A DNA stretch of 64,000 bases from an uncultured virus (IMG/VR IMGVR_UViG_3300031088_000821) (taxonomy: Duplodnaviria; Heunggongvirae; Uroviricota; Caudoviricetes): IMG/VR virus record IMGVR_UViG_3300031088_000821; one strand, given 5' to 3'. The position numbers and the translations under genes are program-made. This document shows positions 1 through 64,000 of the stretch, one piece after another. The first letter of the stretch is position 1. Each line of letters begins with the position of its first letter. A model generated the notes under the pieces. The model worked only from the letters and a program-made list of their open reading frames with translations. It did not search any database and was not told the DNA's origin.

Positions 1-528
1 ATGATCCTCAAAGCTGATGCCCACATCGAAACGGCCGCGCCCCTTGTCTACTTCTCCTCCACCACGGAGAACACCAAACACCTCGTGGAGCAGCTGCCCT
101 TCGATTCCGTAAGAATCCCGATCTCCAGACTAGATCCCCTGCCTCTAGCCACTGAGCCCTATGTGCTCTTCGTTCCTTCCTATGGTGGAGGGGATGGTAT
201 CCGTAAGCTCAGCACAGCTGTGCCGCGGCAGGTGGTGAACTTTCTCAATGTGAAGCAAAACAGGGATCTTTGCCTGGGGATCATCGCCAGTGGCAACATC
301 AACTTTGGCTCTCACTACTGTATAGCTGGAGAGCTGCTCTCTTCGAAGCTCCAGGTGCCCCTTTTCTACACTTTTGAGCTCCGGGGCATGCCTGGAGATC
401 TCGAAAGGATCACCGAGGGACTGGTGGAGGTATTTGAGCGGAGGAGCCGTGGTCTACTATTCACATCTGGAGAAACTTTGGCAGCAGTTACCGGAGGAAA
501 CCCTGGGACACTCCCGACACTTGGATGA
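1..528 (+). CDS. nrdI: Class Ib ribonucleotide reductase flavodoxin NrdI
   Basis: YFSSTTENT, YVLFVPSYGGG, VPRQVVNFLN, GIIASGNINFGSHYCIAG and FELRG motifs typical of NrdI; starts at the window edge. Confidence 0.9.
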   Translation: MILKADAHIETAAPLVYFSSTTENTKHLVEQLPFDSVRIPISRLDPLPLATEPYVLFVPSYGGGDGIRKLSTAVPRQVVNFLNVKQNRDLCLGIIASGNINFGSHYCIAGELLSSKLQVPLFYTFELRGMPGDLERITEGLVEVFERRSRGLLFTSGETLAAVTGGNPGTLPTLG

Positions 529-655
529 TTTGCCATACACACATAGGAAAGATATAGTTGTCATATCCTGAAAGTTTTCATCTTCAGCGACCCACAGCAA
601 TAGAAGATTTCACAGAAATTAATAGAGCCCAAAAAGACGTATAGAAAGATTCCCC

Positions 656-937
656 ATGGAAATCACAGCAAACAACCCCCACACAGAGGCCGCCGTCGAT
701 ACCGAGCAGCTCTGGTCAGTGCTAACCCTTAGAGCCCTCGAAGAGCAGCTGGCAGCTAGCAAAGAGATCGAAGGATTCGTGGAAGTCAGAGCGCTCGTAG
801 ACGAGCTCAGCACCGAGTTTGCGCGAAGGGATCCTCTCTATATTGCCAACCTCTTCGAGGCAGTTCAGGCAGTTGCAGAGCTTCGTGGTCGCACCTTGGA
901 TGATGTGGAAGGTCCAGAGCTCACGGCGCTAACTTGA
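656..937 (+). CDS. Hypothetical protein
   Basis: 93 aa ORF on the dominant strand filling the nrdI-trxB gap. Confidence 0.6.
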   Translation: MEITANNPHTEAAVDTEQLWSVLTLRALEEQLAASKEIEGFVEVRALVDELSTEFARRDPLYIANLFEAVQAVAELRGRTLDDVEGPELTALT

Positions 938-947
938 GCGCCATTGT

Positions 948-953
948 TAGGAT
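948..953 (+). promoter_or_regulatory. -10 hexamer TAGGAT, 6 nt before the trxB ATG (probable leaderless transcript)
   Basis: GTTAGGAT-agtccc-ATG, no SD; same geometry at several other genes. Confidence 0.6.
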
Positions 954-959
954 AGTCCC

Positions 960-1865
960 ATGACAAACACCAGCTCCATGGAAAATCTCGTAGTTGTTGG
1001 CTCGGGACCAGCAGGTCTGTCTGCAGCGATCTACGCAAAGCAGGCGGGTTTCAATCCTCTGGTGCTTCGAGGCTCCGAAAGTAGCCTCATCGCAACCACT
1101 GATCGGGTGAACAACTACCTCGGCTTAGGTGACATTGGTGGATTAGAGCTTCACAGGCGATTGCAGAGCCACTACGAAGATGTTTGCGGCAAGGATCGCT
1201 CGAAGATCTTTGAAGTTGTAAGAGCCGAGAGGATCGCCGAGGGCTTCGAGCTCGAAAACGGCCAGGGAGAGATTCTCCACGCGAGAGCCGTCATTTGGGC
1301 AACGGGAGCCCAGCCCAAGAAGCTCAATGTTCCCGGCGAAGAGTCCACCGAAGCCGTTTCCTATTGCGCTACCTGCGATGGGGACTTCTACTCGGGAGAC
1401 CCAGCCCTGGCGGTTGTGGGTGGTGGAGACAGCGCAATGGAGGAGGCGCTCTATCTAGCTGAACTTGTGGACCAGGTTCACCTTCTGGTGAGATCCACTG
1501 TCCGGGCGAAGGAAGAGCTCTACGCTAGGGTGCAGAATCATCCTAAAATCAGCGTCATGTTGGAAACCTCAGTGCTAGCACTGAAGGAAAATGAGGACAT
1601 GGAGCTGGAGCTCCAGCTCGACGGGGATAGGCAGCTCAATGTGTCGGGGCTCTTCGGCGCCATCGGCCATGTGCCCAATACAGAGCCCATTCGGTCGCTA
1701 GCAGAGCTCGACTACCAGGGGTTTGTGGTGAAGCCTCTAGCTACGGGCTTCTTCTGTGCGGGAGATGTTTTCGGAGAGAACCACCGGCAGGCGATCATAG
1801 CGGCGGGTGACGGCGCCCGCGCCGGCATCGAGGCGGCTGAATATCTACGGGTTGTTCTCGGCTGA
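960..1865 (+). CDS. trxB: Thioredoxin-disulfide reductase
   Basis: GSGPAGLSAA FAD motif, SYCATCDG redox motif, VVGGGDSAMEEA NADPH motif, C-terminal AGDV..QAIIAAGDG. Confidence 0.92.
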   Translation: MTNTSSMENLVVVGSGPAGLSAAIYAKQAGFNPLVLRGSESSLIATTDRVNNYLGLGDIGGLELHRRLQSHYEDVCGKDRSKIFEVVRAERIAEGFELENGQGEILHARAVIWATGAQPKKLNVPGEESTEAVSYCATCDGDFYSGDPALAVVGGGDSAMEEALYLAELVDQVHLLVRSTVRAKEELYARVQNHPKISVMLETSVLALKENEDMELELQLDGDRQLNVSGLFGAIGHVPNTEPIRSLAELDYQGFVVKPLATGFFCAGDVFGENHRQAIIAAGDGARAGIEAAEYLRVVLG

Positions 1866-1900
1866 TGTGTTAGAACCAGAGCTATCAAAGGGAGGGTCCC

Positions 1901-2851
1901 ATGGCAAAATCTCGTTTTCACACCAACGATGAGGGCCGCACCCTGCCCTGTGATGCTGCTCCAGGCAACTGCAAGTTTATCCACGGATCTACTCCCGAAG
2001 AGGCTGCATCCAACTGGCAGCTCACCATGGCTTCCCAGCTCATGCCAAAAGCTGTGAGCAGATCAGCGGAATACAAGCGGCGTATAGAGCTTTCCGAGAG
2101 ACCCCTGAAGTCCATGGATGATGGGGAGCTCGAAGAGGCTATTCTACTCGAGTCGAGAGCGCTAGAACTTGACACCCAGCGAATACAGGAAGCTGTTAAT
2201 CTAGCAAGGGAGCTCCACGCCCACCAGCGCAGGAAGGGCAATCGAGGTTCTTTGGAAAATCCGCCCTACATAGAGCACCCCCTGAGAAACACGCTGCGGC
2301 TCATACGCATGGGTGTAAAAGATCAAGAAACCGTCGAAGGATCCATTCTCCACGACACCGTAGAAGACGGTTCAGGTGTCTTTGCTCGCAAGTACCACGG
2401 CTACTCTCGCCGACAAAGCACCGATGAGGAGCAAACTCGAAAGCTGCTCTTGGCTCATCTAAAACTTCGCTTCCAAGGCCGCACTGCTGAAATAGTGCTC
2501 GCAGTTTCCAATCCCATAGAAAATAATCGGGATCTCACTCCCGAAGAGAAGAGGGCCAACTACAAGCGCCACGTGGCGGAGCAGATCTCTCGGGATTCGG
2601 CTGTTTTTCTCGTGAAGACAAGCGACTTCATCGACAATGCCACTGGACTTTACCACGGCCAGGGCTCCATGGATCCTCAGAAACTGGCAAATCAGGCTCA
2701 AAAGTACTTGGATACTTTGGGTTCCTTTGAGGACGCCTACAATAAGCTCCATTTGCCCATTCCTGAGAGATCAAAGGTGCTCATTGGCAACGCCTTTGCG
2801 ATCACTCGTAAGCGACTCGCTCGAATCATAGAGGGAAAACCCGCACGGTAA
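1901..2851 (+). CDS. RelA/SpoT-type HD hydrolase (small alarmone hydrolase-like) with N-terminal HCCH module
   Basis: LHAHQRRKG..PYIEHP..ILHDTVED..VKTSDFIDNA; N-terminus FH-x9-C-x6-C-x3-H; SD GGAGGG. Confidence 0.8.
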   Translation: MAKSRFHTNDEGRTLPCDAAPGNCKFIHGSTPEEAASNWQLTMASQLMPKAVSRSAEYKRRIELSERPLKSMDDGELEEAILLESRALELDTQRIQEAVNLARELHAHQRRKGNRGSLENPPYIEHPLRNTLRLIRMGVKDQETVEGSILHDTVEDGSGVFARKYHGYSRRQSTDEEQTRKLLLAHLKLRFQGRTAEIVLAVSNPIENNRDLTPEEKRANYKRHVAEQISRDSAVFLVKTSDFIDNATGLYHGQGSMDPQKLANQAQKYLDTLGSFEDAYNKLHLPIPERSKVLIGNAFAITRKRLARIIEGKPAR

Positions 2852-2899
2852 TATACACGATATTATTGCTTTCCAGGAGATAGAAGCAGAGGAGTTTTC

Positions 2900-3649
2900 A
2901 TGGTGAAGCGCTCTAGGCGATTCGTCGCGGCCATTGGAGTTGCGGCTACAGCTCTATTGGCTCTAACGGGTTGCGTGGAGGTGGACGCCACTATTGACCT
3001 CAACGGTGACGGCAGAACTGGTAACCTCAGCTATATGATGAGCTACTCTAAAGAGCAGCTTGCAGAGACTTTTCCAGTGGTGACGGATGAAGAGTTTGAG
3101 GCAATCGAAGGCGAGCCAGATTTTGGCGCATTGCGCGAAGAGGACCTCTGCAAAGAAGCCTTAAGCCGAATGGGGGTAGAAGAACAGCTGTCAAAAATGG
3201 CTGCGAACTTCACCCTAGAGGAAACTGAAACTCACTGCATAGCTGAAACTAGCACACCTATCTCCTATAGATCGGGAGCGGTCACCACAAAAATCAACGG
3301 TTCAGAGCAGCTCCTAGATGGCATTTCTCTGACCCAAAATGATGGCAAAGTGGCCTTCACCATGGATATTGCCAACATGGAGCTCTATGAGTCCAATGAG
3401 ATTTCCATTGATAGCTTCAGAGTTGTAGTCAACTTTCCCGCCGAAGTAGTTGAAACGAATGGCACTATAGATGGCAACTCTGTCAGCTGGGAGATCGATG
3501 GTCTTTCGGAGGATGGTGAGCTCTGGGCTACGGGGAATCTTCCACCCTTCGGCGGGATTCCAGTTCTGGCTATCGCTGGCGGTGTGTTGCTCGCGGTCGC
3601 TATCGGCGCGGGTGGATTCCTGCTTTACAGAAGAAAATCTACAAGATAG
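2900..3649 (+). CDS. Lipoprotein with C-terminal TM anchor (LppM/DUF3153-like)
   Basis: Lipobox LTGC, V.FP.EVVETNG..DGNSVSW motif, C-terminal hydrophobic helix followed by RRK. Confidence 0.65.
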   Translation: MVKRSRRFVAAIGVAATALLALTGCVEVDATIDLNGDGRTGNLSYMMSYSKEQLAETFPVVTDEEFEAIEGEPDFGALREEDLCKEALSRMGVEEQLSKMAANFTLEETETHCIAETSTPISYRSGAVTTKINGSEQLLDGISLTQNDGKVAFTMDIANMELYESNEISIDSFRVVVNFPAEVVETNGTIDGNSVSWEIDGLSEDGELWATGNLPPFGGIPVLAIAGGVLLAVAIGAGGFLLYRRKSTR

Positions 3650-3671
3650 ATTAGCTGAGATTTTGCGTTTA

Positions 3672-3707
3672 AATCGCTCCCCGTGTGATGATGCATGGGG
3701 AGCGATT
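3672..3707 (+). terminator. Probable intrinsic terminator
   Basis: AATCGCTCCCC / GGGGAGCGATT inverted repeat followed by T-rich sequence, just after the 3649 stop. Confidence 0.65.
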
Positions 3708-3850
3708 CCTTTGCTTTGTTGATCTAAAGCCTGGCATATTCGATCTACAGGGTCCCTCTCTGCGCCAGTGTAGCCGCGGCTCTGAAATCGAAAAATCCAG
3801 CGGGAGATCCACCACTTCAAAGGTGGTTTCTCGGCTTTAGAATGGACTCC

Positions 3851-5290
3851 ATGACTATTCGGAAATACCACATGACTCCCGAGGGGCCAGCTCTCTGCAA
3901 AGCAGACCCCTCCAACCCCAGGAGCCGTGGCTGCAAATACAGTGGCCAGCATTTTTCGACAGCTGTTGAAGCAGAGCGAGCCTACGCTAAAATGATGGGT
4001 GGAGAGCTCCCCACAAGTGGCAAAAAGAGCGTAGGCCGAAGCGGCCATTTCCGAGGCGAAAGCGCTCTGCTCATGGATTTGGAGCTCACTCCGGATGAGG
4101 GCACTCAAATCGCTATCGGGCGATTGGCCCAAGCGGGGCTCACGCCGCTGGTGGTGGGTGGCGCCGTGCGAGATGGCATTCTCGGTGAGCACCCCAAGGA
4201 CTTCGACATCGAAGTTCACGGCGCAGCGAACTTCCAGCAGCTCTCCAGAGCGCTGGGCAAGGACGCTAAGCTCAACCTCACTGGAAAGTCCTTCGGAGTG
4301 CTAAAAGCACAGTTCCGACAGGCTGATGGCAGCTGGTCTGCCGATGTGGATCTCGCTCTTCCCCGCAGGGACTCCAAGGTGGGAGATGGCCACAGGGGCT
4401 TTGAGGTGGAGGTGGACCCTACCATGAGCCTCGAAGAGGCCACAGCTCGCCGGGACCTCACCGTTAATGCCCTTTTCTGGGACCCCCAAACCAGGCAGGT
4501 TGTAGACCTCCACGGCGGACTCGAAGACATGGATCGCCGGCGGCTACGCCATGTTTCGGATGCCTTTTCGGAGGATCCCCTCAGAGTGCTTCGAGTTGCC
4601 CGCTTCTCAGCTAAGCTGGGCTTCTCCGTGGCCGAAGAGACCAATGAGCTCTCCCAGCGCTTGGCGCCGACATTCCACGATCTCTCCTCGGAGAGGGTTC
4701 GGGGAGAGCTTTCGCGGATGGTGATCCAGCGCCATTTCACAGAGGGCTACAAGTTCCTGGAGTCCAGCGGATGGCACCGCGAACTCGGCGATCTTTCCAG
4801 ATTGTCCATGGAGGAGCTCACAGAAAAGCTCCGCAGGGCAGATTCCTACAGCCGCAGTGTCCAGAGTAGTCCCGATAGGGTAGCCCACCTGGCAGTGCTA
4901 GCAAGAGCTGTGGAAAAGACTGGTGGCAATGCTTCTTCTACTGTAGCCCACTTTGTTGCATCCTCCAGGGAGCAGCAAAAGGCCGTAGCTCTGGCTAAAG
5001 CTGAGCTTCCTACAAGCCACTCATCTGCGGCTCTGAGGCAGTGGGCCTTCGACCAGGGGAAGCTCTCGGGGCGAGCTATTTTGCTTTCTCGAGGCGAAGA
5101 GGATAGGGCAGAGCTCGAAGCGCTCCGAGGGAAGCTCGAAGCGTTGGATATTCTGGACGGCCCCGAACCAGATGGCTTCGACTCGAGGTCCCTCATTGCG
5201 AACTACCGAAGTTCTCATCCCGGCATCAAGGATGGTCCTTGGATTAGAGAACTTCTCCAGAAAGCCCGGTCGAAGCAATATGCTCGCTAG
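3851..5290 (+). CDS. tRNA nucleotidyltransferase (CCA-adding/poly(A) polymerase family) with N-terminal HCCH module and no evident HD domain
   Basis: VGGAVRD..DFDIEV, RRDLTVNAL, EDPLRVLRVARF, SERVRGEL; start 3851 preferred over 3842 because TAGAAT lies 7 nt upstream and the N-terminus aligns with the other HCCH proteins. Confidence 0.88.
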   Translation: MTIRKYHMTPEGPALCKADPSNPRSRGCKYSGQHFSTAVEAERAYAKMMGGELPTSGKKSVGRSGHFRGESALLMDLELTPDEGTQIAIGRLAQAGLTPLVVGGAVRDGILGEHPKDFDIEVHGAANFQQLSRALGKDAKLNLTGKSFGVLKAQFRQADGSWSADVDLALPRRDSKVGDGHRGFEVEVDPTMSLEEATARRDLTVNALFWDPQTRQVVDLHGGLEDMDRRRLRHVSDAFSEDPLRVLRVARFSAKLGFSVAEETNELSQRLAPTFHDLSSERVRGELSRMVIQRHFTEGYKFLESSGWHRELGDLSRLSMEELTEKLRRADSYSRSVQSSPDRVAHLAVLARAVEKTGGNASSTVAHFVASSREQQKAVALAKAELPTSHSSAALRQWAFDQGKLSGRAILLSRGEEDRAELEALRGKLEALDILDGPEPDGFDSRSLIANYRSSHPGIKDGPWIRELLQKARSKQYAR

Positions 5291-5355
5291 AGATATTTTG
5301 CTAGATCTTTTCTAGCACATTAGAACATCATTCCAATCATAGGAGGAGTGGACCA

Positions 5356-6210
5356 ATGGCCATCAGATACCACATCAAGGACGACGGCACCCCCGGAAGG
5401 TGCAGCGCCGCGTCCCCGGAGTCCTGCCCTAAGACCCAGGCGGGAGATTCCTTCCATGGTACCCTCGCGGAGGCCACCGTTGAGTCCGAGCGCCGCTTCG
5501 AGGCAAAGCACGGTAAGGCGCCGGCCGCAAACCGCGAGGAAGTTAACTTCTCAAAGCTCGAAGCAACTAAGGTATTTTCCGATAGCCACACAATGAGCCC
5601 CCAGCCTCTAGATCTTTCCCAGGTTGCTCCAAGTCAGCTCTACTACGATTCCCGAGGCAATGTCTATCTCGTGGAAAGCTGCTCCAAGGGGTCTTTTGCC
5701 ACCATGAATCCCGTGAACGAAAAGGGAGCTCCCGAGGGGGAGCCCGGCAACGGCTCTGTAAGGGTTGAGCAAAAAGATGCGGGCAAGTTCCGAAAACTAG
5801 AGCGCAAGGCCGATCCCCGCTACACGGACAGCGTTGGTGGCCACTCGGAGTCAAAGGCCGTAAAAGAGATGCCCAGAACGGGTCACCTAGACAGGGCTGT
5901 ATCTGCTCAAGTTTCCTATAGGGACGAGAATGGCAATCAGAAATCTGTGGAGCTCATCGCGCCTGTCGGAAGATTGACAGATCAGAAGAGGATTGCCATC
6001 GGTAGGCAGCTCTTCGCCTTCAGTGGCAAAGACCCCAAGCGCTATGAGGATGCCTCGGACGAAGCCAAGCTCAACTGGGCTAATCAAAAGCTCATGAGAA
6101 GAAGAGATCTTCGCTGGACTGCCGATGGCAATGGTGACGTTTTCTACACTCACGATTTTGGTAGCGGTGGTTCCCATTCCGACAAGAAGGTTCTCTACCT
6201 AGACATCTGA
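5356..6210 (+). CDS. Hypothetical protein with N-terminal HCCH module
   Basis: SD AGGAGGAG; MAIRYHIKDDGTPGRCSAASPESCPK..FHGTLAEA. Confidence 0.8.
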   Translation: MAIRYHIKDDGTPGRCSAASPESCPKTQAGDSFHGTLAEATVESERRFEAKHGKAPAANREEVNFSKLEATKVFSDSHTMSPQPLDLSQVAPSQLYYDSRGNVYLVESCSKGSFATMNPVNEKGAPEGEPGNGSVRVEQKDAGKFRKLERKADPRYTDSVGGHSESKAVKEMPRTGHLDRAVSAQVSYRDENGNQKSVELIAPVGRLTDQKRIAIGRQLFAFSGKDPKRYEDASDEAKLNWANQKLMRRRDLRWTADGNGDVFYTHDFGSGGSHSDKKVLYLDI

Positions 6211-6267
6211 TTGTTGCATAGTAAACTCTGGTGTGATAGTGTTGCTTAGCTAATCAACATTGGAGAA

Positions 6268-6654
6268 ATGATGTCCAACATCTTGCTTGTCGATGACCTT
6301 CGCAACTTCCGCGAGGACGTGCTTGCTCAGAGCGGCATTGTTGTGGATGATTCTCGCAGCACAAATCATCTTCTCCGAATCTGTCGAACCTCCCAGAGCG
6401 CTGTAGAGGTCTTGGGCACCTATGACCTCCATTGGGACCAGGTCTGGCTAGACCACGACCTCGGCGGCGACGACACCACGATGGCAGTAGTGGATTACAT
6501 CATTTTTCGCCACGATGAGGGCAATCCTATCTCCGTGGGGAACTACATCATTCACAGCTCCAACCCCGTGGGAGTGCGGCGAATCGCAGCTGCCCTACAG
6601 TCCGTTGGCCGCAACTCTGTGATCGTGGATCCTCGAGATTTTTTCACCGTTTAA
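6268..6654 (+). CDS. Cyclic-phosphate-processing receiver-like domain protein (cREC)
   Basis: ILLVDDLR..VWLDHDLGG..IIHSSNPVG signature of the RNA-repair-associated receiver family. Confidence 0.8.
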   Translation: MMSNILLVDDLRNFREDVLAQSGIVVDDSRSTNHLLRICRTSQSAVEVLGTYDLHWDQVWLDHDLGGDDTTMAVVDYIIFRHDEGNPISVGNYIIHSSNPVGVRRIAAALQSVGRNSVIVDPRDFFTV

Positions 6655-6737
6655 GCTCAGTCTATTTTAGGCGTCTTTCGTGCATTAGAAAAACTTTCAC
6701 CATTTACTCAAAGTATGCGCGCACGAGGAGATTTCAG

Positions 6738-7274
6738 ATGGCTAAGGGACAGTTCCACATCGGTAGGAATGGACCCGCTCCCTGTAGCGTAGATCCATCC
6801 AACCCCAACTCCGTGGGTTGCCCCTACGGTGCTACAGGTCACTATTCAACCCTCGCAGAGGCCGAAGCTGTCTACGCTGAAACACAAGCCAGCTCACTCT
6901 TTCCCACCACCACGCGAGCTAACGCATCAATCCGCATGGGGAGAAAGAGGGAAGATCTTCAGCACACTTTCGATGGCCTGGTAGCACAGCGCTGCTACGG
7001 CATTTCCTATGACAGTAGAGCCAAGAGCTACACAGCAGATGATTCCGAGAGCCTCCAGCGGTTCTGCAGTGAGCTCGAAGATAGCGCTAATGGGGAGCTC
7101 AGCGTCCACATCAGCTACGATGACGAGGCAGAAGATGTCATCATCAGCGTGGATGTGCCCGAACTCGAACTTGAGATCGAAAACCAAAACGCCGAGGAAG
7201 ATCGCCGAGAGTACTTCCAGTGGTCTCAGGATAGGGCCTTTGAGAACGCCGAATACTGGCGCTCAACCATGTAG
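6738..7274 (+). CDS. Hypothetical protein with N-terminal HCCH module
   Basis: SD GAGGAG; MAKGQFHIGRNGPAPCSVDPSNPNSVGCPYGATGHYSTLAEA. Confidence 0.8.
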   Translation: MAKGQFHIGRNGPAPCSVDPSNPNSVGCPYGATGHYSTLAEAEAVYAETQASSLFPTTTRANASIRMGRKREDLQHTFDGLVAQRCYGISYDSRAKSYTADDSESLQRFCSELEDSANGELSVHISYDDEAEDVIISVDVPELELEIENQNAEEDRREYFQWSQDRAFENAEYWRSTM

Positions 7275-7357
7275 TAAAATCCTGCGGCTCTATTACCGCT
7301 CTCATATTGCTTCTTTGGTTCTATTAGTGTATGATGGCATCATAGAAAGGTGGGCAA

Positions 7358-7729
7358 ATGAGCTCTTTACTACTGGAAGCTACCATCAGCCGCTGGGAAA
7401 AATGCCGCGAAGAGAACGAAGCTGACAAGCACCTCGCAACTCCTGAACAGCGGGAAGCTTGGGATAGGCTAAACCAAAGCACCACTCAGGAGCTTCTAGC
7501 TATTGTGGAGGGGTTTGATGGATCTCTTACCCGGGAAGATAAGAAGTATCTCATCGCCCTCAATGAGATGATCGACAGCGCTGAAAGAATCAGCCGTGAA
7601 GAGCTCGAAGCTGCGAAGGCCAAGCGCGACGAAGAGGAGAGGCTGGCTAAAGAGGCAGAGCGCCGCAGGGCGGCCGAGATCAACAAGACTAAGAAAACTC
7701 TGTTGGAAAAGCTGGCTCCAAAGCACTAG
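7358..7729 (+). CDS. Hypothetical coiled-coil protein
   Basis: SD-like AGAAAGGT; charged helical sequence. Confidence 0.65.
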   Translation: MSSLLLEATISRWEKCREENEADKHLATPEQREAWDRLNQSTTQELLAIVEGFDGSLTREDKKYLIALNEMIDSAERISREELEAAKAKRDEEERLAKEAERRRAAEINKTKKTLLEKLAPKH

Positions 7730-7747
7730 TAGAAAGAGCGACCACCC

Positions 7748-8326
7748 ATGAGTTCCACCATAGACCCCTATGAAGATGCGAATAGTCCCATGCTCTCTGG
7801 GAAAATCACTATACCTTCGAGGCCCATCGAGGCGGGGGTCTATGGCTGGGGCTGGGTCAGCTATGGTGGCTACAATGCCTCAAGGTCTAGCGGAAAATCT
7901 TCACCCACAGAGCTGAAGCTCTATCTCCACGATGATGTGGTGGATCGCCGTAAGATCAAGCGGCTGCAAAAGCATTTTCAGCGACCCGAATGGCTTAACA
8001 CAGCTCTGATCTACGCGCCAGTGGTGCTAGGTCTTATGCTGGCCGGCACAGCTGCTATGAGTCCCTATCTTCTGTTGGCGGGTTTCTTTCTCTCAGCTTG
8101 GGGCATGTGGAATCGCTATAAGCTCACTCAAACCAATTTCATATTTCTCCAGTTTGATCGCAGCGTAGAGAACTACAAAGTGGGCAGAGAGCTCCTCCGA
8201 GCGCTGAGCCACAAGGATCTGCTCCGGGATGATGTCTACGCTTTTTTCAATCTGAAGGCAACCGCCAGGGAGTTCCATAAAACGATGGCGGATCTCTATT
8301 CGGATGAGGACAGCTATCTGGATTGA
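7748..8326 (+). CDS. Hypothetical membrane protein (2 TM)
   Basis: Central hydrophobic hairpin. Confidence 0.65.
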   Translation: MSSTIDPYEDANSPMLSGKITIPSRPIEAGVYGWGWVSYGGYNASRSSGKSSPTELKLYLHDDVVDRRKIKRLQKHFQRPEWLNTALIYAPVVLGLMLAGTAAMSPYLLLAGFFLSAWGMWNRYKLTQTNFIFLQFDRSVENYKVGRELLRALSHKDLLRDDVYAFFNLKATAREFHKTMADLYSDEDSYLD

Positions 8327-8387
8327 AGCTTCTGAGCACCATGATATGTTGAACTCATAGGCTTACTAGCTTCAGGAGGATGCGCCC

Positions 8388-9038
8388 ATGACTTCCACTA
8401 GGATCAGATTGCTCCAAGCGGGCGCTATTATCCTCATCGGTGGCTTCGCTCTTAGCGGCTGCACGGCTGGAGAAGAAATCGTTCCAGAGGGTCCAACTGT
8501 GATTCCGAGCACCACCACCCCAAGCCCCACTCCAGCTGCAGCTGATTCGAAGGCCACTGCGGAAAGCGCGGCCGCCACGGTCAACGAGTTCATGGAGCTC
8601 GCTACGAGCTATCCCACCGCAGATGACCTGGCGGTGCTGGGCCTGCCTGAAGATGCCGACATAGATACCACCAATGAGGCTTTTATCTCCATGGGGGAAC
8701 TCAGCGCCGAGGATCTCGCCGAGAAGATGGAAAGTGTCTATGCTACCCATTCCATCGGCAAGCTACTCTACTTCGAAGAGGATAGCTCCAAGGTGCAAAA
8801 CCAATACCAGGCCATCTATATGCTCGAAATGGCTCGCATTTCTACGGCTGAAATAGATGAAGAGCCATTTGCTCTCACAGCCATCGAGCCCTCTTCCATT
8901 GAAATCTCAAGCTCCGATGGGAAAACCATAGCCAGCGTCAAGCTCGGCGAAGGCACAGAGCCAGAGCCCGTCCTTGTCTTCGTAGACGGATCATGGAAGC
9001 TCATCGGTTCAGAGCTCATTCAAGCATCGGCAGAATAG
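8388..9038 (+). CDS. Lipoprotein
   Basis: SD AGGAGG, lipobox LSGC, Pro/Thr linker, C-terminal VDGSWKL. Confidence 0.75.
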   Translation: MTSTRIRLLQAGAIILIGGFALSGCTAGEEIVPEGPTVIPSTTTPSPTPAAADSKATAESAAATVNEFMELATSYPTADDLAVLGLPEDADIDTTNEAFISMGELSAEDLAEKMESVYATHSIGKLLYFEEDSSKVQNQYQAIYMLEMARISTAEIDEEPFALTAIEPSSIEISSSDGKTIASVKLGEGTEPEPVLVFVDGSWKLIGSELIQASAE

Positions 9039-9060
9039 CCACAGTCACCTAGGAGGAATA

Positions 9061-9645
9061 ATGGAGCTAACCAGAGAAGATCTCGAAAGCACATTCCGAA
9101 AGATCGAGGAAGTGCTTCCCACAAGCGCAGAAGAGCTTCGGCACTACGGCCAAGAGCTCAGCGAGCTTTCCTATAATCCAGCGGGTCCCGACGAGCCCAT
9201 CGGCAAGGCACTTGGAGAGAAATACCCAGGAGCCAGTTTCTACAACTGGGCGGATGGTGCTGGCAACAGTGACAGCCTCTATGTCTTCCCCGCCAGCGAG
9301 GGCCACGGAGATCGGGCTATTTATGTGATCTACGACCACGAGAGCGCCCTCAACTTCTACGGTGAAAAGGCTCCCACGGGCTTCAGGCTTCAGCACGTGC
9401 TCTACGAAGAGGTGCCCGAAGATCTCAAAGCTGCTCTCACGGGTCCCGAGGGCGAGCTATTGCTCATAGAGGATGGCTATGGCAGGTCTCTCTATCACGG
9501 CTCAGCTATGATCTACCTCGAAGACGGAGCATGGCATCTTCCCGAATCCTACGTGAAGCTGGCTCTCAAATACGGGGAAGACGGTGGGCTTCGCTACTTT
9601 GTTGATCTCGAAGAGCTTCGCAAGGAAGCAGAAAAAGCGGATTAG
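9061..9645 (+). CDS. Hypothetical protein
   Basis: SD AGGAGG; acidic globular ORF. Confidence 0.7.
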   Translation: MELTREDLESTFRKIEEVLPTSAEELRHYGQELSELSYNPAGPDEPIGKALGEKYPGASFYNWADGAGNSDSLYVFPASEGHGDRAIYVIYDHESALNFYGEKAPTGFRLQHVLYEEVPEDLKAALTGPEGELLLIEDGYGRSLYHGSAMIYLEDGAWHLPESYVKLALKYGEDGGLRYFVDLEELRKEAEKAD

Positions 9646-9671
9646 AAGTCGCTAGCGATTTAGCACCATTT

Positions 9672-9711
9672 GAGGTCCCAGTTGTATAGCTGGGACCTCT
9701 TGGCGTATGAT
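9672..9711 (+). promoter_or_regulatory. Promoter TTGTAT-18-TATGAT with a 10-bp inverted repeat flanking the -35
   Basis: GAGGTCCCAG(9672-9681)-TTGTATAG-CTGGGACCTC(9690-9699); TATGAT 9706-9711 is 6 nt before ATG 9718. Confidence 0.6.
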
Positions 9712-9717
9712 CTACAT

Positions 9718-10491
9718 ATGAACACCACCTTTGACCTCAAGAGCTTCCTGCTTCGGCGAACTGCTCCCGCGGAGCTCCGCGCCATGCGAGCTGATGGCAC
9801 ACTGGCGGCAAAGCTTCCCGAACTTGCCGCCATGGAAAGCAAGCACCGGGGTCACAAGGACAATGTGGAGCACTCCATTCAGGTGCTGGAAAATGCCAGA
9901 GAGCTCTCGGAGAGCCCCGATGACGTAGTGCTCTTCGCAGCGGCGCTTTTCCATGATGTGGGCAAGCCCAAGAGCCTTTCCTTTGAGGCTGGCAAGGCCA
10001 CCTTCCGGAACCATGAGCACATTGGTGCTAAAATGGCTCGCAAGTTCCTGGTGAAGTACGGCTTCACAGTGGATGAGATCCGCGAGATCGTAGTGCTCAT
10101 CCGCGAGCACATGAGGGGCCATACTTTCAAGGAGGGTTGGACTGATTCGGCTATCCGGCGACTGGCCAATGAGGCTGGCTCTATCCAGCAGATTAAGCGC
10201 CTCGGCGTGATTTTTGGATCGGACGCCACCACGAAGCATCAGGCTAAGAAGCGGGCGTTCCGCGCTAACGCCTTGGAGCTCCGAGACGCCATGCTCCGCG
10301 TGCTCCAGGAGGATGCCCTCAAGGCTCGCCGACCAGCCATCGATGGCAATCGGGTCATGGAGCTCACGGGACTGACACCTGGCCGAGAGCTCGGATCCAT
10401 CATGAAGTTCCTCAACTCCGAGGAGGGCTTGGCCCTGAATCGGGAGGAAGCCGAAGCCATTGCCATGGAAATGGCGTCCCTCGGGGCATGA
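9718..10491 (+). CDS. Stand-alone HD-domain protein resembling the C-terminal half of actinobacterial CCA-adding enzymes
   Basis: LPEL..HKDNVEHS..AALFHDVGKP..F.NHEHIGA..HMR..WTDSAIRR..PAIDGNRVMELTGLTPGRELG; no NTase head. Confidence 0.82.
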   Translation: MNTTFDLKSFLLRRTAPAELRAMRADGTLAAKLPELAAMESKHRGHKDNVEHSIQVLENARELSESPDDVVLFAAALFHDVGKPKSLSFEAGKATFRNHEHIGAKMARKFLVKYGFTVDEIREIVVLIREHMRGHTFKEGWTDSAIRRLANEAGSIQQIKRLGVIFGSDATTKHQAKKRAFRANALELRDAMLRVLQEDALKARRPAIDGNRVMELTGLTPGRELGSIMKFLNSEEGLALNREEAEAIAMEMASLGA

Positions 10492-10575
10492 GCTGAGTAG
10501 GCAGCTTTTTGGGTGATATGGAACTCTACAGATAGATAGACCCCAGGACTTTAAGCAGAGAGGAAGGAACTGGCT

Positions 10576-10929
10576 TTGCTTCATCTTTCTGCTGACACCC
10601 TCAAGGAGTTCTCGAAGGCCATCATGGCGGTGGGTGAGCTCGAAGAGTACCGCGACAGGGAAGGCAACCCCGTTCGGCGCTATGAATCGTCCGATCTAGA
10701 GGTGCTTTTCTCCCGATTGGATGGTAGCTGGAAGTTCACGGGGCTTTCCTTCTGGCTTTTTGGTGCCAACTTCATCGTGGATGAAACCGGCGCTGTCTAC
10801 GCCATAGATGAAGATGAGGATATTGAATCTGTAGACTCGGTATTCATGATTTCAGATCGAGACATGAAGCTGGCCATTCGGTCCTACATCCAATGGCGAG
10901 TAAACGTGGCTAGGAAGCTCCAGTTCTAG
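10576..10929 (+). CDS. Hypothetical protein
   Basis: TTG start with GGAAGGA SD. Confidence 0.55.
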   Translation: MLHLSADTLKEFSKAIMAVGELEEYRDREGNPVRRYESSDLEVLFSRLDGSWKFTGLSFWLFGANFIVDETGAVYAIDEDEDIESVDSVFMISDRDMKLAIRSYIQWRVNVARKLQF

Positions 10930-10991
10930 GCATCCATGGATTCCTAAAAGCTGCATTAGAACAGATCCTATCCATGAACTAGGAGGAAACC

Positions 10992-11462
10992 ATGGCAACA
11001 TACCATCTCACCCCCACCGGGCCAGATCGATGCCAAGCAGATCCCTCCAACCCCCGCGCTCGGGGCTGCCCCTACGGCAACGCCGGAGGTCCCCACTTCG
11101 ACAACATCGAAGACGCCCAGGCCGCCTATGAGGTGCAGATGGAGTCCCAGTATGGCCCCGGCGGCTTTGCAGCTGCTGCCCGCAAGCGCCACGAGCCTGC
11201 CTACAGGGCCTTCACACAGATGGAGAAACTCGAACGGAGCCACGAAGCCTACGCGATGGCTCAGAGCTATGCAGCAGCTCGAAGGGCGGCGCCAAGCAGA
11301 GGTTCCAGGAGCCGCTCTAGGAGCACCCAAGGAAAAATCTCTAAGCTCGCCATGAGGGGCGGGAAGCAGCTCTTTAAGGCTGTTGGACCCACGCCGCGAA
11401 ATGTGAAAAGATTCCACGACATGCTCCACAGGGGAACACTGGATCTCACGGGTGGCCGCTAG
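10992..11462 (+). CDS. Basic hypothetical protein with N-terminal HCCH module
   Basis: SD AGGAGG; MATYHLTPTGPDRCQADPSNPRARGCPYGNAGGPHFDNIEDA; Arg/Ser-rich C-terminus. Confidence 0.8.
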   Translation: MATYHLTPTGPDRCQADPSNPRARGCPYGNAGGPHFDNIEDAQAAYEVQMESQYGPGGFAAAARKRHEPAYRAFTQMEKLERSHEAYAMAQSYAAARRAAPSRGSRSRSRSTQGKISKLAMRGGKQLFKAVGPTPRNVKRFHDMLHRGTLDLTGGR

Positions 11463-11542
11463 GCGCTAGACTCGGAGTTGCTCTAGGGCGGGTCTCCATG
11501 ATAGGGTGAATGCTAACTGATCCCTAGCTAAGGACTTCTCCC

Positions 11543-13327
11543 ATGAAAAAACTTCTGGCGACCTTCGCCTTGGTGGGCCTCACGGTTGGTCTCGCTGCCT
11601 GTTCTCCCAGCGCCGATGATGGCATCGCCAATGACGGCTGCACCCCCATCGTAGTGGCTACCTCTTCCGAGAAGGTCAACCTCATGGAGGAGCTGGGCAC
11701 CAAGTTCAAGGACTCAGCGGAGCACAAAGGCCTTGACAGCTGCGCTACGGTGGTAGCTTCAAATGTGGCGTCTGGTAAGGCTGCTGAGCTGCTTAACCAG
11801 TCCACGGCCGAGTGGCGCGGAACGACACCGGCTCCATCTGTGTGGTCTCCCGCTTCTACTACCTGGACAGATAACGTGGCGTCCATCGCCGGGGAGAAAG
11901 TCGTAGCGGGCGCTGAATCCTTTGCTAGGACACCCATCGTCTTCGGCATGCCCGAGTCCATGGCAACCGCACTGGGCTATCCCGATAGGGACATCTCTAT
12001 CCAGGAGATCCATGATCTCATCGCTAGCCCCGAGGGCTGGGGATCCCAGGGTAAGGCACTTTGGGGATCTTTCAAGATCGCCAAAACCAATCCCAACACT
12101 TCTACTACGGGTCTCTCCACCATTCTCATGCAGAGCTACGCCGCTTCTGGCAAGCAGAAGGATCTAACAGTAGATGATGTGACTGCCGCCGAAGATTTCT
12201 CCCGGGTCTTCGAATCCGGAGCGATCCACTACGGAGACACCACCGGTAAGGTGCTTCAAAACCTCGCTGACAACGCTTCGGGAAGTGGCTCCTCCTACGT
12301 GAGCGCCATTGCCCTCGAGGAAACATCGCTCTACAACTACAACATTGGCAACCCCGACTCCCACACGGTGCAGCCCGGTGAGACGCTAACTCCGCCCGAA
12401 GAGAAGCTGGTGGCCATCTACCCCAGCGAGGGATCCATGTGGTCGGATAACCCCGCCGTTGTGCTCAATGCGAGCTGGGTAAAGCCCGAGGAAAAGGCAG
12501 CTGCTGAAGCCTTTGTAAAGTTCCTCCACACTAAGGCGGCTCAGGAAACCCTACCCTCCTACGGATTCCGCACCATCGATGATTCGGTGGATGTTTCGGA
12601 TAAGCTCAATGGCACTGTTGGCATCGATGCCTCAAAGCCGGCTGTGACGCTACCCAAGCCCGATCCCGCTGTGGTCTCGGCCGCCATTGACCAATGGGCA
12701 CAGATTCGCAAGCCATCGGCTATTCTTCAGCTCATCGACATTTCCGGCTCTATGGATGACAGCATCGGCAACGGCAAGTCGAAGCTCACCGCCGCCATCG
12801 AGGCAGCTCAGGGCACCCTCGAAGATGTCCGACCCACGGATGAGATCGGCGTTTGGGCGTTCACCACTGGGCTCACTTCAACCATCGACGGTAAAAACTC
12901 CAATGTGGCGGTGGAAGTTCGACCCTTCGGAGAGCTCGGGGACGCCAAGGAGTCCCTCAAGAGCGACATCGGAGACCTCACCCACACGAATCGCCAGGGC
13001 ACTCCCCTCTATGATGCCGTTGATACTGCCTACAGCTACATGAAGAACCACGCAGAGACTGGTCGCATCAATGCCATCGTGGTGATTTCCGATGGTGCCG
13101 ATACGGACTCTTCTAGCTCTGTAAACAGCCTCATCCAGAGAATCAAGGCTGACCAGGGCGAGGGCGCCAACACTGATGCGGTGAAGATCTTCGCCATCGG
13201 CTTCGGCGATGGCGCTGACATGGAATCGCTAGAAAAGCTTGCTAAAGCTTCGGGCGGTCAGGTCTTCGATGCCACCGACCCCGAGCGACTCAATGAGGTA
13301 TTCCAGTCCGTTATGAGAAACTTCTGA
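11543..13327 (+). CDS. Lipoprotein: substrate-binding domain fused to a vWA domain
   Basis: Lipobox LAAC; WSPASTTW..TNPNTSTTG SBP region; MIDAS DISGSM, TPLYDA, ISDG. Confidence 0.88.
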   Translation: MKKLLATFALVGLTVGLAACSPSADDGIANDGCTPIVVATSSEKVNLMEELGTKFKDSAEHKGLDSCATVVASNVASGKAAELLNQSTAEWRGTTPAPSVWSPASTTWTDNVASIAGEKVVAGAESFARTPIVFGMPESMATALGYPDRDISIQEIHDLIASPEGWGSQGKALWGSFKIAKTNPNTSTTGLSTILMQSYAASGKQKDLTVDDVTAAEDFSRVFESGAIHYGDTTGKVLQNLADNASGSGSSYVSAIALEETSLYNYNIGNPDSHTVQPGETLTPPEEKLVAIYPSEGSMWSDNPAVVLNASWVKPEEKAAAEAFVKFLHTKAAQETLPSYGFRTIDDSVDVSDKLNGTVGIDASKPAVTLPKPDPAVVSAAIDQWAQIRKPSAILQLIDISGSMDDSIGNGKSKLTAAIEAAQGTLEDVRPTDEIGVWAFTTGLTSTIDGKNSNVAVEVRPFGELGDAKESLKSDIGDLTHTNRQGTPLYDAVDTAYSYMKNHAETGRINAIVVISDGADTDSSSSVNSLIQRIKADQGEGANTDAVKIFAIGFGDGADMESLEKLAKASGGQVFDATDPERLNEVFQSVMRNF

Positions 13328-13359
13328 GCAACTCACTAGCTCCGAAAGGACCCCAAGCC

Positions 13360-14409
13360 ATGAAGACCTTTTCAAAGGTGTTGGCAACGCTGGGCGCGAT
13401 CCTAAGCGCCGTTTTCCTCCTGGGCGCGCAACCCGCAATGGCGGCCTCCAGTAGCGACGCAGCGGCGTGTCTAGAGTCTTCTGACGTGTGTTTCCTCGGG
13501 GGAGCGTCAGTGGACAATCCGAGTGGACTCCAATCGGCAGTTGGTGACAGCTTTAAGGTAGTAGTGGCACCCGATGATGGCACCATCTCCGTGAACCCCA
13601 ATGGCTTTGCAGCGAGCGTTGCCCAAGAGGCCGGGCTAAGCGATCTCATAGTGATCGTAGACATGCCAAAAGACCGCTTCGGAGTCTACTCCGAGAGCGG
13701 AGACACCACGGAGATTCTCACGGCTCTCAATGGCGCCAATCTCGCGGATGGTGGAGAGGCCATCCAGCAAGCAAATGTGGAATCCCTGCTAGCTGAAAAG
13801 CCCTCCACTGGTGAAGACCTTAACCTCGGTGGAGTCGCTGCTCTCGTTGGGATTCCATTGGTCTTGGCGATGGCTGTGGTGGTGCCTGTGGTGATTCTAC
13901 GCCGGCGCAAGTTGACTGCTCAAAGCAAGAAAAACGCCAAGGTCGTTCTGGATCTTCGCGGATTGGAGCTTTCGGAAGCGCTTACCCGTGAGCTGAACCG
14001 CTTCAGCGCCATCATCAATGGCTACAGGGGTAGCTCTGGGGCTCTAGATCAGGCTTCCCAGATCGGGGCAAGCATCCAAAGTCATCTGGGACAGCTTTTT
14101 AGCAGGATCAAGAAAAAGGGCTCCGAGCAAAGCCGCAGGCTCGCCGATCAGAAGTACCAGGGAATCATGGCCAAAGCCAATGATCTCGCGGGCGCAGACT
14201 ATCTGGGTGACATTGTGCTCCATCCTGACCTTTGGAATGAACCCCACCAGAAGATCTCTAGTGTTCTCCATGCCCTGGAGTCCGTCGACTCACAGATCGT
14301 GGACAACATCCGGCAGATAAACGCCTCCAAGGAGCTAGAGTTCCGGGTAGCTTTGGATTCTCTGCTCCAGGACGAACGGGATCAGTCTAAAAAGGCCTAC
14401 GGAGGCTAG
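13360..14409 (+). CDS. Membrane protein with extracellular N-domain and helical C-domain (XpaC-like, paralog 1)
   Basis: Signal peptide, TM helix, C-terminal NIRQINASKELEFRVALDSL shared with the next two ORFs. Confidence 0.65.
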   Translation: MKTFSKVLATLGAILSAVFLLGAQPAMAASSSDAAACLESSDVCFLGGASVDNPSGLQSAVGDSFKVVVAPDDGTISVNPNGFAASVAQEAGLSDLIVIVDMPKDRFGVYSESGDTTEILTALNGANLADGGEAIQQANVESLLAEKPSTGEDLNLGGVAALVGIPLVLAMAVVVPVVILRRRKLTAQSKKNAKVVLDLRGLELSEALTRELNRFSAIINGYRGSSGALDQASQIGASIQSHLGQLFSRIKKKGSEQSRRLADQKYQGIMAKANDLAGADYLGDIVLHPDLWNEPHQKISSVLHALESVDSQIVDNIRQINASKELEFRVALDSLLQDERDQSKKAYGG

Positions 14410-14515
14410 ACAATAGCTGGATCTTAGCCCAAAACAGCTCTTTCAGGCTAGCGAAGATGTCATCCATGTACTTTCGCTAGGATGGCTACTAGCAAACCAT
14501 AGAGATAGGATTTCC

Positions 14516-15868
14516 ATGAAGTCACCAACCGCTAGCGGTGCGTCAAAGCGGGCCATCAGCTCCCCAGTGGTAAAGATTTTGACTTTCATGGGAGCCCTTT
14601 TTCTCTCCATGGGCATCGCAACAACAGCCCAAGCCGCCGATAGCACTCCCGCCACCCTCGATGCCATTGGCGATTTCCTCGAAGATTGCCAAAAACAGGG
14701 CTACACTTTCTGCAAAGATGACGGGGTGGAACTGCAGGCAGAGACAGAGCTTTCGAGGGAGCTATACGGGACAGCTAGCGCTATTGCAATAGGAGCGCCA
14801 ACTGAAGAAAAGGACCCCGAATCCTGGCAATCCCTAGCAGAAGAGGTGGCTGAATCCACTGGCACAAAGAACTTCATTCTCATCGTAGATCAACCAGGAA
14901 CCACTCCCGACGGTGTCTATCTAGCTGGCTTTGGTGGATCCCGAGAGGAGCTCAAGGCCAGCATTGCAGCAGCGCTTGAGGACAATCCAGATGGCAGCCT
15001 TGCTATCATAGGCGCTAACATCGGGGATACCCTGGGGACGATTCCTGCGGAAGCGCTTGAAGACACTGTTAGTGAAACGCTGCAAAGCGTTTTAGATCTC
15101 ATGATGAAGTTCTTCCCCTACATGCTATTGCCTTTGGTGCTCATGGCAGTGGTGAAGATCACCCAAGCCATCATGTACGGCGGAAGCTATGGCTATTCTT
15201 CAACGGCCTCACGGAGCTATGAGTCTGGAGAAGCCAAGAAGGAGAGACTTGCGAAAGAGGCTAAAGCAAAACAGGCCCTAGAAGACGAGAGGCGTAGAGC
15301 AGCAAAGGCCCAGGCCAAAAAAGAGAAGGAAAAAGCTCTAAGAGAAGCTGCAGAGAGGCTCCAAAAAGAGAAAGAGCTCGCAAGTCAGGAAGCCTCTGAC
15401 AGGGCCAATCAGATCGTTGGCATTAGCGCTGGCGCTCGTCGGGAATATGAGATCTTTGCCGCCACGGCGGTTCGCTATGGGGATTCATCCAATGGGGATC
15501 TCCAAACAGCGGCTAAAAAGGCCAAGAAGCTGTTGGAGAGACTGGATACGCTCTACGAGCGAGCCGGAATGCTCTCATCGGAGTCCGTGATCTCAAATCT
15601 CAATCGCAGCTACGCTAAAAGCATCAAGAATCTCAACAAAGTATTTTCTGAGAACTACTTCGAAGAGGTCGCCCTTGAAGGGGAACTCTGGCGGAACAGT
15701 AGAGCGAAAATAGCTCGGGCCCTAGGTATTTTGGACAGCTTTGAGGCTCAAGTGCTCAGAAACATCCAGCAGATCAATGAATCTCGAGAGCTGGAGTTCG
15801 AGGTTGCCCTAGATAGGCTTATCCAGGAAAGCGCAGATGATGTAAAAACTGCCTACAACAAGAGCTGA
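14516..15868 (+). CDS. Membrane protein, XpaC-like paralog 2
   Basis: Signal peptide, TM, coiled coil, C-terminal NIQQINESRELEFEVALDRL. Confidence 0.65.
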   Translation: MKSPTASGASKRAISSPVVKILTFMGALFLSMGIATTAQAADSTPATLDAIGDFLEDCQKQGYTFCKDDGVELQAETELSRELYGTASAIAIGAPTEEKDPESWQSLAEEVAESTGTKNFILIVDQPGTTPDGVYLAGFGGSREELKASIAAALEDNPDGSLAIIGANIGDTLGTIPAEALEDTVSETLQSVLDLMMKFFPYMLLPLVLMAVVKITQAIMYGGSYGYSSTASRSYESGEAKKERLAKEAKAKQALEDERRRAAKAQAKKEKEKALREAAERLQKEKELASQEASDRANQIVGISAGARREYEIFAATAVRYGDSSNGDLQTAAKKAKKLLERLDTLYERAGMLSSESVISNLNRSYAKSIKNLNKVFSENYFEEVALEGELWRNSRAKIARALGILDSFEAQVLRNIQQINESRELEFEVALDRLIQESADDVKTAYNKS

Positions 15869-15932
15869 TTGGATATGTCATGGGTAGGCAATGGTTAGCT
15901 AGAGTTGCCAAAGCCCAAATGTTCGTATAAAG

Positions 15933-16994
15933 TTGGAGCTAATCAGATCAGCTCCATTTGGGTCCCCGGGGAGAATAGTTGTGCTAGAGTTCATCATAAG
16001 CTCATTTGCTTTTTTGCTAGCCGCTGCGGTTCCCGCAATGGGGGTGCTTACTATCGCTAGGTCGCCCCGGGTGCGGTATGCACTAAGAGGCCGCGGGAAA
16101 GCAGCCCTTGGAGCCAACAGAGGAGCCTTGGATTTTTCCAGCTCCAATAGCTATGGCAAGGAAATGGCCAACCTCAAGAGTAGCACTTCAAAGCGCTACG
16201 AGGAAGAGCTAACAGTGCTTCGGAATAGAGCTGAAGAAAACAGCGGCTATTCAGTTTACGGCTATATTCAAGGTGTGCTCGAGAAGTTCAGCTATCTCCA
16301 AACCATCGAGCTGCCCCACCAGATTCGCCTAGCGGCAGAGCTGCGCTACGTGGCTATTCTCGAAAAGCTCAATCAGCTTCTAGCTCCCGATTACTACGCT
16401 GACTTCTTGGAAAATCCTAGCCACTGGGAAAGTCCTGATCGGAAAATCGAGCAGGTGGAGCGAGCGCTCCGCAACCTTTCCGCCAACTTGGATGCGGATA
16501 TTCGGAGCGCCAATAGCTCAAGATCAGATGAGTTCGAAGTTGCCGCTCAGGTTCTACTAGGAGTAGAGGATAGCGAAAAGCGAGAAAGCCTGGAGTCTTT
16601 TAACATCATAGAAGAGCTCCAGGGTTACGATTTAGAGCTAGAATCCCTGCTAACAACATCAAAACAGGAACTCAAAGCCATTGAGGCCGCCACAAAGGGG
16701 GAGCTCGAAGCCCTCGATGGCGCACCACTGGACAGGCGAACCATCGCTTACTCAAAATATTCAAATGGTTTTCTCTACTCGATATGGGTGGATAACCCCA
16801 ATGGAGAAGCGGGCTCTCATAGCTACGCGCTCCAGGTGGAGGATCTCATTGAGGGCACAATGAGATGGGAATCTTTTGAAGCTCTCCATTGGGCTGCGTC
16901 CCGGGCGGATGAGCTCATTACCGCCGAAGCTGAAAAACACGAAGACACCCACCGCTGCGCCTATTGCGCATTTGACTATTCTCCCGAAACATGA
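15933..16994 (+). CDS. Membrane protein, XpaC-like paralog 3 with extra C-terminal domain
   Basis: N-terminal TM; DIRSANSSRSDEFEVAAQVL; C-terminal H-x4-H-x-CxxC; start uncertain. Confidence 0.6.
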   Translation: MELIRSAPFGSPGRIVVLEFIISSFAFLLAAAVPAMGVLTIARSPRVRYALRGRGKAALGANRGALDFSSSNSYGKEMANLKSSTSKRYEEELTVLRNRAEENSGYSVYGYIQGVLEKFSYLQTIELPHQIRLAAELRYVAILEKLNQLLAPDYYADFLENPSHWESPDRKIEQVERALRNLSANLDADIRSANSSRSDEFEVAAQVLLGVEDSEKRESLESFNIIEELQGYDLELESLLTTSKQELKAIEAATKGELEALDGAPLDRRTIAYSKYSNGFLYSIWVDNPNGEAGSHSYALQVEDLIEGTMRWESFEALHWAASRADELITAEAEKHEDTHRCAYCAFDYSPET

Positions 16995-17040
16995 CAAAAT
17001 ATATCCAAATGAGTGCCAACCTCACTAGCTAAGGAGCCCC

Positions 17041-18453
17041 ATGGCCGCCGAAAACAACCCGCTTGAAACTCAGGTAGCGACAGCTGCCAGCGAAAGCGCT
17101 GTAGACACAGATTTCACCGCACTTCTCTCCATGGACGACACCCGCGAGGTAGGTCCCACCAACCCTCTGGAGACCGCTCTAGCTACTGTAGATAAGAGCA
17201 AGGAACTGGCCGCCACGAGCCCCCAGGATGCTAAGTTCCGCTTCCGGGAGCTGCTCACCCCCCAGCAGCGAGCTGATCTTGAAAAGGGTGCGCCTCTCGT
17301 GGCCCAGTCCTTCATCAAGGACGTGAACCAGATCATGGCCTTTGGTGGCGGCACCATCGAGAAGATGAAGCAGTTCTCGGTGCAGATGCTGGACGCTCAG
17401 AAGCGGGTCGAGATTCCCGAGGCTGATCGCATCATTGGTGATCTCCTCCGCGAAATGGATGGCTTCTCCAAGAAGTATCGCAATGCGAAGTTCGAGGACT
17501 TCGGCAAGAAGGTGATGGGCATCTTCAAAACGGCGAAGTACTCCATCAAGACCATGGCCCGAGACATGAAGCCCCTCGAGGAGAAGCTGGATCTCGTGGA
17601 GCTCAAGCTCGAAGAGATGGACTCTCAGCTGGCTGACAATGTAACTCGTGGACAGATTCTCCACAGCAAGATCCTTGAGCAGATGAAGGAAGTTGTTTCC
17701 GTACTCGCTGCCCTCGAAGAGATCATCGAGCTCATCCGCAAGGAATACGAAGAGGCCAATGGCGCCCTGCAGGAAGCTACAGCCATGGGTGAAGAGTTTG
17801 TGGTCTACAAGGGAGAGCGGATCACCACCAGCGAGCTTCAGTCCATCACCGAGAACATTTCCACCTCCCTTTCGGAGGCGGAGAAGAGCTGGCACGACTG
17901 GCGCCAGCAGTTCTTCATGGGCTGGGGTAACGCACCCGCCACTCGAAACCTGGTCATCACCACCATCGCCCTGCGCCGCCGGCTCAAGACCTTCAAGGAC
18001 ATGGGTATCCAGTCGGGTCGTCAGGCTCTCGTCACCTGGAAGCAGGCCGCTGAAGCCCGCAAGGGTGCTGAACTTGGCATGGCTGTCCAAGAGGGTGCCA
18101 ACAAGATGATTCAGTACGCCTACAAGGAAGTTGCGGACACTACGAAGATGATCGCGGAGGCCTCTCAGGCTCCCATCATCAGCGAGGAAACCGTCCACGC
18201 AGTCATCGACTCGGTTCGGAGCCAGGCCAAGTCCATTGTGGAGGCCGACCGCCAGGGCCGCGCCCTCCGAGCCCGCAATCTCCAGGCGCTGGAGCGGGGC
18301 GAAGTCCAGATCAAGGACGAGGTTCTCGCCATGCAGGAGCAGCTCGCAGCTAACGCTCGCCAGGATCCCGGCATCATCCAGAGCCGCGGCGATGCCAAGG
18401 CCGTTGGCAAGGGTGATAACACTGATCTGATTCAGCAGCTCACCCAGCAGTAG
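17041..18453 (+). CDS. Toxic anion resistance protein (TelA/KlaA family)
   Basis: Helical protein with the TelA pattern (FGG..IE..FS..ML..IGDLL..MDGF, long coiled coil, late WK, AQEGANKMI); context with vWA and XpaC-like genes. Confidence 0.7.
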   Translation: MAAENNPLETQVATAASESAVDTDFTALLSMDDTREVGPTNPLETALATVDKSKELAATSPQDAKFRFRELLTPQQRADLEKGAPLVAQSFIKDVNQIMAFGGGTIEKMKQFSVQMLDAQKRVEIPEADRIIGDLLREMDGFSKKYRNAKFEDFGKKVMGIFKTAKYSIKTMARDMKPLEEKLDLVELKLEEMDSQLADNVTRGQILHSKILEQMKEVVSVLAALEEIIELIRKEYEEANGALQEATAMGEEFVVYKGERITTSELQSITENISTSLSEAEKSWHDWRQQFFMGWGNAPATRNLVITTIALRRRLKTFKDMGIQSGRQALVTWKQAAEARKGAELGMAVQEGANKMIQYAYKEVADTTKMIAEASQAPIISEETVHAVIDSVRSQAKSIVEADRQGRALRARNLQALERGEVQIKDEVLAMQEQLAANARQDPGIIQSRGDAKAVGKGDNTDLIQQLTQQ

Positions 18454-18466
18454 CGCCACCCCGGAG

Positions 18467-18493
18467 AGCCCCTCGCCATAACGGCGAGGGGCT
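18467..18493 (+). terminator. Stem-loop after telA-like gene
   Basis: AGCCCCTCGCC-ATAAC-GGCGAGGGGCT perfect 11-bp stem. Confidence 0.7.
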
Positions 18494-18613
18494 GCCTTAC
18501 GTTGGGATGCCTCTAGCTCATGCGAGATTGCCATCTGAGCGCCCATAATCACTTCACCAATAGATCATGCATCTTCGAGCATAGAGGCGCTTAAATCGCC
18601 AGTCCGATGAAAG

Positions 18614-18642
18614 TTGATCTTCCTCCACGTTTGGCATATGAT
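18614..18642 (+). promoter_or_regulatory. Sigma70-type promoter TTGATC-17-TATGAT, leaderless
   Basis: -10 ends 6 nt before ATG 18649. Confidence 0.7.
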
Positions 18643-18648
18643 TGAACC

Positions 18649-19320
18649 ATGTCAGCAACTGTAGCCACCGAAGAGCTCTTCTTTGCAAAGGCACTACTCG
18701 GCCGCATGGGTAGGCGATGGAAGATCGACGGAGAAGATCAAGAATCGGACACATGCACTGTGGAGGAGGCCGCGCTGGCGGCCCTGAATGGGAATGGCAG
18801 CTTCACTGGAGAGCTCGCCGACGCCATCGGCAAACTAGCATCCAGTGATCTAGGCCAGCGCTACTATGAGCTGGGCCAAAAGTCGCTACCATGGCCTTCG
18901 GAGACCGCGCTAGAAGCTGCAGACAGCTACCTCCAAGGCATCCCCAACCGGCTCTATTCAGCTCTCTACCTCCTGGCGCTCTCATCGGATGATCCCCTGG
19001 GGGAACCCAAGGAGAAACTAAGCGGCACCGATCTCCGCCACTTCACCACAAAGTCTGCTTTCACTGAAAACGGCTATTCCTATAGGAGGGAAACTGTGGA
19101 GATCTTCTTCCACACTTTTATTTCAGTGATTACGAAATCAGTGGTGATCTGGAGAACCACCGTCCCTAAGCCCTTCATTGAAGATAGGGTCTATACCCTC
19201 ACAGCAGGTGCGGTGAAGGACTATAAGCAGCGCATTGTGACCCCCGCGCTCAAGCGGCTAGCGGAGACAAGGATAGTTCGGCCAAAGTTCTTCGATACAG
19301 AAACAGGGGAGCTCTTCTAG
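18649..19320 (+). CDS. Hypothetical protein
   Basis: 223 aa ORF with upstream promoter. Confidence 0.7.
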   Translation: MSATVATEELFFAKALLGRMGRRWKIDGEDQESDTCTVEEAALAALNGNGSFTGELADAIGKLASSDLGQRYYELGQKSLPWPSETALEAADSYLQGIPNRLYSALYLLALSSDDPLGEPKEKLSGTDLRHFTTKSAFTENGYSYRRETVEIFFHTFISVITKSVVIWRTTVPKPFIEDRVYTLTAGAVKDYKQRIVTPALKRLAETRIVRPKFFDTETGELF

Positions 19321-19349
19321 AGCTCATCCACCGAAGGGATATATTAACC

Positions 19350-19667
19350 ATGGAAAACAAAAGCCCTGGAGCACCATTGGACCAAGCAAGGCGCAAAGAG
19401 CTCAGCGAAACAGAATCTCTGCTATTCGCTCTCCGAGAGGTCACGGCCATTCGAGAGCTACTTACGGTAAACCGCATGGAGACGAAGCCCCGCTCCCGCG
19501 CAGATCGGGCGCTTTTGAAGGTCTACAGGAAAGCAACAAAGGCTTCGATCTCGCTAGCTAGCGATCTCGTAGGCCAAGGTGTGGATTCCCTAGAGATCAA
19601 TAGAGCCCTGGAGCAGGGGAAGAGCCGAGCTAAGAAAATACCCAAGGGAAAGGACAGCTATGAGTGA
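19350..19667 (+). CDS. Hypothetical protein
   Basis: 105 aa ORF overlapping the next start. Confidence 0.6.
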   Translation: MENKSPGAPLDQARRKELSETESLLFALREVTAIRELLTVNRMETKPRSRADRALLKVYRKATKASISLASDLVGQGVDSLEINRALEQGKSRAKKIPKGKDSYE

Positions 19668-19920
19668 CGTGCTTGAGCGGGAAAAGGTAGAAGAAGGCAC
19701 TGATATCCGTGAGGATCTCGACGAGAGCCCCCGGTACGGAGAGCCCGGAGACCACGACAGATTCCAGCACTACTTCAAGAAGAAGGACGTGGACGATGCG
19801 ATCTTTACGGGTAAGCCAGCAAAGGCGCTCTGCGGCAAAAAGGACATTCCAACGAGACCCACGAGCGGTCTAACCGTTTGCCCCACCTGCAGAGAGAACT
19901 ACGAAAAGCTCCGCGACTGA
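19660..19920 (+). CDS. DUF3039 family protein
   Basis: GDHDRFQHY..ALCGK..VCPTCRENYE, actinobacterial DUF3039 pattern. Confidence 0.85.
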   Translation: MSDVLEREKVEEGTDIREDLDESPRYGEPGDHDRFQHYFKKKDVDDAIFTGKPAKALCGKKDIPTRPTSGLTVCPTCRENYEKLRD

Positions 19921-19973
19921 GAGTTTTTCTCTGTCCTTGGCGCAGAAAAGACCTCCCGCGTTAGGATGGATTC

Positions 19974-20432
19974 ATGACTACACATGTACTTCGAGAGCGA
20001 GATTGGGTTGTGGAACACCTCAACATCGCTCCAGCCACGCTAGATTCCCTCGTGGGTGATCGGCTCATCATAGAGCTGTCCCAGGATGGTGAGAGGGTTT
20101 ACCCCCAAGTTCAGTTCTCCGAAGACGGCTTGGACGCGGTCTTTCTAGCAGCTTTGGGCAGCTTCAAAAAGACCAGCTTCACGGGCGACGAGATTTGGAG
20201 CTTCCTTGGAATCCCGATGCCCACAGAGGATCCACAGGGAGGCGAGTCTATTCTAGACTATCTCACGCGGACCAGAGACTTCCAGCGGGTGGGCTTTGCC
20301 CTTTCCTACCTCATCGACCTCCACTGGCTCTCCGATGCCTCAACAGCACGGACGGATTGGGGAACACCTGAAGATCCTAGCCGTGACTTCTCTTACAAAC
20401 CCCAGCGGCGAGGTGGCAACCATGGCTCCTAG
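19974..20432 (+). CDS. Putative DNA-binding protein (Rv2175c-like)
   Basis: N-terminal HTH-like segment followed by ERVYPQVQF; TAGGAT 6 nt upstream. Confidence 0.5.
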   Translation: MTTHVLRERDWVVEHLNIAPATLDSLVGDRLIIELSQDGERVYPQVQFSEDGLDAVFLAALGSFKKTSFTGDEIWSFLGIPMPTEDPQGGESILDYLTRTRDFQRVGFALSYLIDLHWLSDASTARTDWGTPEDPSRDFSYKPQRRGGNHGS

Positions 20433-20748
20433 CGCAGACGGGGATCTCGCAGACGAGTTCGCCTACACGATCCTTTCCTACGAGAGCATGGCGGAAGTGA
20501 TCTCATCCCGCAGGGAATGCCCAGAGCTCAGGGGCTACTACTACCACGGCCCCTTCGAGGATGACGTGGACCTCATCATTGGCCCCGACTACAGCTTCCT
20601 TCTCTGCGACCCCACCTTGGGGGAAGCCACCAACAAATCTGCCTACATATGTGGATTCAGGACCACCATAGAGCAAGTCAAGAAAATGGGGCTTAGCTCT
20701 GTCGAGGACAGCCAATGGACTGGCGAAAACTTTTGGAAAAGGAGCTAA
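20422..20748 (+). CDS. Hypothetical protein
   Basis: ATG 20422 with GAGGT SD, overlapping the previous gene's end. Confidence 0.55.
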   Translation: MAPSADGDLADEFAYTILSYESMAEVISSRRECPELRGYYYHGPFEDDVDLIIGPDYSFLLCDPTLGEATNKSAYICGFRTTIEQVKKMGLSSVEDSQWTGENFWKRS

Positions 20749-20752
20749 TAGC

Positions 20753-21979
20753 ATGGCGAAAAAGACCAAGGAAGAGATTAGGGCCAAGTGGCAAAAGCTG
20801 GGAGAGATCTACGAAGAGCGGGAAGCCCACTCTATAGCGCTGGAAACAGCCTACGATAAGCTGGTGGCTAAGATCCGCCGGAGCGAGCCCGAAAAGGTGG
20901 CGGCAGCTCCCGAAGATCAGACTTTCGGCAAGCTGGCGGAACTCTGGGAAGAGATCCGAGTAGCCCACAACGAAGAGCGCAGCGCCCAGCAGGATCGGGA
21001 TATCTACGCCAAGAAGGCTGTGGAGCGGGGCGCGGTCTCCGAATCCGAACTACCCAAGGTGGACATCTTCAACACCCGTGGCGTTCACAGCCAGGAAAAG
21101 CACGGCATTTCAAGGACGCTCTATAACCCTGACATCGAAGCGGGGGATGGCTTCACTGCCCACACCCGAGAGCTCCTCGAAGGGGAGCTAGCTGCCTGGG
21201 CAGACATCAGCCCCAGCGAAGCCCGAGAGCTCTTCGTGGAGCAGGCCGGCGAAGACGTGCTAGAGCTCAGCTTCGATGAAAGGGCTGTTGGTCTCTTCCA
21301 GCAGCACGGCGCACAGTGGAAGAAGGACCGGGTCTTCCTGGACCTCGAAACCACAGCCCTGGACCCCTACCTCGGCGAAATCATCGAAGTGGGAATCGTC
21401 CGAGTGGATCCATCTGGAAAGATCGTTCAGAAGTTCGAAGAGCGCTTCGACATTGAGCGGGAAGATGCCCGCAATATTCTAGGTGTGGGCGCTTCGGAGC
21501 TCCACAGGATCTGGCCCGAGGATCTCGAAGGCAAGAGAAAGTTCTCTGACCCGGAAGTTCAGAAAGAACTGGGCGCTATCCTCAATGCCGATGACATCGT
21601 TCTGGTGGCCCACCACGCGGCCTTCGAGCACTCATTCCTCGCTCAGCATCTCGATGGATACCACGCGGCCCACATCCGCGAATCCGGCGAAAGTCTCCGG
21701 CGGCGCAGAAAGACCTTTGAACATGGCACTCCCAGGATTCTCACCACGGACACGCGAGTGCTCTGCACCTATCTCACCAGGAGCCCCAACAACAAGCTAG
21801 AGGTCTTCTCCACTGCCAACGGCGTCTCCAAGGATGAGTACGAGAAAACCGCCCACGGCGCCTATGCGGATGCTGACATGACCCGCAGGACCCTATGGAA
21901 TTTCCGGGAAACGATGCAGAAAATGCCCCGCGGAAATCGCCAGGTCATCGAAGGCTACAAGCCCAATCGGCGCTGGTGA
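20753..21979 (+). CDS. DEDDh 3'-5' exonuclease (DnaQ-like) with long N-terminal extension
   Basis: FLDLETT..EIIEVG, VAHHAAFE, AHGAYADA. Confidence 0.85.
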   Translation: MAKKTKEEIRAKWQKLGEIYEEREAHSIALETAYDKLVAKIRRSEPEKVAAAPEDQTFGKLAELWEEIRVAHNEERSAQQDRDIYAKKAVERGAVSESELPKVDIFNTRGVHSQEKHGISRTLYNPDIEAGDGFTAHTRELLEGELAAWADISPSEARELFVEQAGEDVLELSFDERAVGLFQQHGAQWKKDRVFLDLETTALDPYLGEIIEVGIVRVDPSGKIVQKFEERFDIEREDARNILGVGASELHRIWPEDLEGKRKFSDPEVQKELGAILNADDIVLVAHHAAFEHSFLAQHLDGYHAAHIRESGESLRRRRKTFEHGTPRILTTDTRVLCTYLTRSPNNKLEVFSTANGVSKDEYEKTAHGAYADADMTRRTLWNFRETMQKMPRGNRQVIEGYKPNRRW

Positions 21980-21988
21980 ATCTGACAG

Positions 21989-22017
21989 TTGATTGTGGCT
22001 TTTCTATGGTGTAAAAT
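21989..22017 (+). promoter_or_regulatory. Sigma70-type promoter TTGATT-17-TAAAAT, leaderless
   Basis: -10 ends 6 nt before ATG 22024. Confidence 0.7.
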
Positions 22018-22023
22018 GGAGCC

Positions 22024-22236
22024 ATGGAAACATCCGAAGAGCTTATCCGCTGTAGCCGCTGCCGACGGCTTCGCCGGGCTAAGTTCCTCCTCCAAAGGAA
22101 GAACTACTCTGGCAAGATCGTCTGGCGCTGCCGCAAGCGCTCCGTTTGCCACTCCATCGCCAAGCGAATCAACCCCGACTATAGGCGTTCGGTTCAGGCC
22201 CACGGAAAAAGGGCGGCCAAGGGCACCGAAAAGTAG
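22024..22236 (+). CDS. Small basic Cys-rich (zinc-binding-like) protein
   Basis: CSRC..WRC-x5-C; supported by the leaderless promoter. Confidence 0.55.
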   Translation: METSEELIRCSRCRRLRRAKFLLQRKNYSGKIVWRCRKRSVCHSIAKRINPDYRRSVQAHGKRAAKGTEK

Positions 22237-22286
22237 TTTCCTTCGTTAGGGTGGCTTTCCCAAGAAAAATCTAGGAGAGCCACCCC

Positions 22287-23081
22287 ATGGAACTAAATGC
22301 CGAGCTACTACAGCGATCATATGGCTTGGAGCCCGACCTCATCAGCGCAGCCCAAGAGAGCTTTAGCCAGCTGAAGGCAATCGCCATAGGATTCTCTGGG
22401 AAGATCTGTTCAGGTAAAGATTCCGTGGCCCAATCCACCTTTGAAGATTTCTTGCCCTTCTCCGAGGTGGAAAGAGACTCCTTTGGTGCAGATCTCAAGG
22501 AAGAGCTAAACCAGCTCATCCGGTTTTGCGCCAGAACTATCCACTCTAAAAGCACAGTTGAGCTCTTGGCCTTCTCCCATGAAATGCAGGCCTCCCCGGA
22601 GGCCATTGCCCACACTTTGAGCTTCATCGAAGCCGAAGTGGCCCAAGGTTCGCTTCGAAGAGCTTCCGACAGAACTGCTGGCTCCCGGCGGGCCCTCCAG
22701 CATTGGGGCACCCAGGTGAGGCGAGCTCAAGATCCCAACTACTGGGTGAAGAATCCTCTAGCTCGCACCCTCGAAAGGGCCGCACGGGGAGTCTCCAGTT
22801 GCTTCACTGACACGAGATTTGTCTCCGAAGCTGAAAGTATTCTCGCCATTGGTGCGCCACTGATCCGCTTGGATGTTAGCCCCGAGGAGCAGAGCCGCAG
22901 GCTCGCAGCCAGGGATGGACTTCAGCTCTCCGAAGATAGCCGCAATCACCAATCGGAAACCGAGTTGGACGACTATGAGCGCTTCAGTTTCCGCATTGAC
23001 ACGGATGGCTATGCCACACCCCAACAGGTGGCCCGAGAAATCGCCCACAGAGTCGCCGCAGAAGTTTCGGTGCTCTTCTGA
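22287..23081 (+). CDS. Deoxynucleoside monophosphate kinase (phage-type)
   Basis: GFSGKICSGKDS, RRALQHWGTQVRR..DPNYWV, DTRFVSEA, HQSETELD. Confidence 0.82.
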   Translation: MELNAELLQRSYGLEPDLISAAQESFSQLKAIAIGFSGKICSGKDSVAQSTFEDFLPFSEVERDSFGADLKEELNQLIRFCARTIHSKSTVELLAFSHEMQASPEAIAHTLSFIEAEVAQGSLRRASDRTAGSRRALQHWGTQVRRAQDPNYWVKNPLARTLERAARGVSSCFTDTRFVSEAESILAIGAPLIRLDVSPEEQSRRLAARDGLQLSEDSRNHQSETELDDYERFSFRIDTDGYATPQQVAREIAHRVAAEVSVLF

Positions 23082-23254
23082 GGAAACGGCTCTCCCGGGG
23101 TTTTCCTAGAGCAGGGAAATGCAATCCCAGCGCCGTCGCTAGAGCGGCCCATATAGCACGTCTCTAGATCGACTCCCGGCCCTAAAAAGCTAACGTTGGT
23201 CGCTAGAGGTTCGCTTCGATGAACGATGCGCAAGTTGGCATTTTTCACCAAAAG

Positions 23255-23283
23255 TTGACCCTCTTTCCTTCGTGGTGTAGCAT
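23255..23283 (+). promoter_or_regulatory. Sigma70-type promoter TTGACC-17-TAGCAT, leaderless
   Basis: -10 ends 6 nt before ATG 23290. Confidence 0.7.
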
Positions 23284-23289
23284 AGAACC

Positions 23290-23901
23290 ATGAACGCTAA
23301 AAGAGCAGAGGACTATCTCTCGGAGACCAGCATCTTCGTGACCCCTGTGGGTAGCAGACTCTATGGCCTCGCCAATGAGCATTCCGACTACGATTTTCTC
23401 TCCGTGGAGCTCTCTCCGAGCGGACGAAAGCTCTCCAAGCAGACTCTCAGCGGGGATTCCGATCTCCGAAGGGTTGATTTTCGGACCTTCTGGCAGGCCA
23501 TCCATGTAAAGCCTGGCAATCTCTACCTCGAAGCACTCTATTCCCGGCAAAAGGTCCAGGGAGCCCACTGGAGAGAGTTTCGCGATCTCTTCGAAGGCTT
23601 TCGGCCCTCGGCTAATCTCGTGCGTCAGACCTTTCACAAGACGGCTGCGGGCACCCTCTATGAGGATGTCTACAAGCGAACTCGCCTGGGATTCTATTTG
23701 GCCTCCCGTTGGAATGCCCTCTACTGGTCTGGTGGCGAAAGCTACGATCCCACGCTCACAGGGGAGGAAAGGGAAGCTGTTGAGAGCCTAGCCCAAGAGG
23801 CAACGGCTCTAGGCTCCATGGAGGAGCGCCGGGAGTTCTTGGATAGCCACTTTTTCCTGGCCCGACAGCTCGCCCGAGAAAGCTACAATCTCACCATCTG
23901 A
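23290..23901 (+). CDS. Pol-beta-superfamily nucleotidyltransferase (RlaP/Nuc-transf-like)
   Basis: VGSRLYGLANEHSDYD..N..LEALYS. Confidence 0.78.
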   Translation: MNAKRAEDYLSETSIFVTPVGSRLYGLANEHSDYDFLSVELSPSGRKLSKQTLSGDSDLRRVDFRTFWQAIHVKPGNLYLEALYSRQKVQGAHWREFRDLFEGFRPSANLVRQTFHKTAAGTLYEDVYKRTRLGFYLASRWNALYWSGGESYDPTLTGEEREAVESLAQEATALGSMEERREFLDSHFFLARQLARESYNLTI

Positions 23902-23967
23902 TGGCGCGAGAGCTAAAGCCCAAAAAGCGATATGGGAGTCGCCACTTCTCACCCATGGAGGCAAACT

Positions 23968-24642
23968 TTGCGACTATTGAGCTATAATCTTGAGAAACAC
24001 AGAGCCGCCAATGAGCTGCTCGACCTCGAACGGGCTGCCAGCCCCTCCATCATTTGCCTCCAGGAAGCTCGAACCGATGAGCTTCCCCCGAAGCTGGGTA
24101 GCTTAGAACTTTTTGCCGCAACCGAGAACAACCGGCTAGGACTAGCCATCTACGGCAATCGAGAGCTCTACGAGGTGAAATCCACTCTAGCGCGCGGCTT
24201 CAAGAAAACACTCCATGATCGGATAGCCATGCCCGCCTTCGAAAGGCTGCTTGGAGTAGACCTCCAGGAGAGAGCCAGTGGCCGATCTTTTGCGGTTGCA
24301 TCTTTCCACGCTTCCCCTCTGACCTCCTCCAACAAGCACCGACGGCTAGAAATCATGGAAGGGCTCTCCACCCTCGATGAGCTCTCGGGGAATTCTGCCC
24401 TGCTCATGGCGGGCGACTACAACTACCCGATCTTCCAGGCCCGGCTCAACAAAACCCTGGAAGCAGCTGGCTACAAAGCTCACTTCAGCGATCTACGGAC
24501 CTACCAGAAGAGCATCTTTAGGGGCCATTTCGATTTTCTCACCTCCAAGGGCTGTGAAATCGATTGGGTGCGCACTCTGCCCCGGGGAAGATCCGATCAC
24601 AAGCCCATTCTCATGGAAACTCAACTTGCGATGGCTGTTTAG
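23968..24642 (+). CDS. Endonuclease/exonuclease/phosphatase (EEP) family protein
   Basis: LLSYN, CLQE, SFH, GDYN, HFD, SDHKP; TTG 23968 has GGAGG SD (ATG 23932 is the alternative). Confidence 0.88.
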   Translation: MRLLSYNLEKHRAANELLDLERAASPSIICLQEARTDELPPKLGSLELFAATENNRLGLAIYGNRELYEVKSTLARGFKKTLHDRIAMPAFERLLGVDLQERASGRSFAVASFHASPLTSSNKHRRLEIMEGLSTLDELSGNSALLMAGDYNYPIFQARLNKTLEAAGYKAHFSDLRTYQKSIFRGHFDFLTSKGCEIDWVRTLPRGRSDHKPILMETQLAMAV

Positions 24643-24767
24643 CGTTTTAGAGAAGTTGCTGACCAAGAGCCACTAAAATGATCCACCGCGGGATCTATAA
24701 ATCTATAAGACCCACACTATTTTAGGTGTTAGGATGGCGCCGTCAAATGTCCGAAGGGATTAGCTAA

Positions 24768-25025
24768 ATGGGCCGCTACGATGGACTCTCCAAGACAGAG
24801 CTCCGAACGATCAAGAGCCAGAAGGAACAGATTCTAGCCCAGTCAAGGGATAGGAGCTCCGAAATCCGAACTATGGCCCTAGAAGGTGCCTGTGAGATCA
24901 GCGCCGCTGGAGAAGCGCTTCGCTCGGAGCAGACCACTCAAACTGGGCTCATCGAAATCATCCAAGCCATCGATACCGTACTTTCTTCGAAGAGGAAGAA
25001 AAAGGGGAAGCTGAAAACACCATGA
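24768..25025 (+). CDS. Hypothetical protein
   Basis: 85 aa ORF with GTTAGGAT upstream. Confidence 0.55.
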   Translation: MGRYDGLSKTELRTIKSQKEQILAQSRDRSSEIRTMALEGACEISAAGEALRSEQTTQTGLIEIIQAIDTVLSSKRKKKGKLKTP

Positions 25026-25246
25026 GCACAGCAATAGATAACCGAGACCTCTATGTGGCTCAAGATCTCGATGGAATAATCACCTGCAGCAGCTGCTCCC
25101 TGGGTGAAGGCGAAGGGGAAATGGACCAGCCCTCGCCTCGCTTCGAAAATGCTTCCGGCATCATCGGTCATCTCATGAAGCACCTAAGCCTTCGCCATGA
25201 AGTGCCCTTTGAGGCTATGAAAGAATCCTACTGGGACATTAGCTAA
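25022..25246 (+). CDS. Small CxxC/His protein
   Basis: ATGA overlap with the previous gene; CSSC..H..H..H. Confidence 0.55.
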   Translation: MSTAIDNRDLYVAQDLDGIITCSSCSLGEGEGEMDQPSPRFENASGIIGHLMKHLSLRHEVPFEAMKESYWDIS

Positions 25247-25279
25247 TGTTCCGAGTAAAACCTAGAGAAAGATCAGACC

Positions 25280-26149
25280 ATGAGCACAAAGCTCTATGAC
25301 GGCCTAAGGGTGAAGAATCCACAGGTAGAGCTATTCTCCCTTGTGGAGCTTATCGCCGAAGGCGTTCGGACAGTTTTCAACAGAGAAGCTCAGAAGCTCG
25401 TCTCCCAAGAGCTAGCGATGGTCTTCGATTCACCCAAGGAGAGAGAACAGCTTTCAGCTGGCAGCTATTTGCTCTTCCACTGCGAAGATCGCTGGCTAAA
25501 GCACCAAGAAAAGCTGGGTTCCCAGCATACCCTCAACGATCCACTGCGATTCTCCATTGTTTTTGGAAAATCCTTTGAGGGCAATGTTCTTGCCTACCCT
25601 TATCACACAACCAAGGCCTACGGAGAGCTCCTCGAAGGCACGGGGCTCTTTGAGGAGTACGGCTATTGGAATAACACTGATGGTCCCGATGAGCTCACCG
25701 AGGACCAGTGGCGCGCCCGTGGCAAGGAATGGGACTCCATAGCCAACGATGAGGGCACCTTTGGTGATCTACCCATGTGGCAGTTGGGCAACTCCAATAG
25801 GCCTTTCTCACAGGTTTACATCTACGCCAGAGATTTCGACCCCAACCAATTCCTCGACCGCAAGCAGAGATTATCTTCTATCCTCACCAATGAGCTCCTA
25901 GCCATAGGGCAAAAAACCCAACTGCTCTCGGGCGATGCCAGTAACTTCTACAGCGAATATCTCGCAACCAAAAGGGCAGTAAAAGCCCACATGGAAGAGC
26001 TCGGAGAGGATCTAGAGCTGCCACCACTGCTGCCAGCTGATCTGTTCGAGCTCACAGCGAAAGAGCTTCCCGACGCCTACGAGCCATCCGAAAAAATTAT
26101 GAGGGAGCTCTCCAAGAGACTACAAGAAGAGCTGAGCTCAAAGAGCTAA
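25280..26149 (+). CDS. Hypothetical protein
   Basis: 289 aa, MSTKLYDG..EYGYWNNTDGPDE..W..R..EWD conserved-looking motif. Confidence 0.7.
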   Translation: MSTKLYDGLRVKNPQVELFSLVELIAEGVRTVFNREAQKLVSQELAMVFDSPKEREQLSAGSYLLFHCEDRWLKHQEKLGSQHTLNDPLRFSIVFGKSFEGNVLAYPYHTTKAYGELLEGTGLFEEYGYWNNTDGPDELTEDQWRARGKEWDSIANDEGTFGDLPMWQLGNSNRPFSQVYIYARDFDPNQFLDRKQRLSSILTNELLAIGQKTQLLSGDASNFYSEYLATKRAVKAHMEELGEDLELPPLLPADLFELTAKELPDAYEPSEKIMRELSKRLQEELSSKS

Positions 26150-26770
26150 CCAGGGAATTGGATCACGGCCCACTAGGGGAAGAGTTCCCTTGAAGTGGCC
26201 CAGGACCGCCATTTGATCCAAGCCATCTTCATGGATAGGTGCCAAGAGCACGGGCTCACCAGATGAGAACTCCAAAGCACCACCAGTGGCCACATAGATC
26301 TCCGCCTCGATGGTTCCCAGATACTCAACCCAAGCGGTGATCTGTCTGCGCTCATAGTAGGGCAACTCTGTGGCGTCTAGAATAGCTAAATCATCTCTGT
26401 CCACGAACTGACAGCGAACAATTGCTTCACCAGCACCGAGAATGGGACTTGCTGGTATGGCGCCGTAGGGCGATCTGAAACGAGCGTAACCCACCTCAGA
26501 TGGAATCGTCGCCATTAGAGTGAGAATCTCAAAGCTCTTACCGAGGAACTTGTGGCGCAGCTGTGAAGGTGAACTGTTGGAACCTAGGGCAATGAGAGGA
26601 ACTTTGCCCTCCACCAACCTCTCCACGATGGCGCTATCAACGGCGCTTATCGCGTGGGAAGAGATCAACGCGGACGTGGGCCACCAAGTTCCGGGATAGG
26701 TCTGGGGATTGATTCGAGGTGCTGCTTCTGCCGAAAAGGGATCTAAACTCATGATTCCATCTATCGTCAT
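26138..26770 (-). CDS. Hypothetical protein, possibly gamma-glutamylcyclotransferase-like fold
   Basis: IALGSNSSPSQL and LDATE..Y motifs; one of two minus-strand genes. Confidence 0.5.
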   Translation of the reverse strand: MTIDGIMSLDPFSAEAAPRINPQTYPGTWWPTSALISSHAISAVDSAIVERLVEGKVPLIALGSNSSPSQLRHKFLGKSFEILTLMATIPSEVGYARFRSPYGAIPASPILGAGEAIVRCQFVDRDDLAILDATELPYYERRQITAWVEYLGTIEAEIYVATGGALEFSSGEPVLLAPIHEDGLDQMAVLGHFKGTLPLVGRDPIPWLAL

Positions 26771-26860
26771 CTCTGATAGCAGAATAGCGCCAGTTCTTCC
26801 CTAAGTGCTGGATCTTCGTTAGGATGTATAAATCTAAGGAAAGGCTTTACAGGAGATTTC

Positions 26861-28990
26861 ATGGCAAAAGATAAAGAAGTGGCCTACAGTGCCAACGACA
26901 TGCACGAGGTGGATGACAAAGCCCACTACCTCATGCGGCCAAACTTGGTGTGGGATGGCGAGCTCGGAGGTCCCGATAATCCCTATTCTACCATGCAAAG
27001 AGTCTCGTTCAGAGAGGTTTACGAAAACTCGGTGGATGAGGCTCTCCAAGGCTTTGCAGACAAGCTTTCTGTCAAGATTTTCAAAGATCACTCCTTTGAG
27101 GTCTTTGACAATGGTCGGGGCATTCCCACCGACATCAACAAGACCACAGGTAAGTCTGGAATCTACCAGGCCCTTGGAACGCTCCGCTCGGGAAGGAACT
27201 TCGACTCCGCCGACGGAAAGAAGTCCACAGGCACCAACGGCCTTGGAGCCTCCGCTGTGGCCCTCTTCTCCAAGCGCTTCGACGTGACCGTTTACAGAAA
27301 CGGCAAGCAGCACGAGCTCTCCTTCAAGGCTGGAGTTGCGGGCTTCTTTGACGGCGAAGGTCCCGACGCCAACTTCGAGCCCATCGAAGATGTCTCCTAC
27401 ATGAAGATCTCCAAGGATTCGAGAACGGCTGCCGAGCAAAAGGGCTGGAAGACCGGCACAAAGATCCGCGTGTGGCTCGATGAGAACTCCTATCCCACGA
27501 AGTACCACTACAATGACAGGGAGATCGTAGACAGGCTTCGAGCAACTGCCTTCATGGTGCCGGGGCTCAAGATCCATGTGGTCAACGAGCTGGATGTCAC
27601 CAAGGATCCCACCACTGGCGAGGAGTCCATCTTCGATCAGGTTTTCGACTTCGAGGACGGCTTCTCGGACATGGTTCGCTACTTCCAGCCCGACCAGCCC
27701 ATCATCGAAAAGCCCCTGATCTTTAGCGGCACTGCAAAGGTAGTCACAAAGACCCCCGTTAGACAGACGGATGGCACCTTCAAGAACGAAGATGTGGAAA
27801 AGGAGCTCAACTACACCGTGGCCTTCTCCTACGGCTCGGGCTACGACGACTCTCTCCACAGCTATGTGAACACTGTCAACACGGTTTCCCACGGCTCCCA
27901 TCTCCTCGCCACGCAGAACGCGATGGTGACTGCTTTCAACGAGCGCTTTAGCTCCATGCGCGGTCTTCTCACCAAGGGGGACACTCTCCCTCGGGTGGAC
28001 GACTACATGGAGGGCCTCACCATGGTGGTTGCCATTTACCTGCCATCGGCCCCCTTCAACTCCCAGTCGAAGAGCGCCATCAGAAGCCGCATTGTCCAGA
28101 ATGCCCTCCAGGAGGCAGTAGCCGAGGACATTCGGGCCTGGATCAAAACGGCCTCCAGCCAGGAGGACCTCAAGAAGATCGCCGAGAAGGTGGTTACGGC
28201 CGCCAAGAACCGCCAGCAGGCCCAGAAGCAGAGAGATATCCAGCGGCAGAAAAACGAGCTCAAGCAGGCGACGCTCCCCGATTCTCTCCTGGACTGCGAG
28301 CTCTCGGGCACCGAGGCGGCTGAGCTCTACATATGTGAGGGAGACTCCGCTAAGACCTCCCTCAAGGCGGCCAGGGACAGCCGCATCAATGCCCTGCTAG
28401 GCATTAGAGGTAAGGTCATCAATGCCTACGGCTCAAAGAACAAGATGGCGGACGTGCTCAAATCCAAGCCCGTACAGGAGATCATCAAGGCTCTGGGTGC
28501 CGGCTCGGGTAGCGACTTCAACATCGAGCACATCCGCTACGGCAAGGTCTTCTTCGCGGTTGACGCCGACGTGGACGGTAATGCCATTGCCGTGGGGCTC
28601 TACGCCCTCTTCTGGGTGCTCTTCCGCCCCATGGTGGAGGAGGGAAGGCTCTACAAGATCGAAACCCCGCTCTTTGCTATCCTCACCTCCCAGGGGAAGA
28701 AGTCCAAGAAGCACTACGCCCGCGACGATGTGGAAATGCGTAAAATCTGCGAAAAGCTCGACAAGCAGAACATCAAGTACCGCGTTTCTCGACTCAAGGG
28801 TCTCGGTGAAATGGAGGCGGAGGATCTCGAAGAGACAGCCATTGACCCCCAGACGAGAATCGTCACTCAGATCACAACCAAGGACCTCGAGTCTGCAAGG
28901 CTTGCTCTGGACATCGCCATCGGCGATGATGTGAGCATCCGCAAGCAGTGGATCGAAAGCTCTGAGGTTGACGAAGAGGAGCTCATCTAA
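26861..28990 (+). CDS. Type IIA DNA topoisomerase subunit B (GyrB/ParE-like)
   Basis: EVYENSVDE, DNGRGIP, GTNGLGAS (GHKL); ICEGDSA, IRGK, DADVDG (Toprim); RLKGLGEM. Confidence 0.93.
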   Translation: MAKDKEVAYSANDMHEVDDKAHYLMRPNLVWDGELGGPDNPYSTMQRVSFREVYENSVDEALQGFADKLSVKIFKDHSFEVFDNGRGIPTDINKTTGKSGIYQALGTLRSGRNFDSADGKKSTGTNGLGASAVALFSKRFDVTVYRNGKQHELSFKAGVAGFFDGEGPDANFEPIEDVSYMKISKDSRTAAEQKGWKTGTKIRVWLDENSYPTKYHYNDREIVDRLRATAFMVPGLKIHVVNELDVTKDPTTGEESIFDQVFDFEDGFSDMVRYFQPDQPIIEKPLIFSGTAKVVTKTPVRQTDGTFKNEDVEKELNYTVAFSYGSGYDDSLHSYVNTVNTVSHGSHLLATQNAMVTAFNERFSSMRGLLTKGDTLPRVDDYMEGLTMVVAIYLPSAPFNSQSKSAIRSRIVQNALQEAVAEDIRAWIKTASSQEDLKKIAEKVVTAAKNRQQAQKQRDIQRQKNELKQATLPDSLLDCELSGTEAAELYICEGDSAKTSLKAARDSRINALLGIRGKVINAYGSKNKMADVLKSKPVQEIIKALGAGSGSDFNIEHIRYGKVFFAVDADVDGNAIAVGLYALFWVLFRPMVEEGRLYKIETPLFAILTSQGKKSKKHYARDDVEMRKICEKLDKQNIKYRVSRLKGLGEMEAEDLEETAIDPQTRIVTQITTKDLESARLALDIAIGDDVSIRKQWIESSEVDEEELI

Positions 28991-29022
28991 GGATAGCTTC
29001 TAGCTCTCGAAGGACAGCTAAG

Positions 29023-29050
29023 AAAGGGCCGGAATATTCCGGCCCTTTTT
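29023..29050. terminator. Bidirectional terminator between convergent genes
   Basis: 26-bp perfect palindrome AAAGGGCCGGAATATTCCGGCCCTTT followed by Ts. Confidence 0.8.
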
Positions 29051-29210
29051 GCTGTATCAATCTCGGCTTGGGTGGAGCAGCTCCATCCCGCTGGAATCGC
29101 TTTAGATGCGATCTGGGGAGCCAAAACAGCGGAGACGTGTCATTTGTTGCACCCCGTCGATTTTGGCGCTCAGATCGCAACCCACGAACGCTGGGTGGTG
29201 ACCTGTCGGC

Positions 29211-30014
29211 CTAGCTAGTCTCTTCCTCAAAGTAGAGAGAGTACTTTTCGGGCAGCTTCTTGGTTGTGATGGGAGGAAGACCCAAAGTGAGTCCAATGAA
29301 CTGGCTTCCGCCGATTCGAAGAATGGACCCATAGCTCTTTTGCCGCACCTCTTCGAGCCAGCGGAGATAGCCATTGGGCTCATCTCTGAGCTCAAGCCCC
29401 ACTCCACTGTTGAGGTTGGAGGCACCATGGATTTGGCCAAAAGGACAGGATTCTTCCGCAGTGATCCAAGAAGGATAGGTTTCCCGGAGGGGATCTGCCC
29501 AGATGGGGTTTGCGGCGAAGTTGGGCCGATGGCCCAGTTTCCACGCGGTTCCCTGGAAGTTGCTGTTAGCATAGCGCTCATTGATCGCAGCTGCCGCCTC
29601 CGCTGCGCTGGTTGGCTTCCCCAGCTGGAGCCAGAGCCCATGGGTGAGTCCACCATGGCTTACGAGCCTACCCTTATCCACGCCAGCTGTGAGCATGCTT
29701 GGCTCATTGGTTTCCGTAGCGAACCAGAGCCGCCGGAGAATAGCATCCCCCTCGGCATCTGTGATCTTTTCTGGGTAGTTGAGGGCTACGAGCTCGTTGG
29801 GTCCGGCTATCTGAAGCCAGTCCTCCTGGGTGTAGCGGTAGGCATTGACGAGCTTGAGCAGGGTCTTGTTTCGAGCTGCCATTGACTGGCCCATGCCCAG
29901 AAAATTCCCCAGCTGAACAACCCGATCTGCCTTTTGAGCCTCCTGGGAAACGAGCTCTCGCCAGAGGCCCGAGTTGCCCTGGAGCTCAGCAACGTAGAGA
30001 GTTCGCATCTGCAC
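29211..30014 (-). CDS. Degenerate calcineurin-like metallophosphoesterase
   Basis: Fold motifs in order (YVAELQGN, VVQLGNFL, IAGPNE, VSHGG, QIHG) but most metal ligands substituted. Confidence 0.6.
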   Translation of the reverse strand: MQMRTLYVAELQGNSGLWRELVSQEAQKADRVVQLGNFLGMGQSMAARNKTLLKLVNAYRYTQEDWLQIAGPNELVALNYPEKITDAEGDAILRRLWFATETNEPSMLTAGVDKGRLVSHGGLTHGLWLQLGKPTSAAEAAAAINERYANSNFQGTAWKLGHRPNFAANPIWADPLRETYPSWITAEESCPFGQIHGASNLNSGVGLELRDEPNGYLRWLEEVRQKSYGSILRIGGSQFIGLTLGLPPITTKKLPEKYSLYFEEETS

Positions 30015-30447
30015 CTTCCTCTGGCGCTAGCGGAAGCGCCTTGATCTCATAGCTCTAGCCATTATTACAAAACGGCGCCAAAAATCCTGGGTAGAGGGGC
30101 TATTCCCCTGCCCCGAAGACTCAAAGGCAAGTGAGATCTTTTCGACTTCAGAGCTGGCGATTTTTTGCTATAGCGGACAAATTTGCCTAGATTGCGCGCT
30201 AGAAAGCGCTTTTAGATCTCTTCTATAGGGCGAGCGAGAAACGTGGTTAGCATAGATCAGATAGCTTGTCGGTTTGGTGTGTGCGGAAGACAAGATCTTT
30301 AGATACAAGATGCTAACAGATACCATAAGCTAGCTACAGGGACGGTGATATGGAGCTCCAACCCTAGCCCTTCCGGAGCTTCGGAAACCTAAGGGAAGTT
30401 CAGACAATGGGGAGAACTTTCGTTAGATTAGATTCTAAGCCATTTCG

Positions 30448-32661
30448 ATGCCCGAAGAGCATCTGATCTGTAATCCAATGAGAGCCGAAAGGGAGATGCC
30501 AGTGGCCAAGGATATTCAAGCTACTGTGCTTCCAGACCCCCTTCCTTCTTTTGGCTCCAAGCCGAGTCCAAAGCAGCGCAAGAGCGCAGAGTTCCTAAAG
30601 CTCCAGGAGCTTACCTCCAGGAAGCTCACCATGGATAAGTGGGATCACATGGATGCGGACCACGAGCTGCTCTTGAGGGCAACTCTGGGCAAGACCCTCG
30701 AGGAACATTTCCATTTCTGCTATTTGGGCTCTGGAAAGATCCCCCTCTCCATGAAGCTCTCCAAGCAAATGAGAACAGTTTCGGGTAATGGCGCATTCTA
30801 CGGAGCCAATGGCACCTCATGGCTTTCTGTGGCCACTCCCCCCTCCCAGGGTCCGTGGGGTGCTATCCCTAAGCTGGGGGGTCGAGGCTTTGTTCTCGAC
30901 TTTGACATCACTAAGGACTACATCTCCACCGCTGGTGATCCAATCCGAGAAACAACTATGGCCGAGCGCCGCGCTGAAGCGCTTCGCAATGTGGCCACCA
31001 TGGGTGAACTCCTGGGGGTGGATCTTCGCAAGAGCTATTGGCAGGCGTCCCCCTCGGGAGGCATCCACGTTTTTCTACTCCTGCCTGCTGGCGTGGATCC
31101 ACGAGAGCTACCCCGGGGCAAGTTTCCACGGAGCATAAGCGAGTTAGCTGGCAGACGGATCCCCGGAGATATTCGCTCGGGTGGTAGCAATGGCATGATC
31201 GTGATGGCGGGTTCCAACTTCGGTGAAGAAGATGGCCAGAATCTTGTCTATAGCCCCGCTGCAGTGTTCAACATGGGCTCCCGAAACTACAGCTTCGGCA
31301 GAAAGATCCAGCTACTGGAGCTACCCGAATCTTCTGTGGATATTTTGAGGGAATGGCGGGGGAGATCGGGGCCCACCAAGGAACGCCTTGATGGTGACCC
31401 AGCTAAAGAGCTCGACTTCTTGGAGCGCTCTGCATCGGTGGGAAGCTATCGCGGTAGCATAGCCAATCAGAGGGTAGCTGCAGCGCTAGATGAGCTCACG
31501 GGCCCCTACCACCAGAAACGGGCTTTTCTTCAGGCTGCAGTTGGCTGCTGCGCCACTACAGATGAGCTCATGGATCTTTCCCGCCAGTTGGATATAGATC
31601 GGGATAGCTACAGGGGAGTGGAGCTTTCGGATAGTGATCTCCGCCGCGATTTCGAAAGGCTTCAAGAGCTAGTAGTCCACAGCCGCCACGGTGCCCACTG
31701 CTCGGCGAGCATTTCAGCTCTTCATGTCCGAACCAGCTCTAGCTCCGAGGGGGGTCGCCCTTCGGCGGAACAGCAACTTAACCGGCTGCGCAGCCGACAG
31801 GCTAATGGCAACTTCAGAAAAAGAAAGCCCGTTGGCTTTGACCTTCCCCGCTCTGTCCTTGAGCTAATAGGCAACCAACGCTATGAGGCTATGCTTAAAG
31901 GCGAACGTAAGCTCATTCCCGCCGTTCGCCGCCACGCTGTGGCTTTACTCGTGGGCTATTTTAGTCCCCTCGCCAATGCTGGCTCATCCTCGATGGTGGC
32001 TTCCCGGGAAAGATTGGGTCAGCTCTTTGATCTATCCCCACGGCAGGTGGGTAGTGCCCTTGCGCTGCTGAGATCATCTGGTATTCTTGAGTTGGTTTCG
32101 CGGCAGAAGCCAGGTCTAGCCGCCACCTATGGCGCTGGTAAAGCCAAGTTCCAAGATCGCAGACTCACCGCTAATCTTAGAACAGCTTGGGGATCTTCCG
32201 CTCGAGGCGAGACCACGGGCATGATGGGCTCTGCCTTCGACTACAGGCGGGGTGCCCTCATTCGTCCCGATGGCAGCCATTTCTCCAATGAGTATCTCAT
32301 GGATCGCGGTGAAGCGCTCAGAAGGATTCTGGAAGTTTCCTCCATTGATTTGCCCCGCTTTGGGGTGGTCTCCATGCCTTTGCTGAAGCGCTATCTCCAC
32401 CGTCAGATCGAGGAACCTAGAGCTATTGCTGACCTTACTGTGGATGGTACGCTTCGACCTTCTATGGATCAGAAGATCTATCTCGAGGATAGCTTCTTGG
32501 CTAGCCCTTCGGTACCCTCGGCTAGAAGACCGCTGGAGCCAATGAGCCACAAGCGCTCGCCAGCCTCCGTTCGCCGCTTTCCCAGGTTGAATCAGCAACA
32601 GACGGATAGCGTTGCTAGGATGGAACCTAAGCTCACAGTGGCGCCTCGACCTCCGCCGTGA
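30448..32661 (+). CDS. Prim-Pol (bifunctional primase/polymerase) domain protein with C-terminal wHTH, putative replication initiator
   Basis: FVLDFD, SPSGGIHVF, DIRSG..GMIVMAGS; SRERLGQLFDLSPRQVGSALALLRSSGIL HTH; start uncertain. Confidence 0.6.
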   Translation: MPEEHLICNPMRAEREMPVAKDIQATVLPDPLPSFGSKPSPKQRKSAEFLKLQELTSRKLTMDKWDHMDADHELLLRATLGKTLEEHFHFCYLGSGKIPLSMKLSKQMRTVSGNGAFYGANGTSWLSVATPPSQGPWGAIPKLGGRGFVLDFDITKDYISTAGDPIRETTMAERRAEALRNVATMGELLGVDLRKSYWQASPSGGIHVFLLLPAGVDPRELPRGKFPRSISELAGRRIPGDIRSGGSNGMIVMAGSNFGEEDGQNLVYSPAAVFNMGSRNYSFGRKIQLLELPESSVDILREWRGRSGPTKERLDGDPAKELDFLERSASVGSYRGSIANQRVAAALDELTGPYHQKRAFLQAAVGCCATTDELMDLSRQLDIDRDSYRGVELSDSDLRRDFERLQELVVHSRHGAHCSASISALHVRTSSSSEGGRPSAEQQLNRLRSRQANGNFRKRKPVGFDLPRSVLELIGNQRYEAMLKGERKLIPAVRRHAVALLVGYFSPLANAGSSSMVASRERLGQLFDLSPRQVGSALALLRSSGILELVSRQKPGLAATYGAGKAKFQDRRLTANLRTAWGSSARGETTGMMGSAFDYRRGALIRPDGSHFSNEYLMDRGEALRRILEVSSIDLPRFGVVSMPLLKRYLHRQIEEPRAIADLTVDGTLRPSMDQKIYLEDSFLASPSVPSARRPLEPMSHKRSPASVRRFPRLNQQQTDSVARMEPKLTVAPRPPP

Positions 32662-32780
32662 GCCTAGGAATGCCGCTGCTCTCTGGGTAAAGCCAAAGCT
32701 CTACGATGGCTGTAACCCGCCAACAGCTCTATCCACGAATATCTCAAAATACCCCATATGGACTCTAGAAAGGGCATCTC

Positions 32781-33866
32781 TTGCTCCCCGAAAATCTATC
32801 CACTAAGCTCGAAATAGTTACCCTGCCCGACGGAGCGGAGGGGGTTAGAGCTAGCTTTGATTCCCCCGAATATCCCGAACTAGCGGGCTACTCTGTGGAG
32901 CTCATGGCGGACTCCTTGGCCCCGGGAGCTAGCTACAGGGGTCTGGAAGACACTACGAGAATCACAACAATGGTGGCTAAGTTCTACCGTGGCGTGCTCG
33001 CAGAGGTCAACACTCACAGGCTCTTTTCTCGGAATTCCGCTTCTTCGCGAGCCAAGTCCATCAAGGTGGTTATCTCCGAGGTCATGGAAAACCCCTACAT
33101 TCCTCTCTTCACAGAGAACCGCAAGGGCATGAGCGGAGACCTTCTCGACCTAGACCAGCAGCGCATCGCCGCCGAGGGACAGCTGCTCATGAGGGACGCA
33201 GCCGTGGCTCAGGCGCTGGGTCTGCTCCTCAATGAGGCTGTAGATCCCCGCACCATTCGGGACACCTGGCGGGAGCTCGTGGATCGCTACTACCAGCAGG
33301 TCTACCTGGGCAAGGGGGAGCCCATCCCGGGCGCCCTGAACATCCACAAGCAGAATGTGAACAGATGGCTGGAGCCCTTCATGTGGCATGAGGCTGTCAT
33401 CACCTCCACCCATTGGAAGAACTTCGTGGAGCTCCGGGATCACGATGAGGCAGATCCAGCTATCCACGCTTTAGGCCGTCTCGTAGCGGATGCCCTCGAG
33501 TTCTCTACTCCAGTGGAGAGGATCGTCCATGCTCCCTTTGGCCAGCGGGCGGCGGACGCCATCAATCCTCTGAGCACCGATGCCTTCGATGCCGCAGTTC
33601 AAGCTGCGGAAATCACTTCTGGTTCTGCCGCCCAGGTTTCCTACAGGCCTGTGAACAGCGATTCGGCAACTGACGCTGGAAAGCTCGCCAAGAGGCTACT
33701 AGCCATGAATCACATGTCTCCCTTTGAGCACGCCGCCTTCGATGCTGGCTGGCTAGAGGCCATTGGATTCCCCTTGGAAGCTGGCGACTCTCGCAACTTC
33801 TCGGATTCGTGGATCCAGTTCCGGGCTCTCGCTGAGAACCCTCGAGAGCTGATTTTGGAGCCCTGA
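32781..33866 (+). CDS. thyX: FAD-dependent thymidylate synthase-like protein (ThyX/Thy1, permuted phage-type)
   Basis: AEVNTHRLFSRNSASSRA motif; HKQNVNR; NFVELR; HMSPFEH near the C-terminus. Confidence 0.75.
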   Translation: MLPENLSTKLEIVTLPDGAEGVRASFDSPEYPELAGYSVELMADSLAPGASYRGLEDTTRITTMVAKFYRGVLAEVNTHRLFSRNSASSRAKSIKVVISEVMENPYIPLFTENRKGMSGDLLDLDQQRIAAEGQLLMRDAAVAQALGLLLNEAVDPRTIRDTWRELVDRYYQQVYLGKGEPIPGALNIHKQNVNRWLEPFMWHEAVITSTHWKNFVELRDHDEADPAIHALGRLVADALEFSTPVERIVHAPFGQRAADAINPLSTDAFDAAVQAAEITSGSAAQVSYRPVNSDSATDAGKLAKRLLAMNHMSPFEHAAFDAGWLEAIGFPLEAGDSRNFSDSWIQFRALAENPRELILEP

Positions 33867-33914
33867 AAATCAGAGCAGCTCAATGGCCCTTGAGCTGCTC
33901 ATGGATTGATATGT

Positions 33915-34064
33915 GATCTCAGAATGCTAAACCATTCTACATGATCCACCGGGAGCCAGGAAGACGCACAGGCAGCTTTGGCAATAGTAGTAGTAGTTGG
34001 ACTGCAACTGATGCTCAGTCCTGGCTCTCCGGTTGATCTCTACGGGCTCTAAGGGCCCCTTTTC
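33915..34064 (+). ncRNA. Candidate structured small RNA
   Basis: GATATG upstream; long stem 33943-33961/34019-34038; hairpins 33921-33938 and 33995-34009; terminal hairpin plus U-tract; boundaries approximate. Confidence 0.35.
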
Positions 34065-34097
34065 TATCTAGGACCAGGTTTCACGGGAAGGCATCTC

Positions 34098-34355
34098 TTG
34101 GCTAATCTCAATGATCTCGCCGAAGCCTTTAAGGCGGCAGCCCGAGCATCCCAAGCCAAATCCGATGCGGACAAGAAGAGCTTCGAGGAGATCCTCTCTA
34201 AGAGCATCGCTGACGCTATGAGCCGAATCAATGGCGGCATGGTGGACTCCTACGAGCTCTATCCTTGGGTTGTCTCCAATGTGATTCTTCTGGCCGATCT
34301 CGAGGGCTACGAGCTCACTGAAACTATGGCATTTCTCCGGGAAATTTTAGAGTAG
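34098..34355 (+). CDS. Hypothetical protein
   Basis: TTG start with GGAAGG SD. Confidence 0.55.
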   Translation: MANLNDLAEAFKAAARASQAKSDADKKSFEEILSKSIADAMSRINGGMVDSYELYPWVVSNVILLADLEGYELTETMAFLREILE

Positions 34356-34494
34356 CTTTGCCCGGCTTGCGGTGGATGGATTTTAGATAGACCCAATACC
34401 TGCGAAGGCCCGCTATCACCATTAAGCGACCTTCGATCTATGATGAATAAACAAGGAAGCAGGGGAATGGATTTCCCCAAGAGAAAGGTGAACG

Positions 34495-34782
34495 ATGGAC
34501 AACCTCATCACAGCTACAGACGCCGAAGCTGTTATCTACACGAAAAATAACTGCTCGAAGTGCGATGACACAAAGAGCCTCATGGATTCCCTGGAGGTGA
34601 GCTACACGCTCATCAACATGGATGACAACCCCGACGCAAAGGTCGCCATCAAGAAGGCGGGATTCCGCCAGGCTCCCGTGGTTTTCACCAAGAGCTCCAA
34701 GTGGTCGGGTTACGACGAAGGTAAAATCCGATCCATCAAGGGAACTGCAGCTTTCCTGGATGACGATTCGATCTGGGACTAA
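34495..34782 (+). CDS. nrdH: Glutaredoxin-like NrdH-redoxin
   Basis: YTKNNCSKC, GFRQAPVV, WSGY. Confidence 0.85.
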   Translation: MDNLITATDAEAVIYTKNNCSKCDDTKSLMDSLEVSYTLINMDDNPDAKVAIKKAGFRQAPVVFTKSSKWSGYDEGKIRSIKGTAAFLDDDSIWD

Positions 34783-34800
34783 TCCTTCGAAATCACCTAG

Positions 34801-34837
34801 AGAGCCGGGATGCCACTGTGGCATCCCGGCTCTTTTC
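34801..34837 (+). terminator. Intrinsic terminator
   Basis: AGAGCCGGGATGCCAC-T-GTGGCATCCCGGCTCT followed by TTT. Confidence 0.8.
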
Positions 34838-35031
34838 AGTTTAGCTGGCCCCTGGATGGCAACAAAAGTTGATTCTGAGCGCCGGGGCTACAATGGCCCT
34901 ATCTGCGCCGCTGTAGCTCGACTTTCCCCCGTTGGAACCAACCTTTCGGCGATAGAGGTTCGCCACGATGCGTTATTGTGAAGACACAAGATTTTGCCCA
35001 AAGGTGGCATTTTCTGGAAGGTTTAGAGACT

Positions 35032-36384
35032 ATGGCTAAGACACTTGTTCTCGTGGAGGCACCGAGCAAGGCTGTCCACATTCAGAAGTTCCTGGGGAAA
35101 GACTACGTGGTGAAGCCCACCGTGGGCCACTTCCGGGACATGCCCATGCCCAAGAGAATGACCAAGGAGGAAAAGGCTCGCTACGGCGACGTGGCTCAGG
35201 ACCTCTCGGGCAACTTCGAGCCCCTCTACAAGATCTCAGAGGGCAAGTCGAAGCTCATAGCGGATCTCAAGAAGGACCTCAAGAGCGCTGACGAGCTCGT
35301 CATCGCTACGGACGGCGACGCCGAGGGGGCGGCCATTGGACTCCATCTCCTAGAGGTGCTCAAGCCAAAGATTCCCACCTACAGGGGAACATGGAATGAG
35401 ATCACCGAAAAGGCGGTCAGGGCGGGGCTTGCGGCGAAGAAGAGGATCGACGTGGCCAAGCGGCAGCCATCCGATTTCTTCGGCCAGGCCGAGGCGGCCA
35501 TGACCCGCGGCCAGTGGGATAGGCTCTTTGGCTTTAGGGCTTCTCAGCTCATGTGGAAAATGGTGGCTCCGGGCACATCGGGCGGTCGAGTTCAGACCCC
35601 AGGACTCCGGCTCGTGGTGGAGCGGGAAGAAAAGCGCCTCGCCTTCAAAAGTGTGGCCTTCTACACCATCAAGGGCAACTTCCAGGGCATCGAAGCAACC
35701 CTCAAAGAGTTCAACGGCAAAAAGATCGCGGATGGCTCAAAGATCGACAATGACGGAAACCTAGCCAAGGGCTATGTGCTCATCACGGATGAGCTCATCG
35801 ACAGGGTGCTGGCAGCTCTGAAGGCAAAGGACTACGTAGTGGGTGAAGTTTCGTCAAAGCCCTACCGCAGGACCCCGCCACCGCCTTTCACCACATCCAG
35901 CGCACTCCAGTCCATCGGTGGTAAAACCCGCATGAGCACGAAGCAGCTCACAGCAATATTCCAAAAGCTCTATCAGAATGGCCACTGCACCTACATCAGA
36001 ACGGTGTCTGTGGAAGCTGCTCCCGAAGCCATCGAGGAGGCCCGCAAGGACCTAGCGAAGCTCTTTGGTAAGCACTTCGTTCCGGCAGCTGCGAGAATCC
36101 ACAAGGACAAGAAGCAGGGCAACAGTGGCCACGAGTGCATCCGCAACGTTCTGGATGACAGCACCGGCAAGCTGGTAAATCCCAAGCTCTCCGATGCCAA
36201 GGAACAGAAGGTCTTCGAGCTCATCAGGTTGAGGTTCCTAGCTTCCCAGTCCATCGACTGCGAAGGCACCACCTGGTCCACGAGCTTCGACAGCACCGAT
36301 GGCAAGGCTGTTTTCACGGCTTCCGAAACGGAGATCCACGAACCCGGCTGGACAAAGGTCTACGAAGAGAATGAGGAAAGCTGA
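35032..36384 (+). CDS. topA: DNA topoisomerase IA, N-terminal part (Toprim and catalytic Tyr)
   Basis: LVLVEAPSK, ATDGDAEG, SGGRVQT, PPPPFTTS, GHCTYIRT, HECIR; ends GWTKVYEENEES. Confidence 0.88.
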   Translation: MAKTLVLVEAPSKAVHIQKFLGKDYVVKPTVGHFRDMPMPKRMTKEEKARYGDVAQDLSGNFEPLYKISEGKSKLIADLKKDLKSADELVIATDGDAEGAAIGLHLLEVLKPKIPTYRGTWNEITEKAVRAGLAAKKRIDVAKRQPSDFFGQAEAAMTRGQWDRLFGFRASQLMWKMVAPGTSGGRVQTPGLRLVVEREEKRLAFKSVAFYTIKGNFQGIEATLKEFNGKKIADGSKIDNDGNLAKGYVLITDELIDRVLAALKAKDYVVGEVSSKPYRRTPPPPFTTSSALQSIGGKTRMSTKQLTAIFQKLYQNGHCTYIRTVSVEAAPEAIEEARKDLAKLFGKHFVPAAARIHKDKKQGNSGHECIRNVLDDSTGKLVNPKLSDAKEQKVFELIRLRFLASQSIDCEGTTWSTSFDSTDGKAVFTASETEIHEPGWTKVYEENEES

Positions 36385-36722
36385 TGGCGGCTAAAGCGAA
36401 GAGCGGGACTCTGAGTTTCACTCCAACGGAAGAGCTGATCCTGGAGGTGCTACAAGCTAGAATCAGATTGGGAGAGGACATTTGGACCTTCGATTCTAGG
36501 CTTGGACCATCTGTAGCCAAGCTCGAAGCCAAAGGACTTGTGGGCTCTAAAGCCGGCATAGTTGAGCACACAGTTCTTGTATGGCCAACTAGCGATGGAA
36601 AGATCCTGCTTTTCAGTGGCAAGTTCCACGAGCGGCTAGGCTCTAAGAAATTGGCTAATCGCCAAAAGGAACTCCGAAGAGAGGCAAAGATTCTAGCCAA
36701 GAGAAAGGCCAAGAAGGCATAG
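36384..36722 (+). CDS. Small basic hypothetical protein between the topA halves
   Basis: TGATG overlap with the topA-N stop; its stop is 1 nt before the topA-C ATG. Confidence 0.6.
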   Translation: MAAKAKSGTLSFTPTEELILEVLQARIRLGEDIWTFDSRLGPSVAKLEAKGLVGSKAGIVEHTVLVWPTSDGKILLFSGKFHERLGSKKLANRQKELRREAKILAKRKAKKA

Positions 36723-36723
36723 C

Positions 36724-37779
36724 ATGAAGATCAAAGACCTAAAAACTGGCGCTGCCGTAAAGCTCACGAAGCTCACCAAGGAATCCAAGGAAACAAGGCC
36801 TCCCAATCGCTATTCCGAGAATGGGCTAGTGGCTAAGCTCGAAGAGCTGGGCATTGGTAGACCTTCCACCTTCTCCTCCATTGTAAGTGTGATTCAGGAG
36901 CGGGGCTATGTGAAGAAAAAGGGCAACCAGCTCTACCCCACAGCTCGGGGCTTCGCCATTGCCCGCATCATGGGTGATAAGCTCACAGAGTTCACCGCCT
37001 ACGCCTACACTTCAGACATGGAGCAGAGGCTCGAAGAGATCGAAGAGGGCAAGGTAAGCCGAGAGCAGTTTCTGGCAGATTTCTGGCGGGGCAAGGACGG
37101 CTTCGAGGCGCTTCTGTCATCCCTGGAGAGCTCCATCGACTTCGATGAGCTCCGGGATTTGGCCACCATAGATTTGGGCAATGGCTATCGAGTTAAATTC
37201 AGCCGCTATGGCACTTTCCTGGAGGACTCCAATGGGGAAGCCAACGAGAAGGGCTACCTACCTTCCGCTAAGCTCGATGATGAGGTTGACATCTGGGACT
37301 ACAAAGATCCAGAAGTGGCCGCTGAGGCCATGAAGTCTGCCGCAGTGAGAGCGGAGGGTCCTCGAGTTCTTGGATTGCTTCCCGGCGGCCAGTACCAGGG
37401 CTGGACAGTTCACGCCAGAGAGGGCAAGTTTGGCGCCTATGTGCAGGCGATCCATCCCGATGAGGTCATCGCCCGTGATGCTGGAAAGAAACCCTCTGCA
37501 AGCACGCCCGCGGCCGTGAGCCAAAAGCTACCCGAAGGAGTAGACCTAGCCACGGTGGAGCTCAAAGATGTGGCGGAGCTCTTCGCTGAGGTAAAGCTCC
37601 CCCGCTGGTCCCCAGATAAGAAATGGCTAGTGGGCATCGGCAAGCGGGGAGCCTACATGGGCATGAAAAAAACTGCGAAGTCGCGGCCCGTTTTCAAGAG
37701 CCTACCCGAGGGTGTGGATCCCCGCACTGTGTCCTTCGATGCGGTGAAGAAGCTCTGGGAAGAGGCCGAGAAAAAGTGA
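36724..37779 (+). CDS. topA: DNA topoisomerase IA, C-terminal part
   Basis: TRPPNRYSE..LEELGIGRPST..ERGYV..YTSDMEQRLEEI; Topo-C repeats (GKFGAY, GKRGAY). Confidence 0.88.
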   Translation: MKIKDLKTGAAVKLTKLTKESKETRPPNRYSENGLVAKLEELGIGRPSTFSSIVSVIQERGYVKKKGNQLYPTARGFAIARIMGDKLTEFTAYAYTSDMEQRLEEIEEGKVSREQFLADFWRGKDGFEALLSSLESSIDFDELRDLATIDLGNGYRVKFSRYGTFLEDSNGEANEKGYLPSAKLDDEVDIWDYKDPEVAAEAMKSAAVRAEGPRVLGLLPGGQYQGWTVHAREGKFGAYVQAIHPDEVIARDAGKKPSASTPAAVSQKLPEGVDLATVELKDVAELFAEVKLPRWSPDKKWLVGIGKRGAYMGMKKTAKSRPVFKSLPEGVDPRTVSFDAVKKLWEEAEKK

Positions 37780-37817
37780 TAGATCCAACCGAAGTCTTAT
37801 CACGATATGGTAACCCC

Positions 37818-38594
37818 ATGAGCAAAGAACTTCCAAAACTTGTAAGCACTCTTGGTCTCTCACTAGCTCTATGCCTGGGCTTCGGCGCCCTAGCTCCAGA
37901 GGTCGCCTTAGCGGCTCCCGTTCCTTCGGTTGTGGAGGACGATGTGGTGAGATCCGAGACCATTCCCTATGAGCATAAGGTCATCGAGTCTTCGACTCTA
38001 CCCCAGGGTACTAAGGTCATTATTCAGAAGGGGGAAAACGGCTCCCGAGACTTCTATGAGGTCGCAGCTGGTAAGAATAGCCCCATAGCTGGCGCTAAAA
38101 CCATCAAAGAGAGAATTTCCAAGGAGCCCGTAGCTGAGGTCACCCTCGTGGGGACAGCTGCGGTCGTAGATGGGGTTTCCGATAAATCTAAGGCAAAGAA
38201 AAAGGCCGAGGATAAGGCCGCCGCAGAGAGGGCTGCCGCCGAAGAGGAAGCTCGCAAGGAAAAGGAAGCTGCTGAAAACAGCCTTTCGGTGACTAGTGCT
38301 CCATCCTATACGGGTGGTGGCTCCAAAGAGGAATGGATGACAGCTGCCGGCATTCCCGAGGGCGACTGGGGCTACGTCGACTACATCGTAAGCCACGAGA
38401 GCGGTTGGAATCCCAATGCGGTAAATGCATCTTCGGGTGCAAGTGGCCTTGTCCAGGCCCTTCCCTGTGGTAAAGTTCCGGGGAACTGCTTCGATCCCGT
38501 GGATAATCTCAAATGGGCCGACGGATACGCCAAGGGTAGATACGGGTCTTGGGCAGGTGCCTACCAGTTCTGGATCTCTAACCACTGGTGGTGA
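37818..38594 (+). CDS. Secreted G5-domain lytic transglycosylase-like protein
   Basis: Signal peptide, G5-like ETIPY..QKGENG, IVSHESGWNPNAVN.SSGA.GL.QALP..RYGSW; TATGGT 6 nt before ATG. Confidence 0.85.
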   Translation: MSKELPKLVSTLGLSLALCLGFGALAPEVALAAPVPSVVEDDVVRSETIPYEHKVIESSTLPQGTKVIIQKGENGSRDFYEVAAGKNSPIAGAKTIKERISKEPVAEVTLVGTAAVVDGVSDKSKAKKKAEDKAAAERAAAEEEARKEKEAAENSLSVTSAPSYTGGGSKEEWMTAAGIPEGDWGYVDYIVSHESGWNPNAVNASSGASGLVQALPCGKVPGNCFDPVDNLKWADGYAKGRYGSWAGAYQFWISNHWW

Positions 38595-38691
38595 CCGAGA
38601 AATACGGTTTCCACAATTGGTAGAATGACGGTAACTACAGCCATTCTGATATAGCTAAAAACAACAGCTTCTCTAGCCGAAAGTAGTCCAA

Positions 38692-39945
38692 ATGACTCGG
38701 AAAAAAGAACCACACTTCCTCTTTGACGTGGACACCACCATCTCTGTGGTGCTCAACTACGAATCGGGCATTTACGGGGGCTTCGTGGCCGACCTCGTGA
38801 ATCTCCATGACAACTTCGGTGTGGACATCGCGGCCAACAAGGAGGCAGAGGTTCTCGGCCCCCACACGAAGAAAGCGGCTCTCTTTGGGTCGGCCGAAGA
38901 GCTAGAGGCGCTCCTCGATGGTAAGGAAACCGTGCTTCTCACGGTGATGGCCGCCAATGGGGTGAAGCCCGACATCTTCGACGAGTATCTCCCCGTTCTC
39001 GCCACTAAGAAGGTGGCTCTTTGGATGCCAGCGCGCTCTTACAGTAAGAACACCAAGGACGATCTACTGAGGATCATTAAAAACCCCTCGGTAGTGGACT
39101 ATCTGGTTCTCGTGAGTAAGAAATGTGGCAAATCCATCACAAACGTCTACTCGAAGCTCAACCAGAAAACTCCGCCCATTATCTATGGCAGCCTCACGGA
39201 CTTTCCCCCCTACGATGCGGAGAGCTGGAAGCTCAAGGAGGAGAGATCTGATGTGATTTCTTTCGGTAGAATCGTGGCCTCCAAGGGCATTCGTCAGCTC
39301 ATCAATAGCCTCGAGCTTTCGGGGGAGTTCCGGTACTCTTACTACGGCGTTCGCTCGAAGATCAGGGATGGAAAAGTTTCGGGAAGCATGAGTGAAATCC
39401 AATGCCTTGCCCGCGACAGCTTTGCGGACAAGCGGGTGCCCGCTAACATCACCGTGGAGGACCACGATGGCGCCAGAACCTCTGAGCCATCCAACGATAA
39501 GATCAACTTTTTCGGCTACATTTCGGGCCGGGAAAAGCTCGCAGAAACAATCGGATCGGCATTGCTTCTGCTCTGCCCCATCCTTGCCCGCGACCCAAAG
39601 GAGAGCGAGCGGACCCACGAGACTCGAAAGACCATGTGGACTGCGGGCTTAGAGAACTCCGTCCTCGAGGCCGTTAGCCAGGGAACTCTCGTAGCGCTGA
39701 GCCAGGACTACGTGGAGGCAGTTGGTTTAGATCGCTGCCCTGTCCCCTGGCCCATGGACACCTACAAGGCCTCTTCGGAGCTCAATGGGATCTATGAGAA
39801 GGTTTCGGCGCTATCCAATGAGGGCTACCGAGCTCTGGCTGAGGCCCAGATCCGGTCTCTGCAGAGCCACATTGCGGAACAGTTCCTAAAGCCTTCGGAT
39901 CTCGAGGGATCTACGATTACGGCTGGACCTGTTAAGCTGATCTGA
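38692..39945 (+). CDS. Putative GT-B glycosyltransferase
   Basis: SFGRIVASKG and GLENSVLEAVSQG resemble the GT-B nucleotide-sugar binding domain. Confidence 0.55.
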   Translation: MTRKKEPHFLFDVDTTISVVLNYESGIYGGFVADLVNLHDNFGVDIAANKEAEVLGPHTKKAALFGSAEELEALLDGKETVLLTVMAANGVKPDIFDEYLPVLATKKVALWMPARSYSKNTKDDLLRIIKNPSVVDYLVLVSKKCGKSITNVYSKLNQKTPPIIYGSLTDFPPYDAESWKLKEERSDVISFGRIVASKGIRQLINSLELSGEFRYSYYGVRSKIRDGKVSGSMSEIQCLARDSFADKRVPANITVEDHDGARTSEPSNDKINFFGYISGREKLAETIGSALLLLCPILARDPKESERTHETRKTMWTAGLENSVLEAVSQGTLVALSQDYVEAVGLDRCPVPWPMDTYKASSELNGIYEKVSALSNEGYRALAEAQIRSLQSHIAEQFLKPSDLEGSTITAGPVKLI

Positions 39946-39990
39946 AGCCGGGGCTTCGTGCTTCGGCCAGGGCTTCGTTAGGATGAATCC

Positions 39991-41835
39991 ATGGCGAAGA
40001 AAAACCTCAAAGAAGTCGTGGCGGAAATCAAGGCCACTGTGGACATCGTGGACTACATCCAGGGTTCCGCGGTTAGTCTGAAGCCCTCCTCCGCAGGGAA
40101 GTTCAAGGGCCTCTGCCCTTTCCACGGCGAACGCACTCCCAGCTTCTCAGTTGACAGCAACTTTCAAAACTACCGCTGTTTTGGCTGTGGTGCCGGTGGA
40201 GATCTGATCTCCTTTGTGAGCAACTATGAGAATCTATCTTTCATGGAGGCGCTCAGAAAGCTCGCCGAAGAAGCTGGCATTGAAATGGAGCTCGAAAGCT
40301 CCGAAGAGCGCTTCAACTATGCGGCCATCAGGGACTGCGCAAAGGCCACAGCCAACTTCTTTGTGAGAAACTTCCGGAAGCTCCCCGAAGATCACAGGGC
40401 AAAGAGGGAAATAACCGAGCGGGGTCTTTCTCTAGATGGCATGATCTACGGCTATGCTCCCGAAGGCCGCCGGACTCTCTACGATTATCTCAAGGGGAAG
40501 GGATTCTCCGATGAGGTCATTCTTCAGACGGGTGTTTGCAGTCAGTTCGAAGGCAAGAACAATAAGCCCTTTTTCTCGGACTTCTGGCACGGTCGGCTCA
40601 TGTTCATCATCACGGACCCCACGGGCAAGCCCGTAGGTTTCAGTGGCCGCAAGCTCTTCGAGGAGGACAAGCGAGGAAAGTACGTGAACTCTCCCGAGGG
40701 CCCCATCTTCGACAAGAGCTCTGTGCTCTTTCACCACTCGGAGGCCAAAGTCCCCGCCAAGGAAACCGGCGAGCTCTACGTTGCAGAGGGTCAGTTCGAT
40801 GTGGCGGCCATAGCTGAGTCGGAGCTACCCAATGTGGTTGCTTCCTCGGGGACGGCTTTCACCCGCAAGCAGCTGCTCATCTGTTCGCGGCTCGTGGGGG
40901 AAACTGGCAAGGTGATCTTCGCCTTCGATGGCGATGAGGCTGGCCGCAAAGCAGCCTACAAGATCTTTTCATTGGCGGGAGACCTCCAGAGCCAGTGCTA
41001 TGTTGCCACCCTTCCAGATGGCAAGGACCCCTGCGACTACAGGTTGGAGCATGGCGCCAAGAAGCTCAAGAAGAGACTCCAGGAAAAATCCGTCCCCTTG
41101 GTGGAGTTTGTCCTCGCTGTCATAGCTGATCGCTACGATCTCGAGGATCCATCTCAGAGCTCCCGCTATCTCGAAGATGCCGCCATTGTGCTTAAAACGG
41201 TGGCTAGCCCCTCCCTGCGATCCAGCTATATGAGGAGAGTTGCCCTGAAAGCCGTGGTTTCCTTGTCCACTGTGGAGGACGCCGTGAAGGCCGCAAAGAG
41301 CTCGGATGAGCTACCTCGCGGCCGCCGAAGCTCTGAGGCCGATGGCGGCCAGGGTGATTCTGGAGATGATCGCAGAGAGCTCTTGGGCTTCTCCCAGAAA
41401 GAGGAGGCCTTCCTGCAGAAGCTGGAGAAGGATGAGCTCACTGGTCTCGCCGCTCGGCTTTTGAGGTTGGGCTTCGAGAGCCGTGAGCTCCTTCCCCGCA
41501 TCGCTAACATCGAGGCCGTACCTAGGCCACTGAAGGCACTTGCGTCTGAAGTTGACAAACTCAATGGCAAGCCACTGATCCCCGAGAGCCTTAGGTTGCC
41601 CCTCATTGCCGCTAGCCTCGTGGAAGCTGATTATTTCCCCTACATCAATGCTATGGGTGAAGATGACCGCTCTGATCTCTTCGACCACATCGCCCAACAG
41701 CTCAAAGATATCTCTGAAGGACAAGATCGCAGAAAGAGAATCCAGAGGGTCATGGACACATTGGGCGATAGTTCAGATTTGGAACTATTGAAGATGGCTT
41801 ACGAGGAGCACAACTACCAAGATGGAGATTCCTAA
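39991..41835 (+). CDS. dnaG: DNA primase
   Basis: CPFHGERTPSF..CFGC zinc finger; GFSGR; KYVNSPE; EGQFD; FDGDEAG; KDP. Confidence 0.95.
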   Translation: MAKKNLKEVVAEIKATVDIVDYIQGSAVSLKPSSAGKFKGLCPFHGERTPSFSVDSNFQNYRCFGCGAGGDLISFVSNYENLSFMEALRKLAEEAGIEMELESSEERFNYAAIRDCAKATANFFVRNFRKLPEDHRAKREITERGLSLDGMIYGYAPEGRRTLYDYLKGKGFSDEVILQTGVCSQFEGKNNKPFFSDFWHGRLMFIITDPTGKPVGFSGRKLFEEDKRGKYVNSPEGPIFDKSSVLFHHSEAKVPAKETGELYVAEGQFDVAAIAESELPNVVASSGTAFTRKQLLICSRLVGETGKVIFAFDGDEAGRKAAYKIFSLAGDLQSQCYVATLPDGKDPCDYRLEHGAKKLKKRLQEKSVPLVEFVLAVIADRYDLEDPSQSSRYLEDAAIVLKTVASPSLRSSYMRRVALKAVVSLSTVEDAVKAAKSSDELPRGRRSSEADGGQGDSGDDRRELLGFSQKEEAFLQKLEKDELTGLAARLLRLGFESRELLPRIANIEAVPRPLKALASEVDKLNGKPLIPESLRLPLIAASLVEADYFPYINAMGEDDRSDLFDHIAQQLKDISEGQDRRKRIQRVMDTLGDSSDLELLKMAYEEHNYQDGDS

Positions 41836-42412
41836 TACCCCTAGCCGAGAAAACGGCCCTACCCTAAAGCGTTTCCGCCAATCCACCACTCTACTGCAGC
41901 TTCAGGAAATCCTTTCGAACAAGTCTCTGAATTGGCGACTCCAATCGGCTACTTCGTCCCACACATTCTCCCAGGACTCTTCCAACATCACCACTTTTGA
42001 AAACATAGTGGACTATCTGGGGGAACTCGATGACGGCAAGCCACTTGTTGCGAGTAGCTTTTTGAAGAGCATTTTCGAAGTTGCGGATGGCCGCTGGGAA
42101 AAGAGCTCCGAGAGCATTATTTCCGAAGCTGACTTCTATGGGAATCTCGCCTACGGGAAACCCGATTTTGTGGTAAACATCCAGAGGGTACTCTTTAGCT
42201 ACTGCGGAGAGGAGTCTATTTTGGAGCTCCACATGGAGGGGAAATCTCTTGTGTTAGCCACGGGAGATCTCTCGGGCCGCACGGAGGCTCTCTTCGGAGA
42301 TCTCGTAGAGCCCGAAGCTCTGAACTTTCAGCGCTACATGGTTAGCATCTTCGATGCAGAGTCTGCGAGGATGAGAAGCGATATGGAAGTTGTCACACAA
42401 CAGCATTCATAA
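41822..42412 (+). CDS. Hypothetical protein
   Basis: 196 aa ORF overlapping the dnaG end. Confidence 0.6.
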   Translation: MEIPNTPSRENGPTLKRFRQSTTLLQLQEILSNKSLNWRLQSATSSHTFSQDSSNITTFENIVDYLGELDDGKPLVASSFLKSIFEVADGRWEKSSESIISEADFYGNLAYGKPDFVVNIQRVLFSYCGEESILELHMEGKSLVLATGDLSGRTEALFGDLVEPEALNFQRYMVSIFDAESARMRSDMEVVTQQHS

Positions 42413-42427
42413 AATAGCAAGAGAAGG

Positions 42428-43951
42428 TTGGCTAAACCCATGGCTAGAGACGATTTCGAACTCCATGTCTCTGAGTTTCTCGACCTGGATCCGGAGGGAC
42501 CTTCTGAGCTCTCCACTGACGAGGATAGCATAGATTTCAACGCCCTTCCCTTTTCTGAAGAACTCGTGAGAACGGGACAGCTCGCAACTGGCTTGGAAAA
42601 GAATCTCGAATCCTATCTCTCCCGAAACAGGCTTTCGCGAAGGGCTAAGAAAAATCTAAGGTCACTGGCGGTTGAAAACGATGAGCTCGAAGCTGAGGTC
42701 AGCACAATCGAGGATAGGCTCATAGCTGCAGCCTTGAGCTATCACAAACTCGTCGCCGTTTTCACGAAGGAAAAAACGGCGCTCGAAGCGGAAGTGATCT
42801 TTGACGAAGACCCCTATGATTCCCGAGTAGTTTCAGTGGATAGAGAATCATTGGGTGCTCTCAGCTCTAGGGAGGAAGCCAATGAGCTCTTCGAGGAAAT
42901 GGGTACCCTCGAAGAGCAGAGGCGAGAGCTCAATGCCAAGAGAAGGGCTATCCTAACGGACGCTAGAGCTACCCTGGAGTCCTCTAGGGCCAATAGCTAC
43001 GGACCTCTTCTCAATGCCATCGATGAGAAAATCCTCGCCATCGGTGGAGTTCAGGACATCACCAAAGCCAACTTCACCGTGGAAGAGGAAAAGAGCTTTG
43101 ACCACGATCTCGCAGAATTCCAAAAGTATGTTGTGGGCGACTTCGACCCCCTCGAAGAGGAGGATGACTATGACCTTCCCCCGCAGGACATTTCCCTAGA
43201 AGATTTCTCCGAGGAAGATTTTAGGCCAACAAGGAATGCGCTCACCGAAAATGAGACCTTCGACTGGGGCGGCCACTTCGGCGGCTCGTCGGAGGTCGGC
43301 GAAGCAGAGGAGGCTAGCGCCGTGTCAGAATCAGTGGAAAATGTAGATGATGTTTCAGATCTCAACGATTCCTCCATCAGCCCACCCACAGAGCTCATCG
43401 ATCTCGATTCCCAGTCGGATGATGGCGAAGATGGTTCGTCAGAAGCCGCAGATGTCGATTCTAGCGCCGAAACGGATGAGGATGAAGACGCTATTATCTT
43501 TGAGACTCCGGTTCTGGATAGCGCCTCCTGGGACTCCGAAGGTGATTTGCAACCAGTGGAAGAGCTGGAGGATCTAGGCCCTCGGGAAGAGCTCGACAGC
43601 CTCACAGAGGAGGCCATCGAAGAGCTCCCGGAGCTCGAGGGAGTCCCTCTAGTGGATGACGGCGAGGAAGCTGACGAAGTTTTCGCGGAGGACGGCCAGC
43701 TTGATGAGATCGTAGAAGCCGATGTCCCGGACTCGAAAGAAGATGCTCCACTGGCGAGCTTCGATGATGTTCGCGAGCTTCCGGCAACTCCTATTCTCGA
43801 TGCTGGCGCTATCTATTGGCAGATCGTAGAGGAACTCGGCTTGGACCCTCTGGCGCCAACACAGAGCCTCGAAGATGCCACTAGTTCGGAAGGCACATCC
43901 GAAGTTCCAGTGGAGGGATTCCTCAACCAAGCTGACGGGGAAAGAGGTTGA
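42428..43951 (+). CDS. Acidic coiled-coil/disordered hypothetical protein
   Basis: 507 aa, very D/E-rich. Confidence 0.7.
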   Translation: MAKPMARDDFELHVSEFLDLDPEGPSELSTDEDSIDFNALPFSEELVRTGQLATGLEKNLESYLSRNRLSRRAKKNLRSLAVENDELEAEVSTIEDRLIAAALSYHKLVAVFTKEKTALEAEVIFDEDPYDSRVVSVDRESLGALSSREEANELFEEMGTLEEQRRELNAKRRAILTDARATLESSRANSYGPLLNAIDEKILAIGGVQDITKANFTVEEEKSFDHDLAEFQKYVVGDFDPLEEEDDYDLPPQDISLEDFSEEDFRPTRNALTENETFDWGGHFGGSSEVGEAEEASAVSESVENVDDVSDLNDSSISPPTELIDLDSQSDDGEDGSSEAADVDSSAETDEDEDAIIFETPVLDSASWDSEGDLQPVEELEDLGPREELDSLTEEAIEELPELEGVPLVDDGEEADEVFAEDGQLDEIVEADVPDSKEDAPLASFDDVRELPATPILDAGAIYWQIVEELGLDPLAPTQSLEDATSSEGTSEVPVEGFLNQADGERG

Positions 43952-43954
43952 GCT

Positions 43955-46396
43955 TTGGCCCTTTTCGAACGGGAAGAACTAAACCACGAGAGCAGCTCCC
44001 AGGCAGATTCTAGCGCGGGAAAAGTTCTTCTCTTTGTGCTGGGTATTCCCCTGCTCCCAGCTGTGCTCTTCGGATTGCTGTTCTATTGGGTTTTTCTGAG
44101 AACTCTTAAGTTCCGTCGGAGCGTGTCAGCGCTCGTTGCGCTAACCATTGTAGCCGCAGCGGGTATTTTCATGGCCACTAGCCAAGCAATACCTCGGCTC
44201 ATGTCTGCGGTAATGGATTTCAGCAATCTAGGGGAAAACTGGCCTCAAACTCTCTACTTCGCTATACCCTTTTCTTTGGCGTTGGGCGCGCTTTTGGGTT
44301 TGGGTTATATCCTCTGGGAAGTGAAGGACATTCTCAACAATCCCCACAGGGTGGAGCTTCCCGGCTTCTGGACCTACAAGCTCAAATGGAGGAAAACTCC
44401 CTTGGAGCTCTGGAGAATGAAGCGCTCCATAGCTGCGCTCAAATCTGGCTCTCTCATGGATGGAGACAGGAGTCCTTTGGGCTACGAGGAGAGCAAAGAT
44501 CGGGTAGGCTACCGGTTTGTGGAGGAAGCCCGCCGGCACACCATCATCACGGGAGCCGCTGGTTCCGGTAAGACCATTTCCATGCTGGCCCTCATGCGGG
44601 CTGACATCGAAGCTGGAAGAACTGTTGTGGCAGTTGACTTCAAGAGATCTCCAGAGTTCGCAGCGAAGCTGGCAGCCTGGGCCCATGAGTTCGAGATCCC
44701 CTTCTATCACTTTGAGAAGGGTAGCCCCGAATCCTATAGGATCCAATACTCCGAGGGGCAGTCCACCTACGACCCCTTCGCTTCGGGCTCTGGCTCCGAA
44801 ATGGTGCTCAACATGCGAGAGTATGACAGCGCTTCGGCCGTCTATAAGCAGCACATGCAGCAGCTGCTTCAAATCATCTTCGCTATGATGGAGCAGGCAG
44901 ATAGAGCCAAGGCTCCCGAGGTCGACTGGGACCACGGTGGAATCTACATGTTGGCCTCCTGCCTCACGGACGCTAATCTCAATGATCTTCTCATCGCCTG
45001 CGAGGGAAAGCCGATTTTCCATGAGGCTTCCGAATATGTGCCTCTGGCGCTCTCTTCGAAGAGCGGCATGGAAAGCCATGCGCTGGAGCAGCTCCGAGGC
45101 CAGATGAGAACCATTGTGGCCTCCGCCTATGGCCGATGGTTCAAAATCGGCGATGGCAGCCGCAACATCGATCTCCTAAAGATGATGACCCAGAACCAGA
45201 ACATCATCCTCTTTTCCTTCAACTCCGAAGATGAGCCTGAGCTTTCCCGCTATGTGGGTTCCATGATCTTCGCTGATCTTCGAGCAGTTTCTAGCCACAT
45301 TAGGAACATGAAGGCCAGCAGGGATACCAATGTCTACGTGGACGAGTTCCAAGCGGTGCCACCCACTGCGGTGACTGGACTTCTGGAAAAGGCCCGAGAG
45401 TCTCGAATCGCCATGACATTGGCCCAGCAGGCCTTTGAGCAGATCATCACCTCCACCCAGGGAGGATCGGGCACGGGTGAGGCCTACCTGGATTCTATTT
45501 TGGTCACCTGTTCCAACTTCCTTATCCATGCTGGAATGACCCAGAACTCTGCAGAGCGGGTGTCGAAGCTCCTGGGGAAGGAGTGGAAAACCGTCTATGC
45601 CCGTACCAACAAATCCTCGGGCAGTTTCCTTAAAAACAACTTCTCCAATCGCCGCGATCAGATTGTCTCTGCTAGCAACCAAGAGGTCTGGCGGGTCGAG
45701 CCCTCGGAGATCATGCAGCTTTCAGCTCCATCTTCAGCCAATGGCTACAAGTCCACTGCCATACTCGTGAGCAAAGCCGTGGCGGATCCCGCCGTGGAAG
45801 CCAAGGGGACGATTGCCCGCACACTTTGGATGATTCCCCCGTCCATTGTTCTCGATGAATATGTAACTCCGATGGTGGGGAATGAAGCTGTAGCCGAAGC
45901 TGAAAATCTCTACGCCAGCCCACAGAGTGAGCTCTTCGTAGCTGATGAGGCAGCAAATAGATCAGCTGATTCCGTAACCTTCGAAGAAAATGCACTACAG
46001 AGCCAGGATGAGTTCGACTTCGATCAGTACTCCCATGGAGATGAGGATCACCAGGTGCAGGGCTATGGTGATGATTTCGATGGCGCCTTCGAGCAGATAG
46101 ATTTTTCTGCGGAAGAGGAAATCGAGGAAGATGATTTCACCATCGAAGAGATCGATGATGCCGACGATGATCTCCTCGGTAGCTTTGATCTCAAGAGCCC
46201 TCCTCCTTCTAAGCGGCCCTCCAGAGAAACAGCTCAACAAGCAGAGCGGCCGCCTCAGCGCCAACAGCCGCCCCGCCGTGCGCCCGAGGCTGAAACCAGA
46301 AGTCCCCAGAGGCCCATCGGAAAAACTGCTGGCATCCCCCGGGGTATTCCCAACTTTGCCGATGAGGTGGAAGAGGAAGCATTGCCCGATTTTTAG
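43955..46396 (+). CDS. Type IV secretion coupling protein (VirD4/TraD-like)
   Basis: N-terminal TMs, RHTIITGAAGSGKT, VDFK, VYVDEFQ, LEKARE..LAQQ; acidic tail. Confidence 0.88.
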   Translation: MALFEREELNHESSSQADSSAGKVLLFVLGIPLLPAVLFGLLFYWVFLRTLKFRRSVSALVALTIVAAAGIFMATSQAIPRLMSAVMDFSNLGENWPQTLYFAIPFSLALGALLGLGYILWEVKDILNNPHRVELPGFWTYKLKWRKTPLELWRMKRSIAALKSGSLMDGDRSPLGYEESKDRVGYRFVEEARRHTIITGAAGSGKTISMLALMRADIEAGRTVVAVDFKRSPEFAAKLAAWAHEFEIPFYHFEKGSPESYRIQYSEGQSTYDPFASGSGSEMVLNMREYDSASAVYKQHMQQLLQIIFAMMEQADRAKAPEVDWDHGGIYMLASCLTDANLNDLLIACEGKPIFHEASEYVPLALSSKSGMESHALEQLRGQMRTIVASAYGRWFKIGDGSRNIDLLKMMTQNQNIILFSFNSEDEPELSRYVGSMIFADLRAVSSHIRNMKASRDTNVYVDEFQAVPPTAVTGLLEKARESRIAMTLAQQAFEQIITSTQGGSGTGEAYLDSILVTCSNFLIHAGMTQNSAERVSKLLGKEWKTVYARTNKSSGSFLKNNFSNRRDQIVSASNQEVWRVEPSEIMQLSAPSSANGYKSTAILVSKAVADPAVEAKGTIARTLWMIPPSIVLDEYVTPMVGNEAVAEAENLYASPQSELFVADEAANRSADSVTFEENALQSQDEFDFDQYSHGDEDHQVQGYGDDFDGAFEQIDFSAEEEIEEDDFTIEEIDDADDDLLGSFDLKSPPPSKRPSRETAQQAERPPQRQQPPRRAPEAETRSPQRPIGKTAGIPRGIPNFADEVEEEALPDF

Positions 46397-46451
46397 GCCG
46401 ATCTGTGATATGTGAATAAGCGTGAGAACAAGAATTTTCTAAGGAGTTTAG

Positions 46452-48206
46452 ATGGCAATTCCCACAGGTGATTCCTCGAAGCAGGGGAAGCCCAATGGAG
46501 TTCCCGCGCGCGGTCTCCCTCCACAAAACGGACAGCGAAGACAGGGGGGACTACCTCCCCTAGGGGGCCAGGGCCAGAAATCTGCAGGGGCTGGCATTCC
46601 GCGCCAAACGAGTGGCGCTCCCCAAAGCCGTCCTCGGGCAACGCCACCCCAGAGGCAGCAGGGACTCCCCAGCCCCCAGCCTCAGCAGGGAACCAATAGG
46701 TCCCAACAGACGCCCCCTCAGCGGAGGCAGCCGGCGCCTCGAGCTCCCCGCGCACCCCTGCCTCAGGACCTCGAAGATGAGCTCTTTTCGGGCATCACAG
46801 CTCCCGCCGATGACGGCTATGATCCAAACTCCTTGGGCTATGAAGACGATCCCTTCGAGCCCATCCCCGAGGATGAGCTTTCCTACGATGATGGAGAAGA
46901 TGGCTACTACGAAGAGCGGCCCCAGGGTGGAGCGGCTCCCCAAGCTGGAGTAGCTCCACTCCCTCAGTCCCGACAGCCTCAAGCCCGCCGGAATCGCACT
47001 TCAGGAGCTCCCGTGGAGCCCCGTCAGGCGAAGGTGGAGGAAGAGGACTACCAAGAGGAGTTCATCGACGAGGAGAACATTGAGCTAAAGCCCTACGGAG
47101 GAAAGAAGAAAAAAGCCTCTAAGAAAGCTAAAGTCAGCGATTTCGACAACCGTAAAAACCTCGAGGGCCAGCGAAAGCTCTACCGTACCATCTTCGTCCT
47201 CGCTATCGTGGCTATTGTGGGTTTTGGCGCCTTTAAGACCTTCATGCCTGTGCAGGTTCTCACCGAAGATGAAGTTGCCACCATTGCCGCATGGACCAAT
47301 GGAGATACGGGATTCCCAACTACGAGGGGAGAGGGCTTCGCACTTTCCTTTGTGGACACATTGGTGAACTACAGCGAAGATCAGCAGTCCAAGGCCAAGA
47401 GGGATGTAGCGCTCCAGTACTTTACCGGTGGCTCTGATTCAGCCTTTGCAGCCAACGAAAGTTTCTCGGTGATGGGAAACATTAAGCAAAGCATCATTTA
47501 CGGCCCAGTGGTTTTGGAATCCGATGCTCTCACGGAGAATGCGGGTGCCTACAAGATCGGCATGCTTCTAAGCACGGCTCCTCTAAAGGACCCCGAGGGT
47601 GATGGCGTTCGCTACGACGAGCTCGCCTCCGAGCAGCTTCGCTGGGTCGCCTTCAATGTGAATGTTTACTACGATGTCTCCAATGATAGCTTTAGGATCG
47701 CAGAGGGGTCGCCCACGCTTCTTCCCTACGAGGAAGTAATCGCCGAAGATCTCCCAGTCGCTCAAAGCCTTGGAGAGCCAGTTGAAACGCCACCTGGTGA
47801 TGCGAGCTCCATTGCTCTGGGCTTCATAAAAGAATACCGCCAGAGCTCCAAGAGTGACACCTCTGCCCTGGAATCTTACATCATAGGAGATGATCCTACC
47901 CTCAGAACTGGGCTCAATAGTAAGTATCAGTTCTCCACGATGGAGGACGAGGACGCTTCTGTGGAAATGACTTTCTACAAAAATGAAGCAGAAGCTGATG
48001 CTGAAACTCCAAGCCAGCTAAAAGTCGAAATGATAGTTCAGTGGGCAATCCCCATGGATGAAGAAGGCAAAGAGAGTGTGAAGTTCACTTCCACCTATGT
48101 GCTCACATTGGATTATTCGGGATCTGGCTACAAAGTTTCGAAGTTTGCTCCCTACTATTGGAGTGAGCAGGTACCCGAAGACGGCACAGAGGATGGAGCT
48201 GAATGA
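46452..48206 (+). CDS. Conjugation protein, TcpC/VirB8-like, with Pro/Gln-rich N-terminus
   Basis: Disordered N-terminus, single TM, two NTF2-like repeats ending YVLTL..YKV; follows the coupling protein. Confidence 0.6.
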   Translation: MAIPTGDSSKQGKPNGVPARGLPPQNGQRRQGGLPPLGGQGQKSAGAGIPRQTSGAPQSRPRATPPQRQQGLPSPQPQQGTNRSQQTPPQRRQPAPRAPRAPLPQDLEDELFSGITAPADDGYDPNSLGYEDDPFEPIPEDELSYDDGEDGYYEERPQGGAAPQAGVAPLPQSRQPQARRNRTSGAPVEPRQAKVEEEDYQEEFIDEENIELKPYGGKKKKASKKAKVSDFDNRKNLEGQRKLYRTIFVLAIVAIVGFGAFKTFMPVQVLTEDEVATIAAWTNGDTGFPTTRGEGFALSFVDTLVNYSEDQQSKAKRDVALQYFTGGSDSAFAANESFSVMGNIKQSIIYGPVVLESDALTENAGAYKIGMLLSTAPLKDPEGDGVRYDELASEQLRWVAFNVNVYYDVSNDSFRIAEGSPTLLPYEEVIAEDLPVAQSLGEPVETPPGDASSIALGFIKEYRQSSKSDTSALESYIIGDDPTLRTGLNSKYQFSTMEDEDASVEMTFYKNEAEADAETPSQLKVEMIVQWAIPMDEEGKESVKFTSTYVLTLDYSGSGYKVSKFAPYYWSEQVPEDGTEDGAE

Positions 48207-48330
48207 GTTCCTACATTCATTTCGCTAAACCCTCTAGGAAAAACTTACCTATTTGATATGAGTGCTGTTCAAGTGTCCCTCGGGGGATATTAGAACTACC
48301 CTCACAACTACACTCAGGAGACACACAATC

Positions 48331-48636
48331 ATGGATTCTCTCATCTTCGCCCTTAGCGGCCTTCAGAACACCCTCATCACCCAATACATTGGCCCCATCG
48401 CATTGGTCATCATTGCGGGTGTAGCCATCGTTCTTCTCATTAAGCGCCAAATCGCCATGGCTTTGAGCTTCGGTGCTGTTGCGCTCATTGCAGCCTTCTT
48501 CATCTACGCTGGACCTGTGCTCTTCGGCCAGAACGGTGTGGGAAAGAAGGTAGGAACGAAGATCGGTAATCAGATCAACACCGTCGAAGTGGTGGAGGCG
48601 CCCGCTGCTGCCGCCGACTTCGTAGCTCTCCCCTGA
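48331..48636 (+). CDS. Small 2-TM conjugation protein (VirB2/TcpD pilin-like)
   Basis: SD AGGAG; two hydrophobic helices split by KRQ; own terminator. Confidence 0.6.
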   Translation: MDSLIFALSGLQNTLITQYIGPIALVIIAGVAIVLLIKRQIAMALSFGAVALIAAFFIYAGPVLFGQNGVGKKVGTKIGNQINTVEVVEAPAAAADFVALP

Positions 48637-48658
48637 GCTAAATAATCTGAGGGTTCCG

Positions 48659-48697
48659 CCAGGGGCCGTAGCTTTATCGCTACGGCCCCTGGTTTTT
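48659..48697 (+). terminator. Intrinsic terminator
   Basis: CCAGGGGCCGTAGC-TTTATC-GCTACGGCCCCTGG-TTTTT. Confidence 0.85.
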
Positions 48698-48770
48698 GCT
48701 TAGACGTGTGCGCACCACTGCTGCGATATGATTTTCATTGGGAATATCTACTAACCACAAAGGACTCAGA

Positions 48771-50210
48771 GTGGCTGAAGAAGAGCAGAAACAGCAGGCA
48801 AAGAAGGCGAAGAAGTCCCTCTTTGCCAAGGCCAAGAAGAAGCTCGACGTATCCGTAAAGGCTGTTGTGGATAACTTGGTCTTCTCCAAGAGGGAGGTTT
48901 GGGCCTACTACAGGCTCAGCCCCGACATGTTTGAGTTCATTTCGGACTCCGTTAAGGTCTCAAATGCATCTCGAGTGGCGACCGCGCTCACCTCACTTGT
49001 CGAGAATCGAAAAGATCCACTAGAGCTCCACTTCATTACCACCTCCACACCCGTGGATGTTGAAGCCTGGTATGCTCAAATCTCCTCCATCGTAGACGAG
49101 TGGGAGGGTAACAGCTCCGCCTTCGGCGAGTTTTTAGACCAGATGGCCGATCACCTCACCTCTCGGGAATATGCCAACAGAGTTGCATACATGGGCATCA
49201 AGCTGGGCAACAGAGGTGCCCTCAACATGGAGGATCTCAACCCGTTCCTCGCTGGCTGGAAAGGCGCCTGGGATTCCTTCATGGAGTGGGTTAACAATGC
49301 CACAAAGACCTTCGATTCGGATGTTTCTGCTGCCGAAGAAAAGGCCTTTCGCCAAAAGGCCGCTAAATACACTTCCATCGTAAGCAATGGCGCTCTTCGT
49401 GGCGCGCCTATTACCGCCGAGGAAATCCTCACTCTCATCAAGCGCCAGCTCTACCCAGCTATGTCGGCCCCCTACCTGGACATCGATCACGGCAATCGCT
49501 GGGGCGCAGGAGACCTCGAGCTCGAAACAGCCTCCGTTATCCGAAACAAGTTCCGCTGGTTGGAGATCAATCAGTTCGTGAATGGCAGGGAGTATACGGG
49601 CTACAGAGCGGCTATGTCTCTGACGAAGTTTGACCGAAATGCCGACTATCCCTCCACCGCTTTCCCCTTCCTCTATGTGCCTCAGATGCTCATGGGCTTG
49701 CCCTTCACTACTTACGCTAGAGTGAAGCTGCTCCCCAATGAGAAGATGAGGAAAGAAATCGAAAAGAAGAGGAAAGAGCAGCTCGACCAGCTGAAGTCCT
49801 TCCAGGGTGCGGCCAAAAAGAGCGCTGATGCCGCCGTTTCGGACAACTCTAAGATCGAGACGGATATGAGAGACCTGAGAGATCTCGACGATCAGACAAA
49901 TGCTGATAAGACTCCTTGGGTCGAGGGGTCCTATAGAGTTGTTGTGGAAGCAACCCACGAGAAAGCTCTTAGAGACATCGTTTCGGCGCTGAAGCAAAAA
50001 TACTCAGAGAATAGCATCACCAGCGTGCTTTCATCGGGTGATCAGCTGGACCTTTTCCTAGAGCAGATGCCTGGAGACACCACGAGGGTGAACGCCTTTA
50101 GGCAGCTCACTAATTTGAATCATCTGGCCACATCTGGATTCAACATCTCCTCTGACGTAGGGGATAAGATCTGGAGCCAGAACGAGATGGAGGCGGATCT
50201 CAATGGCTAA
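48771..50210 (+). CDS. VirB4-like conjugation protein, N-terminal region only (no Walker A)
   Basis: VWAYYRL..Y..RVAYMG..GDQLDLFLEQMPG..VGD; GTG 48771 with AAGGA SD; position in the tra cluster. Confidence 0.55.
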   Translation: MAEEEQKQQAKKAKKSLFAKAKKKLDVSVKAVVDNLVFSKREVWAYYRLSPDMFEFISDSVKVSNASRVATALTSLVENRKDPLELHFITTSTPVDVEAWYAQISSIVDEWEGNSSAFGEFLDQMADHLTSREYANRVAYMGIKLGNRGALNMEDLNPFLAGWKGAWDSFMEWVNNATKTFDSDVSAAEEKAFRQKAAKYTSIVSNGALRGAPITAEEILTLIKRQLYPAMSAPYLDIDHGNRWGAGDLELETASVIRNKFRWLEINQFVNGREYTGYRAAMSLTKFDRNADYPSTAFPFLYVPQMLMGLPFTTYARVKLLPNEKMRKEIEKKRKEQLDQLKSFQGAAKKSADAAVSDNSKIETDMRDLRDLDDQTNADKTPWVEGSYRVVVEATHEKALRDIVSALKQKYSENSITSVLSSGDQLDLFLEQMPGDTTRVNAFRQLTNLNHLATSGFNISSDVGDKIWSQNEMEADLNG

Positions 50211-51057
50211 ACGAAGAGGCAATAGGGGCGGCGGCGGCGGTCCCGCAAAGCTACTCATGTCCATAGTCGGACTGCTTGTGGTCGGAGGATTGATCTTTGC
50301 CTTCGCAAAAGCTAACAACATCAGTAGCGTTAGCTCTTTCATCGACTGGGCTCGCAGCTCCTCTGACAAGCTCGACAGCTGCATCATGGACAGCGAAGAC
50401 GAGGCTCTCTGGAAGTGCGATAGCCCCTTCGGTAATGGCTCCAATGGGGGAGACCAATCCAACGGAGGTGACTCTTCCGAGGGAAATGGCGGTAGCACCG
50501 AGGGTGAAGCCCCCAATGAAGACGGCTCTAAGGGAGATCCCTCCAAAGAGGTCTCCGCTCTAGCGTCTTTGGTTGTAGCGGATCAGCAGAAAGTCGACTA
50601 CAATCGAGAGGACTGGAAGCACTGGACGGGTGAGCGCTGCAACGACACTCGCCAGCAGGTGCTAAAAGCTCAGGCAAAATCCTTTGAGCTCGACTCCAAG
50701 GGCTGCAAAGTTGCCTCGGGAGAATGGGTGGACCCCTACACGGGCAAGACCTTTACGGACCCCTCGAAGTTGGACATAGACCACGTCTACCCGCTGGGCG
50801 CCGCGGCACGCGCTGGAGGCCAGAGCTTTAGCGCTGAACAGAAGGAAGCCTTCGCCAATGACACTAGCCAGCTCCTAGCTGTGAGCGCAAGCGCCAATCG
50901 CTCTAAGAGCGACAAAACCCCCGAAGAGTGGATGCCCGAAAACAAGGACTTCACATGCAGCTACTCTAAGCTCTTCGTCAATGTTTCAGCCAAATATGAT
51001 CTCACAATCACTGCGGGCGATAAGAAAGCACTAGAAGCGGGGCTGAGAACATGCTGA
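50203..51057 (+). CDS. Membrane-anchored HNH nuclease (DUF1524/GmrSD-C-like)
   Basis: YNREDWKHW..CNDTR..W.DPYTG..LDIDHVYPL..FAND..L.AV..NRSKSDK.PEEWMP..C.Y. Confidence 0.85.
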   Translation: MAKRRGNRGGGGGPAKLLMSIVGLLVVGGLIFAFAKANNISSVSSFIDWARSSSDKLDSCIMDSEDEALWKCDSPFGNGSNGGDQSNGGDSSEGNGGSTEGEAPNEDGSKGDPSKEVSALASLVVADQQKVDYNREDWKHWTGERCNDTRQQVLKAQAKSFELDSKGCKVASGEWVDPYTGKTFTDPSKLDIDHVYPLGAAARAGGQSFSAEQKEAFANDTSQLLAVSASANRSKSDKTPEEWMPENKDFTCSYSKLFVNVSAKYDLTITAGDKKALEAGLRTC

Positions 51058-51159
51058 AGACGATGAGATCGCGTTCTGAGCGACTTTTACAGGCCACACA
51101 CAGGGAAACACATAGAGGGAAATACGCATCGCAGAACGCGATCTAAGACAGGAAGAAAA

Positions 51160-52026
51160 ATGGTAAGGAAGACAGCAGAAGAACTCAAGAAACAGTTCAG
51201 AAGCCACCAGGATAGCCAGGTTTCCCTCATGGAGGCCATCGAGAAGCCTCTCAGCCTCGAGGAAAGGCTCAAGTTCTTGGCGGACATGGGCCGCACCGAT
51301 CTCGTGGACGCCTTTAAAGAGTGGAAGCCCCGCGTTTCGAGAGCTAAGAAGAGGGGAGCGCCGCTGGATCAGCGAGTTTCCATCACTATCACGGGTGACG
51401 AGCGCTTTTCTTTGGATAAGGAAATGAAGCGGCTCAAAGCAGAGAAAACCGCTATTTCCCTTTCCCAGCTGATCCGCAACAGAGCCATGGGATCTGTAGA
51501 CATTCAGGCTTGGCGGGAAATAGCCGTAGAGGCACTCCAGGAGATCGAAGAGATCGCCGCCAATTCTGCTAAGCTCCGCAGGCGCAAGTCGCAGCTCACA
51601 ATCGTTCTCGATTCCGAAGATGACGAAGAGCAAATCTACTCCTACGAGCGAGAGATCGTCTCCATCAATCAGAAGCTCGAACGAATCACTGCTCAGAACA
51701 AAAAGAGAACCCACAGGCTGGCGGGTAGGATGAGCATGGCCGAGGCAGAGACTGTAAAGTGGCGTGCCCAGCGACTTCATCTCTCCGCTTCCGACTATCT
51801 AAGAATGATGATTTTTGGCCATGTCCCCAACTCGGATGCAGATTCCCACATGTCTCTGGATGCCAAGAGGCGCTTCTACTTGGCGATCATCGATGTGGCG
51901 GACAATGGTTGGGGTGATGTGCCCAAGATCTACAACTGCAAGCAGTGTGAGAACTATGTGGAGCGCATCCGTCAGCTCGAAGAGCAGCTCAAACAGAATG
52001 AGATCTTTGCTGGAGCTGGAGTCTGA
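51160..52026 (+). CDS. Putative DNA-binding protein with two ribbon-helix-helix-like segments (MobC-like)
   Basis: QRVSITITGDE..SLSQLIRNRAMG and RLAGRMSMAEA..SASDYLRMMIFG; C-terminal CxxC. Confidence 0.55.
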   Translation: MVRKTAEELKKQFRSHQDSQVSLMEAIEKPLSLEERLKFLADMGRTDLVDAFKEWKPRVSRAKKRGAPLDQRVSITITGDERFSLDKEMKRLKAEKTAISLSQLIRNRAMGSVDIQAWREIAVEALQEIEEIAANSAKLRRRKSQLTIVLDSEDDEEQIYSYEREIVSINQKLERITAQNKKRTHRLAGRMSMAEAETVKWRAQRLHLSASDYLRMMIFGHVPNSDADSHMSLDAKRRFYLAIIDVADNGWGDVPKIYNCKQCENYVERIRQLEEQLKQNEIFAGAGV

Positions 52027-52100
52027 GAAAGTGCTATTTCGCTTTTGGCCCCTGGCGATATGCACTTAGAGTTTCATAGGCCACAAGGAGCTAGATCAGC

Positions 52101-52775
52101 ATGCTAAAAATCAGAGGCATCTTGAAAAAGATGCTTGCAAAGTCGAGGGAAGATAGGGGCTCTTCCGCGCTCATTTCCTTCATTTTGCTGGTGCCGCTCT
52201 TCCTCGGGCTCGTCATCACGGCGGTGGATGTTTCCTTCTACTTCTCCAACAGAGGCCAGATGGAAGCCATCGCCAGTGACGCTGCTCGAACTGTAGGTAT
52301 CTATGGTGGCGCTGGAACCTCCGACATGGCCACTACCATCGAGAAGAAGTATGGTAACCCCACCGGAGCCTGCACTTCTGGCAGGAAAGATCTCAATGAT
52401 GGCACGAGCGAAGAAAACACCGCTCGCAAGAATATGTTCAAGGAAATCCTCGGCTCTAATCCCGCTAATCACACTTCGGTGGAATGCAATGTGGCCGCCG
52501 CTATCGCTAATCAGCAGGGTCTTGTTTCGGTTTCCTTCGACAGAAGCATCAACCCAGACCTCGGCGTAAAGTGCGGTCCGGCTGTAGCGGCCACCATTGG
52601 CACTAGAACCTACTGTGACATCAACTACGCTTACACTGGCATGCCCGGATCACCTATGAGCTTCATCCAGTTCCGCATGGAAGACGGGCAATCCAGTGGC
52701 CTTCTCGGTGTGAATAAGATCACGAAGTCTTCGGAATCAGAGGTGGCCAACCCACCCACAACCTCTCGGGGGTAA
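52101..52775 (+). CDS. TadE-like pseudopilin
   Basis: EDRGSSALISF prepilin-like site, TM, ASDAAR. Confidence 0.75.
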   Translation: MLKIRGILKKMLAKSREDRGSSALISFILLVPLFLGLVITAVDVSFYFSNRGQMEAIASDAARTVGIYGGAGTSDMATTIEKKYGNPTGACTSGRKDLNDGTSEENTARKNMFKEILGSNPANHTSVECNVAAAIANQQGLVSVSFDRSINPDLGVKCGPAVAATIGTRTYCDINYAYTGMPGSPMSFIQFRMEDGQSSGLLGVNKITKSSESEVANPPTTSRG

Positions 52776-52778
52776 TAG

Positions 52779-53456
52779 ATGAAATCCCCTCTAGCCCTCT
52801 GGCGAGCTTTCAAGGCTAAGTTTTTCACTGACAGGGCAGATAGCATCCTTGTGCCTGCGCTCATTTTGGCCCCAGTGATGGTGATTGCGGTGGGTCTCGC
52901 AGTGGAAGTAACCAAGAACAACTATGTTCGCAATGATCGGATTAACGCCATCCAAGACGCCGCCGTATCTGCGGCGTCTACCGCCAACAGCCGTGGTTCT
53001 TTGAGCTGGGAAGTACTCGACAGCGTGGTAAACGAGTATGAGCACCAGAGATTCGGGCAGAGGGTGTTTTCAGCTGTAAATAATGGCGATCTCACCTACG
53101 ATGGGGGAGAGGGTCAGGAGACTCTTACCGATATGTTCGGCGGCCGCGAATCTGCCTGCATGGTCAATGAAGAAGACGGCATGCAGTACCCCTACTACAC
53201 GGTCACCCTAAAGGAGGGTAGGGTCGATGATGCGACTACCTCTTCCTCGAGGACTATCAGCTTTTCTCGCACTCAGCCCACCGTTGCTAGCGCTAATATG
53301 AAGGCTCAGCTTGATCCAAGCAAGATCTACAGATCTGTTGAGGTCAAGGTGATAGACTCCACTCCAAACATCATCATGGGCATGATGGGAGCACCATGCC
53401 AAAACCTCACCCTCTCCGCAAGTTCTGTGACTTTTGCTGTCAACTCTGACCTCTAA
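52779..53456 (+). CDS. TadE/TadG-like protein
   Basis: TM, VGLAVE, QDAAVSAA. Confidence 0.6.
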   Translation: MKSPLALWRAFKAKFFTDRADSILVPALILAPVMVIAVGLAVEVTKNNYVRNDRINAIQDAAVSAASTANSRGSLSWEVLDSVVNEYEHQRFGQRVFSAVNNGDLTYDGGEGQETLTDMFGGRESACMVNEEDGMQYPYYTVTLKEGRVDDATTSSSRTISFSRTQPTVASANMKAQLDPSKIYRSVEVKVIDSTPNIIMGMMGAPCQNLTLSASSVTFAVNSDL

Positions 53457-53604
53457 AAAACTCTCCATCATTAGAACAGTAATTGGAGCCAAATCGTGTT
53501 AGATTGGCACTAATCACCGATGATGGGAGAGTCCATGATTCTAGGGAACTGAAGCACAACAGCACATATCTCAATGAGTAGTTCACCGAACAAAAGGACA
53601 AGAG

Positions 53605-55062
53605 TTGGCCTTCAAAAACAGATCAGCAGAAACCGCTAACTTCAACGGCGAGGGGGTGAAAAATCTCCTCAGAGAAGAACTAAGTGGCCAAGCTGTTGTA
53701 GCTGACACTTCGGCACTTCTCATGCGCGGCACTGATCTTCTAAGATCCCTGCCGGCTTGTGATCTCATCATTCCCGCAATCGTGGCAAAAGAACTCGAAG
53801 GCAAACGGACTTCAGCAAACGTGGGCTTTATGGCCCGTGAGTGGCTTCGGCTCCTCGAAGAGCTCAGAGTCTCCCATGGTGAAGAACTATCCAAGGGCGT
53901 CAGAGTTCCTCTAGACTATGCCGCCGAGGAGATCACTATTCGGATTGAGCCCAATCATAGCAACCAATCCGTGCTCCCGCTCCAGCTCCAGGATGGCTCC
54001 AATGATAGCACGATTCTAGCTGTCGCTCTGGCCATGCGGGATGAGCTGGCGGCGACAGGTGTTCAGCTGAGCTTGATCTCCAACGACATGCCCATGCGGC
54101 TCCACTCCACCATTGAGCTGAAGATTCCCGCCTACGAGGTTTCCTCCTCCACTGTGGACGCTGCGAAGCCCTTCTCGGGTCGAGTGTCCGTGGAGATAAC
54201 AGACGAGGAAGTTGAAGAAGTCTTCGGTTCCCGGGAGACTGATAGGGAGGCTCTCGAAGACATCATCGCTATCGCTACGGATGAGCGGATTTCTCATGCG
54301 ATGGTGGACGTTATCCACGAAGACAAGATCGTCAAAACAGTGATGTACTCTAGCTTGAATGGAGTGTCAGATCTCCCCCGAGCACAAAATCGCGCCAAGG
54401 GGATCTCGCCTAAAACGGTCGAGCAGCGAGTAGCCATGTCCTACTTGCTCAAGCCCGTGGAAGAACTGCCCATCGTTTCCATCGTGGGTCGCGCGGGAAC
54501 GGGTAAGACCCTCCTCACCATTGCCGCAGGCCTCGAGGGGGTTAAGAAAGATAAGTACCAGAAGGTGCTGGTTTTCAGGTCCCTCCACGAAATGGGTGTT
54601 GGCCAGGAGATGGGATTCCTCCCCGGCAATGTAGAAGAGAAGATGGGGCCCTGGTCGGGCGCTATCATGGATTCGCTGGATGTGATCGCTAGGGCTTCCC
54701 GCAAGGGTGACCGACCCAGCAAGGCGGACATCGATGCTCTCAAGGTAGATGTGGAAGTTTCCCCCATCAGCTACCTCAGGGGAAGATCCATCACAGATAC
54801 CTTCATGGTGTTGGATGAAGCTCAGAACTTCTCCCGCAATGAGCTGCTCAACATCCTTTCGAGGGCGGGCGAAGGAACGAAGATCGTGCTCCTCAGCGAT
54901 TCCTACCAGGTTGACAACAGATTCCTCCAAAGCGGAGCTCGCTCGGAGGTCTGGTCAGTTGTGGATTCTCTGAAGTCTTCGGAACTTTTCGGCCATGTCA
55001 CTCTCACCCAAACGGAGAGAAGCGCCGTCGCTGAATTGGCTTCGGATATTCTCGCTCAGTAG
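53605..55062 (+). CDS. PIN-PhoH fusion (PhoH2)
   Basis: VVADTSAL..NDSTIL..SNDMPMR PIN; GRAGTGKT, GFLPG..EKM.PW, YLRGRS, DEAQN, ERS. Confidence 0.9.
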   Translation: MAFKNRSAETANFNGEGVKNLLREELSGQAVVADTSALLMRGTDLLRSLPACDLIIPAIVAKELEGKRTSANVGFMAREWLRLLEELRVSHGEELSKGVRVPLDYAAEEITIRIEPNHSNQSVLPLQLQDGSNDSTILAVALAMRDELAATGVQLSLISNDMPMRLHSTIELKIPAYEVSSSTVDAAKPFSGRVSVEITDEEVEEVFGSRETDREALEDIIAIATDERISHAMVDVIHEDKIVKTVMYSSLNGVSDLPRAQNRAKGISPKTVEQRVAMSYLLKPVEELPIVSIVGRAGTGKTLLTIAAGLEGVKKDKYQKVLVFRSLHEMGVGQEMGFLPGNVEEKMGPWSGAIMDSLDVIARASRKGDRPSKADIDALKVDVEVSPISYLRGRSITDTFMVLDEAQNFSRNELLNILSRAGEGTKIVLLSDSYQVDNRFLQSGARSEVWSVVDSLKSSELFGHVTLTQTERSAVAELASDILAQ

Positions 55063-55080
55063 GTAGGGCTTTAAAGCCCT

Positions 55081-55120
55081 AGGCCCCGGTGAGCACCAAG
55101 TGTGCTCATTGGGGCCTTTC
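55081..55120 (+). terminator. Intrinsic terminator
   Basis: AGGCCCCGGTGAGCAC/GTGCTCATTGGGGCCT stem followed by TT. Confidence 0.7.
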
Positions 55121-55293
55121 CCTATTGGATTTGAGGTCCATTTCGCTGGATCTAATCGCTCACGGGTGACCTTCTCCCGTCGAAAAAGGCCATTGCATAT
55201 TTCTGGTACTGCGATATGGAAACCATAGCGTGGCCAAGATCTACTTGTCGCGTAGATAGAAGCTACTAGTGACTTAGTGAGTGTGATTTCTAG

Positions 55294-58200
55294 ATGAAAG
55301 CAGGAGCGGGCTACCTCCGGGAAGGTTCGGTGGCGAGGAAGACTCCGAAGCCTCGGGGGAGAGCTGTTTTTGCCTCTGTACTCATGGTTTTTGCGGTGCT
55401 CTTTGGCTTCGTAGCCACGGGCCCCCTAGTTGACAGCTTTATAGCTAACTCCTCCAATGGAACCCAGGGAATGACAGAAGCTTCCGCTATGTTCTGTCAG
55501 CCTCCCAGCCAGTCTTTGGGTTTCAACATGGAGAATCCACGGAGCTGGAGAACGGGAGCTTCCACCTATCCCCTGGATAATGTCTCCAGCAGAACACTCA
55601 ACGCCCAAGAGGTGGTTGGCAACGGCGCCCGCTTCGTTAACTTCTACGGCTTCGGCGTGCCAACGGGAACTTTTCTCTTCATTCCCGAAGATGAGGGACT
55701 GCCACAAGAGTCCGGTAAGGCATCCGAAGACAACAAAGACGCAGCTCTTGACACTGGAGTAATCGAGCGGGTAAAGAAAATCAGCGGCAACAGTGGAGTT
55801 GCGGTTGGCGACTGGTTCGAAAAAACCAATGGATCCCGCAGTGGAACCCAGTGTGCCTTTGGTTCGGTTGGAACTCTAGCCGCCAACGGAGTTCTTGGGC
55901 TCACCACGATTCTTACGCAGATCATGGGCGGCATTTCCTCCTTTGCCTTTACTCCCACCATCATCTGCGACTCCAGCAGCAATTCCACCGCACCTTGTGT
56001 GGATCTTGTTGGCATTATCGGTGGTGGCAATGGCAATCCCAGCGGCGGCATCATCGGCAATCTCACTAACAGCATCTACTTCCCCCTCCTGGTTATTGTG
56101 GGGCTTCTTGTAGCGGTTTGGATCATCATCAATGGCCTTGTAAAGAGGCAGTTCAGAGAAACACTCACTGGCGCTCTCTGGTGTGTGGTTGTGATGGTAG
56201 CCGGTGTCGCCCTGTTGGTTAATCCACAGATGCTAGCAAAGGCTCCCATGGCCGTGGGAAACACCATCGCCCAGTGTGTTATCGGCACCTTCACGGGTTC
56301 TGCAGGATGTGGAACCTCCGGAAGTAGCGCCCCCAGCACGGGTGAGCTCTGTGCCGCTGACACCGGCGGTTCGGGCATCAACAAGGCGCCTCTCACGATG
56401 GCGAATCTCAACTGTAAGCTCTGGGAAGCCTTTGTGCTTCAGCCCTACGCCCAGGGTTCCTTTGGTTTGCCCCTAGAGCAGCTCTATGTGGGTAGTGGGC
56501 ACTCGAACACAGAGGCGTCTAAAATAGTTGAAAAAGCAGGTTTGGATCCCAACAACTTCTGCATAAGCCTAAAGCCCAATGGTGCCCCTAGCCAGTATGC
56601 TAATGGAACACTGAAAGTCAGTGGTGGATCTTCGATTTGCAACATTGCGCTTTACCAAATGCTTCTCCAGGTGGATGTGCAGAATGGCTCCGCCGTGGAT
56701 AAGCCCAACAACATCGATCCCAGATGGCTCCAGCTTGCTATCTTTGCGGCATCCGATGACGGCACCTATAATGCCTGGGCCCCCAGCGATTTCCACGTCG
56801 GTCAAGTGGGGCTTGCCGGACTCGGGCTCATCGCCGCCGCCTGTGCTTCCCTGGTTATCGTGGTAACATCCGCCTTCGCTCTGGCCTTCTTCTTCATCTC
56901 CATTATCCTCATGGCCTTTGCACCGTTCTTCCTTCTGGCTGGTGTCCACCCGGGTAGAGGTAAGAAGATCATGCTGGGTTGGCTAGGGCAGGTACTTTCC
57001 AATCTCATGAAGTTCATCGCATCGGCGATCTTCCTGGTGATAACGGTGGCCATCTACTCCGCTGTGCTTTCGAGCGTTTCCAACTTGGGGGCAATGCTCA
57101 TATTTGTCATCATCCTCACGGTTGCTTTGCTCATGTACCGCAGGGAAATCGTGGACATGCTGGGCATCATCGACCTCGGCGGAGAAAAGCTCTCCAACAA
57201 GTTTGGCGAGAAGGTCATGGATCGTGTGAAGAATACTGGCAAAACAGCTATGGCTGTGGGTGCTGGTGTCACTGCCGGTGCTCTCTCCAACGGCTCCATC
57301 AATCCCTTTAAACCCTCCAACTGGACTCCAGGTAACCTCAAGAGCAACCTTCTCGACAATGTTCGGGCAGGAACGGACGCCGGCCGTCGATCCATTAAGT
57401 CGAGGCCCGGCGCACTGGGTGAGGTCTTCAAGGCCTCCGACAGGATCTCTGCTGAGAACAAGAGCCGAGTTCGTGAAAACAAGAGGAAGGCCGATGATTT
57501 CGCTTCGGAGGCCAATAGGAATCTTGTGGACGCCCAGGCCAAAGAGGCGGGCATCGAATCCAACATTGCCATGGTTGAGAACTCTTCGGCAGCTAAAATC
57601 GAAACGCTGGAGGGGAACCGCCAGGAAGCGCTTAACAGGCAGATTGCCATCACTTCGGCCAAGGACGAATACACCGAAGCTCAGGCTGCCGGCCTTGAGG
57701 CCATCTCCAACCCCGAAGTGCGGGAGCTCCAGGATCTCCTCAACCAGATCAAGGATCTGGAAATCAATGCCACCATTGCAGAGGAAAGTGGCAAGCTGGA
57801 AGAGGCCGCCCAATTCCGCGAGCAGGCAGAGAACCTTGGAGCCAGGGCGGAAACCATTCGCTCGGAGCTCACCCAGGATGAAATCGACCTTGGCCAGCGG
57901 GAATACCGCCAAGAAGTCGCTGCCAACGTGTCCAGCGACAAGATCAACAGCTCCAATGTGGATATCTATGAGTCCCGCGTCCACGACGTGTTCAAGGACA
58001 CCATGGCAACGATTGCGGGCACGGACTACCAGATCATCCAGGAGAAGGAACGGGCGCAGGCCGAACTCAATGATCTCAGCGCGGCCAAGATTACGGCTGC
58101 AGATGAGGTAGAGGATGCTAGAACAGCTTCCGAAAACGCCGCTGCTGCTGCGGGCTACGCCAACGAGGTGTCCAGGAATATAAGGCCCGGCGAGGTGGTG

Positions 58201-59718
58201 AGAACAGCCAATGTGCGTAAGCAGGAGAAGCTGATATCTGATCACCAGAACAACAGGCAAAAGGATATTCTTGCAGAGGCTGGGGTAGCGAAATCCGAAG
58301 CTGACAACTTTGCTGACCTCCGTGAGGATGCAGATAGCCGTGCGGATCTAGCAGTTCAGGCTGGAGCTAATGCTCGCGTAGCTGCAATGGAGGCTAGAGA
58401 GAACCAGAGAGCCACTCGACAGGAAATCGATGCTCGCACTGCTCAAATAGAGGACAAAGTATTTGCTGAAAGTTCCAGGGAACTCCAGCCGGCGCTTACC
58501 GAGAAATGGGCCCGAAATGGCGAGGGCTGGCAGAAAGAATATGCAGCTATCGCCGAACAGCGGATGAAGCTCACAGAACAGGATAGGAACATTTCGCAGA
58601 TGGAAGCCGATGGAGCTTCCTCCTATGACGTGGATGTGGCAAAGCAAATGCGGAACGCCATCCAGGAATCCGTCAATGCTTCGGAAGTCCAGTTCAAAAA
58701 GTCCACCGGCATCAATGCCGCCGATGCTCGCACGGCCTTCAATGGGGCTCTAAGGGAAGAAATGGCCTCATCGAGGCCCGATCTCCTACAGCGGCACGAA
58801 GCTACTGTCAATGCCCAGGTGGAGCTAGAAACGGCCGATCTTCGTGGCCGAGAAGCGCAGTATGAAGCAGAGTTCCAGGCCCAGCGAAAGATCGTCCAAG
58901 ATTCCCAAGTGGAACAGCGCCAAGCCGCCAAGGATGGGGAAATCTTTGACAGGGCCCACCGAAAAGCAACCTCGGCAGCAACCTTTGCGGAGCGAAAGAC
59001 AGGCGAAACACCCCAGGCCGGAAAAGACGCGGATAGAATCCAATCCAAGACAGGTCGCAAGGTGCAATCCGCTAGAAAGCTCGGCGACAAGGCGAATGGC
59101 AACAGGGGCTTGCCAACGGGTAGCCCGACGGAGTCTGCCACTCAGGGTCCTCAGCAGGAAACAACCCAAGCTCCCCAGCAATCCACTCCAGTCACCCCTG
59201 AACCGCTAATCCAAACTAGGCCCTCCAAGCAGCCTCAGCAGCAGGCTCCCCGCGCTACCGAGCAGCCCTCTAAGCGACCCGAGCATAGCTCCCCGGCTTT
59301 CCCCAAACAGCCGAGCGAAAGCAAGCCAGCTAGGCCCGAGCGTCCTTCTAAGCGGCCCCAGCAGCAGGAGCCTCAACAGCAAGCTCCCGAGAGACCCGCT
59401 CAGACTCCACGAGCCACCGAGCAGCCCTCTAAGCGACCCGAGCATACCTCCCCGGCTTTCCCCAAACAGCCGAGCGAAAGCAAGCCAGCTAGACGACCCC
59501 AGCTCGATGGAGAAAAACCCGTCGGAGGAAAATCCACCAATGGAAACAGGGGCCCACTAGGAAAAGATGATCCTCTAAGTCTCAATGATAGCAACTTGAC
59601 TAATTTTCTAGACGATGATATTCCACTTCCCGAACCGGACATTGAAGACGATCCCTACGCAGGTTTCGACCCCGACCGGATTCCCGAAGACCCAAGCGGC
59701 TTCGATGACATTAGGTAA
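55294..59718 (+). CDS. Giant polytopic conjugation membrane protein (VirB6/TcpH-like) with coiled-coil and Pro/Gln tail
   Basis: Multiple TM clusters, LWEAFVLQPY..FG, APFFLLAGVHPGRGK..GW; long hydrophilic C-terminus. Confidence 0.7.
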   Translation: MKAGAGYLREGSVARKTPKPRGRAVFASVLMVFAVLFGFVATGPLVDSFIANSSNGTQGMTEASAMFCQPPSQSLGFNMENPRSWRTGASTYPLDNVSSRTLNAQEVVGNGARFVNFYGFGVPTGTFLFIPEDEGLPQESGKASEDNKDAALDTGVIERVKKISGNSGVAVGDWFEKTNGSRSGTQCAFGSVGTLAANGVLGLTTILTQIMGGISSFAFTPTIICDSSSNSTAPCVDLVGIIGGGNGNPSGGIIGNLTNSIYFPLLVIVGLLVAVWIIINGLVKRQFRETLTGALWCVVVMVAGVALLVNPQMLAKAPMAVGNTIAQCVIGTFTGSAGCGTSGSSAPSTGELCAADTGGSGINKAPLTMANLNCKLWEAFVLQPYAQGSFGLPLEQLYVGSGHSNTEASKIVEKAGLDPNNFCISLKPNGAPSQYANGTLKVSGGSSICNIALYQMLLQVDVQNGSAVDKPNNIDPRWLQLAIFAASDDGTYNAWAPSDFHVGQVGLAGLGLIAAACASLVIVVTSAFALAFFFISIILMAFAPFFLLAGVHPGRGKKIMLGWLGQVLSNLMKFIASAIFLVITVAIYSAVLSSVSNLGAMLIFVIILTVALLMYRREIVDMLGIIDLGGEKLSNKFGEKVMDRVKNTGKTAMAVGAGVTAGALSNGSINPFKPSNWTPGNLKSNLLDNVRAGTDAGRRSIKSRPGALGEVFKASDRISAENKSRVRENKRKADDFASEANRNLVDAQAKEAGIESNIAMVENSSAAKIETLEGNRQEALNRQIAITSAKDEYTEAQAAGLEAISNPEVRELQDLLNQIKDLEINATIAEESGKLEEAAQFREQAENLGARAETIRSELTQDEIDLGQREYRQEVAANVSSDKINSSNVDIYESRVHDVFKDTMATIAGTDYQIIQEKERAQAELNDLSAAKITAADEVEDARTASENAAAAAGYANEVSRNIRPGEVVRTANVRKQEKLISDHQNNRQKDILAEAGVAKSEADNFADLREDADSRADLAVQAGANARVAAMEARENQRATRQEIDARTAQIEDKVFAESSRELQPALTEKWARNGEGWQKEYAAIAEQRMKLTEQDRNISQMEADGASSYDVDVAKQMRNAIQESVNASEVQFKKSTGINAADARTAFNGALREEMASSRPDLLQRHEATVNAQVELETADLRGREAQYEAEFQAQRKIVQDSQVEQRQAAKDGEIFDRAHRKATSAATFAERKTGETPQAGKDADRIQSKTGRKVQSARKLGDKANGNRGLPTGSPTESATQGPQQETTQAPQQSTPVTPEPLIQTRPSKQPQQQAPRATEQPSKRPEHSSPAFPKQPSESKPARPERPSKRPQQQEPQQQAPERPAQTPRATEQPSKRPEHTSPAFPKQPSESKPARRPQLDGEKPVGGKSTNGNRGPLGKDDPLSLNDSNLTNFLDDDIPLPEPDIEDDPYAGFDPDRIPEDPSGFDDIR
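59257..59492 (+). repeat. 77-bp direct repeat (59257-59333 and 59416-59492, 1 mismatch) in the VirB6-like tail
   Basis: Encodes TEQPSKRPEH(S/T)SPAFPKQPSESKPAR twice, period 159 bp. Confidence 0.9.
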
Positions 59719-59724
59719 TAGGTA

Positions 59725-61311
59725 ATGGCTGAAGATAGGAACAACCAGGAGGACAGCCTAGAGCAAGGCCGGGAGAATGTCACCCCCGAAGACGCTTCTA
59801 GAAATGATCCTGCTCAGGCCTCCAAGGGGGGAGCTGAAAAAGTGGGGGATAAGGCCAATAACCTTGGCCAGAGCATCCTCGACAAGGGAAAGAATCTCGG
59901 CGGTGGCCTGAAAGATAAGGCTGGCAGTGCCATAGACAAAGCGGCCGAAGGTGACGGCGCTACCGCAAAGGCCGCCCAAGCTGTTCAGGCGACCCAGCGG
60001 GTAGCTAAGACTGCCGCCGGAGTAGTTGACACAGTAAAGAACATCGCCTCCGCTACGGCGAGCTTTGTGTCCTCCCTTTTCAATCCCGCCACTTGGATCG
60101 CCATTGGCGTGATCGTGGCGGTAGTTCTAGCTACTTTGGGTATAGTCACGGGAATCCAGGTCTACGGCAAAAACGAGGTTGAGTGCTCTACCACTACATC
60201 TTCCGCTGGTGGCGATGCCGGAGACCTCGTCCTCGAGGGTTCCACCGAAGAAAAAGCGGCCGCGATGATGAAGTGGCTCATGACCCATAAGTTCGGTGGA
60301 GTCTTCGGTGACAAGCCGATGACTAAAGAGCAAGCGGCTGGCGTGGCTGGCAACTCCTTTGTTGAATCTTCTTTCAACCCTTCTATCCAAAACGACATCG
60401 GAGCTTCTGGTTTATTCCAGTGGTTGGGTGGAAGAAAAACCGCTCTGGATGCCTTCGCCGCTAGTCAAGGAACCCAGTGGTCAGATCCCACTACACAGAT
60501 GCTCTATCTCGCCCATGAGCTCGAAACTAGCCACAGCGCCGCGGCGGAAGCTTTCCTCGCGGCGGGTCCCGGGCCCCGAGAATACGCCTACACTTGGGAT
60601 GACAAGTTTGAAATATCTGGCCACGCTGCCATTGACCAGAGAATGGGCATGGCTGAGGAGTTCTTCAAGCTCAACATAGATGGCGTGAAAACATCCGCCA
60701 ACAGGGGTGGCTCCAACTGTGATGCTGGGGGCGCTGGAATCAACTCCGAACTCGTGGGTAGGCTAATCCAAAGAGCAGAGTTCCTTCGAGATCACTCCGG
60801 AGAAGTGAGTACGGCTGTGAGCTTCATGAACAAATATGGCGGTTCAGCGGAAGGTATCGCTGGTCACGCTGACAATCCATGGGCCGTTGCCTGCCCAAAC
60901 ATCGTGGGCATCATTTGGGGGCTACCGCCCAAGGGGTTGGGTGCCATGGGCCACTCCAACGCTAAAGCTAACTATGACGCTATGAAAGCGGCGGGCATAG
61001 AGCCCGTTGCATGGGCGTTCCCCGGAAGCAGCTCTCCGGGAGCTGAAATATCTGATCCTCCTCCAGGGGCCATCGTACAGGCAACTCCTAACCACACCTT
61101 TGTGGTGTTGACCGAGCAGGGACACATCATTGACAACACTTGGACTGTTCCCGGCAAGGGCAAGGAGTTTACGCTTCTTGACGAAAGAGGCGGCGGTACA
61201 GGTGGCGCGCGCAGCGACATAACTGGCTGGGTACTTCCCTCCGAAAACTTCGAAGGAGAGTTTCTCAACGACCAAGATCTTGCCCCTCTTCCCGACTGGG
61301 CAACTTCTTGA
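59725..61311 (+). CDS. Conjugative peptidoglycan hydrolase (phage tail-type lysozyme domain plus possible CHAP-like domain)
   Basis: AAGVAGN..VESSFNP..GASGLFQW.GGRK..Q..YL.HEL; C-terminal C..H pair. Confidence 0.78.
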   Translation: MAEDRNNQEDSLEQGRENVTPEDASRNDPAQASKGGAEKVGDKANNLGQSILDKGKNLGGGLKDKAGSAIDKAAEGDGATAKAAQAVQATQRVAKTAAGVVDTVKNIASATASFVSSLFNPATWIAIGVIVAVVLATLGIVTGIQVYGKNEVECSTTTSSAGGDAGDLVLEGSTEEKAAAMMKWLMTHKFGGVFGDKPMTKEQAAGVAGNSFVESSFNPSIQNDIGASGLFQWLGGRKTALDAFAASQGTQWSDPTTQMLYLAHELETSHSAAAEAFLAAGPGPREYAYTWDDKFEISGHAAIDQRMGMAEEFFKLNIDGVKTSANRGGSNCDAGGAGINSELVGRLIQRAEFLRDHSGEVSTAVSFMNKYGGSAEGIAGHADNPWAVACPNIVGIIWGLPPKGLGAMGHSNAKANYDAMKAAGIEPVAWAFPGSSSPGAEISDPPPGAIVQATPNHTFVVLTEQGHIIDNTWTVPGKGKEFTLLDERGGGTGGARSDITGWVLPSENFEGEFLNDQDLAPLPDWATS

Positions 61312-61349
61312 GAAGCGTGATGTTAGGATGGCTCTGAAAGGAGTGGGAA

Positions 61350-62150
61350 ATGGATAAGAAAAGGTTCCTCTTGGTTCTGCTTGGGTTTTTGGCGGCCATT
61401 GCGGTGCTTCTTGTTTTCATTTTCTCCAATGCTGGTGGAGGGGAGGATCCTGAAGTGACTGAAACAACCGAGCCCGAAGACGTAACGGTAGATCTCACCC
61501 TGAGCGCCATGGATAAGGACAAGATAACAACTGTGCTCAAGACCTTTGAGGAGAATGCTGGAACGTATGGCATTCCCCTGGAGACGCTCCTGGTTAAGGA
61601 TAAGCTCATTGCCTACGCTGAAAACATTGCAAATCCCCAGGGGGTCTATACCCGCACAGACTTCATGGACATAGAGAAGGCCCAGAGAGCCATTAGCTCT
61701 GTGACTGATGAATACGCCAATGTCGAAGTCACTGACATAGATTTCAAGTACAGTGAGCCCTATTTTGTCTCCACCGTTTTCAAGGATGCTACTTTCCCCG
61801 AGCAGGCTGAGAGCAAGGTGGGCAATCGGATGGTGACTCTGGAGATCCCCTTCGAAACAACTGCCCATTTTGTTCACTACTACACCAATAGCACAGACGC
61901 CTTCGTGACCAAGCAGGTGGTGGGTGGTAACCTCACCATCTCCTTTGTGGAGAAGGACTCCAAATGGCTCATATACAGCGCTAGCGATGACGCTGAGGTG
62001 CTCCTCACAGACTACAGGTACACCGTGCTAAACGGTGAAGTCACCCCCAAGAACCAGAGCTTCATTCGGGCCTATGAGCGTAGCCGCGTGAACGAGTCTG
62101 GTGATCTGGTGGACACAGAGGATGTAGCTGCAGCTAGAGGACTCAAGTAG
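61350..62150 (+). CDS. Membrane-anchored protein (conjugation-associated)
   Basis: MDKKRF + TM; C-terminal FVEKDSKWLI. Confidence 0.65.
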   Translation: MDKKRFLLVLLGFLAAIAVLLVFIFSNAGGGEDPEVTETTEPEDVTVDLTLSAMDKDKITTVLKTFEENAGTYGIPLETLLVKDKLIAYAENIANPQGVYTRTDFMDIEKAQRAISSVTDEYANVEVTDIDFKYSEPYFVSTVFKDATFPEQAESKVGNRMVTLEIPFETTAHFVHYYTNSTDAFVTKQVVGGNLTISFVEKDSKWLIYSASDDAEVLLTDYRYTVLNGEVTPKNQSFIRAYERSRVNESGDLVDTEDVAAARGLK

Positions 62151-62154
62151 CCCC

Positions 62155-63009
62155 ATGGATAAGAAAAAGTTCATTCTCTATAGCTCCATTTTGGCGGCTA
62201 TAGCGGTGATTGCTCTGGGTTTCTTCCTTTGGCCTCAAGCCACTACACTCGATGATGATCTCGCGGGCGGTTCCTATGAGATTAGCAAAGAAGATAAGCT
62301 CCAAATCGAACTAGCAGCCTCCAACTTTGTAGGACTTGCAGGCATCATGGGTATCGATGTGGAAGCTGCACAGCAGGGAGAGGGAATCAGCGCCGAAAAG
62401 GCTGAAATGCTGGTTGTGAGCCAGGCTCTCAACTTCTCCGCCCCCAATGGCGCCAGTGACTACGATGGACTTCTCTATTTCCTCTCCGCCACTCGCGCCT
62501 ACGAATCTGCCGCTGAGGTCTTTCTTCCCGGCTCAACGAGCTTTCCCACAGCTGGCAACACAGGCTCTGTGAACAATGAGCTGCTGACTGAAGATCTCGT
62601 AAGCTTTCACAGCTCCTATCTGTCCACGGAGTTTCCCTCTCGTGGATCCTATTACGTGCCAAGCGGAGCGGATGCAGAGGCAGCGCTACCTTCGGTCACA
62701 GTTGTCGTTTCCACGGATTCGGAGATAAGTTCCCGAAAGATGACAGATTTTGAGGCTGATGGCACAGCGACCATGGCGAAGACGAGCTGGGAAGGAACAC
62801 ACCAGACTAAGCTCAGATTTGTAAAAGATGGGGATAGTTGGCTCATCGAGTCTGTGATAACTATGGATGATGGCTTCCCCGTTTTCCCGATGGAGACCGA
62901 AGAGCTCACCAGGGGCAATCTCCAGCTGGCCCTGGAAAAGGGCCACACCACGGAGAGCCGAGTCCAGCTCTTCTCCAATTCCGACGAAGAGACCCAAACA
63001 GAGGAGTAA
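62155..63009 (+). CDS. Membrane-anchored protein, probable paralog of the previous gene
   Basis: MDKKKF + TM; FVKDGDSWLI. Confidence 0.65.
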   Translation: MDKKKFILYSSILAAIAVIALGFFLWPQATTLDDDLAGGSYEISKEDKLQIELAASNFVGLAGIMGIDVEAAQQGEGISAEKAEMLVVSQALNFSAPNGASDYDGLLYFLSATRAYESAAEVFLPGSTSFPTAGNTGSVNNELLTEDLVSFHSSYLSTEFPSRGSYYVPSGADAEAALPSVTVVVSTDSEISSRKMTDFEADGTATMAKTSWEGTHQTKLRFVKDGDSWLIESVITMDDGFPVFPMETEELTRGNLQLALEKGHTTESRVQLFSNSDEETQTEE

Positions 63010-63011
63010 GC

Positions 63012-63659
63012 ATGGCTGAAAACAAACCTCATACAGATGGCGATCTAACGGCCGCTAATACCGAAGATGATGTGACTGTCGATGGCGCCGCAGAAGTCGC
63101 TCAGACAGCGTCCTCGAGCCATCTAGAGGCCCAACAAGACAAATCCGATGAGAGCATCGCGCTCCAGGAGCAGCTGTTGGAGGACCTCGACAGCCAGGAG
63201 CCAGAAGGGGAAGCCCTCGAGGGGAGCCCCACCAAATCGGACGACTACTTCGAAGATGACGAGCTCGCCCTCTCCCGAGATGAAATCCTTTCGGAAGATA
63301 GCTCTTCGGTTATAGCGAAACAACAGGAGGGGGTTGTCTCCTGGGAGATATCGGGCGTCTATGACGAGAACGGCAAAGTTCGAAGCAAGTACGCTCTGCG
63401 AAATAGTCCTCCTTTGCTACAGGTGAGAGACTCGCTGGGCAATCAGGCTGATTTCCTTCTAACCAAAGATCTTTCTGGCTCTTTGGCTAAAAACTTCGAT
63501 GATCTTCACAGAGCCTACTACGGCATTAGACCTCGCTCAGAAATGACCACTAGGGAAAAGCTCGGTGAGATCAAATCGGGGCTCCGAGATCACATGGGTA
63601 AAGTCATCGTGGTGGGCGGAATACTTTTGGCGCTCATCGTGTTTGGCATTTTTTACTAA
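63012..63659 (+). CDS. Acidic protein with C-terminal TM
   Basis: GAGGAG SD; tail anchor. Confidence 0.65.
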   Translation: MAENKPHTDGDLTAANTEDDVTVDGAAEVAQTASSSHLEAQQDKSDESIALQEQLLEDLDSQEPEGEALEGSPTKSDDYFEDDELALSRDEILSEDSSSVIAKQQEGVVSWEISGVYDENGKVRSKYALRNSPPLLQVRDSLGNQADFLLTKDLSGSLAKNFDDLHRAYYGIRPRSEMTTREKLGEIKSGLRDHMGKVIVVGGILLALIVFGIFY

Positions 63660-63773
63660 GTCCGATCCATCGTTCAGCCAGACAGACATCGCCCAACTAA
63701 TGGGAGCGTCAGCCCTTAGCTCAGCGATATTGGCTGTCATCTATAAGCTTCAGCCTTGGAAGGGTGGAAATCT

Positions 63774-64000
63774 GTGTCTAGCTCGCCTGGCATCAGCGCT
63801 TCAGAGGTGAGGATAGCCAAGAAAATCGCCTATAAGATATGGGCTAAAAAGGCTCTGCGAGCCATCTTGGGCCTCTTCGTTGTGGCGCTCATTGGCTATG
63901 CGCTCATAGCGGCCACCATGACTCGCTTCGTACCCACTAATTTGGGTGTGGTGGAAGTTGTTTCCCCCAACTTCCCCGGGGGCCAAGCTAACCCTGGAAC
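63774..64000 (+). CDS. Partial membrane protein running off the window end
   Basis: GTG start, open frame MSSSPGISASEVRIAKK..AILGLFVVALIGYALIAA..; not in the supplied ORF track. Confidence 0.55.
   Translation, partial: MSSSPGISASEVRIAKKIAYKIWAKKALRAILGLFVVALIGYALIAATMTRFVPTNLGVVEVVSPNFPGGQANPG

What the first reader, a model, noticed from the sequence alone, without database searches (positions are those of the whole stretch)
1901..11462. Five unrelated proteins share one N-terminal His-Cys-Cys-His module: a candidate cargo-tagging system
Seen: the first ~45 aa of ORFs 1901 (RFHTNDEGRTLPCDAAPGNCKFIHGSTPEEA), 3851 (KYHMTPEGPALCKADPSNPRSRGCKYSGQHFSTAVEA), 5356 (RYHIKDDGTPGRCSAASPESCPKTQAGDSFHGTLAEA), 6738 (QFHIGRNGPAPCSVDPSNPNSVGCPYGATGHYSTLAEA) and 10992 (TYHLTPTGPDRCQADPSNPRARGCPYGNAGGPHFDNIEDA) fit [YF]H-x4-G-x3,4-C-x-[AV]-x4,9-C-x3,9-H-x4,5-[ED]A. 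Three contain an identical DPSNP. The rest of each protein is unrelated: an alarmone-hydrolase-like HD domain, a CCA-adding enzyme and three unknowns. Established: these enzyme families do not normally carry such an extension, and I cannot name the module. Inference: a zinc-binding address label that recruits diverse cargo to one partner, e.g. translocation through the element's conjugative T4SS into the recipient, or loading onto a DNA/RNA complex.
Basis: partly seen in the sequence, partly recalled or inferred. Interest (0 to 1): 0.92.

Follow-up and report, generated by a model that had tools for sequence, protein, structure and literature searches.

The report
Zinc-knuckle tag on giant-plasmid effectors
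Five otherwise unrelated proteins here start with the same small, probably zinc-binding domain that no database describes; it heads hundreds of different enzymes in a family of giant, uncultivated conjugative elements and may dock them to one shared partner, possibly the DNA-transfer machine.

Summary
Five + strand ORFs (starts 1901, 3851, 5356, 6738, 10992) share a ~55-aa N-terminal module. A profile built only from unrelated database proteins finds exactly these five in the six-frame window.

The module is a real and widespread family. 1,115 cluster representatives match at E<=1e-3. In 148 of the best 150 it starts within the first 10 residues. His-Cys-Cys-His is invariant in 152 of 152 aligned N-termini. 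It has no Pfam, NCBIfam, PHROG or PDB counterpart.

AlphaFold gives a beta-hairpin, loop, strand and helix knuckle joined to the cargo by a disordered linker. Cargo is very diverse: 77 BLAST clusters among 138 C-terminal regions. Named domains are mostly anti-defence or "polyvalent-protein" types (ArdC, ADP-ribosyltransferases, GmrSD/HNH, CCA enzyme, 2H, SprT, methylase).

Carriers are giant (0.3-0.8 Mb), metagenome-only elements with a Gram-positive-type T4SS, their own replisome and tRNA arrays. Each holds several module genes. Module genes also share an upstream TTAGAA motif.

The function is not shown. My best reading (about 0.4) is a zinc-stabilised docking tag, most plausibly for the T4SS. 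Rivals are an AP2-like nucleic-acid-binding domain, another hub, or a promoter-plus-leader cassette.

The parts
1901..2851 (+). Module (about aa 1-54, nt 1901-2062) fused to a SpoT/RelA-type HD (alarmone-hydrolase-like) domain. This is the most divergent module copy.
   Evidence: HD_4, E 0.0058; TIGR00691, residues 98-157, E 4.5e-10; phrog_990; E 7.4e-6.
3851..5290 (+). Module (nt 3851-4015) fused to a CCA-adding enzyme / poly(A) polymerase head and RNA-binding region. The likely true start is 3851, not 3842.
   Evidence: PolyA_pol, E 4.2e-20; phrog_2244, E 1.8e-57.
5356..6210 (+). Module of the 'CPKTQAGDSFHGT' subtype (nt 5356-5520) fused to a cargo with no known family.
6738..7274 (+). Module (aa 1-51), disordered linker (aa 53-66) and an acidic alpha/beta cargo domain (aa 67-178).
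   Evidence: pLDDT about 70-77 / below 50 / about 90; only weak RsfS- and nucleotidyltransferase-like matches, best E 0.35.
10992..11462 (+). Module (nt 10992-11156) fused to a short basic C-terminal region with no known family.
   Evidence: model pLDDT 80.6; E 1.7e-26.
1870..1875 (+). TTAGAA upstream motif, 31 nt before the start codon of ORF 1901.
3837..3842 (+). TTAGAA(T) motif 14 nt before ATG 3851. This spacing suggests a leaderless or very short-leader mRNA (inference).
5320..5325 (+). TTAGAA motif (within CATTAGAAC) 36 nt before ATG 5356.
6685..6690 (+). TTAGAA motif (within CATTAGAAA) 53 nt before ATG 6738.
10956..10961 (+). TTAGAA motif (within CATTAGAAC) 36 nt before ATG 10992.
6268..6654 (+). 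Neighbour without the module: cREC (cyclic-phosphate-processing receiver) domain protein. Part of an apparent tRNA/RNA-end repair island.
   Evidence: PF20274, E 3.9e-17; phrog_1479.
9670..10491 (+). Neighbour without the module: HD/HDIG protein resembling the C-terminal half of actinobacterial CCA enzymes. It is the only non-module gene in the window with TTAGAA upstream (at 9642-9647).
   Evidence: (TIGR02692, positions 217-444, E 4.8e-47).
43955..46396 (+). VirD4/TraD-type coupling protein. It has 3 N-terminal TM segments, an ATPase core, and a long acidic C-terminal tail ending in a conserved LPD motif.
   Evidence: (TIGR03743, E 5.5e-21).
48738..50210 (+). TcpF/VirB4-like conjugal transfer ATPase (matches the N-terminal half of the model).
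   Evidence: NF052333, E 5.9e-16.
51160..52026 (+). NikA/MbpA-like relaxosome accessory protein.
55294..59718 (+). Protein of 1,474 aa with a CD3337/EF1877-type mobilome membrane domain (VirB6-like role inferred).
59725..61311 (+). Cell-wall hydrolase (Phage_lysozyme2 domain), of the kind found in Gram-positive T4SSs.

Best explanation
The shared N-terminus is a previously undescribed, independently folding domain of about 55 aa. It forms a beta-hairpin, a variable loop, a third short strand and an amphipathic acidic helix, held together by one metal ion (most likely Zn2+) through an invariant His...Cys...Cys...His tetrad. A flexible linker joins it to whatever cargo follows.

The domain belongs to a family of giant (about 0.3-0.8 Mb) extrachromosomal elements known only from metagenomes. 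These elements carry a Gram-positive-type type IV secretion/conjugation system. Each encodes several to many proteins that begin with this domain. The cargo is largely of the anti-defence or 'polyvalent-protein' kind. In this window it includes a tRNA-end repair set: a CCA enzyme and a SpoT-like HD protein, next to cREC and HD proteins.

I propose the domain works as a docking tag. It binds one common partner, so that many unrelated enzymes are brought to the same place at the same time. The most plausible partner is the substrate-receiving side of the element's T4SS, so that ready-made counter-defence and repair proteins enter the recipient with, or ahead of, a DNA molecule that takes many minutes to transfer.

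Shown: the domain exists, where it sits in the protein, which residues are invariant, the predicted fold, the cargo diversity, the type of carrier, and a shared upstream TTAGAA motif.

Inferred: zinc binding, partner binding, and translocation.
For: Family and position. A profile search of 1.84 billion representatives gave 1,115 hits at E<=1e-3 and 57 at E<=1e-10. In 148 of the best 150 the match starts at residue 1-10. The other two are artefacts, a tandem-repeat protein and an AP2-repeat protein.

Metal site. H, C, C and H are invariant in 152 of 152 N-termini, allowing a one-residue shift of the last His in 29. Ala43 is present in 148 of 152. The first His lies at residue 4-7 in 142 of 152.

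Fold. The AF2 model has pLDDT 80.6 with E4-6, E11-13, H27-30 and H39-54. In full-length ORF 6738 the module is separated from a confident cargo domain by a linker with pLDDT below 50.

No known counterpart. Pfam, NCBIfam and PHROGs give nothing over the module. A PDB sequence-profile search gave 0 hits at E<=1. Foldseek against PDB gave 0 hits at E<=10. VIA-align over 48,161 chains gave a best Z of 3.0.

Cargo. 138 C-terminal regions fall into 77 BLAST clusters. 25 of 148 proteins have a Pfam hit. These include ArdC-N+M78, ART-PolyVal, ADPrib_exo_Tox, PARP, GmrSD_C/HNH, LPD1, 2H-SAK, SprT-like, N6_N4_Mtase, YqaJ, pentapeptide and PolyA_pol (more GmrSD_C and 2H-SAK). This is largely the repertoire that Iyer et al. 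2017 (PMC5512222; abstract and passages seen) assign to effectors delivered with invading DNA. The same cargo cluster occurs behind different module subtypes.

Carrier. The window holds a T4SS set: a coupling protein, a TcpF-like ATPase, a CD3337/EF1877 membrane protein, a NikA-like protein and a hydrolase. The 420,240-bp relative G001 shares 22 of 54 window proteins in synteny, including the T4SS. It has 7-8 module genes dispersed over the whole element. No capsid or portal was found in the 105 ORFs scanned. Contigs of 475.5 kb (the window's own), 673,773, 293,436 and 494,159 bp hold both the coupling-protein family and module proteins.

Precedent. A folded domain shared by diverse T4SS effectors and bound by VirD4 exists in the XVIPCD (PMC8740702; abstract and passages).

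Charge. The module has a mean net charge of -1.7, which is unusual for a nucleic-acid binder.

Dispersal. Cargo genes are spread over a 0.4-Mb element rather than clustered in a leading region. This makes delivery of pre-made proteins advantageous (inference).
Against: No experiment and no expression data exist, and the host is uncultivated.

Known T4SS signals are C-terminal or internal, whereas this domain is N-terminal.

The module is so far seen only in one lineage of elements, all of which carry the T4SS. Co-occurrence is therefore confounded by common descent.

One protein (P0037) has three tandem copies. That pattern is more typical of a ligand- or nucleic-acid-binding domain than of a secretion signal.

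The third strand plus helix aligns to AP2 DNA-binding repeats (hhalign probability 74% over 21 columns). Weak BFVD hits include HNH and AP2 homing endonucleases (E above 2).

Most named cargo domains act on DNA or RNA, so a nucleic-acid-targeting role would also fit.

Module genes carry their own TTAGAA motif, which is absent upstream of the T4SS genes. They are therefore not simply part of the transfer operons.

The strictly N-terminal position could be a by-product of a mobile promoter-plus-leader cassette rather than a functional requirement.
Confidence: 0.4

Rival explanations
1. The module is a zinc-stapled, AP2-like (three strands plus helix) nucleic-acid-binding domain. It brings DNA- and RNA-acting enzymes to their substrate, such as incoming single-stranded DNA, host DNA or tRNA. 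It has nothing to do with secretion.
For: The topology is beta-beta-beta-alpha. hhalign to AP2 repeats gives probability 74% over the strand-helix unit. The profile picked up an AP2-repeat protein. P0037 has three tandem copies. Residues 1-30 are mildly basic, with a mean charge of +1.3. The named cargo is mostly nucleic-acid enzymes: HNH/GmrSD_C, methylase, YqaJ, SprT, ArdC, CCA enzyme and 2H.
Against: The whole module is acidic on average, at -1.7. Pfam AP2 and other DNA-binding models do not match even at E<=0.1. The similarity covers only 21 columns and misses the zinc hairpin. No AP2 or integrase-type chain appeared among the VIA matches with Z>=2, which is inconclusive. Nucleic-acid-binding fingers are usually found at either end of a protein or inside it, not at residue 1 in 148 of 148 true hits. 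Some cargo (pentapeptide, LRV, and the Zeta-toxin look-alikes) is not nucleic-acid directed.
Confidence: 0.25
2. The module docks cargo to some other common hub inside the cell. Candidates are the element's own replisome or partition apparatus, host RNA polymerase or ribosome, or the module itself through oligomerisation. In this reading it acts in the cell where the protein is made.
For: The module is an independent domain on a flexible linker. Its acidic amphipathic helix suits protein contacts. Several paralogues occur per element. The elements encode their own replisome, sigma factor and ParA. A shared upstream motif points to a co-expressed set.
Against: No candidate hub has been identified. 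The cargo set looks like what other elements send into new hosts (PMC5512222). There is nothing that specifically supports this reading over the T4SS reading.
Confidence: 0.15
3. The conserved unit is a mobile 5' gene cassette, made of the TTAGAA promoter-like motif, a ribosome-binding site and a leader domain. It spreads by recombination and gives cargo genes a common expression programme. In this reading the zinc domain serves stability, turnover or metal/redox sensing, not targeting.
For: TTAGAA lies within 80 nt upstream of 5 of 5 module genes against 1 of 48 other genes in the window (Fisher p 2e-6). In G001 it lies upstream of 5 of 7 module genes against 9 of 398 other ORFs (p 4.6e-7). 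Module genes stand first in their apparent transcription units. The same cargo occurs behind different module subtypes. The three DPSNP copies are still 61-74% identical at the DNA level over 70 nt.
Against: Strong protein-level conservation with invariant metal ligands in 152 of 152 sequences, at only about 30-50% identity, argues for a selected protein function. A cassette explains the position but not what the domain does, so it is compatible with the other readings.
Confidence: 0.12
4. The elements are in fact giant phages. The module is then a virion-packaging tag, like the T4 capsid-targeting sequence or MuF, for proteins that are injected with the DNA.
For: G001 is classed as a complete virus with terminal repeats in IMG/VR. 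Structural look-alikes in the ESM Atlas and BFVD sit in records labelled as viruses. The elements have tRNA arrays, a tmRNA and nucleotide-metabolism genes, as jumbo phages do.
Against: No capsid family was found (PF05065). No portal or full terminase was found among 105 G001 ORFs of 270-800 aa; only short P-loop matches appeared. A full T4SS set is present instead. Neither the module nor the coupling protein matches 50,697 deposited phage records. ORFs outside 270-800 aa and 2 ORFs across locus joins were not scanned.
Confidence: 0.05

Closest known systems
XVIPCD domain of Xanthomonas X-T4SS effectors (X-Tfes)
   Same: It is a conserved, folded domain shared by enzymatically diverse proteins of one T4SS-bearing system, several per genome. 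In X-Tfes it is the recognition handle for the coupling protein VirD4 (PMC8740702).
   Different: XVIPCD is about 120 aa, C-terminal, has an alpha-alpha-beta-beta-beta fold and no metal site. Its cargo are antibacterial toxins with immunity partners. Here the domain is about 55 aa, N-terminal and HCCH. There is no sequence or fold match. The cargo looks like counter-defence or repair enzymes, and binding to VirD4 is untested.
Polyvalent proteins of phages and conjugative elements (Iyer, Burroughs, Anand, de Souza, Aravind 2017)
   Same: The cargo domains are the same: ART-PolyVal, LPD1, ArdC-N, zincin/M78/SprT-like, DNA methylase and 2H. The setting is also the same, T4SS-bearing mobile elements, and so is the proposed role of acting early in a new host (PMC5512222).
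   Different: Polyvalent proteins string 2-15 domains into one giant polypeptide. Here each cargo is a separate, mostly single-domain protein that starts with the same small tag. In the passages I searched, the paper has no hits for 'cysteine', 'Zn-ribbon' or 'secretion signal' that describe such a module.
N-terminal marker or trafficking domains of polymorphic effectors (MIX/FIX/RIX for T6SS, LXG for T7SS; recalled, not tested)
   Same: They have the same architecture logic: one conserved terminal domain followed by many unrelated C-terminal enzymatic domains, with many paralogues.
   Different: They use different secretion systems, have different folds and no metal site. Their cargo are toxins with adjacent immunity genes, which are not evident here. 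This comparison rests on recall; no call tested it.
T4 capsid-targeting sequence on internal proteins and Alt (recalled)
   Same: It is an N-terminal tag that sends pre-made anti-restriction and ADP-ribosylating proteins into the next host along with the DNA.
   Different: It is a peptide of about 10 residues that is cleaved off in the prohead of a virus. Here the tag is a folded zinc domain in elements with no recognisable virion genes.
AP2 / integrase-type three-stranded-sheet-plus-helix DNA-binding domains
   Same: The order of secondary structure is the same, and both have a shared 'G-x-F-x-T-x-x-E-A-x-x-A-Y' strand-helix signature.
   Different: AP2 has no metal ligands, and Pfam AP2 does not match the module. 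The alignment covers only 21 columns. The module is acidic overall.

Membership tests
XVIPCD-type T4SS effector recognition domain | Sequence or fold similarity to XVIPCD | tested here: not met
   No Pfam family matches the module at E<=0.1 or E<=1e-3 in 148 relatives. The predicted fold is beta-beta-(loop)-beta-alpha, not alpha-alpha-beta-beta-beta.
XVIPCD-type T4SS effector recognition domain | C-terminal position with a Gln-rich tail | tested here: not met
   The module starts at residue 1-10 in 148 of 150 best hits.
XVIPCD-type T4SS effector recognition domain | One conserved domain on many unrelated effectors in a T4SS-bearing replicon | tested here: met
   There are 77 cargo clusters among 138 C-terminal regions. 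The T4SS is present in the window and in G001.
XVIPCD-type T4SS effector recognition domain | Binds the VirD4 all-alpha domain and is required for translocation | not testable with these tools
   This needs binding and mating assays. No cultivated host is known.
Polyvalent proteins (Iyer et al. 2017) | 2-15 effector domains in one polypeptide | tested here: not met
   The listed proteins are 68-598 aa. 25 of 148 have a Pfam hit, nearly all covering a single cargo region; the exception is ArdC-N+M78 in P0007.
Polyvalent proteins (Iyer et al. 2017) | Characteristic domain repertoire (ART-PolyVal, LPD, ArdC, zincin, MTase) | tested here: met
   ART-PolyVal (P0121), LPD1 (P0034, P0082), ArdcN+Peptidase_M78 (P0007), N6_N4_Mtase (P0125, weak) and SprT-like (P0133, weak). 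ART-PolyVal in L008.
AP2 / integrase-like DNA-binding domain | Match to the family profile over the whole domain | tested here: inconclusive
   Pfam gives no AP2 match. hhalign to nine AP2 repeats of P0114 aligns only 21 columns, with probability 74%. No AP2 chain appears among the VIA rows with Z>=2, which does not exclude the fold.
Structural zinc-binding knuckle or finger (generic) | Four invariant metal ligands at fixed places in a small domain | tested here: met
   H6, C15, C27 and H36/37 are present in 152 of 152 sequences.
Structural zinc-binding knuckle or finger (generic) | Ligands converge on one site; metal is bound | not testable with these tools
Metal analysis of purified protein is needed.
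Known zinc-finger folds (C2H2, treble clef, zinc ribbon) | Structural match to a solved example | tested here: inconclusive
   The best VIA Z is 3.0 (Kunitz). zf-C2H2 entries score Z 2.0-2.3. Foldseek against PDB gives 0 hits.

The most novel reading that the evidence does not exclude
The HCCH domain is the substrate-recognition tag of a Gram-positive-type T4SS. It defines a whole secretome of separately encoded, ready-made counter-defence and tRNA-repair enzymes. Giant (0.4-0.8 Mb) uncultivated conjugative elements would inject these into recipients, because their DNA takes too long to enter for gene expression to protect it. That would make it the first N-terminal, metal-stabilised T4SS signal. 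It would also be a simple sequence handle for listing the effectors of these elements.
Probability: 0.3. Interest if true: 0.9.

Novelty: new variant of a known kind. Interest (0 to 1): 0.8.

Why it matters
The domain is a clean, easily searched marker, with invariant H-C-C-H at the very start of the protein. It picks out more than a thousand protein clusters, and most of their C-terminal parts have no known family.

If it is a delivery or docking tag, it gives a ready catalogue of candidate counter-defence effectors. It would also give a testable recognition signal for T4SSs of Gram-positive type, for which no effector signal is established. The EMBO J 2025 review passages I saw name only TSA/TSB, XVIPCD and a few system-specific cases.

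The finding also draws attention to the carriers. These are elements of 0.3-0.8 Mb with a T4SS, their own replisome, 44 tRNAs and a tmRNA. They are absent from plasmid and phage databases and are labelled as viruses in metagenome catalogues.

Even if the domain proves to be a nucleic-acid-binding finger, it remains a new family with an unusual, strictly N-terminal architecture and a dedicated upstream motif.

Tried and rejected
Co-folding. I co-folded the module (alignment A2, residues 1-60) with the coupling protein (A6, residues 125-813) plus Zn. The result was no verdict: ipSAE 0.00 and 0.02 against a mark of 0.32, and the controls were not run. This is not evidence either way.

RNA runs. 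No RNA holder was listed for window 1800-11500, so nothing can be said about expression.

Deposited plasmids and phages. tblastn of the module (60 aa) and of P0080 (246 aa) against PLSDB plasmids and deposited phages gave no match. Short, about 35-45% identical queries are near the detection limit. Megablast of window 1-12000 against plasmids gave no match. The coupling protein gave only two distant plasmid hits at 25-26% identity and none in phages.

Pattern scans.
- Species genomes: 4 loci returned, all false positives on inspection.
- Metagenome contigs: 11 loci, of which 9 are true and L014 and L015 are false.
- IMG/VR: five scans gave one true locus (L016 = G001) and one false (L039).

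These scans use narrow peptide patterns, so absence means little.

Whole genome and wider searches. No whole genome is held for the window. Metagenome records could not be searched whole. I could not get a handle on an actinobacterial species genome, so no phylum-wide survey was run.

ESM Atlas. There was no usable feature hit. The structural look-alikes lie in clusters labelled as viruses and are leads only.

ORF 6738 cargo. Foldseek's best match is RsfS/iojap at E 0.35, followed by cGAS/TUTase-type nucleotidyltransferases. This is too weak to name a fold.

Other checks. Rfam gave no family in the window. Earlier findings of this scan gave nothing for the place or the sequence.

Considered and rejected:
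- ZAS anti-sigma (H-x3-C-x2-C) and WhiB-like Fe-S domains. The ligand spacing is different and there is no Pfam match.
- A nucleotide-level (non-protein) cause of the conservation. The copies are only 61-74% identical in DNA, while the ligands are invariant.

Full report
**Observation**

Their first ~55 residues align with invariant His, Gly, Cys, Cys and Ala.

- A profile made from the five separates them from the rest of the window, at E 3.9e-31 to 2.1e-18 against 0.047 for the next best. That test is circular.
- I therefore rebuilt the profile from 144 database N-termini, leaving out the window's own proteins and their near-identical orthologues. It again found exactly the five, at E 1.7e-26 to 7.4e-6, with the next best at 0.067.
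- ORF 1901 is the outlier of the set.
- For the second gene, the start at 3851 (MTIRKYH...) fits the family. The first ATG at 3842 does not.

The C-terminal parts are unrelated to each other. One is a SpoT/RelA-type HD region, one is a CCA-adding enzyme, and three have no family. Phage CCA enzymes align only from residue 92-104 onward in all 436 matching records. The N-terminus is therefore an addition.

**A large, undescribed family**

An exhaustive profile search of 1.84 billion cluster representatives returned 1,115 proteins at E<=1e-3 and 57 at E<=1e-10.

- Among the best 150, 148 carry the match at residues 1-10 of proteins 68-598 aa long.
- The other two are artefacts. One is a 3,081-aa tandem-repeat protein whose single repeats are insignificant. 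The other is a protein made of AP2 repeats.
- In an alignment of 152 N-termini, His6, Cys15 and Cys27 are present in 152 of 152. The last His is also present in 152 of 152, shifted by one position in 29. Ala43 is present in 148 of 152.
- The first His sits at residue 4-7 in 142 of 152. Residue 2 is mostly Ala (94), Ser, Thr or Val.

No characterised family matches:

- Pfam, NCBIfam and PHROGs have nothing over the module in the window proteins.
- Pfam has nothing in 148 relatives. Two sub-threshold matches, DUF5059 and DUF4545, brush the helix or linker.
- A PDB sequence-profile search found nothing at E<=1.
- Twenty clusters looked up by exact sequence come only from metagenome sources.
- BFVD holds four uncharacterised proteins of one metagenome-derived 'Siphoviridae sp.' record, with 25-35% identity to the module. 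The best has probability 1.00 and E 0.07.

**Structure**

With a 71-row alignment, AlphaFold2 gives a confident small domain with mean pLDDT 80.6. It has strands at 4-6 and 11-13, a short helix at 27-30, a two-residue strand at the second His, and a helix at 39-54. The four invariant ligands sit on these elements in a way that suits one tetrahedral site. I could not inspect coordinates, so zinc binding is inferred from conservation.

Full-length ORF 6738 folds as module (1-51), a linker with pLDDT below 50 (53-66), and a confident cargo domain with pLDDT about 90.

Foldseek finds no PDB match. An exhaustive VIA-align pass over 48,161 chains peaks at Z 3.0, with Kunitz modules first and C2H2 fingers at Z 2.0-2.3.

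The module is acidic on average, at -1.7. The hairpin half is mildly basic (+1.3) and the helix is acidic (-3.0).

**Cargo**

The 138 C-terminal regions of 60 aa or more fall into 77 BLAST clusters, 52 of them singletons. Some clusters contain proteins with different module subtypes. This points to shuffling between tag and cargo.

Only 25 of 148 proteins have any Pfam hit:

- ArdC-N plus an M78 peptidase
- six ADP-ribosyltransferase-type domains (ART-PolyVal, ADPrib_exo_Tox, PARP)
- three GmrSD_C/HNH
- two CCA-enzyme heads
- two LPD1
- single cases of 2H-SAK, SprT-like, DNA methylase, YqaJ, a nucleotidyltransferase, pentapeptide repeats, LRV and PGDYG

Further members from related loci add GmrSD_C, 2H-SAK and ART-PolyVal. 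This is largely the repertoire of the 'polyvalent proteins' that Iyer et al. proposed are sent into new hosts by phages and T4SS-bearing elements (PMC5512222; abstract and searched passages). Here, however, each domain is a separate protein behind the same small tag.

In the window, the tagged CCA enzyme and SpoT-like HD protein lie beside an untagged cREC protein and an HD protein resembling the C-terminal half of actinobacterial CCA enzymes. This looks like a tRNA/RNA-end repair island (inference).

In G001, the CCA enzyme carries a degenerate module-like N-terminus that the profile did not score.

**The carriers**

The window is part of a contig of about 475.5 kb.

- It encodes a VirD4/TraD-type coupling protein, a TcpF/VirB4-like ATPase, a CD3337/EF1877-type membrane protein, a NikA/MbpA-like protein and a cell-wall hydrolase.
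- It also encodes NrdI, a thioredoxin-reductase-like protein, GyrB, topoisomerase I, DnaG, ThyX and PhoH.
- It has no tRNA and no Rfam family.

One IMG/VR record, G001, is a relative. It is 420,240 bp and is classed as complete with terminal repeats.

- 22 of 54 window proteins have homologues there, in the same order. These include the coupling protein (38-40% identity) and the 1,474-aa membrane protein.
- It has 44 tRNA genes and a tmRNA in one array, and no 16S motifs.
- It has a replisome, two ribonucleotide reductases, a sigma factor, ParA and many transposases.
- No capsid or portal was found among 105 ORFs of 270-800 aa scanned with PHROGs. PF05065 gave no hit.
- It holds 7-8 module genes spread from 27 kb to 382 kb.

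Other carriers show the same pattern. Two metagenome loci cut from contigs of 346 kb and 674 kb hold 4-5 and 3 module genes in 20 kb and 14 kb. Their neighbours resemble window genes.

Coupling-protein homologues number 114 at E<=1e-20. They sit on contigs of up to 828 kb, and eleven clusters have a longest contig of 290 kb or more. Contigs of 673,773, 293,436 and 494,159 bp hold both this protein and module proteins.

Neither the module nor the coupling protein has close relatives in 72,556 plasmid or 50,697 phage records.

The host is unknown. The best models (tRNA_CCA_actino, LppM, G5-SLT) hint at Actinomycetota, but I did not test this.

**A shared upstream motif**

Aligning the regions before the five genes showed an invariant TTAGAA, often as CATTAGAAC.

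- It lies within 80 nt upstream of 5 of 5 module genes and 1 of 48 other genes in the window (Fisher p 2e-6). The one exception is the HD gene of the same island.
- In G001 it precedes 5 of 7 module genes against 9 of 398 other ORFs (p 4.6e-7).
- No T4SS gene has it.
- Module genes appear to head their transcription units.

I read this as a dedicated promoter or operator. That is inference; no transcript data could be found.

**How it most likely works**

The anatomy is a small metal-stapled domain on a flexible tether, at the front of very many unrelated enzymes, with several copies per element. This is the anatomy of an adaptor that takes different cargo to one partner.

I favour the T4SS substrate receptor as that partner (confidence about 0.4), for four reasons:

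- The cargo is what other mobile elements deliver into recipients.
- A T4SS is present in every carrier that could be checked.
- A folded shared domain is a proven T4SS handle in Xanthomonas (XVIPCD, PMC8740702).
- The cargo genes are scattered over elements so large that expression after entry would come late.

Several points count against this:

- Known T4SS signals are C-terminal or internal.
- One protein has three tandem modules.
- The strand-helix half resembles AP2 DNA-binding repeats.
- Most named cargo acts on nucleic acids.
- The motif-defined gene set is separate from the transfer genes.
- Co-occurrence with the T4SS is confounded by common descent.

The rivals are an AP2-like nucleic-acid-binding finger (0.25), another intracellular hub (0.15), a promoter-plus-leader cassette with a stability or sensing role (0.12), and a virion-packaging tag (0.05). 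A co-fold with the coupling protein gave no verdict and is not used.

**Novelty**

The domain itself is new to the libraries I could search. The architectural idea of one terminal marker with many effectors is known from XVIPCD, and by recall from MIX and LXG. I therefore rate the finding a new variant of a known kind, with high interest. The carriers deserve study in their own right.

Noticed in passing
whole window; G001 (L017-L038); contigs listed: The window belongs to a family of giant extrachromosomal elements, with contigs of 293-828 kb, several near 670-700 kb, and the window's own at about 475.5 kb. They carry a Gram-positive-type T4SS, their own replisome, RNR classes I and III, a sigma factor, ParA and many transposases. 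In G001 there are also 44 tRNAs plus a tmRNA (tag ANSDNFALAA). G001 is labelled a complete virus in IMG/VR, but no capsid or portal was found. The elements are absent from PLSDB and from deposited phages.
   Followed up: partly
window 1870-1875, 3837-3842, 5320-5325, 6685-6690, 9642-9647, 10956-10961: A TTAGAA (CATTAGAAC-like) motif lies upstream of all five module genes and one neighbouring HD gene, but of no other gene in the window. The same association holds in G001. It may be a dedicated promoter or operator. ATG 3851 lies only 14 nt downstream, so that mRNA may be leaderless.
   Followed up: partly
window 1901-11462: An apparent tRNA/RNA-end repair island: a SpoT-like HD protein, a CCA-adding enzyme, a cREC (cyclic-phosphate-processing receiver) protein, and an HD protein like the C-terminal half of actinobacterial CCA enzymes. 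These are interspersed with small unknown proteins and an LppM-type lipoprotein.
   Followed up: partly
window 34978-36384 and 36724-37779: Topoisomerase IA is split into two ORFs, covering Topoisom_bac positions 5-290 and 297-410, separated by about 340 nt. No Rfam intron family matched the window. The cause (frameshift, insertion or intein-like element) was not examined.
   Followed up: no
window 43955-46396: The coupling protein has a disordered, strongly acidic C-terminal tail of about 160 aa. Its last residues (L-P-D) are nearly invariant across 46 homologues. This may be a docking site.
   Followed up: no
window 48738-50210; G001 392381-393586: The TcpF/VirB4-like ATPase of the window matches only the N-terminal half of the TcpF model. 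In G001 a separate ORF, far from the T4SS cluster, matches the C-terminal part of the same PHROG (phrog_24614). The ATPase may be split.
   Followed up: no
window 11543-18453: A cluster holds a solute-binding-protein-VWA fusion, several unknown proteins (one of them a membrane protein) and a TelA-like protein. A TelA homologue is also present in G001.
   Followed up: no
P0037 (228 aa): One family member carries three tandem copies of the HCCH module (residues 1-60, 70-111, 145-188). It is the only internal occurrence seen among the 148 true hits.
   Followed up: partly
window 50203-51057: A GmrSD_C/HNH nuclease without the module sits inside the T4SS gene cluster and is conserved in G001 (38.5% identity). 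The same nuclease domain is a recurrent cargo of the module elsewhere.
   Followed up: no
G001 ends: IMG/VR reports direct terminal repeats for G001, but the first and last 50-500 bases of the fetched record are not identical. The repeat may have been trimmed.
   Followed up: no
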